From positions 1-56,938 of IMG/VR virus record IMGVR_UViG_3300027744_000022: a DNA stretch of 56,938 nucleotides, one strand, 5' to 3'. The notes below the pieces were generated by a model that was not told the DNA's origin, did no database searches, and was given only the letters and a program-made list of their open reading frames with translations. Below, in pieces: positions 1-56,938 of this stretch. Source of the stretch: a virus (Duplodnaviria > Caudoviricetes). Made by a program: the position numbers and the translations under genes. The number at the start of each line of letters is the position of its first letter. The first letter of the stretch is position 1.

Positions 1-1
1 T

Positions 2-928
2 ACCGTTTATTTGATTTTGTGCTTTGCCAAATGCTTGTAATATTGTATCGGTTGCTGTTATTGCTGCACCTGTAATTGATAAACCTGTTAATATTTTACC
101 TATTACAGCAGTGTTTGAAAGAGTAATAGCAACAGAACCGGGTCCTGTAGCAGTAGCTTCACCCGTAAGGGCTGTGATATAATTGCCTGCATTCTGCTTA
201 CCATTAAACGTAATCCAATCTGCAGAAGATAAGTACCCATCTTGTGTACCATTTGCTACCTGAATGGAGAATACACCTGTATTAGAATCAAAAAATAAAG
301 GAGAAGTTGCTGAATAAACAGGTAAGCTAACCCATAGAACGCCCGTTCCTGTACTGCTTAATACTTTACCTGCAGTACCAACCGATGCGGTTCCATCGGT
401 TAATGTTCCGTCAATAGTTAAATCAGTAGAAAAGGTAGCTGTATCTGAGCTGACATCTAATGCAATAAGGTTTGACGTTAGAATAATGTCAAGCGTTGAT
501 GTGTTGCCTGCAGTTAAAACTTGTTGTAAATCAGGAATAACTGTAGGGATAGTGTACCATTCAACATCAAATCCTGTGCTTGTAAGAACTTGACCTGCCG
601 TTCCAATTGAAGTATTAACATCATAAAGACCGCCCGTAATATGAGTGTCTCCTGTTAAAAAACTATCTAAAATGGTTGCAATACTACTTACATCTAAGTC
701 TGTGGTGTAGATTGTTCCTGTAAGATTAATATCTTGAGTGGCAGTATTCCCGTAATTTAAAACACCCTGTAAATTATTTGCAGGAATATTTGGAAGAAAT
801 AAAGTTAATAGTTCCTGTAAAGTAAAGTTATATGTCCCATCATCAGGAGTACCACCAACACTTGTTCCGATTAGTTTATCTGCTAACTTAGGAACAGGAG
901 CTACATCGTATGTACTAATCTTTGACAT
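2..928 (-). CDS. Tail fibre protein (3'-truncated by window edge)
   Basis: Not in the ORF track; translated by hand from ATG at 928 (MSKISTYDVAPVPKLADKLIGTSVGG...), open to the left edge. It is Thr/Gly-rich with two LQxVLxxGNT...GTAGxVLxSTG..VxW repeats. Confidence 0.75.
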   Translation of the reverse strand, partial: MSKISTYDVAPVPKLADKLIGTSVGGTPDDGTYNFTLQELLTLFLPNIPANNLQGVLNYGNTATQDINLTGTIYTTDLDVSSIATILDSFLTGDTHITGGLYDVNTSIGTAGQVLTSTGFDVEWYTIPTVIPDLQQVLTAGNTSTLDIILTSNLIALDVSSDTATFSTDLTIDGTLTDGTASVGTAGKVLSSTGTGVLWVSLPVYSATSPLFFDSNTGVFSIQVANGTQDGYLSSADWITFNGKQNAGNYITALTGEATATGPGSVAITLSNTAVIGKILTGLSITGAAITATDTILQAFGKAQNQING

Positions 929-940
929 ATTATATAAAGT

Positions 941-1207
941 TTAATGTACTATATTCAATACGTCACCGTTTCTATAAAGTTGACCTATAACTAACCCACC
1001 TGCCAATGCTGCTGCATTAGTTGCATATACGGGTACCGAAGCAATTATCATTGCAGGACCATTAAAGTTTGCTTCAAACAATGCCAATAAATCTGCTAAC
1101 GTAAAATTATAGGTTGCATCAACAGGCGGACCAACAACATTAGTACCTATTAACTTATCGGTTAATATAGGTAGAGTTGCATTTGGGTATGAATTAATTT
1201 TTCCCAT
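941..1207 (-). CDS. Small tail-fibre-related protein
   Basis: N-terminus (KIxxY...DKLIGT.V.G...TYNFTL..LL.LF) is paralogous to the adjacent tail fibre N-terminus. Confidence 0.6.
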   Translation of the reverse strand: MGKINSYPNATLPILTDKLIGTNVVGPPVDATYNFTLADLLALFEANFNGPAMIIASVPVYATNAAALAGGLVIGQLYRNGDVLNIVH

Positions 1208-1208
1208 T

Positions 1209-1445
1209 TTATTTTTCTTTTTGTGTTACTTCCCCTGTTTGTATATTAATCACTGAATCAGTGCCATACTTTTCAATAAGAATCTTCTCGTTGTTAGAGA
1301 ATGCTTCTCTGATTTTTTCTGCTTGAAGAACAAGATTTTGCTTTTGCAATTCATATTCTCCAATACTCATCTTGATTTTATTGTACTCTAAAGTACCTGT
1401 CTTAATGAACTCTAATTCTTGTTCTGTTAATTTTACTGTTTTCAT
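1209..1445 (-). CDS. Hypothetical coiled-coil protein
   Basis: ORF track 1209..1502; likely start ATG at 1445 (MKTVKL) after an AAATY leader and the promoter at 1467-1474. Confidence 0.6.
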   Translation of the reverse strand: MKTVKLTEQELEFIKTGTLEYNKIKMSIGEYELQKQNLVLQAEKIREAFSNNEKILIEKYGTDSVINIQTGEVTQKEK

Positions 1446-1466
1446 TTGATTTAAATTTAATTTATA

Positions 1467-1474
1467 CAAATATA
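1467..1474 (-). promoter_or_regulatory. Bacteroidetes -7 promoter element (TATATTTG)
   Basis: Matches TAnnTTTG just upstream of ATG 1445. Confidence 0.5.
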
Positions 1475-1488
1475 GTAAATAAAAATTA

Positions 1489-1944
1489 TCATTTAAGAGC
1501 ACATCTTCTTAGAATATACCACGTAATGGGTATGAATAAAAGCCATAACAATACCCAATAGTTTGCTTTCTTCTCAACTTTTTTGTCAAACACTTTTGAT
1601 TTTAAATCTTTCTTTACTATAACTTTTTTCTCAGACGATTGGGAAACAGTAATCTTAGACGTATCCACTACTTGTCTACGTGTTTTTTTAAGTCTAACTA
1701 TAGCGTTATAGTATTTTTTGTCGCCTATTATCATAGGTTGAGTAGCATCAATTGGTACTATCTCAACCTCATTAACATCCTCTTTAATAGAAATAGCGTT
1801 CTGCTTTACAGATACGCTATCCTTCTTTTCAACAGCAGTGCTGTCAATGCGTGTTTCAACTTGTGTTTTGTTTACTGCTACTTTCCTAGATGCACAAGAG
1901 AATAATGATAAACTAAGTAATAGCAGTATAAAATTTTTTGCCAT
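1489..1944 (-). CDS. Putative unimolecular spanin (lipoprotein)
   Basis: N-terminal signal with lipobox LFSC, C-terminal transmembrane segment YWVLLWLLFIPITWYIL, located next to the endolysin candidate. Confidence 0.65.
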   Translation of the reverse strand: MAKNFILLLLSLSLFSCASRKVAVNKTQVETRIDSTAVEKKDSVSVKQNAISIKEDVNEVEIVPIDATQPMIIGDKKYYNAIVRLKKTRRQVVDTSKITVSQSSEKKVIVKKDLKSKVFDKKVEKKANYWVLLWLLFIPITWYILRRCALK

Positions 1945-2399
1945 TAACTAATTAATAATTCAATGATTTCATTTTTATTTATTGCTTTTTGCATTTGTTT
2001 TATTAAATTGCTTTCCATAGTACCTTGAATCCAATTACGTATTTTACCAAACGTAGATACTTTGTTTACAAATCTATTTTTAGCAACTAAGATACAGCCC
2101 TCTGTATTTTCGTGAGTGTTACCTCCATGAATACGGATACCTGCAAAACCTTTTACATTAAGCACTTCCGGCATTAACCTTTTAAACCTATTGCTTATTG
2201 ATAAGATAACACGATAGTCACCTGATGGCATAGCGGTCTGCTTTGCTACTTTAGTAGATTTAATAATTTTTAAATCCTGCAATTGACTTAACTTCCTATC
2301 GTAATCTTCAAGTGTATAACAAAAAAACTTGTCATCTACGTACATAGAGCCAAGAGTTTCTGTTTCGCTAAAAAATTCACGAACTACTTTTATTTTCAT
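1944..2399 (-). CDS. DUF5675-like protein, probable endolysin
   Basis: FCYTLE, MPSGDY, GIRIHGGNT..NTEGCILV (H...C) motif; lysis cassette context. Confidence 0.7.
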   Translation of the reverse strand: MKIKVVREFFSETETLGSMYVDDKFFCYTLEDYDRKLSQLQDLKIIKSTKVAKQTAMPSGDYRVILSISNRFKRLMPEVLNVKGFAGIRIHGGNTHENTEGCILVAKNRFVNKVSTFGKIRNWIQGTMESNLIKQMQKAINKNEIIELLIS

Positions 2400-2581
2400 T
2401 TCTTAAATATCTTTTCTGCCGATGTCATGCCTAATGCTGCACCGGCTAATGTTGCAACTGATATGATAACAGTTTCACTTGGCTTGTGTACCAAATTAAT
2501 AGATAAAGCCAATACACAGATAAATCCACATAAACGCTTCATGCTTAAACTTCCATTATCATCACAAAAAAATTGTCTCAT
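2396..2581 (-). CDS. Putative holin
   Basis: 61 aa, two hydrophobic segments, basic C-terminus, overlaps the endolysin start. Confidence 0.55.
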   Translation of the reverse strand: MRQFFCDDNGSLSMKRLCGFICVLALSINLVHKPSETVIISVATLAGAALGMTSAEKIFKK

Positions 2582-2709
2582 CGTCCTTGACCTCTATATT
2601 TTTTTTTATAAAGTTTGCTTGTTTTATTGCTACTAGTTTTGCTTTTAGCAGCCACGCCTCTTTTGTTAGATTTTTTAACGTAAAAACTTACGTTCATTAT
2701 CTTTGCCAT
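2578..2709 (-). CDS. Small basic protein ending KKYRGQGR
   Basis: Hand-translated 43-aa ORF MAKIMNVSFYVKKSNKRGVAAKSKTSSNKTSKLYKKKYRGQGR; its TGA overlaps the next ATG. Confidence 0.6.
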   Translation of the reverse strand: MAKIMNVSFYVKKSNKRGVAAKSKTSSNKTSKLYKKKYRGQGR

Positions 2710-2715
2710 TATTTA

Positions 2716-3306
2716 TTATTCTTTTACGGGTATAATAGTACCAACAGGATAGGTTGCACCAACAGGGGCTTGTGTAACTGATGTTTCACCTTCCACCACC
2801 CGAAACGACCTGCGTAATGGAACTGCAGCCTCATTGATTGGACCATAGCACTCTGCTAATGTAACGCCATTAACTTTTTCTTCTAAAACTTTGCATGGCA
2901 TACAGAACATATTGCTCATGCCTTGCGTTTTAGTAATCACAAATGAGCGGTTAACAGTAGGCAGTACATCCCAAGTAGGTGCTTGAGGAACGCTATCTAA
3001 ATACCAAAAATAAGACCATACTGTTTTGTCTGTGCTATCGGGCGTGATTGATGGATTACCAACTAGCATAGTATTAGCCAATGAAAAGCCATCCAATACA
3101 GGACATATTGATTTTCCTTCTAGGAATGTCTTGCCCTGCACAACAATTGAACGACCTGTCAACTCAGCTCCCGATGCACCGCAAAAAGCAAACTTTCCTT
3201 TTACTAAAGCTAATGCCTTATCGTTAACAGATTTTGGTTCATCTTGAGTAAGGATAATAGCAGCTATTGTCAAAATGATTGCTAACACTATTATTATGTT
3301 TCTCAT
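2716..3306 (-). CDS. Secreted or membrane-anchored Cys-containing hypothetical protein
   Basis: N-terminal hydrophobic stretch and several Cys residues. Confidence 0.6.
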   Translation of the reverse strand: MRNIIIVLAIILTIAAIILTQDEPKSVNDKALALVKGKFAFCGASGAELTGRSIVVQGKTFLEGKSICPVLDGFSLANTMLVGNPSITPDSTDKTVWSYFWYLDSVPQAPTWDVLPTVNRSFVITKTQGMSNMFCMPCKVLEEKVNGVTLAECYGPINEAAVPLRRSFRVVEGETSVTQAPVGATYPVGTIIPVKE

Positions 3307-3308
3307 AA

Positions 3309-3953
3309 TTAATTATTTTCCCACTGAATAAACCCATCTAATGTAATGTTTAAATTTTCTTTAAACCATGCTTGTGCATCAGGATACAAGTTAGCAGTAA
3401 CAATGCTAGGGGCAATAGCTATGCCTGTTGATGCCCATTGTGACCATTGAACTACACCTGCTTCATAATCATTGCTAGGCTCATTACCATTTGTATAAAG
3501 TTGCGGAGATAAATAGTCAATATTCTTTGATGATAATATCGCAGTCATAAAGTCCTCAGCGTCGGGAAATCCGTAAGGACTTGTATGGCTTACCGTAACT
3601 ATAACTTGCTTACCGAGTGTTTTTAAAGCTGCAAAACAAGCCTCAAAATCTTCAGCAAGTCCTGCATCACCCTCCTCACAATCAAAGACTACGCCCCAAT
3701 AATCACCAATATCGCCATTGTTAATAGCCTCAAGATTTGCCTGTAATGTTTCAGCAGTCCAATGTCCTGATGTATTACCACCCCCTAGAGATAAAAATTT
3801 GGCAGGAGGCAAAGTATCAAATATTGCTTCTGAATTACTCAAAGCTGTAGCAATGTCTGTCCATCCGCTGAAAGCTATACCTACATTAATCCCTTCAGGG
3901 TAATTAGTTCCGGGACTCCATGTTTGAATCCACATTCCAATGATTTCTTTCAT
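3309..3953 (-). CDS. Glycoside hydrolase-like protein (GH18-like barrel)
   Basis: LSLGG, GVVFDCE (DxE-like) and IDYLSPQLY motifs resemble GH18 chitinase-fold strands. Confidence 0.5.
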   Translation of the reverse strand: MKEIIGMWIQTWSPGTNYPEGINVGIAFSGWTDIATALSNSEAIFDTLPPAKFLSLGGGNTSGHWTAETLQANLEAINNGDIGDYWGVVFDCEEGDAGLAEDFEACFAALKTLGKQVIVTVSHTSPYGFPDAEDFMTAILSSKNIDYLSPQLYTNGNEPSNDYEAGVVQWSQWASTGIAIAPSIVTANLYPDAQAWFKENLNITLDGFIQWENN

Positions 3954-4123
3954 CCTTTTAACTTTTTAGTTGCACTGTAATAATATCTAATAGCAAAGCC
4001 TCCTGAAACTATGGCAACCAATGAGGCTATCAGAGTTACTAAAGGTTGAAAATTTGCTATGCTCAATAATGCACTTGAGATACTTACTATTGTTGCCGTG
4101 TCAGCATAACCATGGTTTGTCAT
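3950..4123 (-). CDS. Small membrane protein (holin-like)
   Basis: Hydrophobic segments and basic tail; likely ATG at 4123. Confidence 0.5.
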   Translation of the reverse strand: MTNHGYADTATIVSISSALLSIANFQPLVTLIASLVAIVSGGFAIRYYYSATKKLKG

Positions 4124-4143
4124 ATAGTTTATTTTTAAAACTG

Positions 4144-4629
4144 TTACCAAAGGGCGTTAACAAGTGTTGCTGTTGTGCCTGTGCTTCTTAATTTTAGCAC
4201 CTGAATAGGAAGCGTTGTTCCTGCAGGAACACCTGCAAAAGTAATTTGGTCATTCCCTATTGTAATAACGGAAACATTACCCGTTCCACCTACATATAGA
4301 AAAGCACCCGGATTACTCATTCCTGATTGAGGAGACTCAGGGTAAACTATATAAGCCTGAGCAGTTGAAGTAAAGATGTCTGCATTTAAAGTAAGTTGAG
4401 TCTCACTATCAACAGTAACAACTGTTGCTGCTGTGCCTGCTGTATCATTGTGAACAATGTCACCTGTAGCTACATTATTTGTAATGAATGTTGCAGCAGA
4501 GTCAATCAGCTTGAATGCTGTTGCTGTTGTGTTTGTTCCTGACTCAGCCAAGCCGGGATAAGGAATGTTTGCATTATCCGAAGGGTGTGCTCTTAGCGAC
4601 CTTGAAAATGTTGTTTTAAAAACTGACAT
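4144..4629 (-). CDS. Putative virion structural protein
   Basis: Thr/Ala-rich beta-type sequence with LYVGGTGNV...LPIQV..L..TGTTAT C-terminal block. Confidence 0.55.
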   Translation of the reverse strand: MSVFKTTFSRSLRAHPSDNANIPYPGLAESGTNTTATAFKLIDSAATFITNNVATGDIVHNDTAGTAATVVTVDSETQLTLNADIFTSTAQAYIVYPESPQSGMSNPGAFLYVGGTGNVSVITIGNDQITFAGVPAGTTLPIQVLKLRSTGTTATLVNALW

Positions 4630-4633
4630 ATTT

Positions 4634-4807
4634 TTATTTTTTATCTTGATAAGGGAATACTCTGTTTAATGCGTCTCTACGTGCTTTACAGCCACAATCT
4701 TTGCCTGCAGCTTTAGCTACAGTCTCAACCACCCTTTTAATTCCGGTAGCTGTAGTTATTTTCTCAATCGTGTCTCCAAGACCTCTACTTTTTATTTGTT
4801 GTTGCAT
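4634..4807 (-). CDS. Hypothetical protein (SRGLGDTIEK...DCGC)
   Basis: Hand-translated 57-aa ORF filling the gap, with an AAATTAAATCAA leader. Confidence 0.6.
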   Translation of the reverse strand: MQQQIKSRGLGDTIEKITTATGIKRVVETVAKAAGKDCGCKARRDALNRVFPYQDKK

Positions 4808-4812
4808 TTGAT

Positions 4813-5157
4813 TTAATTTTTTTTATATTCTCCTGAAGCCCATTTGCTTGCTGTTTTTTCATCTTTAAATCTATAAACCTCACCTCTTGCAAATGCTGTA
4901 TCTTGAGCTTCTCTATGTGGTAACTCTATCCAATCTTTAGGGTTATGTGACTTTGTTCCTTTTCTATCCTTTGGATATACTGTAGGATAAGCAAATGCAC
5001 CCTTATCATCTGTAGCAGTCCCCATCTTATGGCTTGACCTTGTTCCATCATTATTTTGACGATATTCATTTTTAACATTATCCCATCTCTTAGCTTTTTG
5101 CCTAAGTTCATCTTTGGGTTGTTGATTTTTTTGAATAATTTTTATTGGTTCAGCCAT
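4813..5157 (-). CDS. Hypothetical protein
   Basis: ORF track; tight operon packing. Confidence 0.6.
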   Translation of the reverse strand: MAEPIKIIQKNQQPKDELRQKAKRWDNVKNEYRQNNDGTRSSHKMGTATDDKGAFAYPTVYPKDRKGTKSHNPKDWIELPHREAQDTAFARGEVYRFKDEKTASKWASGEYKKN

Positions 5158-5160
5158 GTT

Positions 5161-5499
5161 TTAAACATTTGAAACTCTTCTACCCATGCCAACTCTTGAC
5201 TTCTCAGCTTTCTTTGCAGATAACTTTGATGGGCTTATCTCTGACTTTGTTGTTGGTGTCTTTGAAGACACCCTATTTGTTGGTCTACAATACTCATTGC
5301 TACCACCTGCACCGCAGGCTTTACCGCTTTTAGTATCTTGCCACTTCTCTTTCTCCCACCTCTTTAAGTTACTACCTGCTTCAGTTTTTCTAACAACACC
5401 TGAACCTTTGCGACACTTAGCAATTGCTTGTGATGCACGGGCAGATGGGAATACATCATACGATGCTTTAACTTTTCGGTAACAAGCGTCCTTTGGCAT
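5161..5499 (-). CDS. Basic hypothetical phage protein
   Basis: ORF track; K/R-rich with Cys. Confidence 0.65.
   Translation of the reverse strand: MPKDACYRKVKASYDVFPSARASQAIAKCRKGSGVVRKTEAGSNLKRWEKEKWQDTKSGKACGAGGSNEYCRPTNRVSSKTPTTKSEISPSKLSAKKAEKSRVGMGRRVSNV
5256..5271. repeat. Palindrome GTGTCT-TTGA-AGACAC (intragenic)
   Basis: Exact match read in the sequence. Confidence 0.85.
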
Positions 5500-5500
5500 C

Positions 5501-5686
5501 TTACTTCTTTTTCTTTGGAATAACTCCCCTAGCCATTAACACATCTTTCTTGGTAACTTTGCCATCACCACTAACATCGGGAAATGATTTCTTTGCTTTG
5601 CTTGCATTCCCCTTGAGGAACTTCATAGGACCGTCTAATGATTTCTTAGACTCGTACTTTGCTGCTTTTTTTACAATGTTTTTCAT
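5501..5686 (-). CDS. Small basic protein with EF-hand-like DVSGDGKVT loop
   Basis: ORF track. Confidence 0.6.
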   Translation of the reverse strand: MKNIVKKAAKYESKKSLDGPMKFLKGNASKAKKSFPDVSGDGKVTKKDVLMARGVIPKKKK

Positions 5687-5856
5687 AATTTTTTATCACG
5701 CCTTCTAACACGAGGCTCATACTCAAGACCTGTACTACGCTCAATCTTTCTTTCCCCTCTTCTTATCTCTCTGTTTTCCTGTCTTGCAGCCTGCCTTTTC
5801 ATCCTAGTTTCTTTGTCTCCAAAGTATGTAGGTGCTAATGGATAATCTCTGTTCAT
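5683..5856 (-). CDS. Small Arg-rich hypothetical protein
   Basis: ORF track 5683..5907; ATG at 5856 avoids overlap with the upstream gene. Confidence 0.5.
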   Translation of the reverse strand: MNRDYPLAPTYFGDKETRMKRQAARQENREIRRGERKIERSTGLEYEPRVRRRDKKL

Positions 5857-5860
5857 AACT

Positions 5861-6151
5861 TTAATATTTACCTCTACGGTTTTTAGGATTACTTGTGGTG
5901 GCTCCACCCGGACCCGCCCATAAATTTTTACAAGCCCAATATCTAGGAGTTAACTTGTCAGTAGCCGTGTCGCAACTATGTCGTGCCTTGAAACTCTTAC
6001 GTGCCGCAGGGCTGTAGTTGTTTCCGTAGCCTTTTGCTCCAAAGTGTAAGAGTTTTTCTTCTCCACCGGAACAGGCTTTTACCATCCTCTTCTTCCCGGG
6101 TCTATCCGATGGAACAGGACTATTGCATTTCATATTTGACTTGTTAGCCAT
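5861..6151 (-). CDS. Basic phage hypothetical protein
   Basis: HFGAKG...RKSFKARHSC...PRYWAC motif, recognised as a widespread phage family. Confidence 0.65.
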   Translation of the reverse strand: MANKSNMKCNSPVPSDRPGKKRMVKACSGGEEKLLHFGAKGYGNNYSPAARKSFKARHSCDTATDKLTPRYWACKNLWAGPGGATTSNPKNRRGKY

Positions 6152-6156
6152 GTAAA

Positions 6157-6330
6157 TTAATGCCTAAAATCTCTATTCTTGTTGCCCGGGTCAGGGTCAA
6201 CTACATCTTTTTTCTTTAGCTCAGGCTTCACATACACATCATTAACCTCTTCTGCCTTTGCAACCTCAACTAACACCTCTTCTGAGGCATCAATTGTTAC
6301 GTCCTTAGACTTTTTTAATCCTCCTGCCAT
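6157..6330 (-). CDS. Hypothetical protein
   Basis: Hand-translated 57-aa ORF MAGGLKKSKD... filling the gap. Confidence 0.5.
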   Translation of the reverse strand: MAGGLKKSKDVTIDASEEVLVEVAKAEEVNDVYVKPELKKKDVVDPDPGNKNRDFRH

Positions 6331-6331
6331 G

Positions 6332-6520
6332 TTATTTTGATTTTTTACCCATTTTTTTTGCTACGCCACCTGCTTTGATTGCAGACTTTGCTCCTTTTGA
6401 AGGAACACCACCTGACATTGCTAATGGTTTTGCTTTTAATGCACCCTTAATTGAAGGACCTGCAGGTCCTGATGGCATCTGCATTCTTGAAGAAGCCGGT
6501 AAGTTTGGAGTTGATTTCAT
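6332..6520 (-). CDS. Small basic low-complexity protein
   Basis: ORF track. Confidence 0.55.
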   Translation of the reverse strand: MKSTPNLPASSRMQMPSGPAGPSIKGALKAKPLAMSGGVPSKGAKSAIKAGGVAKKMGKKSK

Positions 6521-6759
6521 GATTTTGTTTTTTTAAATTGATTTCCTAGTGTATTACCGATGCCCTGAAGACCTTGAAGACCTTGAACTCTGCCAACAGC
6601 GGCTTGGTATTTTTTTCTATTACGACCCAAGTTATCCTTCAACCTTTCTTTGCCCTCTTGAATAGATTTTACCTTTTCAGCTTGGGCATTTTTGAAAGTA
6701 ATAGCATCCAATTTTTGTTGGAGGCTAGTTAATGTTGGTTCCTTCTTTTCAGTTGCCAT
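6517..6759 (-). CDS. Hypothetical protein
   Basis: ORF track; promoter element upstream. Confidence 0.55.
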   Translation of the reverse strand: MATEKKEPTLTSLQQKLDAITFKNAQAEKVKSIQEGKERLKDNLGRNRKKYQAAVGRVQGLQGLQGIGNTLGNQFKKTKS

Positions 6760-6769
6760 AATAAAAATG

Positions 6770-6790
6770 TAATTTTGATATACAAATGTA
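6770..6790. promoter_or_regulatory. Overlapping oppositely oriented TAnnTTTG promoters
   Basis: TAATTTTG (+, 6770-6777) and TACATTTG (-, 6783-6790) between divergent genes. Confidence 0.5.
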
Positions 6791-6805
6791 ATAAAATTTA
6801 ATTAA

Positions 6806-7273
6806 ATGAAAACACAAACAAATGACTACTTAAAGTTTTGGAGAGTTATCCGATACTACATGAAATCCAAGCATGGTTTAGGTCAAGCCGACCTTGACAT
6901 GATACTATTTTTATACTCAGAAGGCTATTTTGGCAAAGAAAAGTTTGATGAATTTGCTCAACTTGTAAGTTGGGAACTCGGAAGATTTGAACGCCTACGC
7001 CACGAAGGGTGGATTGAACGGTTCAGAAGAAAAGGTAAGGATGGTAAAGCACTTTATCAATTGAGTTATAAATCCACACGCATGGTATTGGACATCTATA
7101 GAAAACTAAACGGGGAAGAAATACCCGTTAGCATATCATACAACTCAATGTTCCATAAGAATGTTTGCTACAACGATAAGGTTTACCGGAACATGATTGT
7201 CCAAATGAACGCCTACCAAAAGGCAAACCCCTACCGTACACCACCCAAACAGGTAAAAGAAGAAGAAGACTAA
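6806..7273 (+). CDS. Putative winged-helix transcription regulator
   Basis: MarR-like pattern GLGQADLDMILFL...L..EGWIE.F...LYQLS.K; the only + strand gene in this block. Confidence 0.5.
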   Translation: MKTQTNDYLKFWRVIRYYMKSKHGLGQADLDMILFLYSEGYFGKEKFDEFAQLVSWELGRFERLRHEGWIERFRRKGKDGKALYQLSYKSTRMVLDIYRKLNGEEIPVSISYNSMFHKNVCYNDKVYRNMIVQMNAYQKANPYRTPPKQVKEEED

Positions 7274-7548
7274 AGAACCACAACTACGTCACGCTCAGAG
7301 ATGATGGTATACTGACTGTCATCTATGAGCATCGTGAAGCTGTGACCCTTGTCGTAGTACAACTCGTCACCCTCCTCAATAACACTCACGTCAGTGCCGG
7401 GTGCTATCACGAAGGCACGTTTATAGCGTAGCTGATTGGTGTCCTCACCTGATAGTATTAGACCACTCTCCGTAGTAATGGTCTCTTGAATGTCTTTGAC
7501 GATTATATATTTCCCAATTGGTGTCATATTTTTATTGTTGCTGCTCAT
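7270..7548 (-). CDS. groES: Co-chaperonin GroES
   Basis: PIGKYIIVK, TESGLIL mobile loop, VIAPG, GDELYY, IISERDVV. Confidence 0.85.
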   Translation of the reverse strand: MSSNNKNMTPIGKYIIVKDIQETITTESGLILSGEDTNQLRYKRAFVIAPGTDVSVIEEGDELYYDKGHSFTMLIDDSQYTIISERDVVVVL

Positions 7549-9148
7549 AGGTACGAGCCATTGTGATAATTGCGTTAGTTGAAAGTATGGTTACTGCCAC
7601 ACTCACTGCGTTCTGCAGTGCACATCGTGTAACCTTTAGCGGGTCAATGACCCCCATCTCAATCAGGTCACCCATCTCACCTGTCTTTAAGTTGTATCCA
7701 TGACCAATAGGAGTTTTGTCCTTGTACACGTCACTCGGCTTTAGACCTGCATTAGCCAATATCTGTTGAAAGGGAGCCATCAGTGCATTGCGAACAATAA
7801 CAAGTGCGGCATTATACTCAACACTATTAGTCTCCTGCCCCAAGTCAGCACTCTCATCAAGCAATGCCTTGCCTGCTCCGGGCAATATACCCTCCTCTAA
7901 TGCTGAACGTACAGCACAGACAGCGTCATCAACCCTGTCGTACAGCTCCTTCTGCTCTAGGTCAGTCTGACCACCCACAAAGATGACACCTATGCCACCC
8001 GTAAGTGATGCTATACGCTCCAAGATAAAGTCTTTGTCACCCTTCTTAGTCGCCTCCTTGTGTGCGTTCCACAACTGTTTAACACGCTCCTCAATAATAC
8101 TTTCGTCAGACTTTGCTGCACTGCGAATGATGACCGTCTTGTCCTTGCTCACAATGACTTTACTTGCGTGACCCAAGTCACCGTAGTTGATGATGCTCAA
8201 GTCGTCACCCGTCTTCTCGCTGAAGTAGGTAGCACCCACACTTATCGCTATGTCATGCATCAGCTCGTGCTGCTTATAGCCAAAGTTGGGTGGCGGAACA
8301 GCCACAACCTTCAGGTTTCCCTTCATGCTGTTCGCTGCAAGCGTGTTTACCACGTTCGGATTGCACGGAGAGATAATGAGTAGCTTCTTGCCCTCACTAA
8401 TAATTGGCTTCAACACGTTCTCAATCTGAAGTATGTTTGCTATCTCTATGTCAGCCACCAATATCATCACGTCCTCAAACACACACTCATCCTTCTTGGT
8501 GTCATTGATGAACAGCGGACTTAAATACCCCCTGTCAATCTTTAACCCCTTGGTCGTCTCGGCATACGTCTCAGCCGTTTGGCTTCGCTCAACCGTAACA
8601 ATACCGGTCTTACCCACATCCTTGTACACCTCAGAGATAATACGACCTATCTCACGGTCATTATTTGCTGAGATAGATGCCACGTCTAATAGCATCGTAC
8701 TGCTGACCTTCTTTGCCTTACGCTTTAGCTTGTCCACCACCTTAGCAGTTATGTCCACCATATGTCTTAGCACCTCAGTCCTGTTCATCTCGTCCTTGAT
8801 ATGCTCAAGACCCCCCAACACTAACCCCTCAGTCAGCACAATAGCAGTAGTCGTTCCATCACCCGCAGCAGTAGCGGTCTTATCTGCCGCCTCCTTCATC
8901 ATCTTAACCGCAAGGTTCTCACTTGGGTCAATCAGGTCAATAGCTTTTGCCACAGTAACACCATCCTTAGTCACCGTAATACCGTGAGTATGATGCGGAC
9001 TCTCAATCAAGACCGTGTTCCCACTTGGACCCAAAGTTGACTTGACAGCCTTTGACATTTTAATAACTCCACTGATTAATTTCTTGCGTCCCTCGTTTCC
9101 GAACTGCAAGTCCTTGGGTGAATACCCAATACCCGATGTCTCTACCAT
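7532..9148 (-). CDS. groEL: Chaperonin GroEL
   Basis: STLGPSG, TKDGVTVAK, GDGTTT, DRVDDA, GVIDPLKV; 538 aa. Confidence 0.97.
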   Translation of the reverse strand: MVETSGIGYSPKDLQFGNEGRKKLISGVIKMSKAVKSTLGPSGNTVLIESPHHTHGITVTKDGVTVAKAIDLIDPSENLAVKMMKEAADKTATAAGDGTTTAIVLTEGLVLGGLEHIKDEMNRTEVLRHMVDITAKVVDKLKRKAKKVSSTMLLDVASISANNDREIGRIISEVYKDVGKTGIVTVERSQTAETYAETTKGLKIDRGYLSPLFINDTKKDECVFEDVMILVADIEIANILQIENVLKPIISEGKKLLIISPCNPNVVNTLAANSMKGNLKVVAVPPPNFGYKQHELMHDIAISVGATYFSEKTGDDLSIINYGDLGHASKVIVSKDKTVIIRSAAKSDESIIEERVKQLWNAHKEATKKGDKDFILERIASLTGGIGVIFVGGQTDLEQKELYDRVDDAVCAVRSALEEGILPGAGKALLDESADLGQETNSVEYNAALVIVRNALMAPFQQILANAGLKPSDVYKDKTPIGHGYNLKTGEMGDLIEMGVIDPLKVTRCALQNAVSVAVTILSTNAIITMARTYEQQQ

Positions 9149-9173
9149 TTAATTTGATTTAATTTTTATACCA

Positions 9174-9181
9174 CAAATATA
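9174..9181 (-). promoter_or_regulatory. TAnnTTTG promoter of groEL
   Basis: TATATTTG on the - strand about 25 nt upstream of the ATG. Confidence 0.5.
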
Positions 9182-9186
9182 ATCAA

Positions 9187-9500
9187 ATGTCAACAATTTT
9201 TATGCCATGTCGATTTTTTCTTAAATAATGTCGATTTTATTTTAAACAAAAGTGCCTTAACAATACCAACAACATAGATTATACTATGGTTTACCATAGA
9301 AATGACAGAATGTCGAAAATTTTTCCCCTACTACTACTATATATATTCCCCTCCTTTCTATTTTTTTTACACTACATTTCTTCTTTTTTTTCGACATTTT
9401 CGACATTAAAGAGATAAAGTATTAATAATAAGGAAGTTACAAAAATAAAATCGACATAAAATCGACATAAAAACAGGTATAAAATGTCAATCCTGACATT
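9187..9500. repeat. TCGACAT iteron array, copy 1 (origin-like)
   Basis: ATGTCGA at 9207, 9228, 9310; TCGACAT at 9391, 9400, 9451, 9462; AT-rich spacer. Confidence 0.75.
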
Positions 9501-9549
9501 TATACATCAGAATCCTACAAAGGTATTATCTGATGTATGCATTAAATAT

Positions 9550-9585
9550 AAACAAAGAAGGGGAGCCTAACTAAAGACACCCCTC
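9550..9585 (-). terminator. Intrinsic terminator
   Basis: GGGGTGTC...GGCTCCCC stem followed by TTCTTTGTTT on the - strand, after the ORF ending at 9607. Confidence 0.55.
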
Positions 9586-9606
9586 ATAAATTGGATGATA
9601 ACCAAA

Positions 9607-9861
9607 TCACATCTCAGAACCCTCAGACATTTCTGACCTCATGTTACCCAACATCACAGCCTCAGCATACATATTAATCTTTGTAGCACGCTTAACCTCA
9701 CTCTTCAATTGGCACGCCTGATGAATGCCGGTCTGTCCGTCAGGGCGGTTGTTAATTAACATACCATCTTTCACAGTCAAACCGAAGTCCGACCCGTTCT
9801 GCTGATAAATACTGTTTGACAAGTCTGCCTTGTAAACAGAGTTTCCAAATTTTAACTTCAT
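9607..9861 (-). CDS. Hypothetical protein
   Basis: ORF track 9607..9900; likely ATG at 9861; TATATTTG at 9898-9905. Confidence 0.6.
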   Translation of the reverse strand: MKLKFGNSVYKADLSNSIYQQNGSDFGLTVKDGMLINNRPDGQTGIHQACQLKSEVKRATKINMYAEAVMLGNMRSEMSEGSEM

Positions 9862-9984
9862 AATAATTGTTTTAAAACGTACACGAAATATTTCAGTCAA
9901 ATATAAGAATTAATTACAAGTAGTGTTTGGGCTATATAGCGGTTTGGCGAGGCGAGCCCCGCAACGAAAACGCTTTTTTTTTGA

Positions 9985-10150
9985 TGGGGTGGGGGGTCGG
10001 TTTCCTTTGCCCTTTGCTGATTTTTTGGCGTTTTCGCGTGTGTGTACCGTGCCCTGTGCCCTACATTGCGTGCCCCGTGCCCCCGTGCGTGCCCTGTTTG
10101 CCGTGCCCGTGCCCTGTGCGTGCGTCCTGTGTACGTCCCGCGTCCCTGTT
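9985..10150. repeat. GC-rich, A-poor GTGCCC repeat patch at the strand switch
   Basis: GTGCCC at 10049, 10056, 10070, 10077, 10089, 10103, 10109; G-run near 9986-9996. Confidence 0.75.
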
Positions 10151-10163
10151 TACCTGTTAAAAC

Positions 10164-10179
10164 GTGTCTTTATAGACAC
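10164..10179. repeat. Palindrome GTGTCT-TTAT-AGACAC
   Basis: Exact match; same CGTGTCTTTATAGACACTAAA context as the 10978 copy. Confidence 0.9.
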
Positions 10180-10312
10180 TAAAGGGACTAAAAGAGAGGG
10201 CTTAATACCTTGCTCGTTCATTCTTCGTTCAAATTTTGTTCAATAAAAAATCCCGCTTAACTCATTCAGAACCAAACAAATTGAAAATAATTGAAAAAAA
10301 GTGAAAATAAAA

Positions 10313-10343
10313 TTTGCATATATAAAGAATTAAACTAGATTTG
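10313..10343 (+). promoter_or_regulatory. Bacteroidetes sigma-70-type early promoter
   Basis: TTTG (10313-16), 19-nt spacer, TAGATTTG (10336-43); A-rich upstream. Confidence 0.75.
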
Positions 10344-10393
10344 AACATCGAATCAGCATGGAGCTGACTAGAATTAAACAAATAATCAAAAAT

Positions 10394-10975
10394 ATGAGCA
10401 CATTACTAGCAATTGAGAGCCACTTCCTAACCACTGCAAACGCAATCGAGGGGCTTAAACTACGTGAATTGAGACGGTTAACCACTGCCGATTTGAACGC
10501 CACTAAGAAGAGATTTGAAACTAGCTTGCAATTATCGCAAATTGTGGCAGAGGGGTTTGAATGGTATAAATCTACAGCGGGCAAAGCGACCATGGCAAAT
10601 GAGGGCATTACATGGAATGCTGAAGAATTTGCATTAAAAGTTTACGGATACCAAAAATCGTTTTTCTACAAATTGGTTAAGGCGGGAACGGTTGAAACGG
10701 TAAAGGTTGAAGAGTACAAAGAGTTTGAGCCTAACAATAGAACAATTGAGGGGTTATTAAAGTTTATCAAATCAGGTGGAGTAGACGCTGACAGTGAGGG
10801 TGGAAAAGATGGCGAAGAGTCTACAGAGAGACCGACCACGGTGTTGACATTCACGTACAAAACAGATGCGGGTAACGTGTCCGTACGGGTAGACTCAAAC
10901 GGCGTGGTAAAGACCACCAATACAATCGAGCAAATCAATCAGGCAATTGCATTTTTAATATCATCTATCAACTAA
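10394..10975 (+). CDS. Hypothetical early protein (possible HTH)
   Basis: ORF track 10358..10975; ATG 10394 has an A-rich leader. Confidence 0.65.
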   Translation: MSTLLAIESHFLTTANAIEGLKLRELRRLTTADLNATKKRFETSLQLSQIVAEGFEWYKSTAGKATMANEGITWNAEEFALKVYGYQKSFFYKLVKAGTVETVKVEEYKEFEPNNRTIEGLLKFIKSGGVDADSEGGKDGEESTERPTTVLTFTYKTDAGNVSVRVDSNGVVKTTNTIEQINQAIAFLISSIN

Positions 10976-10977
10976 CC

Positions 10978-10993
10978 GTGTCTTTATAGACAC
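10978..10993. repeat. Palindrome GTGTCT-TTAT-AGACAC
   Basis: Exact match, intergenic. Confidence 0.9.
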
Positions 10994-11008
10994 TAAAAAC
11001 CTAAAATT

Positions 11009-11878
11009 ATGAGCAATCAAGGTATTGTTTACACGACTACAGGTGAACACCAAAGAGGCGTAGTGACTAACTATCATTCTAAGCCCGCCCCTTTATTCCT
11101 TAACAAGACTAAGCACGCAATTGACGTGTCGGGGCTTAAAAAATCAGAGCAAAGTAAAGCCATCAAATTTGATGGAATGGATTTTGAGTCAAAATTCACA
11201 ATCGGTTTTGAAATTGAGAAGAATGAATTGAGCCGAAACGCTGTAAAGGAATATGAATTGTTTTGCGGTTTTGAGCGGGACGGGTCATGCGGTTATGAGG
11301 CGGTCACGCACGTGCTACCACTTTTGCCTGCGGGCAAATGGCGTACAAAGGTTTTTGATATGATACACAAAGCTGAAAAGATAATAGATGACCGTTTCAG
11401 CCCATCTGATAATCGTTGTGGCGGTCATATTACGGTCGCTGTAGATGGAATGACAGGTAGAGAGTTAAGACAGGCAGTCCGTAAAAATTCAGGCATAGTG
11501 CTTGCATTGTTTCGCAACAGGTTAAGGAATAGCTATTGCGGGCAAAACAACCGATTAGAAGACATTAGCACGGGCACACGTTATGAGGTGGCATTACCTA
11601 AGCATAATTGCTTAGAGTTTAGGTTACCGTCACGGTTTGAGAGTGTCAAGCAAGTAATGAGGCGATATGAGCTGTTTTATGAATTGGTTGATTTTAGTGT
11701 AAACAATCCAAACGGGTCGCACGAAGCGTTTCTGAAACGGATTAAGCCTATCATCCTATCCATGTACAATGGTGAAGAGAACAGAATTGATTTTATATTT
11801 AACGTAGCAAAGCGTTTCAGGAAATATATCTTAACAGGCATTATTGATGCTGAAATCAATTCATATATCTCAAGATAG
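11009..11878 (+). CDS. Putative amidoligase (COOH-NH2 ligase fold)
   Basis: GFEIE, DGS, YEAVT, CGGHITV and LEFR motifs. Confidence 0.7.
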   Translation: MSNQGIVYTTTGEHQRGVVTNYHSKPAPLFLNKTKHAIDVSGLKKSEQSKAIKFDGMDFESKFTIGFEIEKNELSRNAVKEYELFCGFERDGSCGYEAVTHVLPLLPAGKWRTKVFDMIHKAEKIIDDRFSPSDNRCGGHITVAVDGMTGRELRQAVRKNSGIVLALFRNRLRNSYCGQNNRLEDISTGTRYEVALPKHNCLEFRLPSRFESVKQVMRRYELFYELVDFSVNNPNGSHEAFLKRIKPIILSMYNGEENRIDFIFNVAKRFRKYILTGIIDAEINSYISR

Positions 11879-11884
11879 TACAAC

Positions 11885-11916
11885 ATGGGCTAGTGTCCGT
11901 AAAGACACTAGTCCAT
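11885..11916. repeat. Palindrome variant GTGTCC-GTAA-AGACAC (11893-11908) in an extended hairpin
   Basis: ATGGGCTAGTGTC...GACACTAGTCCAT. Confidence 0.85.
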
Positions 11917-11927
11917 TTACAATATTA

Positions 11928-11976
11928 CCGTACATAGGTAGTTGCCTATGCTGATGATTGCAAGAGCATGAAACGG
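11928..11976 (+). ncRNA. Type III hammerhead ribozyme HH1
   Basis: CCGUA^, stem I CAUAGG/CCUAUG, core CUGAUGA, stem II UGC/GCA with U.U at 10.1/11.1, GAAA, CGG. Confidence 0.75.
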
Positions 11977-12023
11977 AATTATAAACGCGTAGCGGTTAAA
12001 ACCCCTACACAAATTTAAAAATT

Positions 12024-12224
12024 ATGAGAACAGAGATTTTATTCAAATTAAAAATCAGAGGTACGTTTCACCGTGCGGGGTTTATTGCTGATAGTTCAGC
12101 AGATGAGTTGACACTAACCAAATTTGCTGATGGTACGATGATGCTAAAGCATGGACGTATTACCTTAAAGGATAGGTTTAGCGGTTGCAAATTATCAACT
12201 GATATGATTTTAAATTCAATTTAA
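12024..12224 (+). CDS. Hypothetical protein
   Basis: ORF track; first gene after HH1. Confidence 0.6.
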   Translation: MRTEILFKLKIRGTFHRAGFIADSSADELTLTKFADGTMMLKHGRITLKDRFSGCKLSTDMILNSI

Positions 12225-12226
12225 CT

Positions 12227-12337
12227 ATGGGCACGCAAATCACAATTTTCGAGGCTGTTATTATTGGCGGTCTGAGTTTATTCGTATGGCTTACTATTAA
12301 TGTATTAATTGAGGACTTTAAATCAAGAAAGAAATGA
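12227..12337 (+). CDS. Small membrane peptide
   Basis: Hand-translated MGTQITIFEAVIIGGLSLFVWLTINVLIEDFKSRKK; stop overlaps the next ATG. Confidence 0.5.
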   Translation: MGTQITIFEAVIIGGLSLFVWLTINVLIEDFKSRKK

Positions 12338-12906
12338 GACAGATTACAGAAAGGATTGTTCGAGCATTCGAGGGGCGTTACGAGTTCAGGATTGATAACA
12401 GTTACACTGATGGGCAAGGCTTATGGCTACATGGCAATAAGATAGCTATGTGGGACGGTAACTTATGGATTACAAATGCAGGATGGGAAAGCAGGGTCAC
12501 AAAGGAACGGTTAAACGGGCTGAGTGGAGTCAGGATTAGTGTAAGGCGTGGCGTATGGTTTCTGAATGGCAGGGAGTGGAACGGGGCATGGACTAACGTA
12601 TGGAATTGGGACGTGTACGGTGGTCGCCAATATGAGCCTGAGTGTCAAGCGGTGGCTAATGAGCCTGAGTTTGACACGACAAGCGAATGGATGCCTGAGG
12701 GCTACAGCAAGCCCGTGTACAGCGTCTTTCATTCGTTGGTGGAGTCAGAGCTTGAGGCGGTGGAGGCGTTGCTTACAGAGGCGGGCATACCAACAAAAAG
12801 AATGGAGTCAGATACTCAAGGCGTGTACAGACCAAACTACTTTATAGTGGTTCGTCCTGATGACGTAGTAAAAGCAATAAATATTTTAACAAACAATTTA
12901 AATTAA
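12334..12906 (+). CDS. Hypothetical Trp-rich early protein
   Basis: ORF track. Confidence 0.65.
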   Translation: MRQITERIVRAFEGRYEFRIDNSYTDGQGLWLHGNKIAMWDGNLWITNAGWESRVTKERLNGLSGVRISVRRGVWFLNGREWNGAWTNVWNWDVYGGRQYEPECQAVANEPEFDTTSEWMPEGYSKPVYSVFHSLVESELEAVEALLTEAGIPTKRMESDTQGVYRPNYFIVVRPDDVVKAINILTNNLN

Positions 12907-12912
12907 ATAGAA

Positions 12913-13263
12913 ATGGAAAGATATGAAATAATGAATACCAATGATGGGTATATGATTTGGGACAAAAATGAAGAAGATAATGTACATGACAATTTAGGCA
13001 ATAATCTTTGGGACACAATGGAAGAAGTAAACAATGTATTAAATAAATCAAAAATGAAAAATCAAATGAAAATTAGAGATGCGTTTGTGTGGTTATTTGT
13101 AACCGACAAAGCAAAAGAGGTGTTCAGTTCAGGACTATTCGAGGTGTACAAGTTCCACGATGACGGGAGCGAGAGCCTGTGTGAGTCACTTGATGACATT
13201 AACGATGCGTTGGAGTCGGGTATTGACTTAGCGATTGAGGTTGGGCATTTATATAATGCTTAG
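12913..13263 (+). CDS. Hypothetical acidic protein
   Basis: ORF track. Confidence 0.6.
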   Translation: MERYEIMNTNDGYMIWDKNEEDNVHDNLGNNLWDTMEEVNNVLNKSKMKNQMKIRDAFVWLFVTDKAKEVFSSGLFEVYKFHDDGSESLCESLDDINDALESGIDLAIEVGHLYNA

Positions 13264-13272
13264 CAAGTGGGT

Positions 13273-13288
13273 GTGTCTGTGAAGACAC
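13273..13288. repeat. Palindrome GTGTCT-GTGA-AGACAC
   Basis: Exact match; abuts HH2. Confidence 0.9.
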
Positions 13289-13339
13289 TCCGTCCCTGAG
13301 TGAGTGCTCGGGCTGATGAGTTCAAAAGAACGAAACGGA
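13289..13339 (+). ncRNA. Type III hammerhead ribozyme HH2
   Basis: UCCGUC^, stem I CCUGAG/CUCGGG (loop UGAGUG), CUGAUGA, stem II GUUC/GAAC (loop AAAA), GAAA, CGGA; fully canonical. Confidence 0.92.
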
Positions 13340-13386
13340 ATTTCAAACCCGTAGGGTTTAAACACCCTACACAAACAAAAAAAATT

Positions 13387-13569
13387 ATGACAAATTATTT
13401 AGCGTGTGCTATTGCAGAAGGTTTTTGCGAGGGCGAAGGAGCAACAAGAGAGCAACAAATCGAGGCGTGGCAGTACTTGCACGATACGGGGTTGGCTTAT
13501 TCTTTACAAGGTTGGTACGGACGTACAGCAACACAATTAATTGAGGAAGGTATTATTAAATCAAATTAA
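13387..13569 (+). CDS. Hypothetical protein
   Basis: ORF track 13300..13569; true ATG probably 13387, downstream of the ribozyme cassette. Confidence 0.65.
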   Translation: MTNYLACAIAEGFCEGEGATREQQIEAWQYLHDTGLAYSLQGWYGRTATQLIEEGIIKSN

Positions 13570-13570
13570 A

Positions 13571-13756
13571 ATGAGAACAGAAACAATTGAAGAGCGGAAT
13601 GAATTAATTCAGAACGTAATTGACAGGCTATTGTATTTGCCTGAGAAGGAGTTAGTTGAGTACGAGATGTACTTGAATAGGCTTACAGCAGTTTATCAAA
13701 TACCTATGGAGGTAAAAAATGGAGTTAGAATTTATGAAACAATTAAAAATCTATAA
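13571..13756 (+). CDS. Hypothetical protein
   Basis: ORF track, trimmed to ATG 13571. Confidence 0.55.
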   Translation: MRTETIEERNELIQNVIDRLLYLPEKELVEYEMYLNRLTAVYQIPMEVKNGVRIYETIKNL

Positions 13757-13757
13757 G

Positions 13758-13943
13758 ATGCAAGAGAATCAAACAGATTTATTCGAGCAGTACGAGACAC
13801 TGCCTGAATCAGTACGTGCAATCATTGACGCAATAAATGAATACTATTATTCCATAATGGAAGCCAAAAGAAGGATGAATGATATTGGATACACCTTTGA
13901 TTATGGTATTGACTTTCAACCCTATAATCTAAAGAAAATATGA
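13758..13943 (+). CDS. Hypothetical protein
   Basis: ORF track, trimmed to ATG 13758. Confidence 0.55.
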   Translation: MQENQTDLFEQYETLPESVRAIIDAINEYYYSIMEAKRRMNDIGYTFDYGIDFQPYNLKKI

Positions 13944-14221
13944 CAAGACCAAATGATGTGTGGGAGTGTTCAGAGTGTTCACGCCAACAAGGTCGCCACG
14001 ATATGTGGTTTGATAGTAACTTATGTGAAAGTTGCAATGAGAGACTAGTCCCGTGCAGGGGGTGCGGTACTAAAGCAGGTGTCATTGAAGAGAGTGACGC
14101 TTATGGATATAGTACGGGGCATTGGTGCGGAGATTGTTACTACAGCGACAAGTATCCGTATCGTAAAGATAGGTACTTCGATGAGTCGTATGCAGGTGAA
14201 CGGTTAGAGGACGATTATTAA
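13940..14221 (+). CDS. Zinc-finger protein
   Basis: Four CxxC pairs. Confidence 0.65.
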   Translation: MTRPNDVWECSECSRQQGRHDMWFDSNLCESCNERLVPCRGCGTKAGVIEESDAYGYSTGHWCGDCYYSDKYPYRKDRYFDESYAGERLEDDY

Positions 14222-14231
14222 ATTAAACAAG

Positions 14232-14381
14232 ATGAGAGATTATATTTTTTCAGCGTATTATTACCACGACCCGATGAGGTTTGTAAAAGTAAAGGCACGC
14301 ACAAGGGCAAGAGCCTATGAGTTGGCAAGAGTCAAAGCAATCAGAATAAAAAACGATTTAGATTTAATAGAATTAATATGA
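14232..14381 (+). CDS. Small hypothetical protein
   Basis: Hand-translated 49 aa MRDYIFSAYYYHDP... Confidence 0.45.
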   Translation: MRDYIFSAYYYHDPMRFVKVKARTRARAYELARVKAIRIKNDLDLIELI

Positions 14382-14479
14382 AAAACTTAAGAAACATTGA
14401 TTGGTTAAAATGGATTTTAGCCACAACAACAGGATTGTATTTAATATTCGGAATAGTATCAGCAGTTAAAAACCTATAA
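14378..14479 (+). CDS. Small membrane peptide
   Basis: Hand-translated MKNLRNIDWLKWILATTTGLYLIFGIVSAVKNL. Confidence 0.45.
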   Translation: MKNLRNIDWLKWILATTTGLYLIFGIVSAVKNL

Positions 14480-14480
14480 G

Positions 14481-14642
14481 ATGGAAAATAGTCACTATTT
14501 CAATGTCTATTATGGTGAGGTATGCGTATGGTCAATAGTCGCCCACACAAAGTGGGAGGCTATTGACAAAGCATACTATAAATTCATTGAACAGCATCCA
14601 AAATTGGAACGTAAAAAATTTGACGCAAGAATAGTTTATTAA
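14481..14642 (+). CDS. Small hypothetical protein
   Basis: Hand-translated 53 aa MENSHYFNVYY... Confidence 0.5.
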   Translation: MENSHYFNVYYGEVCVWSIVAHTKWEAIDKAYYKFIEQHPKLERKKFDARIVY

Positions 14643-14648
14643 AATAAA

Positions 14649-14680
14649 TTTGCTTATGTCAGATAAATGTCGTATCTTAG
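14649..14680 (+). promoter_or_regulatory. Probable promoter
   Basis: TTTG-N20-TATCTTAG (one mismatch to TAnnTTTG). Confidence 0.45.
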
Positions 14681-14708
14681 TTCATTATTCGTTCATTACT
14701 TAGGTTCT

Positions 14709-14724
14709 GTGTCTTCATAGACAC
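14709..14724. repeat. Palindrome GTGTCT-TCAT-AGACAC
   Basis: Exact match, between the promoter and ATG 14745. Confidence 0.9.
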
Positions 14725-14744
14725 TGCCTATTAAACAAAAAACT

Positions 14745-15854
14745 ATGTGTATAATTATTATCAAGCAAGCAGGGAAGACAGTTCCTCAGGAGGTTGCAAA
14801 GACTTCGGCACGCATCAACCCTCACGGGTTGGGCGTTATTTGGTTGGACACGTTTCACGTGACGTACCACAAGTCAGCAGAGTACAAGGTGTTGGATACA
14901 GAGCGTCCGTTCATTGCTCACTTCAGATACGCTACAGTCGGTGCTATCAACAGAGATAACACACACCCGTTCAGGTGTGGTAACAACAAGCAGGAGTGGC
15001 TTATGATGAACGGTACTATCAGGGCATTGGGTAACCACAACCAAAGTGACTCAAGAGTGTTGGCTGAGAATCTTGGGCGTATACCACGCCACAAGTGGAA
15101 GCAAGAGTTGGAGCGGTATGAGTGCAGGTTCGTGACAATCAACACGTACAGCAGGACGTTTCAGATTTACAACAAAGAATTGTGGGTTCAGAAGGATGGC
15201 GTATGGTACAGCAAAGACAATGTGTTAGAAGACAATTTAGTTGCCGTGTATGGCACGCTCAAGAAGGACTACAGCAATTACTACAGCTACCTTACTAGTT
15301 CAAAGTACATCGGCAAGGGGCAGACCAAAGACAGGTATCCGTTGGTCATCAAGGGGCTACCTTATTTGATTGAGGACAAGGGCAGAGGTCACAATGTGGA
15401 GGTGGACATATTCAAAGTCAGTGGAACAGTGTTGGCTGAGTTGGATAGGTTGGAAGGTCATCCTAATTGGTACAGGAGGAAGCAGGTTGACATCAAAGCC
15501 ACAGATGGCAGGGTGTTTTACTGTTGGATATACTTCAATATCAGGGAGCGTTCAGCAGGCGAGGTTCACCACAAGACGTACACACAGAAGCCATATCAAT
15601 ACAGTTGGTATAAGGAGCAGGACGAGGTGGAGACGGTCAGGTCACTCAGTAGGTTCACTGAGCGAGACTTAGACCTACTTGAGATATACAAAGATGACTG
15701 CGAGGAATGTGAGTTTGACATTCAGAATGAGAAGCCAATTTGTGTAAATTGCTTTCACGATTTGGAGCATGATGAGTTCGCAAACTATCATTGCAGTGGG
15801 TGCGATGAGTGGTTCACTGAGTCTGATGTGCTACGATTTCAGCATTGGGACTAA
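14745..15854 (+). CDS. Class II glutamine amidotransferase / gamma-glutamylcyclotransferase (AIG2-like) / Zn-ribbon fusion
   Basis: Cys2, HFRYAT, NTHPF, MNG (Ntn GATase); VAVYGTLK, LDRLEG..WYRR (GGCT); C-terminal CxxC pairs. Confidence 0.85.
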   Translation: MCIIIIKQAGKTVPQEVAKTSARINPHGLGVIWLDTFHVTYHKSAEYKVLDTERPFIAHFRYATVGAINRDNTHPFRCGNNKQEWLMMNGTIRALGNHNQSDSRVLAENLGRIPRHKWKQELERYECRFVTINTYSRTFQIYNKELWVQKDGVWYSKDNVLEDNLVAVYGTLKKDYSNYYSYLTSSKYIGKGQTKDRYPLVIKGLPYLIEDKGRGHNVEVDIFKVSGTVLAELDRLEGHPNWYRRKQVDIKATDGRVFYCWIYFNIRERSAGEVHHKTYTQKPYQYSWYKEQDEVETVRSLSRFTERDLDLLEIYKDDCEECEFDIQNEKPICVNCFHDLEHDEFANYHCSGCDEWFTESDVLRFQHWD

Positions 15855-15860
15855 GGCTAT

Positions 15861-15886
15861 GGGTGGTGTCTGTGAAGACACTACCC
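15861..15886. repeat. Palindrome GTGTCT-GTGA-AGACAC (15866-15881) in an extended hairpin
   Basis: GGGTGGTGTC...GACACTACCC. Confidence 0.9.
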
Positions 15887-15937
15887 TCTGTATTGGGATG
15901 AGTGTCCCAACTGATGAGTCTAAAAAGACGAAACAGA
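15887..15937 (+). ncRNA. Type III hammerhead ribozyme HH3
   Basis: UCUGUA^, stem I UUGGGA/UCCCAA (loop UGAGUG), CUGAUGA, stem II GUCU/AGAC (loop AAAA), GAAA, CAGA. Confidence 0.92.
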
Positions 15938-15983
15938 TTTTTAATCCGTAGGATTTAAAACCCTCCTGCATAAATAAAAAATT

Positions 15984-16322
15984 ATGAAAAGTGAAATCAA
16001 GTTCAACCACAATGCCAAATCATTGACAAGGGCGTTGGGAATGAGTCAATCAACTGAAGAGGTTGCAGTGGCTATTACAATGGCAGTAGCAAAGTGGTCT
16101 AAAGACAGTTCAGGTTCTTTTAGTTTAAGCATCCTGTCTGAGTACCTACACAAGGAGTTGTCTCATGAGGCAATCTTAATTCTTGCAACACAAAGCGTAC
16201 ACGACAAACTTCAAGATGCGTTTAAGGATAGCGGTCAGCTCAAAAAGTTAATGGAGATGCTAGAATCATTTGAGAGGAGAGAGTATGGCGATGAGATTGA
16301 AAGAAAAATAAGGGAGAATTGA
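15984..16322 (+). CDS. Hypothetical protein
   Basis: ORF track; first gene after HH3. Confidence 0.65.
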   Translation: MKSEIKFNHNAKSLTRALGMSQSTEEVAVAITMAVAKWSKDSSGSFSLSILSEYLHKELSHEAILILATQSVHDKLQDAFKDSGQLKKLMEMLESFERREYGDEIERKIREN

Positions 16323-16323
16323 T

Positions 16324-16548
16324 ATGCAAGTATTTATAATCAAGACCACAGAGTGGTCAGAGGATGACTTTTATATAATGACATCCTTAAGCGATGAGCA
16401 AATCAGGAAAGTAATTCAGCCCATTGTTAATTACGAGCGAGAGAATTATTTGGTGGGGAATCCGTTTGACTACCTATCAGCATTGCACGTAGCGTACACA
16501 AGAGCAATAATCATATCAGAGGAACATTTTGAGTCAATACAGTTATGA
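16324..16548 (+). CDS. Hypothetical protein
   Basis: ORF track. Confidence 0.55.
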   Translation: MQVFIIKTTEWSEDDFYIMTSLSDEQIRKVIQPIVNYERENYLVGNPFDYLSALHVAYTRAIIISEEHFESIQL

Positions 16549-16676
16549 TGCACTTTTTTGAAGAAGAGCCTGAGAAAGAAAATCGTATTTTTTGGGTAGT
16601 AATATTAGCAGTTGCAATAGTTGTAATTGCTTTTATTGTAGAGATTTTTGTAGGATTTTACTTAAATATAAATTAA
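16545..16676 (+). CDS. Small membrane peptide
   Basis: Hand-translated MMHFFEEEPEKENRIFWVVILAVAIVVIAFIVEIFVGFYLNIN. Confidence 0.5.
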   Translation: MMHFFEEEPEKENRIFWVVILAVAIVVIAFIVEIFVGFYLNIN

Positions 16677-16681
16677 ATCAA

Positions 16682-16918
16682 ATGGAACAGTTAACAGAGG
16701 TACAAAAAGCAAAAGCCATCTTGAAGCAACATGGTTATTTTGTAGACAATTTATGGAGTGTAAGTGACGTGACAGACCGTTACGAATGCACAGAAGAACA
16801 GGCACAAGATGTTCTTGATACGGCATTAAACAATGAAGCGACAATGGAGCAGATATTTTATGCCATTGGCGATGCGTGTGATTGTGAAAACATTGAATTA
16901 AAAGAGGAGGAAAAATAA
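16682..16918 (+). CDS. Hypothetical acidic protein
   Basis: ORF track, trimmed to ATG 16682. Confidence 0.6.
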   Translation: MEQLTEVQKAKAILKQHGYFVDNLWSVSDVTDRYECTEEQAQDVLDTALNNEATMEQIFYAIGDACDCENIELKEEEK

Positions 16919-16919
16919 C

Positions 16920-17315
16920 ATGGAAATCACAATCAAACAAACAATCAGCAGGGAGGTCTTGGAAGACATTTTTGTTACGGCATTAGAGGGTGGCAGTAAC
17001 TATTGGTACTACCTGCCTGAGGAATCAATTAAAGCAATACGCAAGGCAGTTCCTAAGTCAGAAGACCCGTATATCAGTACAGCCATTCTTAAGGCAATCT
17101 TAGACCACAATGTAAAAGTTCTTGTCAATGATGCAGAGGATGAGGATGAGTTAATTGGTATGATTACACGGGGCACTATGCAGGCAAGACTACAGTTGCT
17201 ATCAGATAGCGAACATAGGTGGGCATTAGAAAGCCATGTACGTGAGGATGGCGATGCAAGTTCAGCAGATGTAGTGTTTCAATACTTAGCGATGGGGGAG
17301 GTGGTATATGGATAA
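16920..17315 (+). CDS. Hypothetical phage protein
   Basis: ORF track; ALEGGSNYW...ADVVFQ...GEVVYG. Confidence 0.7.
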   Translation: MEITIKQTISREVLEDIFVTALEGGSNYWYYLPEESIKAIRKAVPKSEDPYISTAILKAILDHNVKVLVNDAEDEDELIGMITRGTMQARLQLLSDSEHRWALESHVREDGDASSADVVFQYLAMGEVVYG

Positions 17316-17730
17316 GCTACTAACATTGGATGAGTTGGTCGTAAACGTAACAGCGTGGGCTCAGGAGAAGGGATTACTTGAGAAACAGAATGCACCAAAG
17401 CAGATGCTTAAGATAATGGAGGAGGTCGGTGAGACCGCCTCCGCTATCCTTAAAAATGACCACGCAAAAATCATTGATGGAATCGGGGACTCATTGGTCA
17501 CGCTGATTGTATTATCAAAGCAGTTGGGTCTTGAGCCACTACATTGCTTGGAGGTTGCTTGGAATGAAATCAAAGACCGCAAGGGTAAAATGGTTGACGG
17601 GACATTTGTAAAAGAATCAGTGTTTAGCACTACTCATTTTATTACTCCTGAGTCTTGGGAGAAGGCTGATAAGATTACGCACGATGGTTTTGTGTATGTA
17701 AAGTACAATGATTTATTGGCAGTCAAATAA
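17308..17730 (+). CDS. mazG: MazG-like nucleotide pyrophosphohydrolase
   Basis: KIMEEVGE...DGIGD..VTL...AWNEIKDRKG. Confidence 0.85.
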   Translation: MDKLLTLDELVVNVTAWAQEKGLLEKQNAPKQMLKIMEEVGETASAILKNDHAKIIDGIGDSLVTLIVLSKQLGLEPLHCLEVAWNEIKDRKGKMVDGTFVKESVFSTTHFITPESWEKADKITHDGFVYVKYNDLLAVK

Positions 17731-17745
17731 ATTGTACTATATTTG
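17715..17745 (+). promoter_or_regulatory. Probable promoter
   Basis: ATTG-N19-TATATTTG, followed by hairpin GTGGGC-AAAT-GCCCAC (17768-17783). Confidence 0.55.
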
Positions 17746-17798
17746 TATAAAAATTAATCATATTAACGTGGGCAAATGCCCACATAAACTTTAATCAA

Positions 17799-18020
17799 AT
17801 GGAGAATCTAATTGACACCGGTAGGTTTATATGCAAGGAATCATTCCTTAAAAAGAATCCAACAAAAAACCTATTAAAAGAGTGTACTGACGTTGTAGCC
17901 TATGCTGACGGGTATTACATTCAGGTTTTGAAGTCAGGAGAGTTTTACGTAGACGATACATTTAAGAGTCGCTCACTTGACGAATCGGAAGCAAAATTGT
18001 TAGAAAAAATTGACAAATAA
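17799..18020 (+). CDS. Hypothetical protein
   Basis: ORF track. Confidence 0.6.
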   Translation: MENLIDTGRFICKESFLKKNPTKNLLKECTDVVAYADGYYIQVLKSGEFYVDDTFKSRSLDESEAKLLEKIDK

Positions 18021-18073
18021 TTGAACGATGTATGAACATATTCACTATATTTGTTTTAAATTAATTAGAAGTT

Positions 18074-18376
18074 ATGAAGCAAGATGTTTTTAATCAGTAC
18101 GTGGAAAGGGTCTCTGACCTTTTTGGCGTACATAGGGACGAGATGTTCTCTAAGTCAAAGAAGAGGGAGTGTGTAGATGCGAGGCATTTGGTATATTACT
18201 TATGCAATAAGAGACCTATGCAGGTAACATACATCCAAAAGTATATGAGAGATGCGGGATACGAAATCAAGCATTCATCAATCATCTACGGAATCGCTTC
18301 TGTTGAGCAGAAGATGGAGGAAGACAGGGACTACGTGTCCATTGTCAAAGAGGTAGAGAGAGCAGTATTTATTTAA
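18074..18376 (+). CDS. DnaA C-terminal-like HTH protein
   Basis: SKSKKRECVDARHLVYYL...HSSIIYG; TATATTTG at 18046-18053. Confidence 0.7.
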   Translation: MKQDVFNQYVERVSDLFGVHRDEMFSKSKKRECVDARHLVYYLCNKRPMQVTYIQKYMRDAGYEIKHSSIIYGIASVEQKMEEDRDYVSIVKEVERAVFI

Positions 18377-18400
18377 TCAAATCAAATCAAATCAAATCAA

Positions 18401-19033
18401 ATGGAAAAGAAAAAATCAGTTTTCGAAAGGCTATCCGCCATCAATGTGAATGAGCACGTTGAGAAGAAAAAAGACCTTACCTACCTATCATGGGCGTGGG
18501 CATGGTCAGCAACTAAACGTGAGTGTCCTGATGCTACCTATAAAGTATTGGATACAGACTACGATGATGCCCTCGGGTTTATGTGTAACACTAGCGTAAC
18601 CATTGAGGGAGAGACATTGCAGATGTGGCTACCGGTTATGGATAGTTCAAACAAGTCAATGCTTAAGCGTTCTTATACCTACAGCACACGCTTTGGCGAT
18701 AAGACAGTTGAGCCTGCAACAAGTTTCGACATTAACAAGACTTTGATGCGTTGCTTGGTGAAGAACCTTGCTATGTTCGGTATGGGAATCTATATCTATG
18801 CAGGTGAGGATTTACCTGAGGGTGAGCCTGCGGTTGCAAAGAAGCCTGAACTTGCGGTGGCAAAAGAATTACCTGAGTTACAAAAGGGTACAGAGATTTG
18901 GGATGCCGTTGTTAAGTACGTAACAACCAACAAGGCTTTAGGTCTTGAGAAGATTGGTGGTCAGTTAGTTCGTAAGTACAAGATTAGTCCTGCTATCAAG
19001 AAAGAAATTGCTAACCTTATAAACGCACAGTAA
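18401..19033 (+). CDS. Sak-type single-strand annealing protein (DUF1071-like)
   Basis: LTYLSWAWAW, MWLPVMD, DINKTLMRCLVK..A.FG.G.YIYAGEDLP. Confidence 0.85.
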   Translation: MEKKKSVFERLSAINVNEHVEKKKDLTYLSWAWAWSATKRECPDATYKVLDTDYDDALGFMCNTSVTIEGETLQMWLPVMDSSNKSMLKRSYTYSTRFGDKTVEPATSFDINKTLMRCLVKNLAMFGMGIYIYAGEDLPEGEPAVAKKPELAVAKELPELQKGTEIWDAVVKYVTTNKALGLEKIGGQLVRKYKISPAIKKEIANLINAQ

Positions 19034-19776
19034 TGAAAGAGGAATTAGAAATAATAACAGAATTACGTGATGATTATCAATACTACAAAGGTGTAGGAAA
19101 GCATTATCTATCCAACTCAGACATAGGCGTGTTGCTCAGTAACCCTCAGGACTTCGGTAAGGATAGGGAAGACAGCAAAGCGTTCATGGATGGCAGATAC
19201 TTCCATCAGTTAATCTTAGAGCCTGAGAGGGCTAAAGAGATGTTAAGCGTTGATGTGAGTACACGTACAACCAAAGAGTACAAAGCGTTCTGTGAGGATA
19301 ACAATCTTCCATTTTGTATGCTTAAGAAGGAGCAGGATGAGATACAAGGTCTTGTGAACATTATTAATGGGAACATTGCGTTCTACGATGAGATTTACAA
19401 GGCAGGGAATCTGTATGAGACTCCGGCAGTTGGTATGATACAAGGCGTGATGTGGAAGGGTAAGGCGGACATTGTTACAGATGACTCCGTGATTGACCTT
19501 AAGACTACGAGCGACATTCATAAGTTCAAGTGGACTGCAAAGGCATACAACTACGACTCTCAGTGCTATATCTATCAGAGTTTGTTTGGGAAGCCATTGG
19601 TGTTCTACGTGATTGACAAGGGCACAGGTGTTCTTGGAATCTTTAGACCAACAGAAGACTTTGTAAAAGGTGGCGAGTTAAAGGTAGGCAGAGCGATTGA
19701 GGTGTTTAATAAATACTTTGGTTCTGCTCCATCAGATGACATTGTCAACTATTACATTGACGAGTATCTATTATAA
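19033..19776 (+). CDS. PD-(D/E)XK exonuclease (RecE/ExoVIII-like)
   Basis: LSNS, G..FH, KGKAD, IDLKTT, Y..Q...Y; coupled to the annealing protein gene. Confidence 0.8.
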   Translation: MKEELEIITELRDDYQYYKGVGKHYLSNSDIGVLLSNPQDFGKDREDSKAFMDGRYFHQLILEPERAKEMLSVDVSTRTTKEYKAFCEDNNLPFCMLKKEQDEIQGLVNIINGNIAFYDEIYKAGNLYETPAVGMIQGVMWKGKADIVTDDSVIDLKTTSDIHKFKWTAKAYNYDSQCYIYQSLFGKPLVFYVIDKGTGVLGIFRPTEDFVKGGELKVGRAIEVFNKYFGSAPSDDIVNYYIDEYLL

Positions 19777-19782
19777 AAAAAT

Positions 19783-19798
19783 GTGTCTGTAAAGACAC
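19783..19798. repeat. Palindrome GTGTCT-GTAA-AGACAC
   Basis: Exact match, 4 nt before tRNA-like element 1. Confidence 0.9.
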
Positions 19799-19802
19799 AA
19801 AT

Positions 19803-19876
19803 GGTCAGGTGGCGTAGTTTTTCCTCATAGTTTTTTACGTGTTGGTACTTCATGGGTTCGAATCCCATCCTGACCT
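19803..19876 (+). ncRNA. tRNA-like element 1 (no anticodon arm)
   Basis: Acceptor GGTCAGG/CCTGACC and T-arm ATGGG-TTCGAAT-CCCAT; the middle cannot form an anticodon arm. Confidence 0.65.
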
Positions 19877-19897
19877 CAATTGCTTATATAATAAAAA

Positions 19898-20113
19898 ATG
19901 GAAAACAAAATAATATATTGGACTACAAAAGATGGTCAAAAAATAGATATAATGTCTATGGATGTTAACCATCTACGTAATGTTCTTAAAATGATTGTGA
20001 ACAATAGTAGCAATCGTAAAAAAAGTTTTAGTCTTAATGGTGATATGGCTAATATGTTCAATGATGATATGCAAAATTATCAATATGAATGTACTGAAAT
20101 AGATATTTATTAA
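19898..20113 (+). CDS. Hypothetical protein between the tRNA-like elements
   Basis: ORF track; WTTKDGQKI.I..M...HL.N. Confidence 0.65.
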   Translation: MENKIIYWTTKDGQKIDIMSMDVNHLRNVLKMIVNNSSNRKKSFSLNGDMANMFNDDMQNYQYECTEIDIY

Positions 20114-20115
20114 TT

Positions 20116-20188
20116 AGTCAGGTGGCGAAAATGGTTAAACGCTATGGGCGACTGCTCTATTGTATAGGTTCGAATCCTGTCCTGACTA
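20116..20188 (+). tRNA. tRNA-like element 2 / pseudo-tRNA (nominal anticodon ACT, G33)
   Basis: Acceptor AGTCAGG/CCTGACT, D-arm GCG/CGC with GG, T-arm ATAGG-TTCGAAT-CCTGT; weak anticodon stem. Confidence 0.6.
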
Positions 20189-20265
20189 CACCCAATCATT
20201 AACTTAGCCTCAGAGGTTAGTGGTTGGTAAACATAGCCTGAGGCAATACTTAACAATTAAACACA

Positions 20266-20544
20266 ATGGCACAAGACGAAAAAATCTTTGCAGACGGTTT
20301 CTCATTTAAGAGAAGCGAAAAAGCCCCTGACTTTGTAGTGGGCAGATTATCAATGAAAGCAGATGATGCGGTAGCATTCATCAGGACGCACGAGAAAGGC
20401 GGGTGGGTAAACCTAAACATTAAGACTGCCCGTAGTGGCAATCACTATGTTGAGTTGGATACCTATGAGCCCAATCAAGGTGCAACAAAAGCAAAGCCGG
20501 CACCTGTTCAGGCTGACGTGGAGGATGACGATATTCCATTTTAA
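20266..20544 (+). CDS. Putative single-stranded DNA-binding protein
   Basis: Acidic C-terminal EDDDIPF tail; in the recombination/replication module. Confidence 0.65.
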   Translation: MAQDEKIFADGFSFKRSEKAPDFVVGRLSMKADDAVAFIRTHEKGGWVNLNIKTARSGNHYVELDTYEPNQGATKAKPAPVQADVEDDDIPF

Positions 20545-20569
20545 TCCAATACCAATTAAAATAAAAATT

Positions 20570-20595
20570 GGGGGAGTCTATCTTCCCCTTTTTTT
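20570..20595 (+). terminator. Intrinsic terminator
   Basis: GGGGGAG-TCTAT-CTTCCCC followed by T7. Confidence 0.75.
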
Positions 20596-20605
20596 GTCTC
20601 TAATG

Positions 20606-20765
20606 AATGACAGAAATGTCAATAAATTTTTTCCTATACTACTATATATATAATATTACTATTCTTTATTATTTTAATTTATATTATAGAGAAAAAATCG
20701 ACATTATCGACATTAAATTAATAATCAGATAGTTAACTAAAGAAAATCGACATAAAACCGACATA
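20606..20765. repeat. TCGACAT iteron array, copy 2 (origin-like)
   Basis: Homologous to 9301-9470; TCGACAT at 20698, 20707, 20747 and CCGACAT at 20758. Confidence 0.75.
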
Positions 20766-20767
20766 GT

Positions 20768-23188
20768 ATGACACAAAATGTGACGATATTCCAAAATATA
20801 AGGGAAACTGATACTCCTTTCTTCCGTGATGTACACATAATCCTAGACAGGATTAAGGATGGAGCAGGTGCAACAAAGGAATTGGTAAAGAAAATACGCT
20901 TAGAAAAGCGTAAGCCTGAGAGACAGGAACTAAAGAAACAACTGCCTGCAATATGTTTTAGTGGTACGTTCAACAAAAGAACTGATGCATCATTGCTTGA
21001 GCACTCAGGATTGATATGCTTAGACTTTGATGGATACCTAAAGCAGAAAGAATTATTACAAGACAAAGAGGGTTTATCCAAAAACAAATATGTATTCTCT
21101 GTGTTTATTTCACCATCAGGAAATGGATTAAAAGTATTGGTTAAAATTCCGGCAGATGCAGAGAGCCATACATTGTACTTCAATAGCTTAGAGAAGTACT
21201 TTAACAGCCCTTATTTTGATAAGACGAGTAAGAACCTCAGTAGAGTATGTTACGAGTCCTACGACCCTCTAATTGCGGTCAACGAGAATTCCTCTATTTG
21301 GGACGTGATTGAGGAGCCTGAGTACACGGAGGTGAGCAGGTCAAGAGACAAAGCTACCATACCCATTACAGATGAGAATAAGATTGTAGAGATACTTGTA
21401 AAGTGGTGGGAGAAAAAGTATCCAATGAGCGAGGGACAGCGTAATCAGAACGCATACGTTCTTGCTATGGCATTTAATGACTTCGGTATCAACAAGAGCC
21501 TTGCCTCATACGTGCTAAATCAGTTTGCATCAGAAGACTTTACGCTCAGAGAGATTGGTACAACCATTGACTCAGCGTACAGACAAGTTGCGAACTTCGG
21601 AACTAAATACTACGAGGATGAGGAACGCATCAACAGTATTAAGGCAAAGCTAAGACGTGGCGTATCAAAAAAAGAAATCCGCATCCAATTGCAAGACTCC
21701 AACTTGGATAGCGATACCATTGAGTCCGTACTTAATAAGGTTGAGGAAGAGAATGCAATGCAGACCTTTTGGGACAGGAACGATAGAGGAGTCATTAGGA
21801 TAGTACACATACACTTAAAGCAATTCTTGGAGGACAATGGGTTCTATAAGTATTGTCCTGAGGGTGGTAAGAACTACATATTCGTTAAGGTTACTAACAA
21901 TTTAATTGACCACACATCTGAGAAGGAGATAAAAGACTTCGTGCTTACGCACCTGTTGGAGTTGGATGACATAGCTGTATACAATTATTTTGCAGACAAT
22001 ACACGATTCTTTAAGGAAGAGTTTCTATCCTTGCTGTCAACGATTGAGATTTACTTTATTGCAGACAATAAATACACATCATACCTATACTACAAGAACT
22101 GTGCAGTAAAAATTACAAAGGATGGCATTACAACCCTTGACTACTTAGACTTGGGTGGTTATGTTTGGAAAGACCACGTTATAGATAGGACGTTCAACCT
22201 GTGTAGTATAACAGATGCGTGTGACTTCAAGAGGTTTGTAAGTAATATTAACGGAGGAGACCTAGAGCGAGTAAAGACAATGGAGAGCACGATAGGATTC
22301 CTGTTGCATGGATACAAGAACTTATCGTTCTGCCCTGCCGTGATTCTTAATGATGAGGTGATTAGCGATAATCCTGAGGGTGGTACAGGAAAGGGATTAA
22401 TTATGAATGCACTGAGCAAGATGAAAAAGTTGGTCGTTATTGATGGCAAGTCATTTGCATTTGAGCGTAGCTTCGCCTATCAGTTGGTGTCAGCAGACAC
22501 GCAGATACTTTGTTTTGATGACGTAAAGAAACATTTTGACTTCGAGCGTTTGTTCAGTGTCGTGACCGAAGGTCTGACACTTGAGAAAAAGAACAAAGAC
22601 GCTATCAAGATTCCGTTCAGCAGGTCTCCAAAGATTGCTATTACTACGAACTATGCAATTAAAGGTACAGGAAATTCATTTGCAAGACGTAAGTGGGAGT
22701 TGGAACTGCATCAGTATTATACTAAAGAATATACGCCACTTGATGAGTTTGGTAAGTTAATGTTTGGAGATTGGAGCGATGACGATTGGTGTGAGTTTGA
22801 CAACTACATGATAGGATGCCTAATGAACTATTTGAATACGGGTCTTGTAAAGAGTAAGTTTGTCAACCTTAAGATTCGTCAGCTATCAGCAGAGACTTGT
22901 CATGAGTTTATTGAATGGTGTGGATTGGTAGATAGCACAGATAAGAGCGTAGTCTTACAGCCAAATACAAGACTTTATAAAAATGAGTTGTACTCCAACT
23001 TTATTGATGAGTACCCTGATTACGCACCGAGAGGTAGGATGAGCGTCAGTAGGACTAAGTTTTATAAATGGATTATTGCCTACGCCCTTTACAAAGAGGG
23101 TGTAATGCCGGAGGAAGACAGAGACCAAAGTGGACGATGGATAATAATCAGAAGTAAGCCTGAGACATTTCAGGAGCAAATATTTTAA
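20768..23188 (+). CDS. Primase-helicase (VirE-N/BT4734-like primase, PriCT, SF3 helicase)
   Basis: K..LPAICFSG, ICLDFD, SPSGNGLK, GQRN, Walker A GGTGKG, CFDD, ITTN. Confidence 0.85.
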   Translation: MTQNVTIFQNIRETDTPFFRDVHIILDRIKDGAGATKELVKKIRLEKRKPERQELKKQLPAICFSGTFNKRTDASLLEHSGLICLDFDGYLKQKELLQDKEGLSKNKYVFSVFISPSGNGLKVLVKIPADAESHTLYFNSLEKYFNSPYFDKTSKNLSRVCYESYDPLIAVNENSSIWDVIEEPEYTEVSRSRDKATIPITDENKIVEILVKWWEKKYPMSEGQRNQNAYVLAMAFNDFGINKSLASYVLNQFASEDFTLREIGTTIDSAYRQVANFGTKYYEDEERINSIKAKLRRGVSKKEIRIQLQDSNLDSDTIESVLNKVEEENAMQTFWDRNDRGVIRIVHIHLKQFLEDNGFYKYCPEGGKNYIFVKVTNNLIDHTSEKEIKDFVLTHLLELDDIAVYNYFADNTRFFKEEFLSLLSTIEIYFIADNKYTSYLYYKNCAVKITKDGITTLDYLDLGGYVWKDHVIDRTFNLCSITDACDFKRFVSNINGGDLERVKTMESTIGFLLHGYKNLSFCPAVILNDEVISDNPEGGTGKGLIMNALSKMKKLVVIDGKSFAFERSFAYQLVSADTQILCFDDVKKHFDFERLFSVVTEGLTLEKKNKDAIKIPFSRSPKIAITTNYAIKGTGNSFARRKWELELHQYYTKEYTPLDEFGKLMFGDWSDDDWCEFDNYMIGCLMNYLNTGLVKSKFVNLKIRQLSAETCHEFIEWCGLVDSTDKSVVLQPNTRLYKNELYSNFIDEYPDYAPRGRMSVSRTKFYKWIIAYALYKEGVMPEEDRDQSGRWIIIRSKPETFQEQIF

Positions 23189-23198
23189 ACAAAAAGCT

Positions 23199-23426
23199 AT
23201 GACAGCACAAGAAAAAACAAAACAATTAGTTAGTATTAATTCAGTTACTATACTCAGTGAAGTAGGTAGTAAGCTAACTATGTATGAAATTAAAGAGATA
23301 GCTAAACAATTTGCATTACTTTCAGCAGATGAGGTACTAAGTACCCTATATGATTATCATTATGATTCCGGAAGTGGAGCATACGACTATTGGCAAGAAG
23401 TTAAACAAGAAATAGAAAAGTTATGA
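23199..23426 (+). CDS. Hypothetical protein
   Basis: ORF track. Confidence 0.6.
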   Translation: MTAQEKTKQLVSINSVTILSEVGSKLTMYEIKEIAKQFALLSADEVLSTLYDYHYDSGSGAYDYWQEVKQEIEKL

Positions 23427-24043
23427 TACTAAATTCAAGTATACCGAATTTTAAAGCTATGGTAAAGAAATCTTACTTTACTAAGGATGAAAGAGACAAA
23501 GATGAATACTACAATGTTTATGTGTTTGGTATTCAATCATGCAGTGGTAAGATACTTACCTTTCATGTGATAACTGACTCAGGAATGCTAAGGAGCAGAG
23601 TACCAATTTCAGAGATATACACTAAAATACCAACGAATAACATTCCGTTTAACTACAAGCAGTTATGGGACTGCTTTAGCGAGAATGTGTCTGTTGTTGA
23701 GTACGAATTTTTAGGATTCCACAGGGCTCATGTTGTATTAAGAGATGGCACCAAGGTGTGGGCTACCTATATGTTTACAGTTGATTGGTATAACAATCCA
23801 TACAGCGATGAGCCATCAGACTACAAGTGTGGTCATATATTAAAATCTGATGATGGTTATTTACTTTGTATGCCCAACAATAGAGTATTTTGGAAGGATT
23901 CTAATTGGGTAACAAAACAATTGCCTGAAGATTTAAAGCAGTTTAAAGTAGATACTGAACTACATTCTGTAGAAAACCAATCAGATAGGTGGGTATCTGA
24001 AGATAATAATTCTTTTTACTATAACATAAATAAAGAAAACTAA
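23423..24043 (+). CDS. Hypothetical phage protein
   Basis: ORF track; QLWDCFS, YMFTVDW, PNNR motifs. Confidence 0.7.
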   Translation: MILNSSIPNFKAMVKKSYFTKDERDKDEYYNVYVFGIQSCSGKILTFHVITDSGMLRSRVPISEIYTKIPTNNIPFNYKQLWDCFSENVSVVEYEFLGFHRAHVVLRDGTKVWATYMFTVDWYNNPYSDEPSDYKCGHILKSDDGYLLCMPNNRVFWKDSNWVTKQLPEDLKQFKVDTELHSVENQSDRWVSEDNNSFYYNINKEN

Positions 24044-24420
24044 TGCTACTTGTTAAAAATTATATAGCTGTATCTCAAGGCAAAGGGTTTGGACTATTTG
24101 CTTCAGAGTTTATTCCAAAAGATACTTTAATATGGCAGTTTGTTGAAGGCTTTGACATAAAGGTTCATAAAGATAAATATGAAACATTAACTAACATTCA
24201 AAAAAAACATATTGATACTTACTTTTGGAGAGAGGGTGATTATTTATATTCGTCTTGCGACCATTCAAACTTTCAAAATCATAGTAATAATCCAAACTCT
24301 ATTTGTTTAGATGAATATAAAATGATTGCATTAAGAGATATATGTAAAGACGAAGAAATATTAGTGGATTATAAAGATTTTGACGATGACTTTAATTCTT
24401 ATAAAGATATACTAATATAA
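24043..24420 (+). CDS. SET-domain protein (putative lysine methyltransferase)
   Basis: GKGFGLFA, NHS..PN, IALRDI...EEI.VDY. Confidence 0.85.
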   Translation: MLLVKNYIAVSQGKGFGLFASEFIPKDTLIWQFVEGFDIKVHKDKYETLTNIQKKHIDTYFWREGDYLYSSCDHSNFQNHSNNPNSICLDEYKMIALRDICKDEEILVDYKDFDDDFNSYKDILI

Positions 24421-24425
24421 AGAAA

Positions 24426-25919
24426 ATGATTGAACGCACCTTAGGATATAGCAACAAGGCAATGTGGGACTACTGCGAAACGCTTAAGAAGGTAATCCTA
24501 CAGACTAAAATTGAAAAGAGTGGTAGAGGGAATGCTGTACAGATTTATAAAGTATTAAAGTACAGGAGCGACAAAAATACCATTAATAAGATAGTAGAAA
24601 GCTGTGAGTATTATAAAATTTTAAATGAAATGGAGAATAAAGGTGGCGTTACATTCAGGGATTACCAAAGTGATATTATCCTAAAAGGGTCTGAGATATT
24701 GATAAAGAACAGATTCCTATACCTTGCAATGGAGGTGAGAACGGGCAAAACCCTAACAAGTCTTGGCATTGCAGAGAATGTACGTACATATCAGGTTCTA
24801 TTCATTACCAAAAAGAAAGCAATTAGTTCAATTGAAGCCGACTACAGTATGCTAAAGCCAACTTACTCCCTGTCTGTCATAAATTACGAAAGCCTGCACT
24901 TGGTATGTAATGATAAAAAGTGGGACTTGATAGTATGTGATGAAGCACACAGTGTTGGGGCTTTTCCTAAGCCAAACAATAGAGCAGTGGCAGTTTGTGA
25001 CTTGATTCGTAGAGATAATCCTATGGTGATTCTATTGTCGGGCACACCAACACCGGAGTCATACTCACAGATGTACCATCAGGTATATGGTATACCAACC
25101 AACCCGTTCAGGGAGTTTAAAAACTTCTACAGGTTCTGTGATAGGTTTGTCAATGTAAAACAGCGTAAGATTAACGGATTGTTCGTTAATGACTACAGTA
25201 ATGGATTAGATACCATACTCAAAGAGATGGAGCCATACACCATAAACTACACGCAACAGGAGGCAGGATTCATGGCAGAGACCAAAGAAGAGATATTGGA
25301 GGTAGAGATGAAGGAGTCAACCTATAAGTTGATAAATAAACTTAAGAAGCAATTGATAGTAGAAGGCAAAGATGAAATAATTTTAGCAGATACACCGGTT
25401 AAGCTAATGACAAAAGTGCATCAGCTATGCAGTGGCACCATAAAGTTTGAGAGCGGTAACTCAATGATAATTGACCTGAGCAAAGCTGAGTTTATTAAAA
25501 ATCAGTTCAATGGGTGTAAGATTGGCATCTTCTATAAGTTCAAGGAGGAATACAACGCACTTAAGCAAGTGTTCGGTGATGAGCTCACGACAGAGCTAAG
25601 TGTCTTTGAAGACACGCACAAGAACATCGCACTACAGATTATATCAGGGCGAGAGGGAATATCGTTAAGGAAGTCAGAGTATTTGGTTTACTACAACATT
25701 GACTTCAGTGCCACAAGCTATTGGCAGAGCAAGGACAGGATGACAACAAAGGAGCGACTTGAGAACAAGGTGTATTGGATATTTGCAAAAGGAGGAATCG
25801 AACACGATATTTATAAAGCGGTAACGAAAAAGAAAGATTATACAATTAACCACTTTAAAAAAGATTTTTATGATGACAATTATAGTATGCCTAATAATCG
25901 CTTGTATAATAGCATTTGA
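24426..25919 (+). CDS. SNF2/SF2 helicase
   Basis: RDYQ, RTGKT, DEAH, LSGTP, SGREGISL, QSKDR. Confidence 0.85.
   Translation: MIERTLGYSNKAMWDYCETLKKVILQTKIEKSGRGNAVQIYKVLKYRSDKNTINKIVESCEYYKILNEMENKGGVTFRDYQSDIILKGSEILIKNRFLYLAMEVRTGKTLTSLGIAENVRTYQVLFITKKKAISSIEADYSMLKPTYSLSVINYESLHLVCNDKKWDLIVCDEAHSVGAFPKPNNRAVAVCDLIRRDNPMVILLSGTPTPESYSQMYHQVYGIPTNPFREFKNFYRFCDRFVNVKQRKINGLFVNDYSNGLDTILKEMEPYTINYTQQEAGFMAETKEEILEVEMKESTYKLINKLKKQLIVEGKDEIILADTPVKLMTKVHQLCSGTIKFESGNSMIIDLSKAEFIKNQFNGCKIGIFYKFKEEYNALKQVFGDELTTELSVFEDTHKNIALQIISGREGISLRKSEYLVYYNIDFSATSYWQSKDRMTTKERLENKVYWIFAKGGIEHDIYKAVTKKKDYTINHFKKDFYDDNYSMPNNRLYNSI
25600..25615. repeat. Palindrome GTGTCT-TTGA-AGACAC (inside the helicase gene)
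   Basis: Exact match. Confidence 0.85.
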
Positions 25920-25954
25920 AATGTATATCATGTCTGATGATGAAAATTGATACA

Positions 25955-26197
25955 ATGAAAGAACAGCAGATACAGGCTAAGAAAATTAAAGAGTTGGAAG
26001 TTGATGGATACTATGTAATCAAGTTGATTAACACCAACAAGAATGGCATTCCTGACCTAATAGCCATACCACCAAACTCTGACGTACTGTTCGTAGAAGT
26101 GAAGAAACCCGATGGGAAGCTATCTAAGTTACAAGAATACCGGCTAAAGGAATTGGAGAAGCACGGAGTAAAGGTGGAAGTGTACAAAGGAATTTAA
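25955..26197 (+). CDS. VRR-NUC nuclease
   Basis: GIPDL, FVEVK, LSKLQ. Confidence 0.85.
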   Translation: MKEQQIQAKKIKELEVDGYYVIKLINTNKNGIPDLIAIPPNSDVLFVEVKKPDGKLSKLQEYRLKELEKHGVKVEVYKGI

Positions 26198-26207
26198 ATT
26201 AAATCAA

Positions 26208-26753
26208 ATGGAAGAAGAGATATTAAATGAAATGAATCAGCTTAAGTTTATAGTAAACTTTGTGTTTGATGTTGATATAATTTCTAAAAAAAGAAAAAGA
26301 GAATGCGTAGATGCGAGAAAGGTGTTCTCAAAAATATTAAACGATAACGGATGCGGTCCGTCTATTATTGGAAATTATTTAAAAAAAAATCATTCAAGCA
26401 TTATACATTATCTTAAAACAGTAAATTCATTAATTAAATTTGACCAATCATTAATGGAAAGGTATTTATATGCAAAAGATATGTACCTTAATAAAAAACA
26501 AATTCCATATTACCAAAGCAGTCATAACAAGTTGACTAACAGGGAGAAGAAACAACAGTCTAAAATATATGGACTAAATAATGAAATAGAACAACTAATT
26601 GTAGAGAAATCAAATCTAATGATTTTAGCAAGTAAAAATAAAAGACTATCAGATATAATAGAACTTATTGATAAACAAACACCACATGGTCAAGAGAGTT
26701 ACGTGATGCGTAAAATTAATACCATGTTTAATGGGTTAAATTTTTATGGATGA
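26208..26753 (+). CDS. DnaA C-terminal-like HTH protein
   Basis: SKKRKRECVDARK...IG......HSSIIHY; paralogous to 18074..18376. Confidence 0.65.
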   Translation: MEEEILNEMNQLKFIVNFVFDVDIISKKRKRECVDARKVFSKILNDNGCGPSIIGNYLKKNHSSIIHYLKTVNSLIKFDQSLMERYLYAKDMYLNKKQIPYYQSSHNKLTNREKKQQSKIYGLNNEIEQLIVEKSNLMILASKNKRLSDIIELIDKQTPHGQESYVMRKINTMFNGLNFYG

Positions 26754-26940
26754 TAACAAAAATGACGATAACGCAAGAGCATTGCGTATCTTCTTGATGA
26801 CTAGTGATTGCCACGAAAAGGTAACTAATGTTTACGAGAACTTAGTTGACAAGGACTTTGAACCTGCAAAACAAGATTTGATGGCACTAATATCTGAACT
26901 CCATGTTATTTTTGACAAAATAAAATACAATGACTTTTGA
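26746..26940 (+). CDS. Hypothetical protein
   Basis: ORF track. Confidence 0.55.
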   Translation: MDDNKNDDNARALRIFLMTSDCHEKVTNVYENLVDKDFEPAKQDLMALISELHVIFDKIKYNDF

Positions 26941-27343
26941 AACAGAAACAGATTTGCTTAGAGAAAATAAAGCAATTAAACTATTTGTAAGCATCTTTAG
27001 TGGGTCATTTAAAAAGTTAGACCCTAATGACATAGACTTTAAAGTATTTGACAAAGACAATAAGCTGATAGCTTATGCAGAAGTAAAAGGTCGTATACGT
27101 ACTATGCGTGACTCGTACCCGCTTCCAATCTCTGCTAGGAAGTTAGTTAAGCTAATAGACAAAAGAGTCTCTCCGGTCATTATATGGGCTTGTGACGATG
27201 GTATAATTTACGGTAAGGCAGACAACCTCTACGGAGATATTAAATGGGGAGGTCGCCCTCCCCGTGTTGGTTCCGCAAATGATGCAGAGTTAATGGTCTA
27301 CTATGATAAGCAGAAAGGATTTAAGTACATTAGATATGTTTAA
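26930..27343 (+). CDS. PD-(D/E)XK nuclease-like protein
   Basis: IDF...YAEVKGR. Confidence 0.6.
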   Translation: MTFETETDLLRENKAIKLFVSIFSGSFKKLDPNDIDFKVFDKDNKLIAYAEVKGRIRTMRDSYPLPISARKLVKLIDKRVSPVIIWACDDGIIYGKADNLYGDIKWGGRPPRVGSANDAELMVYYDKQKGFKYIRYV

Positions 27344-30300
27344 TTATTTCTTTTTAGGAGGAGTAGTATATTCATATTCTTTATCTTCTCTTTTCCTATT
27401 TATTTTTGATAATTTAGATTCAACAGATTGTTCGTATTTTGTTTTTTCGTACCAATCTGAACCTACACCAAACCTTTCATTATATAAGGATTGATTATAA
27501 CGTTTCATTTCTGATTCATTATCATACCTAACTCTATTTTCAGAGTCATATAAAAGTCTGTCCTTACGTTCTTTTTTTCTTTTATTAGATTCTTCAATTA
27601 CTTTCTTTTGTTCTTTTGTACCTTTAACTTGAATTATCTTTTTGTTAATAATTCTTAACTCATCTTCGTCTGTTGTACTTTCCTTCAATTGACGTAAATC
27701 TTTTATTTTTTCGTAGTCTTCAGTGCTAGTTATAGATGAGCTAGAAGTGTTAGCAGCTTTGCGTAAGTCCTTATAAATTTCATCGTTTACAGCTTTCTTT
27801 ACGTCTTTGTAAATAGGTATAAGACCAAGGTTCCCCGCTACTTCAAGAGGGATTTTGTAATTTACTGTCATATCCTCTCTTCTTATAGCCTCAGGTTCTT
27901 TTTTTGTTGAACCCTCACCCATTACTCTGCTAGTTATAGCACCAAAATTTTTACCTATTAAGACAGCAGTACTTAATGCAGGAGTGTAAGCTCCTGCCAT
28001 ATTAAGAGCTACTTTTGGTATATCTATATCTCCTCTTTCGTTAAAATTTAAATAGGAGTATGCAATATTGTCTTTATAGAAATCATATTCTCCGTTTCTA
28101 AGAAAGTCAAGATATTCTTCATTGATTTGTTCTACACCAAAGTTTATCATCCCTCTTACTGCATTACCAAAATTCCTCCCAACAGTATACCCAACAAGTA
28201 CGTTAGCCAATCCTCTTCCAAGTTTTTGAAAAAATGATTTCTCATCTACTTCTTCTTCATCTTCCCAATCAAATGCAAGACCAAGAGCCGCACCAACAAC
28301 ACCTGCCCCCATATTGGCAACCATAACCTGATAGATTACAGACCTAGTTGTTAGACCTGCAAGCACAGCGGCAGCTTTTTTCTTGGTCATGTACCCTTCA
28401 TTAAACAAATTATAAACAGCACTTCTTGCCGCTGCATAATCAAAGTTCATAAAGTTAGTCATGTAAGAGTTAAAGTTGTTCCAAGCCTTTTGTGTAAACC
28501 CTTGATTCGGTTTAATTTTACCTTTAAGTATGCCCATGAACTCATTGTTGGATGCACCTGAGTACACAGACTCTTGGTCAGCCTTTCTTGTAGACTGCTC
28601 AATTGCATCTGCATACTTCTGCATATAGTCAAGGTCATTGTTAATCATCATGTCTTGATTAACTTCTTCCCCTGTTATTTTTTTGAACTCATTCATAAAA
28701 CTACCAAACCAAAGTGGCATGGAAACAACTTTATCAGGCGTGGTTAGCATTGTATCAGCTATGTATTCTACAGGGTTTTGTACATACTTTTTTAGAGTAA
28801 GGTTATAAATCTGAAGTGTTCTATTTTGTAAAGCACCCTTAGAAACGCTACCCTTTATCCCCGATGTTTGTTTCAGTATTTGAGGGTCAACCATCTTTCC
28901 CGATAGAGCATCTGAAGCATAAAGTCTAAATAATTGTTTTGCCTTTGCATTTTTCATGAACTGATACCCATTTGCAGAAGCAATAAGTTTAGCGTGTTTA
29001 ATGCCTTCTATAAATCCCGAAGGGTTTATAAGTAATGCGTTAGTAATGTTTGACAATAATTCAGCTTGAAATCTAGTAGTTCCTGCTAAAGTAGCTCTAT
29101 ATCCTTGCTTCTGAATAAAGTCAATCGTTGCATTTGAAAGACCATCCTGAACAATAGCGTTGGTTAATACGTTTTGAAGAGCCTCTTCGTATGCATTCTC
29201 AATTGCATTATTAATATCTGTCTGCTGCTTAGGAATTACCCCTGTTATTTTACTTAATTTATTCTCATCTGTTACTCCTGTTTTCTTAGCTTCATCTCTT
29301 GCTTTTTTATCTGCCACTTTTTGAAGATTCTTCTTTGCTTGAATTAAGGTTCTTTTAGCAGTACGAATAGGAGATGTCAGGTTATAGTCCAACAATACAA
29401 ACTTCGCTCCCTTGTAAGTTGACGTAAATAAGTCAAAATTAAGCGGAGTCAATTTATCTGTTCTTTCTATCAAAGACTTAGCTTTTGTAGATGGTCTCAT
29501 TGAGCTGCTGTAGCTACTAGAGAACTCAGGAGCAGAAGTGGCATCCATAGGGTTTTGCTCGTGCAAAACATTGTGATGAAAATAATTATCCATCAACTCA
29601 ACTTTATCTCCACGTATAACAGCAGCTGTATATGCTGCTGTCTCTCCTAGAGACTTGTTTATTTCAGTCATTACATTAATAGCATTCTTCTCTGCACTAT
29701 TAAATGTTTTGTAGAATTTATCCAAATCAATCTTTCCGTCTACAATATAGCTTTCAACTTCTTTAAGTATCTTTTGTAGTTTTTTGGCATCAGCTTCTTT
29801 AAAAATTGACTTGTTTGTTGCGATGTGTTTAATAGTCTCCTCTAGGTATTGAGACACGGTATATTTAACACCTTTCTTGCCAATATTTGACTCATACTCA
29901 CGCTGAAGCATATATGCTGTCATTCTAAACTTAGACATTAAATAATTCTCAGAGTTCTGATTGAACGATGCCAATACTTTATTTTGAGCTGCCTCTATCT
30001 TTTGTTCTATTCTTTTTAGCTCTGAGTTAAAGATAGACAAAGCCTGAGCCGACTTCTCAAACAATGAATTAAATATGTCTCTTGTTTTAAAGTCACCAAA
30101 GACGTTGTCTATGTAGTATAGAGGGTTGGCTCTTATCAATTCATCAATAACTCCCTTTTCAGTAAACTTATTTTTTAACCTTGAATAAAGTTTTGAGAAA
30201 GATAAAGGGTTCCCCTTTTCTATAGCATTTGAAAGCACCTTGCCCTCCTTGATAGCATTAAGTTTCTCTATAGATATTTTAGCGTAATGAGGAAGATAGC

Positions 30301-33300
30301 CATTATTAATATTATCTATAACCTTAATTATATTTTTAAGGTCAGTTAAAGAAATATTCATTAAGTCCTCCACGCTTAACTCTTTAATGAGTTTTGCTAG
30401 ATTTAATGCATCTTCTTTTTCATCAAGACTAGGCAAAGGAAATTCTTTATTATCAATCTTTAAACTCTTTAATATTTTTATTTGTTCTTTTTTCTGTTCC
30501 GCTATTTCCTCTTCAGTTAAAGGAGTTGCCTCTACTTGAGGAAGTATTTCAGACTTATATTTTTTCATTAGGTCTGCTTCGTCAGTAGAAATAAGACCAT
30601 TGTCTATCATCTTTTTAATGGTAGCAGCATAGTCAATACCGCCTTCTTCGTTGAATACCTGCTTATCGTAATTGTTAAACCTATCCGCAAGAACGTCTAC
30701 TGCAGAAAGCTCATTATTTATCTCGTCAAGTATTTCATTTACCTGCTTTAGGACCTTGACTCTATCATCAATACTAAGCACAGCTTTTCTTTCGCTAAAA
30801 TCTTTTAAGATACCCAAGTACTTCTCCAATTGATTCAAAGGAACAAGTGTTGGGTTGATTGATAGCAATTGATTCAATGGCTCAAATAGGTCCTGAGCTA
30901 CACCAATCTTAGTCTTGATGTTTGTCTTCGCATTTTTGATTTGAGCTAATGCAGTAGTCATTTTTTCAACATACTCCGCATCACCAAATACTTTAACCAT
31001 ATAGTCAACAAATTTGTCTATTGACTTCTCATTAAACATATCTACAGAAGAAAACTTACGTAGCACTGAAGCCATTTGCTTGGCTGTAATCTTTCCTGAA
31101 GATGCTAATTCCTTAATCTCTTTAGTTAGATTTCCGCTTACTTGTCTCCATAACTTTTTAGCATCCTTCGCTCCTCTTGCTAAATCTTTGATTTGTTTTT
31201 TGAGTAAATCCTTTTCACTCATTGTAATCTTGGCAACGTCTTTGATAGCACCAATAATTTTTTGAACTAATGGAGCGGACTTTTCTTTTAATCTAAATTT
31301 TTTTCTTAAGTCACGTACCAACTTTTCTCTTTGAATGTCAGTAGCATTTATATACTCATTAGAGTTTTTTAGCATACGAACTAATTCTTTAAATGGTTCC
31401 TCGATGCTAAATAATAAATCAATCTTATTCATTAATTTAGTGTAACCCGGAAGCATTTCTTCAGATAAATCTACTCTTCCTGCAGTAGGTATTACTTTAC
31501 CCATTGCTGCACTTATTTGTTCAGCATTAAGACCTTTCCTTTGCAAGAATGTTTCAATTACTGATTCAGAAAAACCTTGTACTCTTGCGTCTTTTATTAA
31601 TTTAGATATTTTATTTGCATCAGTAAGCTGAGATTTTGAAACAGGATACTTTTGATTCATGTTATCTACATCTTCAGAGAATAACAATTCTTTGTTTTCA
31701 AATAAGATTTGGTCTTCTCTATCAATGTTTTCTGTATCAGACAAAAGAGTTTTTCTTCTTTGCTCAGGAGTTAGTTTATTTCTGTATTCAACATTTCTTG
31801 CTTCAACTTCTCCTGCTACTCGAATATAAAGATTAAAACCATCTGCCTTTCTATTTTCTAAAATATTTTCAGTTGGTAAATCGGATATATTAAATCTTCT
31901 GCCAATATCTTTATATGAATTTTTTATTGATTTTTCATCTTTATGAAGAAGCAACTCATTAATTTTTGAATAACGCTCTTTAGTAAATTTATATAGTTCC
32001 TTTGCATTTTTAATTGCATTATTATCGTCAGAAAAAAATTTCTTTATGTTATTATATTTTTTTAACTGTTCATTTACTTTATTTTTAAAATCCTCTACAA
32101 CAAAGTTCATCATAATTGGAGCATACGATGGGTTTGAACCTCCTTCAAAAAATTCTTTATTTTGAATATAATGCTGCATTTCATGAAGCATTGTTAAATT
32201 TGCTTCAGGTTTATTATTTTTATATAAATCTTTGTTTACAGTAATTGTATTAGTATATATATTGTATGAGCCTAACTCAAATGGAGGTAAATCTTTAAAA
32301 ACAGTTTTAGTATTTTTTATTTCAGGATATGCTTGATATAAATCAGGAGCATTAAATACATCAGAAAGTTTAGCTACTCTTACAACCGTACCATCTTCAG
32401 ACGTTTCTCTTTTTAAATCATCAATATCAAGGTCTTTAAATTCTCCATCAGGTATTTCGTATCTCCATCTACCTTCAAATCCTTTTTCCCAACCTGTTTG
32501 TATTCTAATATCAAGAGGAGACATTTTATTTTTAGCCATCTCTTTTGCTACATCTAAATTAAATTTTACAGTGGCAGATAACTGTGCATTATTTCCAATA
32601 ATTTGAGCTTTTGATTTTCTATCAGCTTTAGTATCTTTTGAAATACTTTTCTTTGCTGCAACAACAGAAGGCTTAATAGCTTCTCCTTTACGCATTGACT
32701 CTGATATATTCTTAAAGAACTCTACAGCATCTTTGGTATCTTTAATGTCTTGGAATGGAGTAAATGTGCCATTGGTAATATTAGATACCAACTCATTAAT
32801 TATAGCAGCTATTTTCTGTAATGTAGAAGCTGATAATTTACCTTCTTGTTGCTCTAATTTAGCAGTTAATTCTGCAAGATATTCTTCGTATGAATCATTC
32901 TCGGCATATTGACTTGCAAAATCTGATAACTCTTTATTTGAACTATCATTTAAAACAGATGCAATTCTATTTTTAAACGTCTTAAACGTCTCAATATTTT
33001 CTCCAAATGCCTTAAGCATAACACCGTGAGCTACTTCGTGTGCTACGGTTCTTTGATTTGCTTTATTTAAGTTAATGTCAATACGACCAACGTATGAACC
33101 ATCCGGCATTTTAACATAAGAAAAATTACCTGCAGACTCGGTAGGTGCATTGATTGAACCCATAGAAGAAGTATAACTATCGTCATTATCGTGAATGACA
33201 ATGTCAAAGTTTGGAAGAACCGACTTCAGTGTTGTAATAATCTTCTCTGCTGAATCAACAATAGATATTTTATTGGTATCTTTTAGATTTGATTTTACTT

Positions 33301-35743
33301 GGTCTAATGCAGACTTATTAGTTACAGATGTACCTTGACTTACAGGAGGTGCTTCAGGAATTTCCTTTTCAGCAAACATCTCTTCCATACGAGCAAGTTG
33401 TTGTTCTTCTGTTTGTGTCTGTAAAGACACTACTTGAGCTTTACCCAATAATGTCTCTACTGCTTTAACTAATTCAGGATTAGTATTTTTTTTCTTAGAT
33501 TTAAAGTAAGCCTCAAAAACTGCATCTTGTTTTGATACGTTCTCTGCTATTGGAAGAAGATTCATTGGTATCTCGTCATACAAAGGATTAACCTCTTCAT
33601 CTGTAAGCAAACGAATAGACTCCCGTGTAATTTCAGGAGCTTGTACAGTTACTTCTTCTTGGACACCTTCTTGGGCAACGCCTTGAGGTTCTGCTTGGGG
33701 TTCTCCTTGCTCCACTTCTTGGCTAACTCCGGCTTCTGTGAGTACAGGAACTTGACCTGCTGTTTGGATTTGAATGGCATAATCTTTTGCTTCTTTACCT
33801 GTTAATGTATATGTGTAACCTCCTCCTACAAGTTTAGAACCTTTCTTTCCTATAGGTAATCCAAATATTTTTTCTCTTGTTTCTACTTCTGTTAGAGTAG
33901 AAAGTTCTGCTCTATCTCTAAATTGCTCAGGAATTTCTTCTAATGTTTCTACAGCAAATACCTTTACTTCATCATCCTCAAGTGAAGATATTTCTTCAGG
34001 AATAATAGTTTGAGAAACAGGCTTAGAATTAAGAATAATATCACTTATTTGTTGATTAATATTATTTACTTCTTGCTTTTGTTTTACTACAAGAGCATCA
34101 TCTTGGGTCTCAATTTCAGTTTTTAAATTATTTCTTTTACTTAATAGATTTGCTATTTGAGTTTTCTCATCATTATTAACATCTAATTTTTTTACTGCAT
34201 TAGATACCTGTTGTGCTTTATCAAAAATATAAACAGATTGTTTTGCATCTTCATCAGTTATTACACCATCCTTTACATTTTTAGCTAGATTTTTTACTAA
34301 TACATCCCTAGATTTATTTGTATTTGTAATCTGTATTTGTTCTGAAGTAAATGGTTCTGCTTGTGAAACATTAAATATTTGATAAAGTTCAGATGGATTA
34401 TCTTTTAAAATAGTATTAATATCTGATTTAGCTTTATTGGTCTCTACTATATTATTTATTTGTTCTTTTGCTTGTATGATATTAATTGGTGCTGAAAAAG
34501 CAACACCACTTCCACCTCCTATAATAAAAGCATCAGCAGCACCTTGAAAAGCAGGTCTTCCACTAATAAGATTTTGAGTTATTTGTGTTGCTGCTTCTTC
34601 AATTCCTTCTCCTAACAATCCAATTGGTGCACCGTACTTTTTTAAAGCACTCTTATACATTTCAACTAATCCATCTTTAAATAAAACTTTGCCCGCTTCA
34701 ACACCTTCTTTTTTAATTATATCTCTATATACCTGCCCTATTGTACCTGTACCTATTGATGAGAAAACTGTTTCAGCAGACGACATAGCTAATGCTTTAA
34801 TTGTCTTTTCAATCTCAGGCATATTGGGAGAATCTTCTTCTAATTGTTTTCTACTACTTTCTTCAAATGCAATTGTTCCTGCAGCAACTAATTCTGAAGC
34901 AGTAAGTGTTGCTCCTCCATACATCATTGCTAAACTAACAGGTGCAGACTCAACTATTCCACTACCTAATAATTCAAATGCATCTCCGTAGTTACCATCT
35001 TTTAAGTTTTCATATACGCCTGTTTTTTCATAATTTGCTTTATTAAAAGCTGAAACTCTTTCATTAAGTATTTTATCTTCCTCATCTAATTGTTTTAATA
35101 TTGGATTTTCAATACCAAGCGTTTTGCCAAACTTATCGGCGTTCGTTGATATATCTAATCCTGTTGCCCAAGCAACTGCATTTTGAGGAGCTGAAAATAT
35201 AGTATAAGTAGCTTCGGGAATTGAAGCCACAATTCTCGCCGCTTGATTTATGCCTATTGAAAATCGGTCTAACAGTTGACCTAAATATCCTTTATTTTCT
35301 TCTTCACTAGGTGCCTGATATGTCTGAAACCCTTTGGGTGTAGTATCAGATGGGGGTGGTTTTACAGGTATCTTAACAGGCTTTTGTTCCTGTTCAGCAA
35401 TATATTCTTGTTGTGCTTGAGGAATTAATACAGAAGGTGCTTCAAAAGTCGGTTGGGAAAAGTCGGAGCCATCCTGTAAATTTGTGCCACCAATTGATAA
35501 ACCTTTTTTTTTTACATTAACAGGTTCTTGTATAGCACCAATAGAAAACTCAGGAAATTTTGAGAACACTTCATCCTCTGTCTTATATTTACCACTATTA
35601 GATGTTGCAACAAAATCTCTTAATGATTGAATATCGTATCCACTTAATTCAGGAAATTTTGAAAGCAATGTAGCTTCATCAGCATATTTACCACTATTAG
35701 ATGTGGCTATAAAGTCTCTTAATGCTTGTTTTAAATCCGGCAT
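27344..35743 (-). CDS. Large polyvalent, probably virion-ejected protein (two zincin-like HExxH, LPD23-like)
   Basis: 2799 aa; HEVAH (33026-33040), TGWEKG..GRWRYEIPD, HEMQH (32171-32185), GEVEARNVE. Confidence 0.8.
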   Translation of the reverse strand: MPDLKQALRDFIATSNSGKYADEATLLSKFPELSGYDIQSLRDFVATSNSGKYKTEDEVFSKFPEFSIGAIQEPVNVKKKGLSIGGTNLQDGSDFSQPTFEAPSVLIPQAQQEYIAEQEQKPVKIPVKPPPSDTTPKGFQTYQAPSEEENKGYLGQLLDRFSIGINQAARIVASIPEATYTIFSAPQNAVAWATGLDISTNADKFGKTLGIENPILKQLDEEDKILNERVSAFNKANYEKTGVYENLKDGNYGDAFELLGSGIVESAPVSLAMMYGGATLTASELVAAGTIAFEESSRKQLEEDSPNMPEIEKTIKALAMSSAETVFSSIGTGTIGQVYRDIIKKEGVEAGKVLFKDGLVEMYKSALKKYGAPIGLLGEGIEEAATQITQNLISGRPAFQGAADAFIIGGGSGVAFSAPINIIQAKEQINNIVETNKAKSDINTILKDNPSELYQIFNVSQAEPFTSEQIQITNTNKSRDVLVKNLAKNVKDGVITDEDAKQSVYIFDKAQQVSNAVKKLDVNNDEKTQIANLLSKRNNLKTEIETQDDALVVKQKQEVNNINQQISDIILNSKPVSQTIIPEEISSLEDDEVKVFAVETLEEIPEQFRDRAELSTLTEVETREKIFGLPIGKKGSKLVGGGYTYTLTGKEAKDYAIQIQTAGQVPVLTEAGVSQEVEQGEPQAEPQGVAQEGVQEEVTVQAPEITRESIRLLTDEEVNPLYDEIPMNLLPIAENVSKQDAVFEAYFKSKKKNTNPELVKAVETLLGKAQVVSLQTQTEEQQLARMEEMFAEKEIPEAPPVSQGTSVTNKSALDQVKSNLKDTNKISIVDSAEKIITTLKSVLPNFDIVIHDNDDSYTSSMGSINAPTESAGNFSYVKMPDGSYVGRIDINLNKANQRTVAHEVAHGVMLKAFGENIETFKTFKNRIASVLNDSSNKELSDFASQYAENDSYEEYLAELTAKLEQQEGKLSASTLQKIAAIINELVSNITNGTFTPFQDIKDTKDAVEFFKNISESMRKGEAIKPSVVAAKKSISKDTKADRKSKAQIIGNNAQLSATVKFNLDVAKEMAKNKMSPLDIRIQTGWEKGFEGRWRYEIPDGEFKDLDIDDLKRETSEDGTVVRVAKLSDVFNAPDLYQAYPEIKNTKTVFKDLPPFELGSYNIYTNTITVNKDLYKNNKPEANLTMLHEMQHYIQNKEFFEGGSNPSYAPIMMNFVVEDFKNKVNEQLKKYNNIKKFFSDDNNAIKNAKELYKFTKERYSKINELLLHKDEKSIKNSYKDIGRRFNISDLPTENILENRKADGFNLYIRVAGEVEARNVEYRNKLTPEQRRKTLLSDTENIDREDQILFENKELLFSEDVDNMNQKYPVSKSQLTDANKISKLIKDARVQGFSESVIETFLQRKGLNAEQISAAMGKVIPTAGRVDLSEEMLPGYTKLMNKIDLLFSIEEPFKELVRMLKNSNEYINATDIQREKLVRDLRKKFRLKEKSAPLVQKIIGAIKDVAKITMSEKDLLKKQIKDLARGAKDAKKLWRQVSGNLTKEIKELASSGKITAKQMASVLRKFSSVDMFNEKSIDKFVDYMVKVFGDAEYVEKMTTALAQIKNAKTNIKTKIGVAQDLFEPLNQLLSINPTLVPLNQLEKYLGILKDFSERKAVLSIDDRVKVLKQVNEILDEINNELSAVDVLADRFNNYDKQVFNEEGGIDYAATIKKMIDNGLISTDEADLMKKYKSEILPQVEATPLTEEEIAEQKKEQIKILKSLKIDNKEFPLPSLDEKEDALNLAKLIKELSVEDLMNISLTDLKNIIKVIDNINNGYLPHYAKISIEKLNAIKEGKVLSNAIEKGNPLSFSKLYSRLKNKFTEKGVIDELIRANPLYYIDNVFGDFKTRDIFNSLFEKSAQALSIFNSELKRIEQKIEAAQNKVLASFNQNSENYLMSKFRMTAYMLQREYESNIGKKGVKYTVSQYLEETIKHIATNKSIFKEADAKKLQKILKEVESYIVDGKIDLDKFYKTFNSAEKNAINVMTEINKSLGETAAYTAAVIRGDKVELMDNYFHHNVLHEQNPMDATSAPEFSSSYSSSMRPSTKAKSLIERTDKLTPLNFDLFTSTYKGAKFVLLDYNLTSPIRTAKRTLIQAKKNLQKVADKKARDEAKKTGVTDENKLSKITGVIPKQQTDINNAIENAYEEALQNVLTNAIVQDGLSNATIDFIQKQGYRATLAGTTRFQAELLSNITNALLINPSGFIEGIKHAKLIASANGYQFMKNAKAKQLFRLYASDALSGKMVDPQILKQTSGIKGSVSKGALQNRTLQIYNLTLKKYVQNPVEYIADTMLTTPDKVVSMPLWFGSFMNEFKKITGEEVNQDMMINNDLDYMQKYADAIEQSTRKADQESVYSGASNNEFMGILKGKIKPNQGFTQKAWNNFNSYMTNFMNFDYAAARSAVYNLFNEGYMTKKKAAAVLAGLTTRSVIYQVMVANMGAGVVGAALGLAFDWEDEEEVDEKSFFQKLGRGLANVLVGYTVGRNFGNAVRGMINFGVEQINEEYLDFLRNGEYDFYKDNIAYSYLNFNERGDIDIPKVALNMAGAYTPALSTAVLIGKNFGAITSRVMGEGSTKKEPEAIRREDMTVNYKIPLEVAGNLGLIPIYKDVKKAVNDEIYKDLRKAANTSSSSITSTEDYEKIKDLRQLKESTTDEDELRIINKKIIQVKGTKEQKKVIEESNKRKKERKDRLLYDSENRVRYDNESEMKRYNQSLYNERFGVGSDWYEKTKYEQSVESKLSKINRKREDKEYEYTTPPKKK
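33415..33430. repeat. Palindrome GTGTCT-GTAA-AGACAC (intragenic)
   Basis: Exact match. Confidence 0.85.
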
Positions 35744-35753
35744 AATTATTTTT

Positions 35754-37637
35754 TTATCTTTCGTTTCCTCCTGTTATAGTACCGCTAGAACCTCCCCCTG
35801 TATTGGTTTGATTAATCAATTCAGCTTCAGCTTCTTTTTCTTCTAAGGTAGCACCTTTTAGATAATTTTTCTTCATCCATGCTTCAATAGCTTTTAAAGC
35901 AGCTTTATTTTTAACACGAGTTCCTACAGGAAACTCAGGTGACTCAGGTCTTCCATTTTGCTTAGGAATATAAATGCTATTACCTCTATAAGTATTATCA
36001 ACTTCTATTCCATATTTACTTGCAAAAGCAGAACCGTTAATAGCTTTTTTAACATCTGAACTTTTTATTGAATTAATAACAGGTTCTCCAATATTAATAA
36101 GGTCATCCCTTAATGTTGTATTGTACTGTTCGATTGGATTTAATTTTTTTGTTTTTGTTTCAAATCCTGAAGCCTCAGTTGTTAAATTTATCTGTGCACC
36201 TTTAGGAAGTAAACTTTTAAATTGTTTTAATACCTCGTCTTCGTTAATACCCATTTTTGTTGATATAGTGCCAATTAATGATTCTGTAAACTTGGTTGGG
36301 TCGGCAAGATTTATACCATCAGCTTTAAATTTAAACACTTGTGTATTACCTTTTTCATCAACAATAGTATAACCTTCTTTAGTTTTATTAAATGGAAGTC
36401 CTGTTGAAGCACTTAAGTATTTAGTTCCTGATGAAGATTGATTTGCATTGCCGGTAAGAGAATAAACTAAGTTTTGAGCCACATTTTTAGCTGCCCTTCT
36501 CTTTTCATTAATATCAAGTTCTGTTGGACTAATTGCTCTTGGTTCTTGCAATTCTGCTTGAGGAGTAGGCTTTAGTTCTTCTGTACGTTTGTATTTAGCA
36601 CGAAGTTCAGTACGCATAAAATCTTCTGATACCTTTATTTGCTCATCTGAAAACTCAGGAGTTTGCTGTCCTGAACTTGGGTCTACCTTTAATAGTATTT
36701 TATTAGGGTTAGCTTTTGCATCAGCGGCATCATTGGTAAATGTATATTGTAATTTATTTGGTGCAAATTTCTGACTATTGGTAAGCACAGATAGTCTATC
36801 GTATGGATTAACAAGAGAACCTTTTATAAATTGATTTTCTGAATCTGCAAATTGATATAAAATCTTTTTACCATCTTCGCTTAAATCAGTTCTTTTCCTA
36901 ATATCTTCTACATTTAATATCAATCCTCCACCCGATACAGATGCTGTTTTAGCAATAGCACTTGTAGTCTCTTCTCCCAATCCTTTTACAAATGCACTAG
37001 TTACAGTATTGGTATCATACTTGTCATACTTTCCTGCTATTTGATTTTTTAATGTATTAATAGATGTAAACTCGTTAGGATTAGTATTCATTACGTAAAC
37101 ATCTTTACCATCAACCTTTTTTAATTCCTTCATTGCAACACTTACAGTGCCATTTGTAGGATTAATATATAGTTGAGACTTATTAAAATCTGAATAACCT
37201 TCTGCTTGACCCATAAGCCACTGCTCTAAATCTTGAGATTTATCTGTTTTATATCTTTCCATTTTATCAGCAAAAACTGCCTGATAATCTTTTGAAAGAT
37301 TAAATGCTCGGTCAGTACCGTCAAGAATATTTTGTCTAGCAATAGTATAATCTTTTAAACTCATTTGACCTGACTTTAAAAGTCTGTCTTGCATTAACAT
37401 AAATTGAGAAGCATTGTCACCATACTCTAATGCCCATTGATTAGCACCCTTATGTTCACCCTGTGGTGGGTTAGCTAACGTATTACCAAATTCACGAGAT
37501 GCGGCATCAATTGCAGACTTTTTTTCCTCACGGATACGGGTCTCCTCTTTGAGCATATCGCTCATGTTCTTGCCAACCTCTGCCCAATTTATTTGAGATT
37601 CAGCACTCCGCTCTGCGTATTTATAATATGTTGCCAT
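35754..37637 (-). CDS. Putative internal virion (ejection) protein
   Basis: 627 aa; positioned between the pilot-like gene and the giant protein. Confidence 0.55.
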   Translation of the reverse strand: MATYYKYAERSAESQINWAEVGKNMSDMLKEETRIREEKKSAIDAASREFGNTLANPPQGEHKGANQWALEYGDNASQFMLMQDRLLKSGQMSLKDYTIARQNILDGTDRAFNLSKDYQAVFADKMERYKTDKSQDLEQWLMGQAEGYSDFNKSQLYINPTNGTVSVAMKELKKVDGKDVYVMNTNPNEFTSINTLKNQIAGKYDKYDTNTVTSAFVKGLGEETTSAIAKTASVSGGGLILNVEDIRKRTDLSEDGKKILYQFADSENQFIKGSLVNPYDRLSVLTNSQKFAPNKLQYTFTNDAADAKANPNKILLKVDPSSGQQTPEFSDEQIKVSEDFMRTELRAKYKRTEELKPTPQAELQEPRAISPTELDINEKRRAAKNVAQNLVYSLTGNANQSSSGTKYLSASTGLPFNKTKEGYTIVDEKGNTQVFKFKADGINLADPTKFTESLIGTISTKMGINEDEVLKQFKSLLPKGAQINLTTEASGFETKTKKLNPIEQYNTTLRDDLINIGEPVINSIKSSDVKKAINGSAFASKYGIEVDNTYRGNSIYIPKQNGRPESPEFPVGTRVKNKAALKAIEAWMKKNYLKGATLEEKEAEAELINQTNTGGGSSGTITGGNER

Positions 37638-37647
37638 TAATTTTTTT

Positions 37648-38475
37648 TTATTTTAATAGGTTGAACGGGTCGTAGTTATTTAAATATTGTTTATTTGTAA
37701 ATAACATTAGCCTTTGTTCAGGACTGAGTTCATTTCTAAATTGTCGGTACTGAGAATTGCTCATGCCTTTAATTTTTTCAAGGTCTAAATTTGTAAACCC
37801 ATCCGTCCCTGCTACTCCCATTGATTTACTTACTCCATCATTTTTACCTTTAACATTACCGAAACTTTGAAACTGTTCAGTACTTAAGGTCATATTTCCA
37901 AGAGCAGATTTTTGAGCAGAACGATTTTGAGCAAATAATGGTAAAGCAGAAGCCACTTGTTGCCCTGTACTTACAACTCCTTGCATGGCTTGTTGTGTTG
38001 CTTGTGCACCTAACTCTTGTGCATTTGCTGCAGCTAACTGTGCACCCTCTACTTCTCCTAAATCTAATTGAGCACCAATATCACGAAGACGACTATCTTC
38101 TTGTGCACTTAACTTCTCAAGTGCACTTAATTCTTGACCAAATGCACTTCTTACTCCTGCTTGACCTTCTTGTTGAGCCATTTGAATACGACCTGCTGTA
38201 GCTGCAGCCCCTCTTTCACTCTCTACTCCTGCTTGTATAGCTTGAGCACCTTGAGCAAGCAGTGCTTCTCTCTCTAACTCGTATGGTTCTTTTTGGATAG
38301 ATAAGTTATCATAAAAGTTAACCTCTAATTTTTTACGTGCAGCCTGCATTGCTGTATCAGCATCACGCTCTGCATTACGCATTGCTTGACGTTGCTTGCC
38401 TGCCTGAGAAAATGACATACCTGTTGATGCTGCTGTTGCTGCTATACCTACTACCGCTGCTGTTGTTACTGCCAT
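37648..38475 (-). CDS. Putative ejection/pilot protein
   Basis: Ala/Gln-rich helical sequence with a hydrophobic N-terminus. Confidence 0.6.
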   Translation of the reverse strand: MAVTTAAVVGIAATAASTGMSFSQAGKQRQAMRNAERDADTAMQAARKKLEVNFYDNLSIQKEPYELEREALLAQGAQAIQAGVESERGAAATAGRIQMAQQEGQAGVRSAFGQELSALEKLSAQEDSRLRDIGAQLDLGEVEGAQLAAANAQELGAQATQQAMQGVVSTGQQVASALPLFAQNRSAQKSALGNMTLSTEQFQSFGNVKGKNDGVSKSMGVAGTDGFTNLDLEKIKGMSNSQYRQFRNELSPEQRLMLFTNKQYLNNYDPFNLLK

Positions 38476-38476
38476 G

Positions 38477-38887
38477 TTATAATAATTTTATCATCTCACC
38501 TGTATAGGAATCTCCTTTAATGTAACCAAGTTCTTCGTACATTCCTATTAGGCTTTGGTTTTTAATTAATGCGTAGCTATATTTGCTACCTGTTTTCTTA
38601 CATATATCCGTTAATGAAGACACTAATAACTTAATAGCGTCTTTTCTTTGTGGCTTCTTGGTATATTCCTTGTTAGATATTATCCAATCTACCCATGCTA
38701 CCTTGGAATTAGTTAAGTACATAAACCCGGCACATACAGGAGTTTCATTATCGTAAACAATTATACCACCTTTACCATCGTTAGGAAGAAAATCTCTTTG
38801 CGGAGGTTCCCATTTCCATTGCTTCCACCAACCTACAAGAATGTCATCGTAATCGCTTTCGTTTAATTCTCGTATATATAACTCCAT
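38477..38887 (-). CDS. GNAT-like acetyltransferase
   Basis: IRE, GIIV, AWVDWIIS, N..L...YEELGY; typical podoviral position; TATCTTTG at 38895-38902. Confidence 0.6.
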   Translation of the reverse strand: MELYIRELNESDYDDILVGWWKQWKWEPPQRDFLPNDGKGGIIVYDNETPVCAGFMYLTNSKVAWVDWIISNKEYTKKPQRKDAIKLLVSSLTDICKKTGSKYSYALIKNQSLIGMYEELGYIKGDSYTGEMIKLL

Positions 38888-38908
38888 ATACTTACAAAGA
38901 TATTAAAT

Positions 38909-39679
38909 TTAAGGAAAACTTTTCATCACATCTGACTGCACAGCAAATAACTCTATCTTACTTGTTGAGTCATTGTCAATATTAAATGTGCAATAGTGAC
39001 CTAACACTCCATGAGACTCAGCAATTGAGTTCTTAATATATAAGAAGTATGCATCGTTGATAGGTATGGGAGTTGTTCCTGAAATTGTTGTATCTATAGT
39101 TAATTGGTTTATACCATTAGGTAGGTCAACTGTAATAGCAGTTACTTCACCTGCAAGTATAGGTGTGGTGTAAGGAGGCAATGAGAAATAAAGATAATCT
39201 CCAATGCTTATAATGCTTCCTATAGATACAGCCACTGCAAAGTCAATCACATTACCGCCTGTAACTAGGATGCTTCTTCCAATACCATTAACACTTCTAA
39301 GTGAAAGCTGACCAACAGAGTCGTTACGTATAAAGGCAAAATAAGCTGCCTCTTTCTTTTCAAACCAATCCGCATCTATAAATCCTGAGAACTGTAGGTC
39401 TGTTTCCAAGGTTACAGACCACGATGAATCTCCTTGTAGATTTATTGTTTTAAACAATTTATTCTCAAGAGGAGACGTATTAAATACACTCTGCAAAGTT
39501 GTTGGCGTAAATGTTCCATAAAATGTATTCCTTAATGGGTTTACATTATGCCTATATAAATTGCCTTTATTAAAAGTATAGAAGTAGTTGTTCATTCCTA
39601 TCATCCAATCAGGATAATAAGAGTAGAAGGATACCCATCCTCCAACCATGTCACTATATGATAATGTATAATTTGCCAT
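38909..39679 (-). CDS. Tail protein (C-terminal part of nozzle-like family)
   Basis: TLSYS....GWVSFYSY.P, N.FYG, KLFKTINL.G, KKE...FA. Confidence 0.6.
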   Translation of the reverse strand: MANYTLSYSDMVGGWVSFYSYYPDWMIGMNNYFYTFNKGNLYRHNVNPLRNTFYGTFTPTTLQSVFNTSPLENKLFKTINLQGDSSWSVTLETDLQFSGFIDADWFEKKEAAYFAFIRNDSVGQLSLRSVNGIGRSILVTGGNVIDFAVAVSIGSIISIGDYLYFSLPPYTTPILAGEVTAITVDLPNGINQLTIDTTISGTTPIPINDAYFLYIKNSIAESHGVLGHYCTFNIDNDSTSKIELFAVQSDVMKSFP

Positions 39680-39689
39680 ATCTATTTAT

Positions 39690-40922
39690 TTATGGAGTAC
39701 AATCCACAGGACTAGATATTGCTCCTGTTGTATTATTGTATGTTCCTACCCATTTTTCATTAGTATCAGATGCTAATGCAAATAACACTCTATCTCCATT
39801 TCCAATAGTACCATTAATATATGGATTAGCTAAAGGAGGGTAATTATTATAAAACAATGTTACACCTGCTAATGTTGGTGAAGCAGCAAATACTGTCAAA
39901 TTACCTAAACTTACATAAGTACCTGTTTGTCCACAAGCATCAGCAGCATCAACTGCATATCCAAATAATCTATATTCATATCCTGTTATTGGTGGAGGAA
40001 TAGCACATACTCCTGAATCAATTACAACTCCATTACTATCTACTTCAAACCAATCATCCCCACCTACTATTGACCCTGTGGCAAGGTAAAATCCTGCAGC
40101 TAATGGTGTAGAACCATAAGCATCTGAATATACAAAGTCATATATACCTACTGTACCTGATGTCCCTGCTAATGATGCATTGTAATAAATAACTGTCTCA
40201 TATAAAGTACAAGCAGCAACTGCAGATGCAGCCATTACGCTTGAGTTAAACCCTACAAGTAATACAGGGCATTCAACTATTATGTTCCAATCGGTACTTA
40301 AACAAGGACCAACTATTTCAATATTTACAATAGAAGGAGATGCGGTTAATTTAGGGATAACCATCATCGTATTGCCCGGTGCTACTGAACTTAAAGACAC
40401 ATCTCCTGCATTTACTGTTATAGCTTGCGTGTTACCTGTTAAGATAAATACTGCTCCATCATATAAATATTCAGGCAATGCAGGATATGTTGTGCCTGAT
40501 ATTCCGCAGTCAGAAGCTATTTCACCTATATAAGTAAAGTTTCCTGAAACAGTGCTTTCATGTATACCGTCTATTGGCGATGTTAGTTTATTATACACAA
40601 CAGAGTTAAATGTTGCTCTAATGCCATCAGGTACATCATAAGGGTCAAACCTAATAATTATTGCACCAAGGTTTGCTCCTGCCTCTGAATCAAGTAAATA
40701 AATACCCTCTGTACCTGATTGTGTAATCTCCTCTCCACAAGGAATGGTACAAGAAGGACAAGTCTGTTGAGGTAATAATACCCCACTAACTTGCTCTCTT
40801 GAGATAAGACCGTCAGAATAAAATCCATCTAAAGCAAAAGTCGTCAATGCCGCATCATCAAATACAGCAGTCGCTGTTCCAAGTGAAGGTGAGTTTAAAT
40901 AATATGGTCCACTTACTGCCAT
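39690..40922 (-). CDS. Tail-associated structural protein
   Basis: Acidic, G/T/C-rich beta repeats (DGFYSDG, AGFY). Confidence 0.6.
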   Translation of the reverse strand: MAVSGPYYLNSPSLGTATAVFDDAALTTFALDGFYSDGLISREQVSGVLLPQQTCPSCTIPCGEEITQSGTEGIYLLDSEAGANLGAIIIRFDPYDVPDGIRATFNSVVYNKLTSPIDGIHESTVSGNFTYIGEIASDCGISGTTYPALPEYLYDGAVFILTGNTQAITVNAGDVSLSSVAPGNTMMVIPKLTASPSIVNIEIVGPCLSTDWNIIVECPVLLVGFNSSVMAASAVAACTLYETVIYYNASLAGTSGTVGIYDFVYSDAYGSTPLAAGFYLATGSIVGGDDWFEVDSNGVVIDSGVCAIPPPITGYEYRLFGYAVDAADACGQTGTYVSLGNLTVFAASPTLAGVTLFYNNYPPLANPYINGTIGNGDRVLFALASDTNEKWVGTYNNTTGAISSPVDCTP

Positions 40923-40929
40923 GGGTATT

Positions 40930-43900
40930 TTAAATTAAATTACTACAATTACAACAAACATCTTCTATATCTACATTTGAATAACATAGGGTAACCGGTG
41001 TTGATTGTCTAAAATCCCATATTAAATACAAATAATCATTAAGTGAAGGTACAGTAAAATCAGCATAGTTATATGTTCCACTTCCTACATTTGGTGTTGC
41101 TGTTGTTGCTAAACCTAATAGAATATTTATATCAACAGTATTATTTCCGTACAATGTATTGGTAACGTGGTATTTAAAACTATCAGAAGCACTATCAAAA
41201 ACAAATGTATCAGAAGCAAATTGATTTGAAATTAAACTCATTACACTTCCTGCAGGTGGAAACGCACCTGTACCTATAAAATCTGTAATTATATTATATC
41301 TTGAAATAAGTGGATTAGTAGTTCCACTATCAAAAATTACAAGAGCTGATTGCAATGGAGATGTAAAGGCTCCACTTACATACCTATATTGCGTATGCAC
41401 GGTCTGTGCTGAATCGTAATCGCTTGTTAGTACAATTTGTACTATGCTAAGAGATGCTGAATCAGGGCAGCTCGCAAGTACCTGTAGGACAATATCTCCT
41501 GTGTAGTCAATTGTAATGGTTGCAGTCTCTACAGAAATAGTGTCTTTATTAAAAGATAGCACTCCACTTGTACTAACTACTCCCGTTGTATTAATATTGC
41601 CATCGTAATCAACAGTTATCTCAAAATCACCACCTGCACTTATACTTAATACATTATATGTTATATCCGTGACGCCTATAGTAGGACCTAAATCAACACA
41701 ATACTCTACTTGTCCTTGTACTTGAGGTAACGTACTTAGTGTAAACGTCTGAGCAATACCACAAGCCAAACACTGTGGATTGGTTGGAAGTTCAATGTCA
41801 TTGCTTGACAGTACGTACTCATTCATGTATGGGTCAAATGAACCAAGTTTTTGAGTATTGAATGATGTATTAAACTCATCTCTAAAATAAGTACGCATAT
41901 TCATCTCAGAGACAACTTTAAGTTGGTCGTTTGAGTATGAATCTCCTTTTAGCTGTATAACAGCTCCACGTTTTACATCAGTAAAGTATCTATCATAACC
42001 CCACTGTACATAACTCTCAGCATTAAAGCTGATGCCATATTTCTCAGTGCGTGTAATTTGGTTTCCTAATACCTCAGGTACCGAAGCTATAACGCCACCT
42101 CCTGTTGAGTCAGATATAAGATTCTTACTAGACAAGACATAAGATATTTTGTCTTCTTGTAACACAAGAATGTCATTGGCTCTACCATCTAAGATATAAA
42201 TATCTCCAAATGACGGCTCCAATACTTTATAATTTAGCAATCCTAAGTTAAACTCATTTAGCTTATTTACATTTGATTCAGCACTGTACACGCCACTATA
42301 TGTAATATCAGAGAACCTATCAGCTTCTTTATAGTCCTGAGCAGATACGCTTGTAACCCTATTCCCAAGATTAAAAGAGTTCCCTACAATTGAGTCTCTT
42401 ATTTTATAACTCTCGGCTCCATTACCAAAGGCAAAACAATTAAAGAACTTAGTATCCACAATAGCCGGTAAAGGCGGTATTGCACTAATATCTTGGTTTT
42501 GAACATTGCCCATGTGATTACCATTCGTAATTGCAAATGACATCTCATTCTCAAAAAACACATCAGGCAATGCATCGGATGGTTCTGTTTCAAATATTAT
42601 TGTTTTATCTGAACGAAATACAGTAATATTAACTTCTACGTTTGATGCACGAGCATTAGGTTGAAAAAGACCCGTACATGGCAACGTGCCTGTAACCATT
42701 AACTCAAGTTGGTTAGTCGTTATATTTCTAATAAATCTATAATAATTAATACATAAAGCGGTTGATATATCGTTTATAGTATTAGTTATTGTTGATATAA
42801 ACTCATTATCAGGAATACAGTCTCCACCTCCTGCATATCTTATTCCATCATTTAAAAACTGCTGTACATTTTCACCAACAAACCAATCATACATATTATC
42901 GTATGAGTTTCCTGATATAATAGTTCTTTCTAATGTATTTCTTCTTTCCTCACAAAGACTACCTACACCATCTCTCCATTGTTTTATAGAAAGAAGTATT
43001 CGACTACCTGAAGGAACATCATAATCTGAAAATTCCCAAGTAGGGTTTGTTGGGTCAAATCCTGCTGTTTGAGCAGTATTCATTGGATAGTATAGTATAG
43101 GATAAGGTCCTCCTTTAGGAGAAGTTTCTTTTATTTTACCGGGTGCTATAATAGCTTGTTGGTCCTGAACAATATTAAAACTGTTAGGATTAATTTTCAT
43201 GTAAACTCCGGCAGGAATAGGAATAAAAACAGAAGGGTCTAATTCGGTTGGTATCTCAATAAAGTCTGAACTCTGAGAAGATTTCTCAAGAACAGTAGCA
43301 TACACACAAGATGTAGTAGCACCATTTGAATCAGCTTTTACTATTAATCTATCTCCCGTTTCAATCTTACGTGCATTCTCACCCTCAAGTAAGAAATATG
43401 CATTATTAGTAAGTGGGTCTTCAAAAAATATACTACAATATATTGTCTCGTAATTCTCTTCGTCAGGCTTTATTACAAATTTATATCGTGTAGCCCACGC
43501 AGGAGGAAGTTGTTGTATGGGTATAGTTACTTGAATTGAATTTTTAAATGCAGATAATCCACATGGTATATGTTCTGTATTTGTAGGACTAACCAATGCG
43601 GTTGTTGCTCTATTAAACTCATCCATGTAAACAATACCAATCTCATAGTCACGATTACTGTGTAAACTTTGAGGATTTGCTATTTCTTGAAATGTAGCTT
43701 CAGCAAAAGTAACTTGATAGTATTCATAAAATGTTTGAGTTGGAGTAGTTGTGTTATCAACATATTGCATTGCAGGAAATTGTAATCCAATTTCACTACT
43801 TGCAGGACTTGTAACAATCCCTATTGGCTCACCAACTGCACTTATTCCACTATTATTTTTTATATATGCATTTAAGTTATTTGGTATTGCACAGTTGAAT

Positions 43901-45378
43901 GCATCAGTAAATGTTGTACCATTACAAGAATTTGCAACTGTTTGAATATTTGCTATATCACCAACTGCATTTTGAAACTCTATACTTGTAGCTAATGCAT
44001 ACACAGAAGTATATGTAGTTGATAAGAAAAATGCAAAATTTAATCTAACTTCACCTGTCTCCTCAGTTGGAAAAGGTGCTTGTCCTGTAAAAGGGTCAAA
44101 ATGCTCTATGGTTACATCTAAATTAATTGCAGAGCCTGCTATTAAATTTTGTCCTGCTAAATCAAATGTAACTATAGCATTAGTAACAGTTACTGCTCCA
44201 TCAATAGTATAGTTTCCTTCATCGGTTGCATCAGTAATACTTGTATTTCCTATAGCTTCAGATATTAAAGAAGTTGTATACTCAAACTTTATAGGAGACC
44301 CATTATCATCAATCAAATCATATCCTTCAACATAGTTTCCGTACATCAACCTATTGCCCATTATTGTTTGAGCTTTTGCAAATCGAGGTACATTATCATA
44401 CAGTCTTAATAATTCAGACTCAGATAGAATTGTAAATATTTTACTATTTGTAAATGTATAATCGTAGTCAGTATTGTCTACAAGACCTAAATTAGCCTTG
44501 TCAAGTTTCTCAATAACTTTAATGATATTACCATCTGCTTTCTTAAAAAGAAGGTCAACACCAACCACTAAAGAGCCTCCTGAGTTATATGTAATTCTTG
44601 CAGAGTTGCAAAGATTAGTCATACCCTCATTTAAAAAACTCTCAATACTAAAACTAAAAGGATTTGGAACAAATGAAGGTTGAGACCACTGAGATGTGGC
44701 ACTGTACTCTCCATCAATATATCTATACCTATAAGCAAAACAAATAAATCGTGTATTTAAAAAGTTTTCTTGACCATTAATTACAAGAGGTTCTACAGCA
44801 GGAGATTCTGTAGGTGGTTTCTTAATTACAAGCAACGACTCTGCATTGACTTGGTCTATATCAGCAATTGGATTAGGGTAGTTTCTATTTATATTTATAA
44901 ATCTTGGAGCATTGTAATCATCTGTAAAGAACAATAAGTCATTTAATATATCTGTACCCGTTATAAGATAACTTGGATTAAAATTTAATTTAGTATCTAC
45001 ACCACCCCCATCGTCTATACTAACAACATGATATGTTAATATATTTGTAAATACATTAAATGATACTATTAAATCAAGTTTCCCTGTAGCTCCTAGACCA
45101 AAACTTGGGTCATGAACAAACCAATATACATTCTCATTTGCAGCATCGGCAATAGCTCCAATACATCTTGCGTCTACACTTAGCGGTGTACCATCAATAT
45201 AAGTTAATTCAGTAAGCGAAAGATTTCCTTTTGTATTCTCAATAACTCCAACCTCAGAGTTCTCTGTAGACCCCATCCTAATATTCATAGCATCTACATA
45301 CTCACCATCAGGAAGCAACCGTTGGTCAATGATTTTATTCATTCGACCTGCTATAAAGTTTCTTGTAATGTTTGCCAT
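40930..45378 (-). CDS. Tail nozzle/stabilisation protein
   Basis: F..GRMNK..DQRLLPDGEY.DAMN, LFFTD..N.PR.IN, GNRLMYGNY, YFTD..RG.V; crAss-like/P22 gp10-type. Confidence 0.75.
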   Translation of the reverse strand: MANITRNFIAGRMNKIIDQRLLPDGEYVDAMNIRMGSTENSEVGVIENTKGNLSLTELTYIDGTPLSVDARCIGAIADAANENVYWFVHDPSFGLGATGKLDLIVSFNVFTNILTYHVVSIDDGGGVDTKLNFNPSYLITGTDILNDLLFFTDDYNAPRFININRNYPNPIADIDQVNAESLLVIKKPPTESPAVEPLVINGQENFLNTRFICFAYRYRYIDGEYSATSQWSQPSFVPNPFSFSIESFLNEGMTNLCNSARITYNSGGSLVVGVDLLFKKADGNIIKVIEKLDKANLGLVDNTDYDYTFTNSKIFTILSESELLRLYDNVPRFAKAQTIMGNRLMYGNYVEGYDLIDDNGSPIKFEYTTSLISEAIGNTSITDATDEGNYTIDGAVTVTNAIVTFDLAGQNLIAGSAINLDVTIEHFDPFTGQAPFPTEETGEVRLNFAFFLSTTYTSVYALATSIEFQNAVGDIANIQTVANSCNGTTFTDAFNCAIPNNLNAYIKNNSGISAVGEPIGIVTSPASSEIGLQFPAMQYVDNTTTPTQTFYEYYQVTFAEATFQEIANPQSLHSNRDYEIGIVYMDEFNRATTALVSPTNTEHIPCGLSAFKNSIQVTIPIQQLPPAWATRYKFVIKPDEENYETIYCSIFFEDPLTNNAYFLLEGENARKIETGDRLIVKADSNGATTSCVYATVLEKSSQSSDFIEIPTELDPSVFIPIPAGVYMKINPNSFNIVQDQQAIIAPGKIKETSPKGGPYPILYYPMNTAQTAGFDPTNPTWEFSDYDVPSGSRILLSIKQWRDGVGSLCEERRNTLERTIISGNSYDNMYDWFVGENVQQFLNDGIRYAGGGDCIPDNEFISTITNTINDISTALCINYYRFIRNITTNQLELMVTGTLPCTGLFQPNARASNVEVNITVFRSDKTIIFETEPSDALPDVFFENEMSFAITNGNHMGNVQNQDISAIPPLPAIVDTKFFNCFAFGNGAESYKIRDSIVGNSFNLGNRVTSVSAQDYKEADRFSDITYSGVYSAESNVNKLNEFNLGLLNYKVLEPSFGDIYILDGRANDILVLQEDKISYVLSSKNLISDSTGGGVIASVPEVLGNQITRTEKYGISFNAESYVQWGYDRYFTDVKRGAVIQLKGDSYSNDQLKVVSEMNMRTYFRDEFNTSFNTQKLGSFDPYMNEYVLSSNDIELPTNPQCLACGIAQTFTLSTLPQVQGQVEYCVDLGPTIGVTDITYNVLSISAGGDFEITVDYDGNINTTGVVSTSGVLSFNKDTISVETATITIDYTGDIVLQVLASCPDSASLSIVQIVLTSDYDSAQTVHTQYRYVSGAFTSPLQSALVIFDSGTTNPLISRYNIITDFIGTGAFPPAGSVMSLISNQFASDTFVFDSASDSFKYHVTNTLYGNNTVDINILLGLATTATPNVGSGTYNYADFTVPSLNDYLYLIWDFRQSTPVTLCYSNVDIEDVCCNCSNLI

Positions 45379-46302
45379 TTATTTTATCTGCTTGTCCATA
45401 CCCCTCATGTTCATTAAGAGTCTGCCCGGATGAATATTGCTAATTCTTATTTTTGCATTGTTTAACAATGCTTTTCTTTTTTTACGAGCACGAGCAATAA
45501 CATATTCTTGAACACCAAGTTTAGAACTTAATATTTCATATTCTATTGCTGCATAGATGTAGGCTTCAAACAATTTATTTACCGTAATCAATGAATTATC
45601 TCCACCCTCCATGCCATCTGATACGTATTCTAAGATGCATTGCTCTCCTGACATTGGAGAATCAAAATTTATAACTCCTGATTTTCTATCAATATTAAAT
45701 GTAGGATTAAAGTTTGCAGTCTCTGTATTTAATCCATAAGCTCCCCCTATGCTATTCTCAAAAACCCATCCCCCATCAATATTCCAACCTGATTGCCCAT
45801 CAAATTGATTATTTTGATTTAGATATATGCTTTTTTTCAGATGCGTTAATCTATCATAGTCAATCTCAGAGTATTGTGGAGATAGTGCATTACCATCTTG
45901 GTCAAACAAAATCCTGCCTGTATTATCTTGAAGATATGCTTTAGACGAAATTGTTTGAATATTCTCAGATAATGGTCTAAGCAATCCATCTTTGTACATA
46001 GATATACGAACCCAATTTATATAATCAGAAGGTAGAATATACCTTAAGTTATCAGGTACCGTTAGTTCTAATACTTTTATTTCTTTAAAAGCATCGTAAT
46101 TTAATTCTTGTATAGCACGCTTAGTATGAAACTCTATTTTATAACGAGGTTCGTTATTAACTAAAGAGTGATTTCCTGAGTACATCAACTGAAAATTATT
46201 GACAATGTCAGTTAAACTAACATATTGATAAGAACCCCAATTAGCATCTTCAGGAAGTACTCCTGCATTCTCATAATATTGATACTGTGATATATATGCC
46301 AT
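45379..46302 (-). CDS. Tail ring/adaptor protein
   Basis: LPSDYINWVRIS, ILEYVSDG; context. Confidence 0.65.
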   Translation of the reverse strand: MAYISQYQYYENAGVLPEDANWGSYQYVSLTDIVNNFQLMYSGNHSLVNNEPRYKIEFHTKRAIQELNYDAFKEIKVLELTVPDNLRYILPSDYINWVRISMYKDGLLRPLSENIQTISSKAYLQDNTGRILFDQDGNALSPQYSEIDYDRLTHLKKSIYLNQNNQFDGQSGWNIDGGWVFENSIGGAYGLNTETANFNPTFNIDRKSGVINFDSPMSGEQCILEYVSDGMEGGDNSLITVNKLFEAYIYAAIEYEILSSKLGVQEYVIARARKKRKALLNNAKIRISNIHPGRLLMNMRGMDKQIK

Positions 46303-46313
46303 ATCTTAAAAAT

Positions 46314-47267
46314 TTATTGTTGCATACTAAATGTAGGTTGCTCATGCTGTTGTTGAGCCATACCAAATTGAGTAACTTCAGTTTCACGAATTGATATTCC
46401 ACAGTACTCAAGTATTTTTGTAACTAATTTATACTCATCTTCTGTAGGTAATTCAAAGTCTTGATAATCATTTTGTGATTGGTCAAATACAGGCTCTCCA
46501 TTAGTAAGTACAACATAAGTCCATTTTGGAACTTTAGGGTATCTAAAATAGGTGGCTTCAATCTGACCCTTATTACTTATCGTTACAGGATAAAAAGTTA
46601 ACTCATCACCTTGTAATGCGTAAATAGGAAACTCATTTGTCGGATTAGTTAAATTAGACTTTACTAATAAAGAAAGTTTATTATTAACTACTTTTTCAGC
46701 TTGAACAATAGTAGAAGAAGAAAAAATACCATACGTATTGGGAGTTGCAAGAAAGATGTTTGAATCTAATATTATTACTGTATTACTTGATACAGAAACA
46801 ACTTTACCCACTAATCCTGTTGTTGTATTGGTTACTACATCTCCTGCAATAATATCAAGTGACAGGAAGGTAGCTGAGCTATCTACTAGTTGATTACTGA
46901 CAACCGATGTATTAGTTCCTGTATCTAAAACAACAGGTCTACATATAATGTCTAAAAGCATATAGGTATAATATCCCGTAGTTGTAGGACTTGGCATTGA
47001 AAATTTATTTGCAGAAACCTTAAACAAATAGTCTGTACGCAAAAAATATTCTAATACTTCTGCTATAGGCTGTTCAATGTCAGCGTAGTCTACACCCGAA
47101 ATACGAGCGTTTTCAGCATTTATAACCTTATTATAGTTACTAAAGTACTCCTCATATATTTCTAATTGTGAGTTTTGAGCAAACAAATTGAAATCAGAAG
47201 GAGAAATATATCCATAATTGTTTTTATTCAACACAGATAATACCGCATTTCTAACTGAGTTTATCAT
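46314..47267 (-). CDS. Tail ring/adaptor protein
   Basis: NK...GYISP..FN..A, Y.RYP..PKW, DFELP; TATATTTG at 47282-47289. Confidence 0.65.
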   Translation of the reverse strand: MINSVRNAVLSVLNKNNYGYISPSDFNLFAQNSQLEIYEEYFSNYNKVINAENARISGVDYADIEQPIAEVLEYFLRTDYLFKVSANKFSMPSPTTTGYYTYMLLDIICRPVVLDTGTNTSVVSNQLVDSSATFLSLDIIAGDVVTNTTTGLVGKVVSVSSNTVIILDSNIFLATPNTYGIFSSSTIVQAEKVVNNKLSLLVKSNLTNPTNEFPIYALQGDELTFYPVTISNKGQIEATYFRYPKVPKWTYVVLTNGEPVFDQSQNDYQDFELPTEDEYKLVTKILEYCGISIRETEVTQFGMAQQQHEQPTFSMQQ

Positions 47268-47292
47268 TAGTTCTTTTTTTTCAAATATACAT

Positions 47293-47324
47293 AAAAAAAA
47301 AGAGGGTACAACAAGTACCCCCTC
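47293..47324 (-). terminator. Intrinsic terminator
   Basis: GGGTAC/GTACCC stem followed by T9 on the - strand. Confidence 0.7.
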
Positions 47325-47354
47325 CTCAATAATTAGTCAATAATAAAAGTTTTA

Positions 47355-48098
47355 CTATGATAAAGTTGCATCTAACATCTTTAAAGAATCAATACCATCA
47401 TCACTTTGAAGGTAATGTGCTACCATTTCGTATGGGTCTTCTCCAAAAGGAACAGATAGCATTTTCTTTTTGTTTGTTGCAGTATTAAACCATACTTCTT
47501 TTTCACCATTTCTTAGTATCAATAGTTTGTTTTCAAAGAATAAACGAATCCTAGCTTGAAATTTTAACTCAGGGTCGTTCAATATATTCAAAAACTCTTT
47601 AGGGTCTCTCTTAGCAAATATTAATATGTCACGCTTTAACTCAGCAGTTGATACTGTTGATGGGTCTTTACCAAACATCACTCGTGTAAGAGTTTCAAGT
47701 TGGTCAAGTGATAATTGACGTGCTTCAACTAAAGCCTCAATCTCTAAATTTAAATCGTCAACCTCTACTGCAGCATCTTTTTCTTTGTTTACTTCAGAAA
47801 ATATAGTACCATTAAAAGGATGATAGTGAAGAAATTCTTGCAATACAGGATTGTTTTTAGGAACTCGCAAAAACCCATCTTCAAATACAATAGGTTCTAT
47901 AATTGCATTTCCATCTTGCTCATCTTCAAATGGGGACTTTTGGTTTGTTGAATATCTAAGTGACCTATTAATATTATTCTTTTCATCATACCACATTAAA
48001 GGAAATCTAGGATGATTTCTTGATGCTAATGTATAAGATAAAGGGGTTCCAATTTTTAATTTATAGACTTTGTCTATGGGGTTTATATTTTTTGCCAT
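47355..48098 (-). CDS. Hypothetical protein downstream of the capsid gene
   Basis: ORF track, 247 aa. Confidence 0.75.
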   Translation of the reverse strand: MAKNINPIDKVYKLKIGTPLSYTLASRNHPRFPLMWYDEKNNINRSLRYSTNQKSPFEDEQDGNAIIEPIVFEDGFLRVPKNNPVLQEFLHYHPFNGTIFSEVNKEKDAAVEVDDLNLEIEALVEARQLSLDQLETLTRVMFGKDPSTVSTAELKRDILIFAKRDPKEFLNILNDPELKFQARIRLFFENKLLILRNGEKEVWFNTATNKKKMLSVPFGEDPYEMVAHYLQSDDGIDSLKMLDATLS

Positions 48099-48127
48099 TA
48101 TTTATTTAATTTAATTTAATTTAATTT

Positions 48128-48160
48128 AAAAAAGGAGAGTGTCTTTAAGGACACCCTCCT
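48128..48160 (-). terminator. Capsid-gene terminator containing a palindrome variant (48139-48154)
   Basis: - strand AGGAGGGTGTCC-TTAA-AGACACTCTCC-TTTTTT. Confidence 0.75.
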
Positions 48161-48176
48161 ATCAATTACTGTCTTA

Positions 48177-49595
48177 TCACCCAAAACGGAATAATACGAA
48201 GTTGTTTGCACCTAAAGTACATACAGCACGCTCAGAAAGGAAGTTAACCTCCATTGCATCTAAGTCGCTTGTAGCAGCACCACCGGCAGAACCTGTAATC
48301 CAAGTTTTGTACCTACGGTCTTCAGCTTCAGAAGCACGATACCTTACGTGTAAGAAAGGACGCTTTGCGTTCTTGCCCATGATTTGGTCGTATACTGAAG
48401 TAGAACCTGCAGGAACTAATAAACCCGTGATAGTACCTGTTGCAGTTGAAGCAGCAGTACTCAAGCCACCACGCATTGTTGGGTCGTTTAGGTATTTCCA
48501 ATCAGACTTGTAGAAGTCATATCCTCTACGGAATCCTGTGAAACCTAAGTTCAACGCCATGTCAACATCATTGTCGAATAGACCAAAAGATGCACCACCG
48601 GCAGCACTAGAACCGTTAAATCCGTTTAATGTAGCCAACATATTGTCAATGTCAAAACTTAATCCACGATTAACAAATACTACGTTCTCTTCGATAGCAC
48701 CTTGCTTGTCAAGACGAGAAACAATTGAATCCCAATCAGAAAGTGAAGTTGGTGTACCACCTCCCCACACGTTACCACGAAGATTTACAACGTAGAAGAT
48801 ACCTTGAGAACCAATGAAACCTGCAGTTGCAGCACCTGAAGCAGATGCGGCAGGAACTGCTTCAATCATTGAAGTTTCCAAGTAATCCTCAAAACGAAGA
48901 CGAGTCTCGTGTTCTGATTTCAAATACCAAAGGTATCCTGTAGCACCATTCTCGGTAGTTACTTCAACCCATCCGATTTGAGCCATGTCAGAACCGTTAA
49001 CCGCATACTTATCTTTGATGATAATTGGGTTGTTAGAGTAGATGTCATCCTCAGATTCCAAAGAACCAACCATTCCGTTAGTACCTTTCTTGAACTCAGA
49101 ACCATAAATAAATACAGTACATTGAGTAGAAACTGCGAATGCTTGACCTGCAGTCTCATAGTAAGCTACTGTGAAAGTAGTTGCTGAAGGAACTGCTGTT
49201 ACGATAGCCTTGTTGAAAACACCTGATGAATTATTTTGAATCATCAAAGTTTGTCCAACACGGATAGCAATGTAAGTAACACCTGTGTCAGCTACTGTAA
49301 AAGTTGCTGTATTTGATGCTGCTGCTGCTGCTGAAGTACAACTTGTGTACTTGATGTGTAAACGTCCTTGTTCTGCCCATTTGATTTGGTCAGAGTTAGA
49401 AGGCATCTCTGCTCCTACCATACGTAAGAAGGATGCTATTGTACGATTACCATAACGCTCAAATTCTTTTTCATAAGTATCGGGAAGATATTGATTCAAG
49501 AAGTCAAAGTTGGTAATGTAGTTTGTCTGTAACGCCACCTGTTCTGCAGCAGGCTGCAGGGCGTAGGTGGGGTTGCTTAATAATGCACTTGCCAT
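48177..49595 (-). CDS. Major capsid protein
   Basis: 472 aa after portal and scaffold; W.EQGRLH, LGF.GFRRG.YDFYK..W.YLND; strong terminator follows. Confidence 0.8.
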   Translation of the reverse strand: MASALLSNPTYALQPAAEQVALQTNYITNFDFLNQYLPDTYEKEFERYGNRTIASFLRMVGAEMPSNSDQIKWAEQGRLHIKYTSCTSAAAAASNTATFTVADTGVTYIAIRVGQTLMIQNNSSGVFNKAIVTAVPSATTFTVAYYETAGQAFAVSTQCTVFIYGSEFKKGTNGMVGSLESEDDIYSNNPIIIKDKYAVNGSDMAQIGWVEVTTENGATGYLWYLKSEHETRLRFEDYLETSMIEAVPAASASGAATAGFIGSQGIFYVVNLRGNVWGGGTPTSLSDWDSIVSRLDKQGAIEENVVFVNRGLSFDIDNMLATLNGFNGSSAAGGASFGLFDNDVDMALNLGFTGFRRGYDFYKSDWKYLNDPTMRGGLSTAASTATGTITGLLVPAGSTSVYDQIMGKNAKRPFLHVRYRASEAEDRRYKTWITGSAGGAATSDLDAMEVNFLSERAVCTLGANNFVLFRFG

Positions 49596-49616
49596 TTTTT
49601 TTTAATTTAAATTGTT

Positions 49617-50714
49617 TTAAAATCGTTTTATACTGCGTATTTTCAGGTTTCTACCTGAATCAGGATTTACAGCTTTTACCTTAAATCCGTCATTTGTTTT
49701 ACCAATTTCAGGTACTCTACGTTCAGACATTTGAATATTTTTAATGCCTTTCATTGTACCTTCCGTTGCATCTGACTGTCCTTGTTCATAAAAGAACTTA
49801 GCAAATTTTTCAGGATTCATTGCTATTGACAATGACCTATGATAGCCTGATGCGTCTTTCATTAAACCTTGCTCATCCAAGAACCTATTAATAAAGTTCT
49901 GTGGAGTTGATTGGTTTTTTTTCAACTCATTAGCATCTCCCGGAGCAAACGTGAACTTCTTGTCATTAACATTAAACTCAAAACCTTTGAACTCACTGTT
50001 AAAAACATCATTCGTCTTTTGGTCAAACCATTGACGTTTACGATTGTTTTCCTCCTCTATGGTCTTTGCCTGTTGGGTATATTGCTTATAGCTTTCGTAT
50101 ACTTCTTTTTCTTCATCGGAGATAAATACCGTTCTTGACTCAAGAGGCATCTTATATTTCTCCTTGTGAGAATTGAAGTATTTCTTGGCTTCAGCAAGAA
50201 CTTTCTTCTTTGTGATTTTTACTCTTTTAATGGTTGACTCATCATCCAAATCTTCATCGTATCTGTAATCATCCATTAACGACTCGATGTCATCACTATC
50301 GAGTCCTTCCTGCGTAGCAGTTAAGTATTCTTTAAGGAGCTTATCAGGTTCCATTGAATCAAAATCTTTTTTAAGATTAATAAAATCTTCAAAACCTCTG
50401 CCTGTTTCCTTTTTATATTTCATATAAGCAGCTACATCTTCCGGAATAACCTCTGCGTTTTCACGTTCAGCTACTAAATCGTCTAATGAGTTAATCTGCT
50501 TATTATACCTTTTACCAATATATGAAAGAACGTCTGCCTCTTTGTATTCTATTTCTACTGCTGCAGGTGCTTCTACTACTTCTGATATTATTTCTTCACC
50601 ACCTGAACCATTATCTTGGTTCATTTCTTTTTCATGCTTATCAAGCAATTCTTGTTCTACTTGTTGAACACTTTTTGGTTCAATTATGTCCAATGCTCTT
50701 ACTTTATATTCCAT
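49617..50714 (-). CDS. Putative scaffolding protein
   Basis: Highly charged, acidic; between portal and capsid; TAAGTTTG at 50735-50742. Confidence 0.65.
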   Translation of the reverse strand: MEYKVRALDIIEPKSVQQVEQELLDKHEKEMNQDNGSGGEEIISEVVEAPAAVEIEYKEADVLSYIGKRYNKQINSLDDLVAERENAEVIPEDVAAYMKYKKETGRGFEDFINLKKDFDSMEPDKLLKEYLTATQEGLDSDDIESLMDDYRYDEDLDDESTIKRVKITKKKVLAEAKKYFNSHKEKYKMPLESRTVFISDEEKEVYESYKQYTQQAKTIEEENNRKRQWFDQKTNDVFNSEFKGFEFNVNDKKFTFAPGDANELKKNQSTPQNFINRFLDEQGLMKDASGYHRSLSIAMNPEKFAKFFYEQGQSDATEGTMKGIKNIQMSERRVPEIGKTNDGFKVKAVNPDSGRNLKIRSIKRF

Positions 50715-50760
50715 TTGATTTAATTTGATTTATACAAACTTAGATAAAAATTCTCATATT

Positions 50761-53199
50761 TTAACGAGGCTCAAATTCAGCTAAATCAAATCCGTCTAAA
50801 CTATCCTCATTTGATTCAAAACTCATAGGGGGTAGATTGTTCTTTCTTTGATTAATTAATTTAGATTGCTCGCTATTTTGTTGACTAATTCTTTTTGCTT
50901 TTGCATCTTCTTTCATTTGGTCTCTTTGGTCTAAATTATTAACCTCCATACCATGAAGTTGCATATTATAGTCAAACTCTTCACGCATTAAATAAGACTT
51001 CATCTCAGCTTCTTTCTCCATCTTCTGAATATCAAATGCTACTTCTGCTTGTTTAATCTGCATTTTAGACCTTGTTTCCATCTCAATCTTTTGCATAGCA
51101 ACTTGAGATGCCAACTCTTGAGACTTCAATTGTTGTTGAGCAATCATGGCTTGTTTTTGCATAGCCATTTTTTCTTCACGTTCCTGAGTCTTAATCCGTT
51201 TCATCTTTAACAATTGGTTCGCAAGTTTTAAATTACGAATCTCACGAATGTCAATTGCATCCTCAAGATTAATATCTCCTTTTGCTAATGCCATTTGTAT
51301 ATTAGCTTCAAGCTGTGCTTTCTGCTCTTCATCAGGTGAAATCTCAATAAATATACCAAAGTCATATATATAAAGGTCTTTAATCTCATTCAATATAGAG
51401 ACATTGTATTTACCAATTTGATTAGCAAACTCATCTTTAAAGTCTGCATATTCTAAAATATCACCTACACGATAAGTTAAAGCCTCAGCTAATGAACGAT
51501 AAATGAACAAAGAAGCATCCAAAATATGTCTTGTTGCTGTATTTGAATTTAAAGCAGCTAATTTTTGTAGACCAACTAATGAATTAGGGTCAGGGTTAGA
51601 ACCATCTCTTGCTTCATTAAGACCTGTTACAGACCTAATCATATCAATGTAATGATTCATGTTAGTAATAAGCATCTGCGTTTTACCTATACCTGAGTTA
51701 GAACTTAATTGAGTAATAGGTACTCTTGCATTATTAAAGTCACCATCCTGAGTAAAACTACGTCCAATTACACTACCTGTTTGGAAGTATAACCTAAGTG
51801 CATCTTCAGGATTATAAGCATTACCTGTACCTAAATCAATCTCATTTAATCCATCGGCATCAATAAATACTCCATCAGGAACAACTCTTGCAATTACTTG
51901 TTGAAGTTTTAAGTGTGTAATTTGAATCAAGTCAGCAAATGGTATCATTCTTCTGCATAGAGATTCAATAACTCCCTTATACATACGTGGAGCACAAGCA
52001 ACATAATTAGGCAATGCGTGTTGAGATGCGGACTTAGGACGAACCATATTCTCAGACATCTTCCATTGTAATAGCATACTAGTACCCATTACCATGATAC
52101 CTTCATACCAAACGTCAATAGTTTTTTCAATTTTTTCAAACTTACCCTCTTCCATCATTTCAACAGGAGGATTAAAGTTTTCATCTTTCTCAATAATTCT
52201 TGAACCACCACCCTCAAGTATCTTTTTCTTATAAACTACTTTCTTGGTAGATTTATAATTAAAATACATTAATGTACAAGTGTCACGATAAAACAAACTG
52301 TTCTCATAAAATTGAGCAACATTGTAATAATCATACCATCCTTGACTGTATTGAGTAATTTCTTGTAAATCTTCTTTAGTAAGAGTAGGGTCAATTTTCA
52401 TTAACTCTGTTAATGAAACAGTCTTAATCTCACCCCAATAAAAACAATCTCTAAAGTAAGGGTCTTCTGTGTAACTATAAACAATGTTAGCAGGGTCTAC
52501 ATAGGATACTTTAACACCCGCTCCTTGTAAAAACTCATGCTTTGCAACACCAAGACCTATAACAGTAATGTCATAGTCACTTCTTTTTCTGATGTCATCG
52601 TAATGATTGTTATCAAATATTGTATTGATTGCCTCTTCTTCTGCTATCTCAATAGCAGGTTTATAATTAAGTTGCATATATAATGACAATTCCTCGTCAG
52701 TATTTGGTAGTTTATCAGGTTCCATTAAAAATGGATTAACACCTGTTAGTTCTTGAATCTTTGTAAGTACAGGTTTACCTGCCATTTGAGTTTCAAGCAT
52801 ATCTTGGTATTTGCTTCTTTTAGATTGAGACATTGCATCCTGTGCATACGCCTTAACCTTAAATAATCTATCAGACATACCATTGACAACAATGTCAATA
52901 AATTTAGGAAGTATAGGAACCGGAGTCCAATCTAAGTTTAAATAAGATAAGTCACCATCAATAGCTAGTTCATTTTTATATTTTGCAATTGATTGTTCGC
53001 CACGAGCATAAAGTCTAAGTCTACGGAAATCTCTCCATTGACTGTAATACCTACAAGAGCTACCATCTTTTCTGAACCACTCATATTGGATAGCTTGCCC
53101 CACTTGTAACCCAAATGCATCCGAAGCCTTCTCTGCATCAGTTGCTAACTGACTTGGGAATGAAGTGGAATTTATCTCTATTTTTATGTCGTTTTTCAT
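50761..53199 (-). CDS. Portal protein
   Basis: 812 aa next to the terminase; LYARG.Q, P.LPKF.D, TG.NEAR.G; C-terminal coiled coil. Confidence 0.8.
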   Translation of the reverse strand: MKNDIKIEINSTSFPSQLATDAEKASDAFGLQVGQAIQYEWFRKDGSSCRYYSQWRDFRRLRLYARGEQSIAKYKNELAIDGDLSYLNLDWTPVPILPKFIDIVVNGMSDRLFKVKAYAQDAMSQSKRSKYQDMLETQMAGKPVLTKIQELTGVNPFLMEPDKLPNTDEELSLYMQLNYKPAIEIAEEEAINTIFDNNHYDDIRKRSDYDITVIGLGVAKHEFLQGAGVKVSYVDPANIVYSYTEDPYFRDCFYWGEIKTVSLTELMKIDPTLTKEDLQEITQYSQGWYDYYNVAQFYENSLFYRDTCTLMYFNYKSTKKVVYKKKILEGGGSRIIEKDENFNPPVEMMEEGKFEKIEKTIDVWYEGIMVMGTSMLLQWKMSENMVRPKSASQHALPNYVACAPRMYKGVIESLCRRMIPFADLIQITHLKLQQVIARVVPDGVFIDADGLNEIDLGTGNAYNPEDALRLYFQTGSVIGRSFTQDGDFNNARVPITQLSSNSGIGKTQMLITNMNHYIDMIRSVTGLNEARDGSNPDPNSLVGLQKLAALNSNTATRHILDASLFIYRSLAEALTYRVGDILEYADFKDEFANQIGKYNVSILNEIKDLYIYDFGIFIEISPDEEQKAQLEANIQMALAKGDINLEDAIDIREIRNLKLANQLLKMKRIKTQEREEKMAMQKQAMIAQQQLKSQELASQVAMQKIEMETRSKMQIKQAEVAFDIQKMEKEAEMKSYLMREEFDYNMQLHGMEVNNLDQRDQMKEDAKAKRISQQNSEQSKLINQRKNNLPPMSFESNEDSLDGFDLAEFEPR

Positions 53200-55445
53200 C
53201 TAATCAATTGACTTGTTGTTCCTTCGTTTGTATACTTAGCGAAGTTAATAATTAATTTTGATTCTTTTTTCTCAGGAATGTATAGGTGCTTTTGATTAGC
53301 CATTATGCACAATCCTGAACTAATAGATGCATCAAATGTTGTTCTGTCGTTTATATCAAACTTTGCCCAATCTTCAAGAGTCCTTGTAAATGGCATTGTT
53401 CCCATCTCTTCAGGGTCTCTATACTTAGCCTCTAAGTCTAATCCAACGTGTTTTTCTATGTACGATTCAATTGCTGAAGCGTGTGATTGCTTAACATCTT
53501 CTGAAGTATTTGGAATACCGCCCAATTCTCGTTCAGTCTTTGTCAGTTTAGCCATCTGTTTGTCAGGTCTATTAATAGAAAATCCTCTGTATCCTCTATT
53601 TTTTATATGATATAAAAGTCTTGGCTTATTATTTTCTACTAAGATAGGCATTCCGTAGAATATACAAGCCATAAGCACTTCCTCAAAAAATATCTCTGCC
53701 GTCTGTGGACGAGCAACATACTCCAAGAAAAACTCATTAACAGGAGCCTCATCCATGTGGAACTTAGTCATACCGTGCAATGCACCATTTGACCCACGTC
53801 CACCAACTACTGCTGAGATGTCATAGGAGTCACAACCAAATGACCCAAGGTGCTCATTGCCGGGATATTTAATACCATTACGTATATGCACATTGTTCTG
53901 CATATGTTTGGTTGGTGCCCAACTTATAAGGAATCTACCACGTGTGTCAGGAGTCCATATTACATCAGTATCTTTAATGCCATCTTTCCATGAGAATGAC
54001 CCACGAGTAAGGTAGTGCTCCTTAATCATTGAGTCATTGTAGTCAATTTGTTGATATAGTTTGGTTAAGTTAAATAAAGACTGCTTACTTTCATCTCTAA
54101 AAGCATGAGATTGTGTCCTTGGAAACTGACGGTAAAATTCGTTTAACGCATCGGCATCACTCTTTAATGAGTCTACCTCAGCCTCCCAATAGTCTATTGC
54201 TCCATTTGTAATCCAATTGCCGTCAACCCCCATTACAGGTTCTTCAGGCTTTCTGAATACAGGATGACCATACCTATCAATAAAGCCTTCCATGTTCCAT
54301 TCCATTGGAATAAACAAGGAATATAGACCACTCTTAGTCTGTCCGTTGGCATTTCGTTTTGATATATCTGAATCTTCAAACATATCTTTATAGTTCTGCC
54401 CACCTTTTGATAATGCATTTGAGGTAGACCCCATCATACACTTACCAATAATCTTGCTGCCTAATCGAAGACACGTCTTAGTAACACGCCAATTCTCTTT
54501 GATGTTTACCGGCTTAGTCCATTTTCCCGATTCGTCATGTGCCAATAATAATAATTTTTCTCCATCATAGGAGTTGTCATCCGTATTTTTCCAATCTATT
54601 GACGTGTCAAGACCTTCTACTTCTGTATCATCAGCATCATACATATTCTTTTTGGTAATCTTGGTTGCCGGTATTCTGAATGATAACTCTGTTTTAGGTT
54701 TATCCATACCATCCATAATAGGTTTGAAAAAAAATGGAAAACGACTATTAATAGGAACAACCTTATCCGTAAACATTTTTTTAGCATCGGGTCCCGTCTT
54801 TGATAACATACCTATACGTGCATTTCGTGCAAGCGTACCTATGTTTACACACTCCGATGAAGCCATAAAAGAAAATCCTGAACGTCTTATCTTTAGATAG
54901 ATAATGCCAAATGACCTTGGGTCAGCACGACAGGCTTCCCAAAATATCCAATAGAGACGATTGGCTTCACGAAAATCAGGGTAGCCAACGTCAATACTTG
55001 ACCACTGCAAGTACGTATAATGAGAGCCTGTTATGTAAGTCTTTACGCCATTATTCATGAACCAAAAACCTTGCTCACGAAAATCAAACTCGTTCTCAAT
55101 ATAATCTACCCAACGGTTTTTAAATTCTTTTGGCTTTTCGTTCCATTGAAATATGGATTGTATTCTTGCTAACTCACGAGGGAGTTCTTGGCGTTCCCAA
55201 TATTGTTCAACTTTTGATACGTGTCTTTGAAGACACTTATTGGGAGTGGCAGGCAATGCTATTTTAAGTCCTTCAATATCTACTATCTCTCCTATCTCAC
55301 CTGTCTTTGAGATTACTGTAACATTGTATTGTTCGTTATAGCCATAGAGCCAAGACTTCACTCTGTTTTTATTAGAGATGACACTTGCCGGTATATAGTT
55401 TTCTATTATTCGGCACAGACTATTGCTTTGACCTTCGTTCTGCAA
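53196..55445 (-). CDS. terL: Terminase large subunit
   Basis: LKIRRSGFS (Walker A variant), HDESGKW (Walker B), GCDSYD, ENN, FDASISSG; TTG start. Confidence 0.88.
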   Translation of the reverse strand: MQNEGQSNSLCRIIENYIPASVISNKNRVKSWLYGYNEQYNVTVISKTGEIGEIVDIEGLKIALPATPNKCLQRHVSKVEQYWERQELPRELARIQSIFQWNEKPKEFKNRWVDYIENEFDFREQGFWFMNNGVKTYITGSHYTYLQWSSIDVGYPDFREANRLYWIFWEACRADPRSFGIIYLKIRRSGFSFMASSECVNIGTLARNARIGMLSKTGPDAKKMFTDKVVPINSRFPFFFKPIMDGMDKPKTELSFRIPATKITKKNMYDADDTEVEGLDTSIDWKNTDDNSYDGEKLLLLAHDESGKWTKPVNIKENWRVTKTCLRLGSKIIGKCMMGSTSNALSKGGQNYKDMFEDSDISKRNANGQTKSGLYSLFIPMEWNMEGFIDRYGHPVFRKPEEPVMGVDGNWITNGAIDYWEAEVDSLKSDADALNEFYRQFPRTQSHAFRDESKQSLFNLTKLYQQIDYNDSMIKEHYLTRGSFSWKDGIKDTDVIWTPDTRGRFLISWAPTKHMQNNVHIRNGIKYPGNEHLGSFGCDSYDISAVVGGRGSNGALHGMTKFHMDEAPVNEFFLEYVARPQTAEIFFEEVLMACIFYGMPILVENNKPRLLYHIKNRGYRGFSINRPDKQMAKLTKTERELGGIPNTSEDVKQSHASAIESYIEKHVGLDLEAKYRDPEEMGTMPFTRTLEDWAKFDINDRTTFDASISSGLCIMANQKHLYIPEKKESKLIINFAKYTNEGTTSQLIR
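55221..55236. repeat. Palindrome GTGTCT-TTGA-AGACAC (inside terL)
   Basis: Exact match. Confidence 0.85.
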
Positions 55446-55707
55446 ATCCTTGTTTTGTATCTGTTCTGCTTACTCCACGCTCTGCGGAGTCAAGATTTTC
55501 TTTTTCTAATTCTATTCTACTTAGTATCTCAAACGCATCAAAGATAGCTAACTTTTTAGCGGCTGCTGCATTCTTCATTTTATCTGCAGATACATCAGTA
55601 TCTGACTCGGTATTAATAATATCTTCTTCAGCTACTTTAATAAGATGTGATACCGCTTTATACCCTGCCTCAATGATTCTTAACTTTATCTCTCTAGTAT
55701 CTCTCAT
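55420..55707 (-). CDS. Putative terminase small subunit
   Basis: 95-aa helical protein overlapping the terL start. Confidence 0.5.
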   Translation of the reverse strand: MRDTREIKLRIIEAGYKAVSHLIKVAEEDIINTESDTDVSADKMKNAAAAKKLAIFDAFEILSRIELEKENLDSAERGVSRTDTKQGFAERRSKQ

Positions 55708-56180
55708 TACTTGGCTTTTAAAAATATTATCTGAACCAATCGAGATTGTTCACCTGAGCCAAAGTTCTCAAGAATATTTCTTGAATGTGAGGCATCAGAG
55801 CTAAATGCAACCATGCGGTTGAATTTAGAATACATTGTAAACAAAGACTTTTTATCTTCATCATAGATAGTTGTTCCATCATTGTCAGGTGCTTGTTCAT
55901 TTAAGTATAAAATACAAGTAATATGACCCATCATCTCATCCGTATGAACAAAGTTTGGCTCTTTCTGATTTAATGGAGACTTTCTTACAAAATTAAATGA
56001 AACATTGTATGAAGTAAATAGTTCAGATACATACTGAGCAAACTCATCGTTATTATCTCTTGGCTGAATATTTTTAAATGTATTATCCCCGTCTGCAATA
56101 TCTTGAAAGCCATGCTTGTGTATGTCCTCAACATAAGCAAGAGGGTTTTTTAATATATTATCAAATGTAATTAGATTCAT
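55707..56180 (-). CDS. 2OG-Fe(II) oxygenase
   Basis: HTD...ILYLN....GT......FNR.V.F....HSR....R..Q. Confidence 0.8.
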   Translation of the reverse strand: MNLITFDNILKNPLAYVEDIHKHGFQDIADGDNTFKNIQPRDNNDEFAQYVSELFTSYNVSFNFVRKSPLNQKEPNFVHTDEMMGHITCILYLNEQAPDNDGTTIYDEDKKSLFTMYSKFNRMVAFSSDASHSRNILENFGSGEQSRLVQIIFLKAK

Positions 56181-56740
56181 AATTTCATTGTTATTTGATG
56201 GTCATACATTCTATATAGCTTCTCATCATCCACTGTGAACTCATATTCGCTGTCAGGAGAGAAGCAAACCATGTCCCCGGACTTTACCCCTTTCTCTAAT
56301 AAGTATTCATTAGGGTACTTCATTATGCCCATCAACGGCTCCTCTGAAAAAGGCTTCTTAATATAGCTTTTAGTTGTAGGAATTGGCTTTACAAAGCAGT
56401 ACCTATCATAGGCATTCCACGTAGAGTTATGCTTATACATAAAGAATTGGTCAGGCTCAATAAAGAATAGGTCGTCTTTAAAAAAAGACTTACCACTCTT
56501 TTGCCTACCCCTTACATCATTGTAGAACTTAAAAACATTGTGGTGTACAAGAAGAGTATCTGACTTTTGAATAGGTCCGGCATAATCTAATGGCAACTCA
56601 ACGACTTCTGCAAATCGGTTAGAAAACTTGTGGTCTTCTTCAGAGGTGCTGACAATAAAGTCAACACCACTTATCTCTTTTGTGTTATCGTATCGCTTTC
56701 CATTAGCCGGCTTGGCTATGAAATAGAATGGCGACCTCAT
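56177..56740 (-). CDS. Tandem GroES-like domain protein
   Basis: Two GroES-like halves (IQKSDTLLVHH; GVKSGDMVCF...EYEF.VD...LYRM). Confidence 0.55.
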   Translation of the reverse strand: MRSPFYFIAKPANGKRYDNTKEISGVDFIVSTSEEDHKFSNRFAEVVELPLDYAGPIQKSDTLLVHHNVFKFYNDVRGRQKSGKSFFKDDLFFIEPDQFFMYKHNSTWNAYDRYCFVKPIPTTKSYIKKPFSEEPLMGIMKYPNEYLLEKGVKSGDMVCFSPDSEYEFTVDDEKLYRMYDHQITMKL

Positions 56741-56937
56741 TAGATGTTTATATTATATTCAATTGAAATAGGTATAGTAGAATTAAATTCTTTCCAAAGA
56801 ACTATTTCACTCTTTTCATTAATAATATATATTTGAATAGATTCTTTGGTGGAGTTAAACTTAATTAAATGTATTTCATTAGTATCTCCAAGAACTTTTT
56901 GCCCTACAAGATAATGCATAGCACCACCTTTATAGTC
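56740..56937 (-). CDS. Hypothetical protein (5'-truncated)
   Basis: Hand-translated ...DYKGGAMHYLVGQKV...WKEFN...PISIEYNINI*; TAA overlaps the next ATG. Confidence 0.6.
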   Translation of the reverse strand, partial: DYKGGAMHYLVGQKVLGDTNEIHLIKFNSTKESIQIYIINEKSEIVLWKEFNSTIPISIEYNINI

Positions 56938-56938
56938 A

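Follow-up and report, generated by a model that had tools for sequence, protein, structure and literature searches.

A hairpin joined to a type III hammerhead motif recurs in intergenic gaps of an uncultured lake phage and its relatives

Background

Why does a phage whose genes are otherwise tightly packed leave three gaps on one strand that hold the same series of parts? The question is raised by an uncultured phage from a lake, with Flavobacteria-type hosts, for which a stretch of 56,938 bases (the window) was analysed. The gaps in its + strand genes lie at 11879-12023, 13264-13387 and 15855-15983. An earlier note, made from the letters of this DNA, had claimed that the three share one order of parts closing with ATTATG, and this was borne out by sequence reading and by searches. 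In each gap an extended hairpin around GTGTC-N6-GACAC comes first and is followed by a type III hammerhead, which is complete, and by a further hairpin; an A-rich leader and then ATTATG close the series. All three hammerheads are on the + strand between + strand ORFs, and the gene blocks they enclose contain 4 and 7-8 small genes. The parts of the three units are as follows:

11885..11916, + strand: upstream hairpin of unit 1, a 13-bp stem around GTGTCCGTAAAGACAC (11893-11908); the MFE fold shows the stem
11926..11979, + strand: hammerhead 1, predicted cleavage after A11932; stem III CCGU/ACGG, stem I CAUAGG/CCUAUG
11989..12008, + strand: second hairpin of unit 1, GUAGCGG...CCCCUAC, ahead of the A-rich leader and of ATG 12024
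13270..13291, + strand: upstream hairpin of unit 2, around GTGTCTGTGAAGACAC (13273-13288), with a GUGA loop and one U.U mismatch
13288..13341, + strand: hammerhead 2, predicted cleavage after C13294; stem I CCUGAG/CUCGGG (one U.G), G-C at 10.1/11.1
13351..13370, + strand: second hairpin of unit 2, GUAGGG...CCCUAC, followed by a leader and ATG 13387
15861..15886, + strand: upstream hairpin of unit 3, an 11-bp stem around GTGTCTGTGAAGACAC (15866-15881)
15886..15939, + strand: hammerhead 3, predicted cleavage after A15892; stem I UUGGGA/UCCCAA, G-C at 10.1/11.1
15948..15969, + strand: second hairpin of unit 3, GUAGGA...UCCUGC, followed by a leader and ATG 15984

The hairpin of unit 1 begins 7 nt past the stop codon of the gene at 11009-11878. 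Within the three gaps, a motif search gave no match to a sigma-70-like or Bacteroidota-type promoter. Over the window, sigma-70 matches were at background (38 found vs 34.5 expected), and Bacteroidota-type matches, among them 10313-10343 and 14619-14652, were not above chance (5 found vs 3.74 expected). The weak match at 14619-14652 could nevertheless divide the region into two transcription units, and the single "early operon" of the earlier note is best taken as an interpretation.

Results

Identity of the hammerheads

Judged by sequence, the three elements are genuine type III hammerheads in which every core nucleotide is present, and for which self-cleavage is predicted. All three carry CUGAUGA and GAAA, with a U preceding the cleavage-site base, which is A, C or A; in hammerhead 1 the CUGAUGA is followed by a U.U at 10.1/11.1 in stem II and then by GAAA. 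The pattern CTGATGA-N-GAAAC occurs exactly 3 times in the 56,938 bases, against an expectation of 0.21, and none of 100 shuffles reached 3. The topology is that of type III, in which loops close stems I and II and stem III opens to the flanks, and alignments to both Rfam Hammerhead_3 (RF00008) and our family model, R1, span the full model. R1 is a covariance model of 102 hammerheads from relatives, none of them from the window, and was run with filters off. It gave 55.9 bits (E 3.4e-14) for hammerhead 1, 74.7 for hammerhead 2 and 71.7 for hammerhead 3, the next best match in the window scoring 10.9 bits, and its alignments place the predicted cleavage sites after A11932, C13294 and A15892. The MFE fold of unit 1 recovered all three hammerhead stems; those of units 2 and 3 lacked stem III.

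Rfam Hammerhead_3 matched hammerhead 2 (13287-13341; 41.3 bits, E 1.1e-6) and hammerhead 3 (15885-15939; 42.1 bits, E 6.5e-7), both below the gathering score of 48.5, and did not report hammerhead 1 at E<=10, so that none of the three copies attains the curated cut-off. The shortfall arises because the loops and stem III are short.

Covariation provided a second line of evidence. When 15 pairs were scored in the 102 hammerheads of relatives, 95.1% of 1526 cells were paired, compared with 69.6% after shuffling and at most 44.8% with slid partners. Both sides had changed in 12 of the 15 pairs, and the covariation score was 0.729 vs 0.230, with no shuffle out of 500 reaching 0.729. Stem I was 100% paired and all six of its pairs covaried. 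The earlier note had placed type III hammerheads with cleavage after 11932, 13294 and 15892 and had held that stem I differs in sequence while its pairing is kept; the first claim is upheld by the complete core and the R1 scores (55.9-74.7 bits), and the second by stem I sequences that are as it gave them and by the pairing in relatives.

Across the same 102 hammerheads the loop base T14 is invariant, and G15, T18 and A38-A40 are conserved in at least 90%, which fits a tertiary contact between loop I and loop II, of the kind that allows fast cleavage when Mg is low. Stem III of the family is very short, at 3-7 bp and mostly 4-5, and in a large minority a U.U or A.A replaces the G10.1-C11.1 pair.

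A side observation concerns the cleavage-site base. Within the family, N17 covaries with 10.1/11.1, such that C at N17 goes with G at 10.1, A with U and U with A (159/195). This matching suggests that the two positions touch at or close to the hammerhead active site, a contact of which we found no description.

The unit in related phages

The combination of a hairpin and then a hammerhead recurs in about 100 IMG/VR phage stretches. A pattern search found 103, with up to 5 copies per locus in a relative; on a rough estimate, a few of these stretches would be expected by chance. R1 at E<=0.001 gave 206 matches in 100 loci. Most of these counts come from loci found by patterns taken from the window and therefore represent a biased sampling of the family. 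The presence of the unit in so many related phages removes the objection, anticipated in the earlier note, that the cassette might not be conserved in relatives.

The placing of the hairpin is conserved. Among 137 palindrome-bearing units, 38 have an extended hairpin that meets stem III with a gap of 0; the two overlap by 1 nt in another 32 units and by 2-7 nt in a further 45. The tail predicted to remain after cleavage is 3-6 nt in 107 of the 137. Furthermore, in a hairpin-blind sample of 76 validated hammerheads, a strong hairpin abuts stem III in 70 (the palindrome hairpin in 39 and another strong hairpin in 31), the remaining 6 having a weak hairpin or none; thus a hairpin beside stem III is selected whatever its sequence. 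In the window, the unit 3 hairpin ends exactly at the start of stem III, and the outer GG/CC pairs of the unit 2 hairpin overlap its 5' strand by 3 nt. The unit 1 hairpin ends 9 nt before stem III and 16 nt before A11932, so the short-tail geometry fails there.

Leaders have a median length of 22 nt and are 51% A and 4% G, and an ORF start follows in 159/159 units. The second hairpin, GTAG...CTAC, is a minority feature, found in 20 of the 159 related units. On sequence grounds, then, the conserved unit is a hairpin, a hammerhead and a short A-rich leader. The five-part cassette of the earlier note holds for all three gaps of the window and, as a unit, not for the family. Unit 1 departs from units 2 and 3 both in hairpin position and in the U.U at 10.1/11.1.

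Between ribozyme end and ATG the spacing varies little (median 22 nt; 18-44 from the 10th to the 90th percentile). This would suit a ribozyme that served mainly downstream translation: cleavage would free a 5' end whose folded cap, some 22 nt ahead of the start codon, would aid initiation. The RiboJ insulator is described as making downstream expression context-independent (PMC8794103), and for some fungal and plant RNA viruses self-cleavage is reported to make translation possible (PMC13725137). These precedents, however, are engineered or eukaryotic, and palindromes that lack a ribozyme sit similarly far from start codons. We regard a mainly translational role as quite improbable.

The palindrome as a separate element

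GTGTC-N6-GACAC is present in 13 copies in the window, against 0.18 expected and with 0/100 shuffles reaching 13. The copies of the three units begin at 11893, 13273 and 15866, and 4-5 of the 13 lie within genes. Copies outside genes that lack a ribozyme include these three:

10978..10993, no strand assigned: palindrome without ribozyme, 3 nt past the stop of the gene at 10358-10975 and 15 nt before ATG 11009
14709..14724, no strand assigned: palindrome without ribozyme, 20 nt before ATG 14745 (GATase/GGCT gene)
19783..19798, no strand assigned: palindrome without ribozyme, 7 nt past the stop of the gene at 19033-19776 and shortly before a tRNA-like sequence

In related loci 366 of 508 unique copies are without a ribozyme, and 203 of the 366 are at most 45 nt from an ORF start. 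The nearest GenBank relative, MW202828, has 14 identical copies of GTGTCGTTAACGACAC, all ribozyme-free and about 9 of them in a stop-palindrome-leader-ATG layout; model R1 found no hammerhead in this genome, and no Rfam family was found at E<=0.1. The palindrome core is conserved in sequence as well as structure. Ribozyme-adjacent copies have longer stems, with a median of 3 extra contiguous pairs vs 0 for lone copies. Its distribution marks the palindrome as a separate element, far commoner alone than linked to a ribozyme, and the lone copies, together with the 14 in MW202828, make a pure role as 3' end cap for the ribozyme insufficient.

These lone and intragenic copies bear on a different reading, in which the 16-nt palindrome is primary. 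It would be a sequence-specific DNA or RNA site for a phage or host protein, for instance a regulator or an endoribonuclease specific for hairpins, and the hammerhead would be an optional add-on or replacement that cuts some junctions; the hairpin would not be there for the ribozyme. The minimal 6-bp stem of lone copies, weak as a mere exonuclease block, agrees with this. On the other hand, the different strong hairpin at the same place in 31 of the 76 hairpin-blind hammerheads indicates that structure can replace the palindrome sequence beside a ribozyme. Also, no candidate binding protein was found, the small proteins beside the units having no informative Pfam or PHROG family, and a primary palindrome is in any case compatible with self-cleavage. 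We consider the palindrome-first reading doubtful.

Gene content downstream of the units

In a detailed comparison of four genomes, gene content among close relatives shifts just downstream of the units. After unit 1 the window has a 66-aa gene, L063 has an unrelated one of 81 aa, and L078 has an extra gene and an extra unit. The 60-aa gene after unit 2 is absent from L063 and replaced in L011, and the 112-aa gene after unit 3 gives way in L078 to a 49-aa membrane-like ORF. BLAST blocks against relatives stop at the ribozyme 3' edge: of the 8 relatives listed, 7 have a block end at 13340 and 6 have one at 15936-15946.

Such block ends and gene replacements would follow if the units were mainly recombination junctions for gene swapping among related phages, with any RNA function secondary. 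There is precedent in PeSL, the mobile regulatory cassettes of T4-type phages, which consist of an early promoter and a stem-loop. However, conserved islands amid diverged genes yield block ends of this kind automatically, and a perfect catalytic core with compensatory changes in three stems shows selection on folded RNA, beyond DNA homology. Neither a recombinant junction nor a circle was seen. Recombination as the main function is unlikely in our estimation.

Discussion

We favour, with moderate confidence, the interpretation that the units are built-in RNA cutting sites in a polycistronic phage message, and that the three in the window probably divide a single long message into pieces that are each protected. 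Ribozyme identity, covariation, conserved geometry and conservation across relatives are observed. Transcription, cleavage in vivo, end protection and strand displacement we infer as follows. The type III hammerhead would fold during transcription and cleave itself after N17 (A11932, C13294, A15892). The upstream product would carry a stable 8-13 bp hairpin at its end, with just a few nucleotides beyond it and a terminal 2',3'-cyclic phosphate. Intercistronic hairpins and the products of RNase III in T7 are the analogy from which such an end should resist 3' exonucleases. The downstream product would have a 5'-OH right at the base of stem I and a folded ribozyme at its 5' end; behind the ribozyme body, a short G-poor, A-rich leader would present the start codon in an unstructured initiation region, as in Bacteroidota. 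These two products, one hairpin-ended and one led by the ribozyme, were predicted in the earlier note and follow from the anatomy of the unit. The net effect would be that the stability and translation of neighbouring genes become independent of upstream context, with no need for a host RNase.

Lying flush with the 5' strand of stem III or overlapping it, the hairpin should be able to stack on this short stem before cleavage. After cleavage it may displace the 5' strand, favouring product release over religation. Tentatively, we suggest as one possibility that hairpin and hammerhead form a bipartite RNA machine, in which invasion of the short stem III makes the cut irreversible and caps the 3' end, and that the units are also places where phages of a large Flavobacteriia-phage clade exchange single early genes.

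The end chemistry of hammerhead products suits RtcB ligase substrates. The segments with a hammerhead at either end (11933-13294, 13295-15892) might thus be joined by a host RtcB-type ligase, giving RNAs that are circular or spliced, and the single orientation of the three ribozymes would agree with this. Yet a hairpin near the 3' end favours a protected linear end, and the data analysed showed no such joint. For clustered hammerheads of bacteria, Perreault et al. (PMC3088659) sought both kinds of product and found none. Ligation is in our opinion very improbable.

The units can be compared with several known systems. Early mRNA of T7 and T3 has intercistronic RNase III sites, and REP elements are protective intercistronic hairpins. 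As proposed here, the T7/T3 message is cut between genes and leaves a hairpin-ended upstream product; there a host protein cuts within a long duplex, whereas here the RNA itself would cut just 3' of the hairpin, with cyclic-phosphate and 5'-OH ends predicted. Like PeSL, the unit is a short conserved stem-loop cassette repeated among small variable early genes, at places where gene content changes, but where PeSL carries an early promoter, the three gaps have a ribozyme and no promoter match.

With RF00008 the family shares the CUGAUGA and GAAA core, A15.1-U16.1, an N17 that is not G, and three helices with stem III open. It differs in its stem III of 3-7 bp and in the U.U or A.A that a large minority have at 10.1/11.1; of the window copies, two score 41-42 bits, below the gathering score, and one is missed.

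Cis-acting hammerheads that occur in clusters and flank genes of prophages and phages were described by Perreault et al. (2011, PLoS Comput Biol, PMC3088659), who proposed the processing of long transcripts into gene-length mRNAs and showed cleavage in vitro and in E. coli for three arrangements. The processing concept is therefore not new. The window resembles the clusters presented there in having several hammerheads of the same orientation in intergenic gaps, flanking single genes or short blocks of varying identity. The examples given there are of types I-III, from prophages of Clostridium, Azorhizobium and Agrobacterium, and the window copies are type III. The text of that paper, as far as consulted, has no conserved hairpin fused to stem III and does not mention 11.1, G10.1 or C17, while its supplements might hold members of the hairpin-hammerhead family. 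The earlier note did not recognise the composite cassette as described; this stands for the composite with the hairpin, which alone appears undescribed in the literature searched, and not for clustered hammerheads and processing.

Finally, the nearest parallel in layout is synthetic. RiboJ, as described in PMC8794103, is an insulator made of the sTRSV type III hammerhead and a 23-nt hairpin, which removes upstream RNA and leaves a constant 5' leader. All three window units have the same succession of hammerhead, short linker, hairpin and translation initiation region. The engineered RiboJ lacks a hairpin on the upstream side of its ribozyme, whereas in the natural family it is the upstream hairpin that is constant and the downstream one that is rarer (20/159).

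Three type III hammerheads in a probable Flavobacteriia phage

The window, which is one whole IMG/VR virus record (56,938 bases, estimated completeness 94%), carries its structural genes on the - strand, and from about 10,358 to 26,750 the + strand is tightly packed with long open reading frames, among them those for a Sak-type annealing protein, an exonuclease, a BT4734-like primase and a helicase. Because its terminase resembles that of MW202828 most closely (77.7%), followed by those of the Flavobacterium elemo phages (44%) and of Cellulophaga and Tenacibaculum phages (31-38%), a host among the Flavobacteriia is likely. No phage-encoded RNA polymerase was found in a scan of the window's large proteins; a 2799-aa protein had LPD23 as its sole match. 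A full-length GroEL-type chaperonin is encoded at 7532-9148 on the - strand (Cpn60_TCP1, 198.8 bits; PHROG 5725). The tRNA-Ser called at 20116-20189 has an unusual anticodon, ACU, and scores low with Rfam (39.7 bits); at gathering threshold Rfam gave a single match on the window, a tRNA.

Three of the gaps between + strand reading frames are unusually long:

11879-12023, + strand: unit 1
13264-13387, + strand: unit 2
15855-15983, + strand: unit 3

In each gap a stop codon is followed by an extended palindrome hairpin (core GTGTC-N6-GACAC), a complete type III hammerhead and, beyond a short linker, a second hairpin and an A-rich leader ending in ATTATG. An earlier note had described these gaps as hammerhead cassettes; direct reading confirms the coordinates it gave, its sequences for stem I, and its sites of cleavage after 11932, 13294 and 15892.

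The core pair CTGATGA-N(6-30)-GAAAC occurs three times in the window, solely at these gaps, where 0.21 occurrences are expected, and none of 100 shuffles reached three. The Rfam Hammerhead_3 model, proposed in the same note as a check, matched copies 2 and 3 over the full length of the model (41.3 and 42.1 bits, E ~1e-6, in 4.8 kb searched), but neither reached the curated cut-off of 48.5 bits, and copy 1 was absent from the matches at E<=10; the cut-off is missed because of the short loops, a stem III of 4-5 bp and, in copy 1, a U.U at the 10.1/11.1 pair of stem II. We therefore give the scores of a family model as well, built from 102 hammerheads of related phage contigs; neither the window nor L011 and L063, the two relatives nearest to it, contributed sequences. 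With all filters off, this model scored the three window copies at 74.7, 71.7 and 55.9 bits and the fourth-best window match at 10.9 bits. On the 102-sequence alignment the proposed structure was 95.1% paired, against 69.6% for column shuffles and at most 44.8% for slid partners; all six pairs of stem I covary and are paired in every sequence, and the covariation score was reached by 0 of 500 shuffles. By every structural criterion, the three elements belong to the hammerhead class as genuine members.

Units in related phages

A pattern in which a gap of 18-46 separates the palindrome from the hammerhead core (22 fixed bases), and for which we roughly estimate a chance yield of a few matches in a collection of this size, matched at least 103 IMG/VR stretches, most of them on contigs of 40-65 kb and with up to five units per stretch. 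Among the loci returned, the family model gave 206 matches at E<=0.001 in 100 of the pattern loci, and parsing yielded 159 distinct units, a false - strand match in locus L081 being excluded. Hairpin and hammerhead are conserved in relatives; the earlier note had named a lack of cassette conservation there as a ground for refutation. Because a sample of loci obtained through the palindrome is biased towards it, a second, hairpin-blind scan was run with a loop I word and the core, which matched at least about 100 stretches. Among the 76 distinct validated hammerheads matching this pattern, 39 had the GTGTC...GACAC hairpin, 31 had another strong hairpin at the same place (for example GGAGUCCGUUAUAACGGAUUCC or GGGGGCUUCGGCCCCC) and six had a weak hairpin or none. 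The constant feature is therefore a stable hairpin directly 5' of stem III, of which the palindrome is the commonest form. At one related locus (L010, about 1637-1740) the order is reversed, with a different hairpin before the hammerhead and a GTGTCTTCAAAGACAC hairpin after it, in the leader.

Five GenBank records were searched whole with the family model: elemoA_7-9A, phi19:3, MW202828, phi38:1 and Gundel_1. The cultured Flavobacterium phage vB_FspP_elemoA_7-9A (L169, NC_055852.1) gave one match (41.3 bits, 19083-19138, - strand, core CUGAAGA), a type III hammerhead devoid of an upstream hairpin. The ATG of gp62, with which a divergent operon begins, follows it at a distance of 13 nt. Cellulophaga phage phi19:3 gave a weak match of 21.1 bits, and no hammerhead was found by the model in the whole records of phi38:1, Gundel_1 and MW202828. 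On the evidence of these five records, the hammerhead arrays are known from uncultured contigs only. The elemoA_7-9A hammerhead is unannotated in NC_055852.1.

BLAST blocks against eight relatives repeatedly break off where ribozymes 2 (13340) and 3 (15936-15946) have their 3' edges. In the ORF maps of the related loci L063, L011 and L078 the differences fall on the gene that directly follows each unit, and L078 carries one additional gene, which comes with a further unit. Gene exchange at the units would be compatible with an RNA function and not an alternative to it.

Geometry of the hairpin and leader

In the 137 palindrome-bearing units, flanking bases usually lengthen the hairpin stem to 8-13 bp. 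The 3' end of the hairpin abuts stem III with a gap of 0 in 38 units; there is a one-base overlap between the two in 32 units and an overlap of 2-7 bases in 45. In 107 of the 137 the upstream RNA is predicted to carry a tail of 3-6 nt beyond the hairpin after cleavage. In the window, unit 3 has a gap of 0, and the hairpin of unit 2 shares 3 nt with stem III. Unit 1 stands apart: 9 nt separate its hairpin from stem III, and its ortholog in L063 has an identical layout. The leader, from ribozyme to first ORF start, has a median length of 22 nt and is 51% A and 4% G. Bacteroidota generally initiate translation on unstructured A-rich leaders and not by Shine-Dalgarno pairing, and the composition fits hosts of this kind.

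The palindrome as a separate element

The palindrome occurs 13 times in the window (0.18 expected), three times in the units and four or five times inside genes. Three further copies occur between genes with no ribozyme beside them, and are followed either by a start codon after 15-20 nt or by a tRNA-like sequence:

10978: stand-alone palindrome
14709: stand-alone palindrome
19783: stand-alone palindrome

The tRNA-like sequence, at 19803-19876 after palindrome 19783, has acceptor and T arms and is called by neither ARAGORN nor Rfam. Across all loci there are 508 distinct copies, of which 142 lie beside a hammerhead, 203 are lone copies no more than 45 nt from an ORF start and the other 163 are elsewhere. 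The nearest GenBank relative, MW202828 (L172, MW202828.1 43000-55600), has an early region with 14 identical GTGTCGTTAACGACAC copies. Some nine of these lie among small early genes in the order stop, palindrome, leader, ATG, and no Rfam family was matched in 43000-55600 at E<=0.1. The interpretation in the earlier note is sound in outline but understates this independence of the palindrome, 366 of the 508 copies having no adjoining ribozyme. Such palindrome-only junctions, including those of a phage in which no hammerhead was found, suggest that the ribozyme was inserted between the leader and a junction hairpin that was already there. Where the ribozyme is present, the hairpin looks reinforced: the median number of extra contiguous stem pairs is 3 for ribozyme-adjoining palindromes versus 0 for the others.

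The obvious candidate reason for sequence conservation of the palindrome core is a protein partner for which the palindrome is the site; among the small proteins adjoining the units, no family pointed to an RNA-binding or RNase partner. A role as promoter or classical intrinsic terminator in the three units was dropped because a sigma-70 scan stood at background (38 found, 34.5 expected), a Bacteroidota-type promoter pattern was not enriched (weak matches at 10313-10343 and 14619-14652) and the "terminator-like" match at 15861-15886 is the unit 3 hairpin, devoid of a proper U tract. Elsewhere, the palindrome copy at 48139 (48134-48160, - strand) is extended to about 10 bp and followed by a T run, and looks like an ordinary intrinsic terminator after the gene of a 472-aa virion protein; a clean + strand terminator lies at 20570-20588. 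A 16-nt word, GTTCATT-N-TTCGTTCA, is found beside two stand-alone palindromes, at 10216-10231 (37 nt after palindrome 10164) and at 14680-14695 (14 nt before palindrome 14709).

A second, optional hairpin

All parts of the five-part cassette claimed in the earlier note are present in the three window units, but as a general description it is overstated, since a leader hairpin of -6 kcal/mol or better occurs in just 20 of the 159 units, three of them from the window. Fourteen of these share the form UAAACC, stem, UUU(R)AAAC loop, stem, ACAAA, with compensatory stem variants (GUAGGG/CCCUAC, GUAGGA/UCCUGC, GGAGG/CCUCC, GAAGG/CCUUC and GAGGG/CCCUC) that were read by eye, the MAFFT alignment of the 14 having placed the 5' strands in differing registers. 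We take the second hairpin to be a real but optional motif. By eye, its window copies (11980-12010, 13343-13372 and 15940-15970) have a competing fold, in which GG(G)UUU, a part of the hairpin's 5' strand and loop, can pair with a conserved AAACC(C) just upstream; unit 3 differs in both partners at once (AAUCC/GGAUU). As the two hairpins would be mutually exclusive, they could form a switch.

Possible coupling of the cleavage-site base to stem II

In 195 distinct hammerheads, drawn from the window (11932/11958+11969, 13294 and 15892) and loci L003-L163, the cleavage-site base N17 is strongly associated with the 10.1/11.1 pair.

Table. N17 and the 10.1/11.1 pair in 195 distinct hammerheads
N17: G-C, U.U, A.A, G.U
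C17 (n=117): 111, 1, 5, 0
A17 (n=65): 23, 40, 0, 2
U17 (n=13): 0, 5, 8, 0

Counting each distinct stem I once, which controls in part for relatedness, leaves a chi-square of 57 (p ~1e-11). In 159 of the 195, position 10.1 holds the Watson-Crick complement of N17; if three states map one-to-one in any way, the chance that the mapping is the complementary one is 1 in 6. Within groups sharing the same stem I, coordinated switches are seen from A/U.U to C/G-C in six groups and from A/U.U to U/A.A in one. The coupling is not mentioned in the main text of Perreault et al. (PMC3088659), nor was any mention found in the openly accessible literature searched. If real, it would have implications for the tolerance of differing cleavage sites by the active site of an intensively studied ribozyme.

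Proposed processing of the message

Ribozyme identity, selection on the fold, the fixed placement between hairpin and leader, and conservation are matters of observation, and most likely the units self-process a polycistronic message. By established hammerhead chemistry, a cut after N17 would give a hairpin-ended upstream RNA carrying a 2',3'-cyclic phosphate, and a downstream RNA whose 5'-OH lies at the base of stem I. By analogy with protective hairpins between cistrons and with the RNase III sites of T7, the upstream hairpin would block 3' exonucleases and the folded ribozyme would shield the new 5' end. From the overlap statistics we infer that the hairpin may compete with stem III and so promote product release. 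At stand-alone palindrome junctions a host endonuclease could cut the A-rich leader, with the same working otherwise; the ribozyme would then make this cut immediate and host-independent. Three lake-water metatranscriptome runs (X1-X3) share 6-20% of sampled words with the phage, and on 11000-17000 they gave 18 contig pieces of 151-249 nt. No piece covers or bridges a hammerhead or has an end at one, and the pieces are too sparse to weigh transcription or cleavage.

The unit geometry gives concrete, testable predictions for both RNA ends, and the stand-alone palindromes and the ribozyme-free relative provide a built-in comparison of junctions with and without self-cleavage. Some 200 distinct ribozymes in one fixed context constitute a large natural data set, and elemoA, whose host is in culture, offers a laboratory-tractable system for a related hammerhead.

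Comparison with known systems

This kind of system has been known since 2011, when Perreault et al. demonstrated in vitro cleavage by hammerheads clustered in prophages and suggested a processing role for them (PMC3088659); a 2019 review considers the purpose of most bacterial and phage hammerheads unresolved and in need of more work (PMC6765202). In the openly accessible literature searched, no description of a hairpin fused to phage hammerheads was found, and the fusion, its geometry and its spread in a Flavobacteriia phage clade appear to be undescribed there. The pattern of gene differences at the units resembles the PeSL cassettes of T4-type phages. In RiboJ, an engineered insulator, a hairpin follows a type III hammerhead and precedes the initiation region (PMC8794103), the same position as that of the second hairpin here, and the family is a natural counterpart of the ribozyme insulators of synthetic biology.
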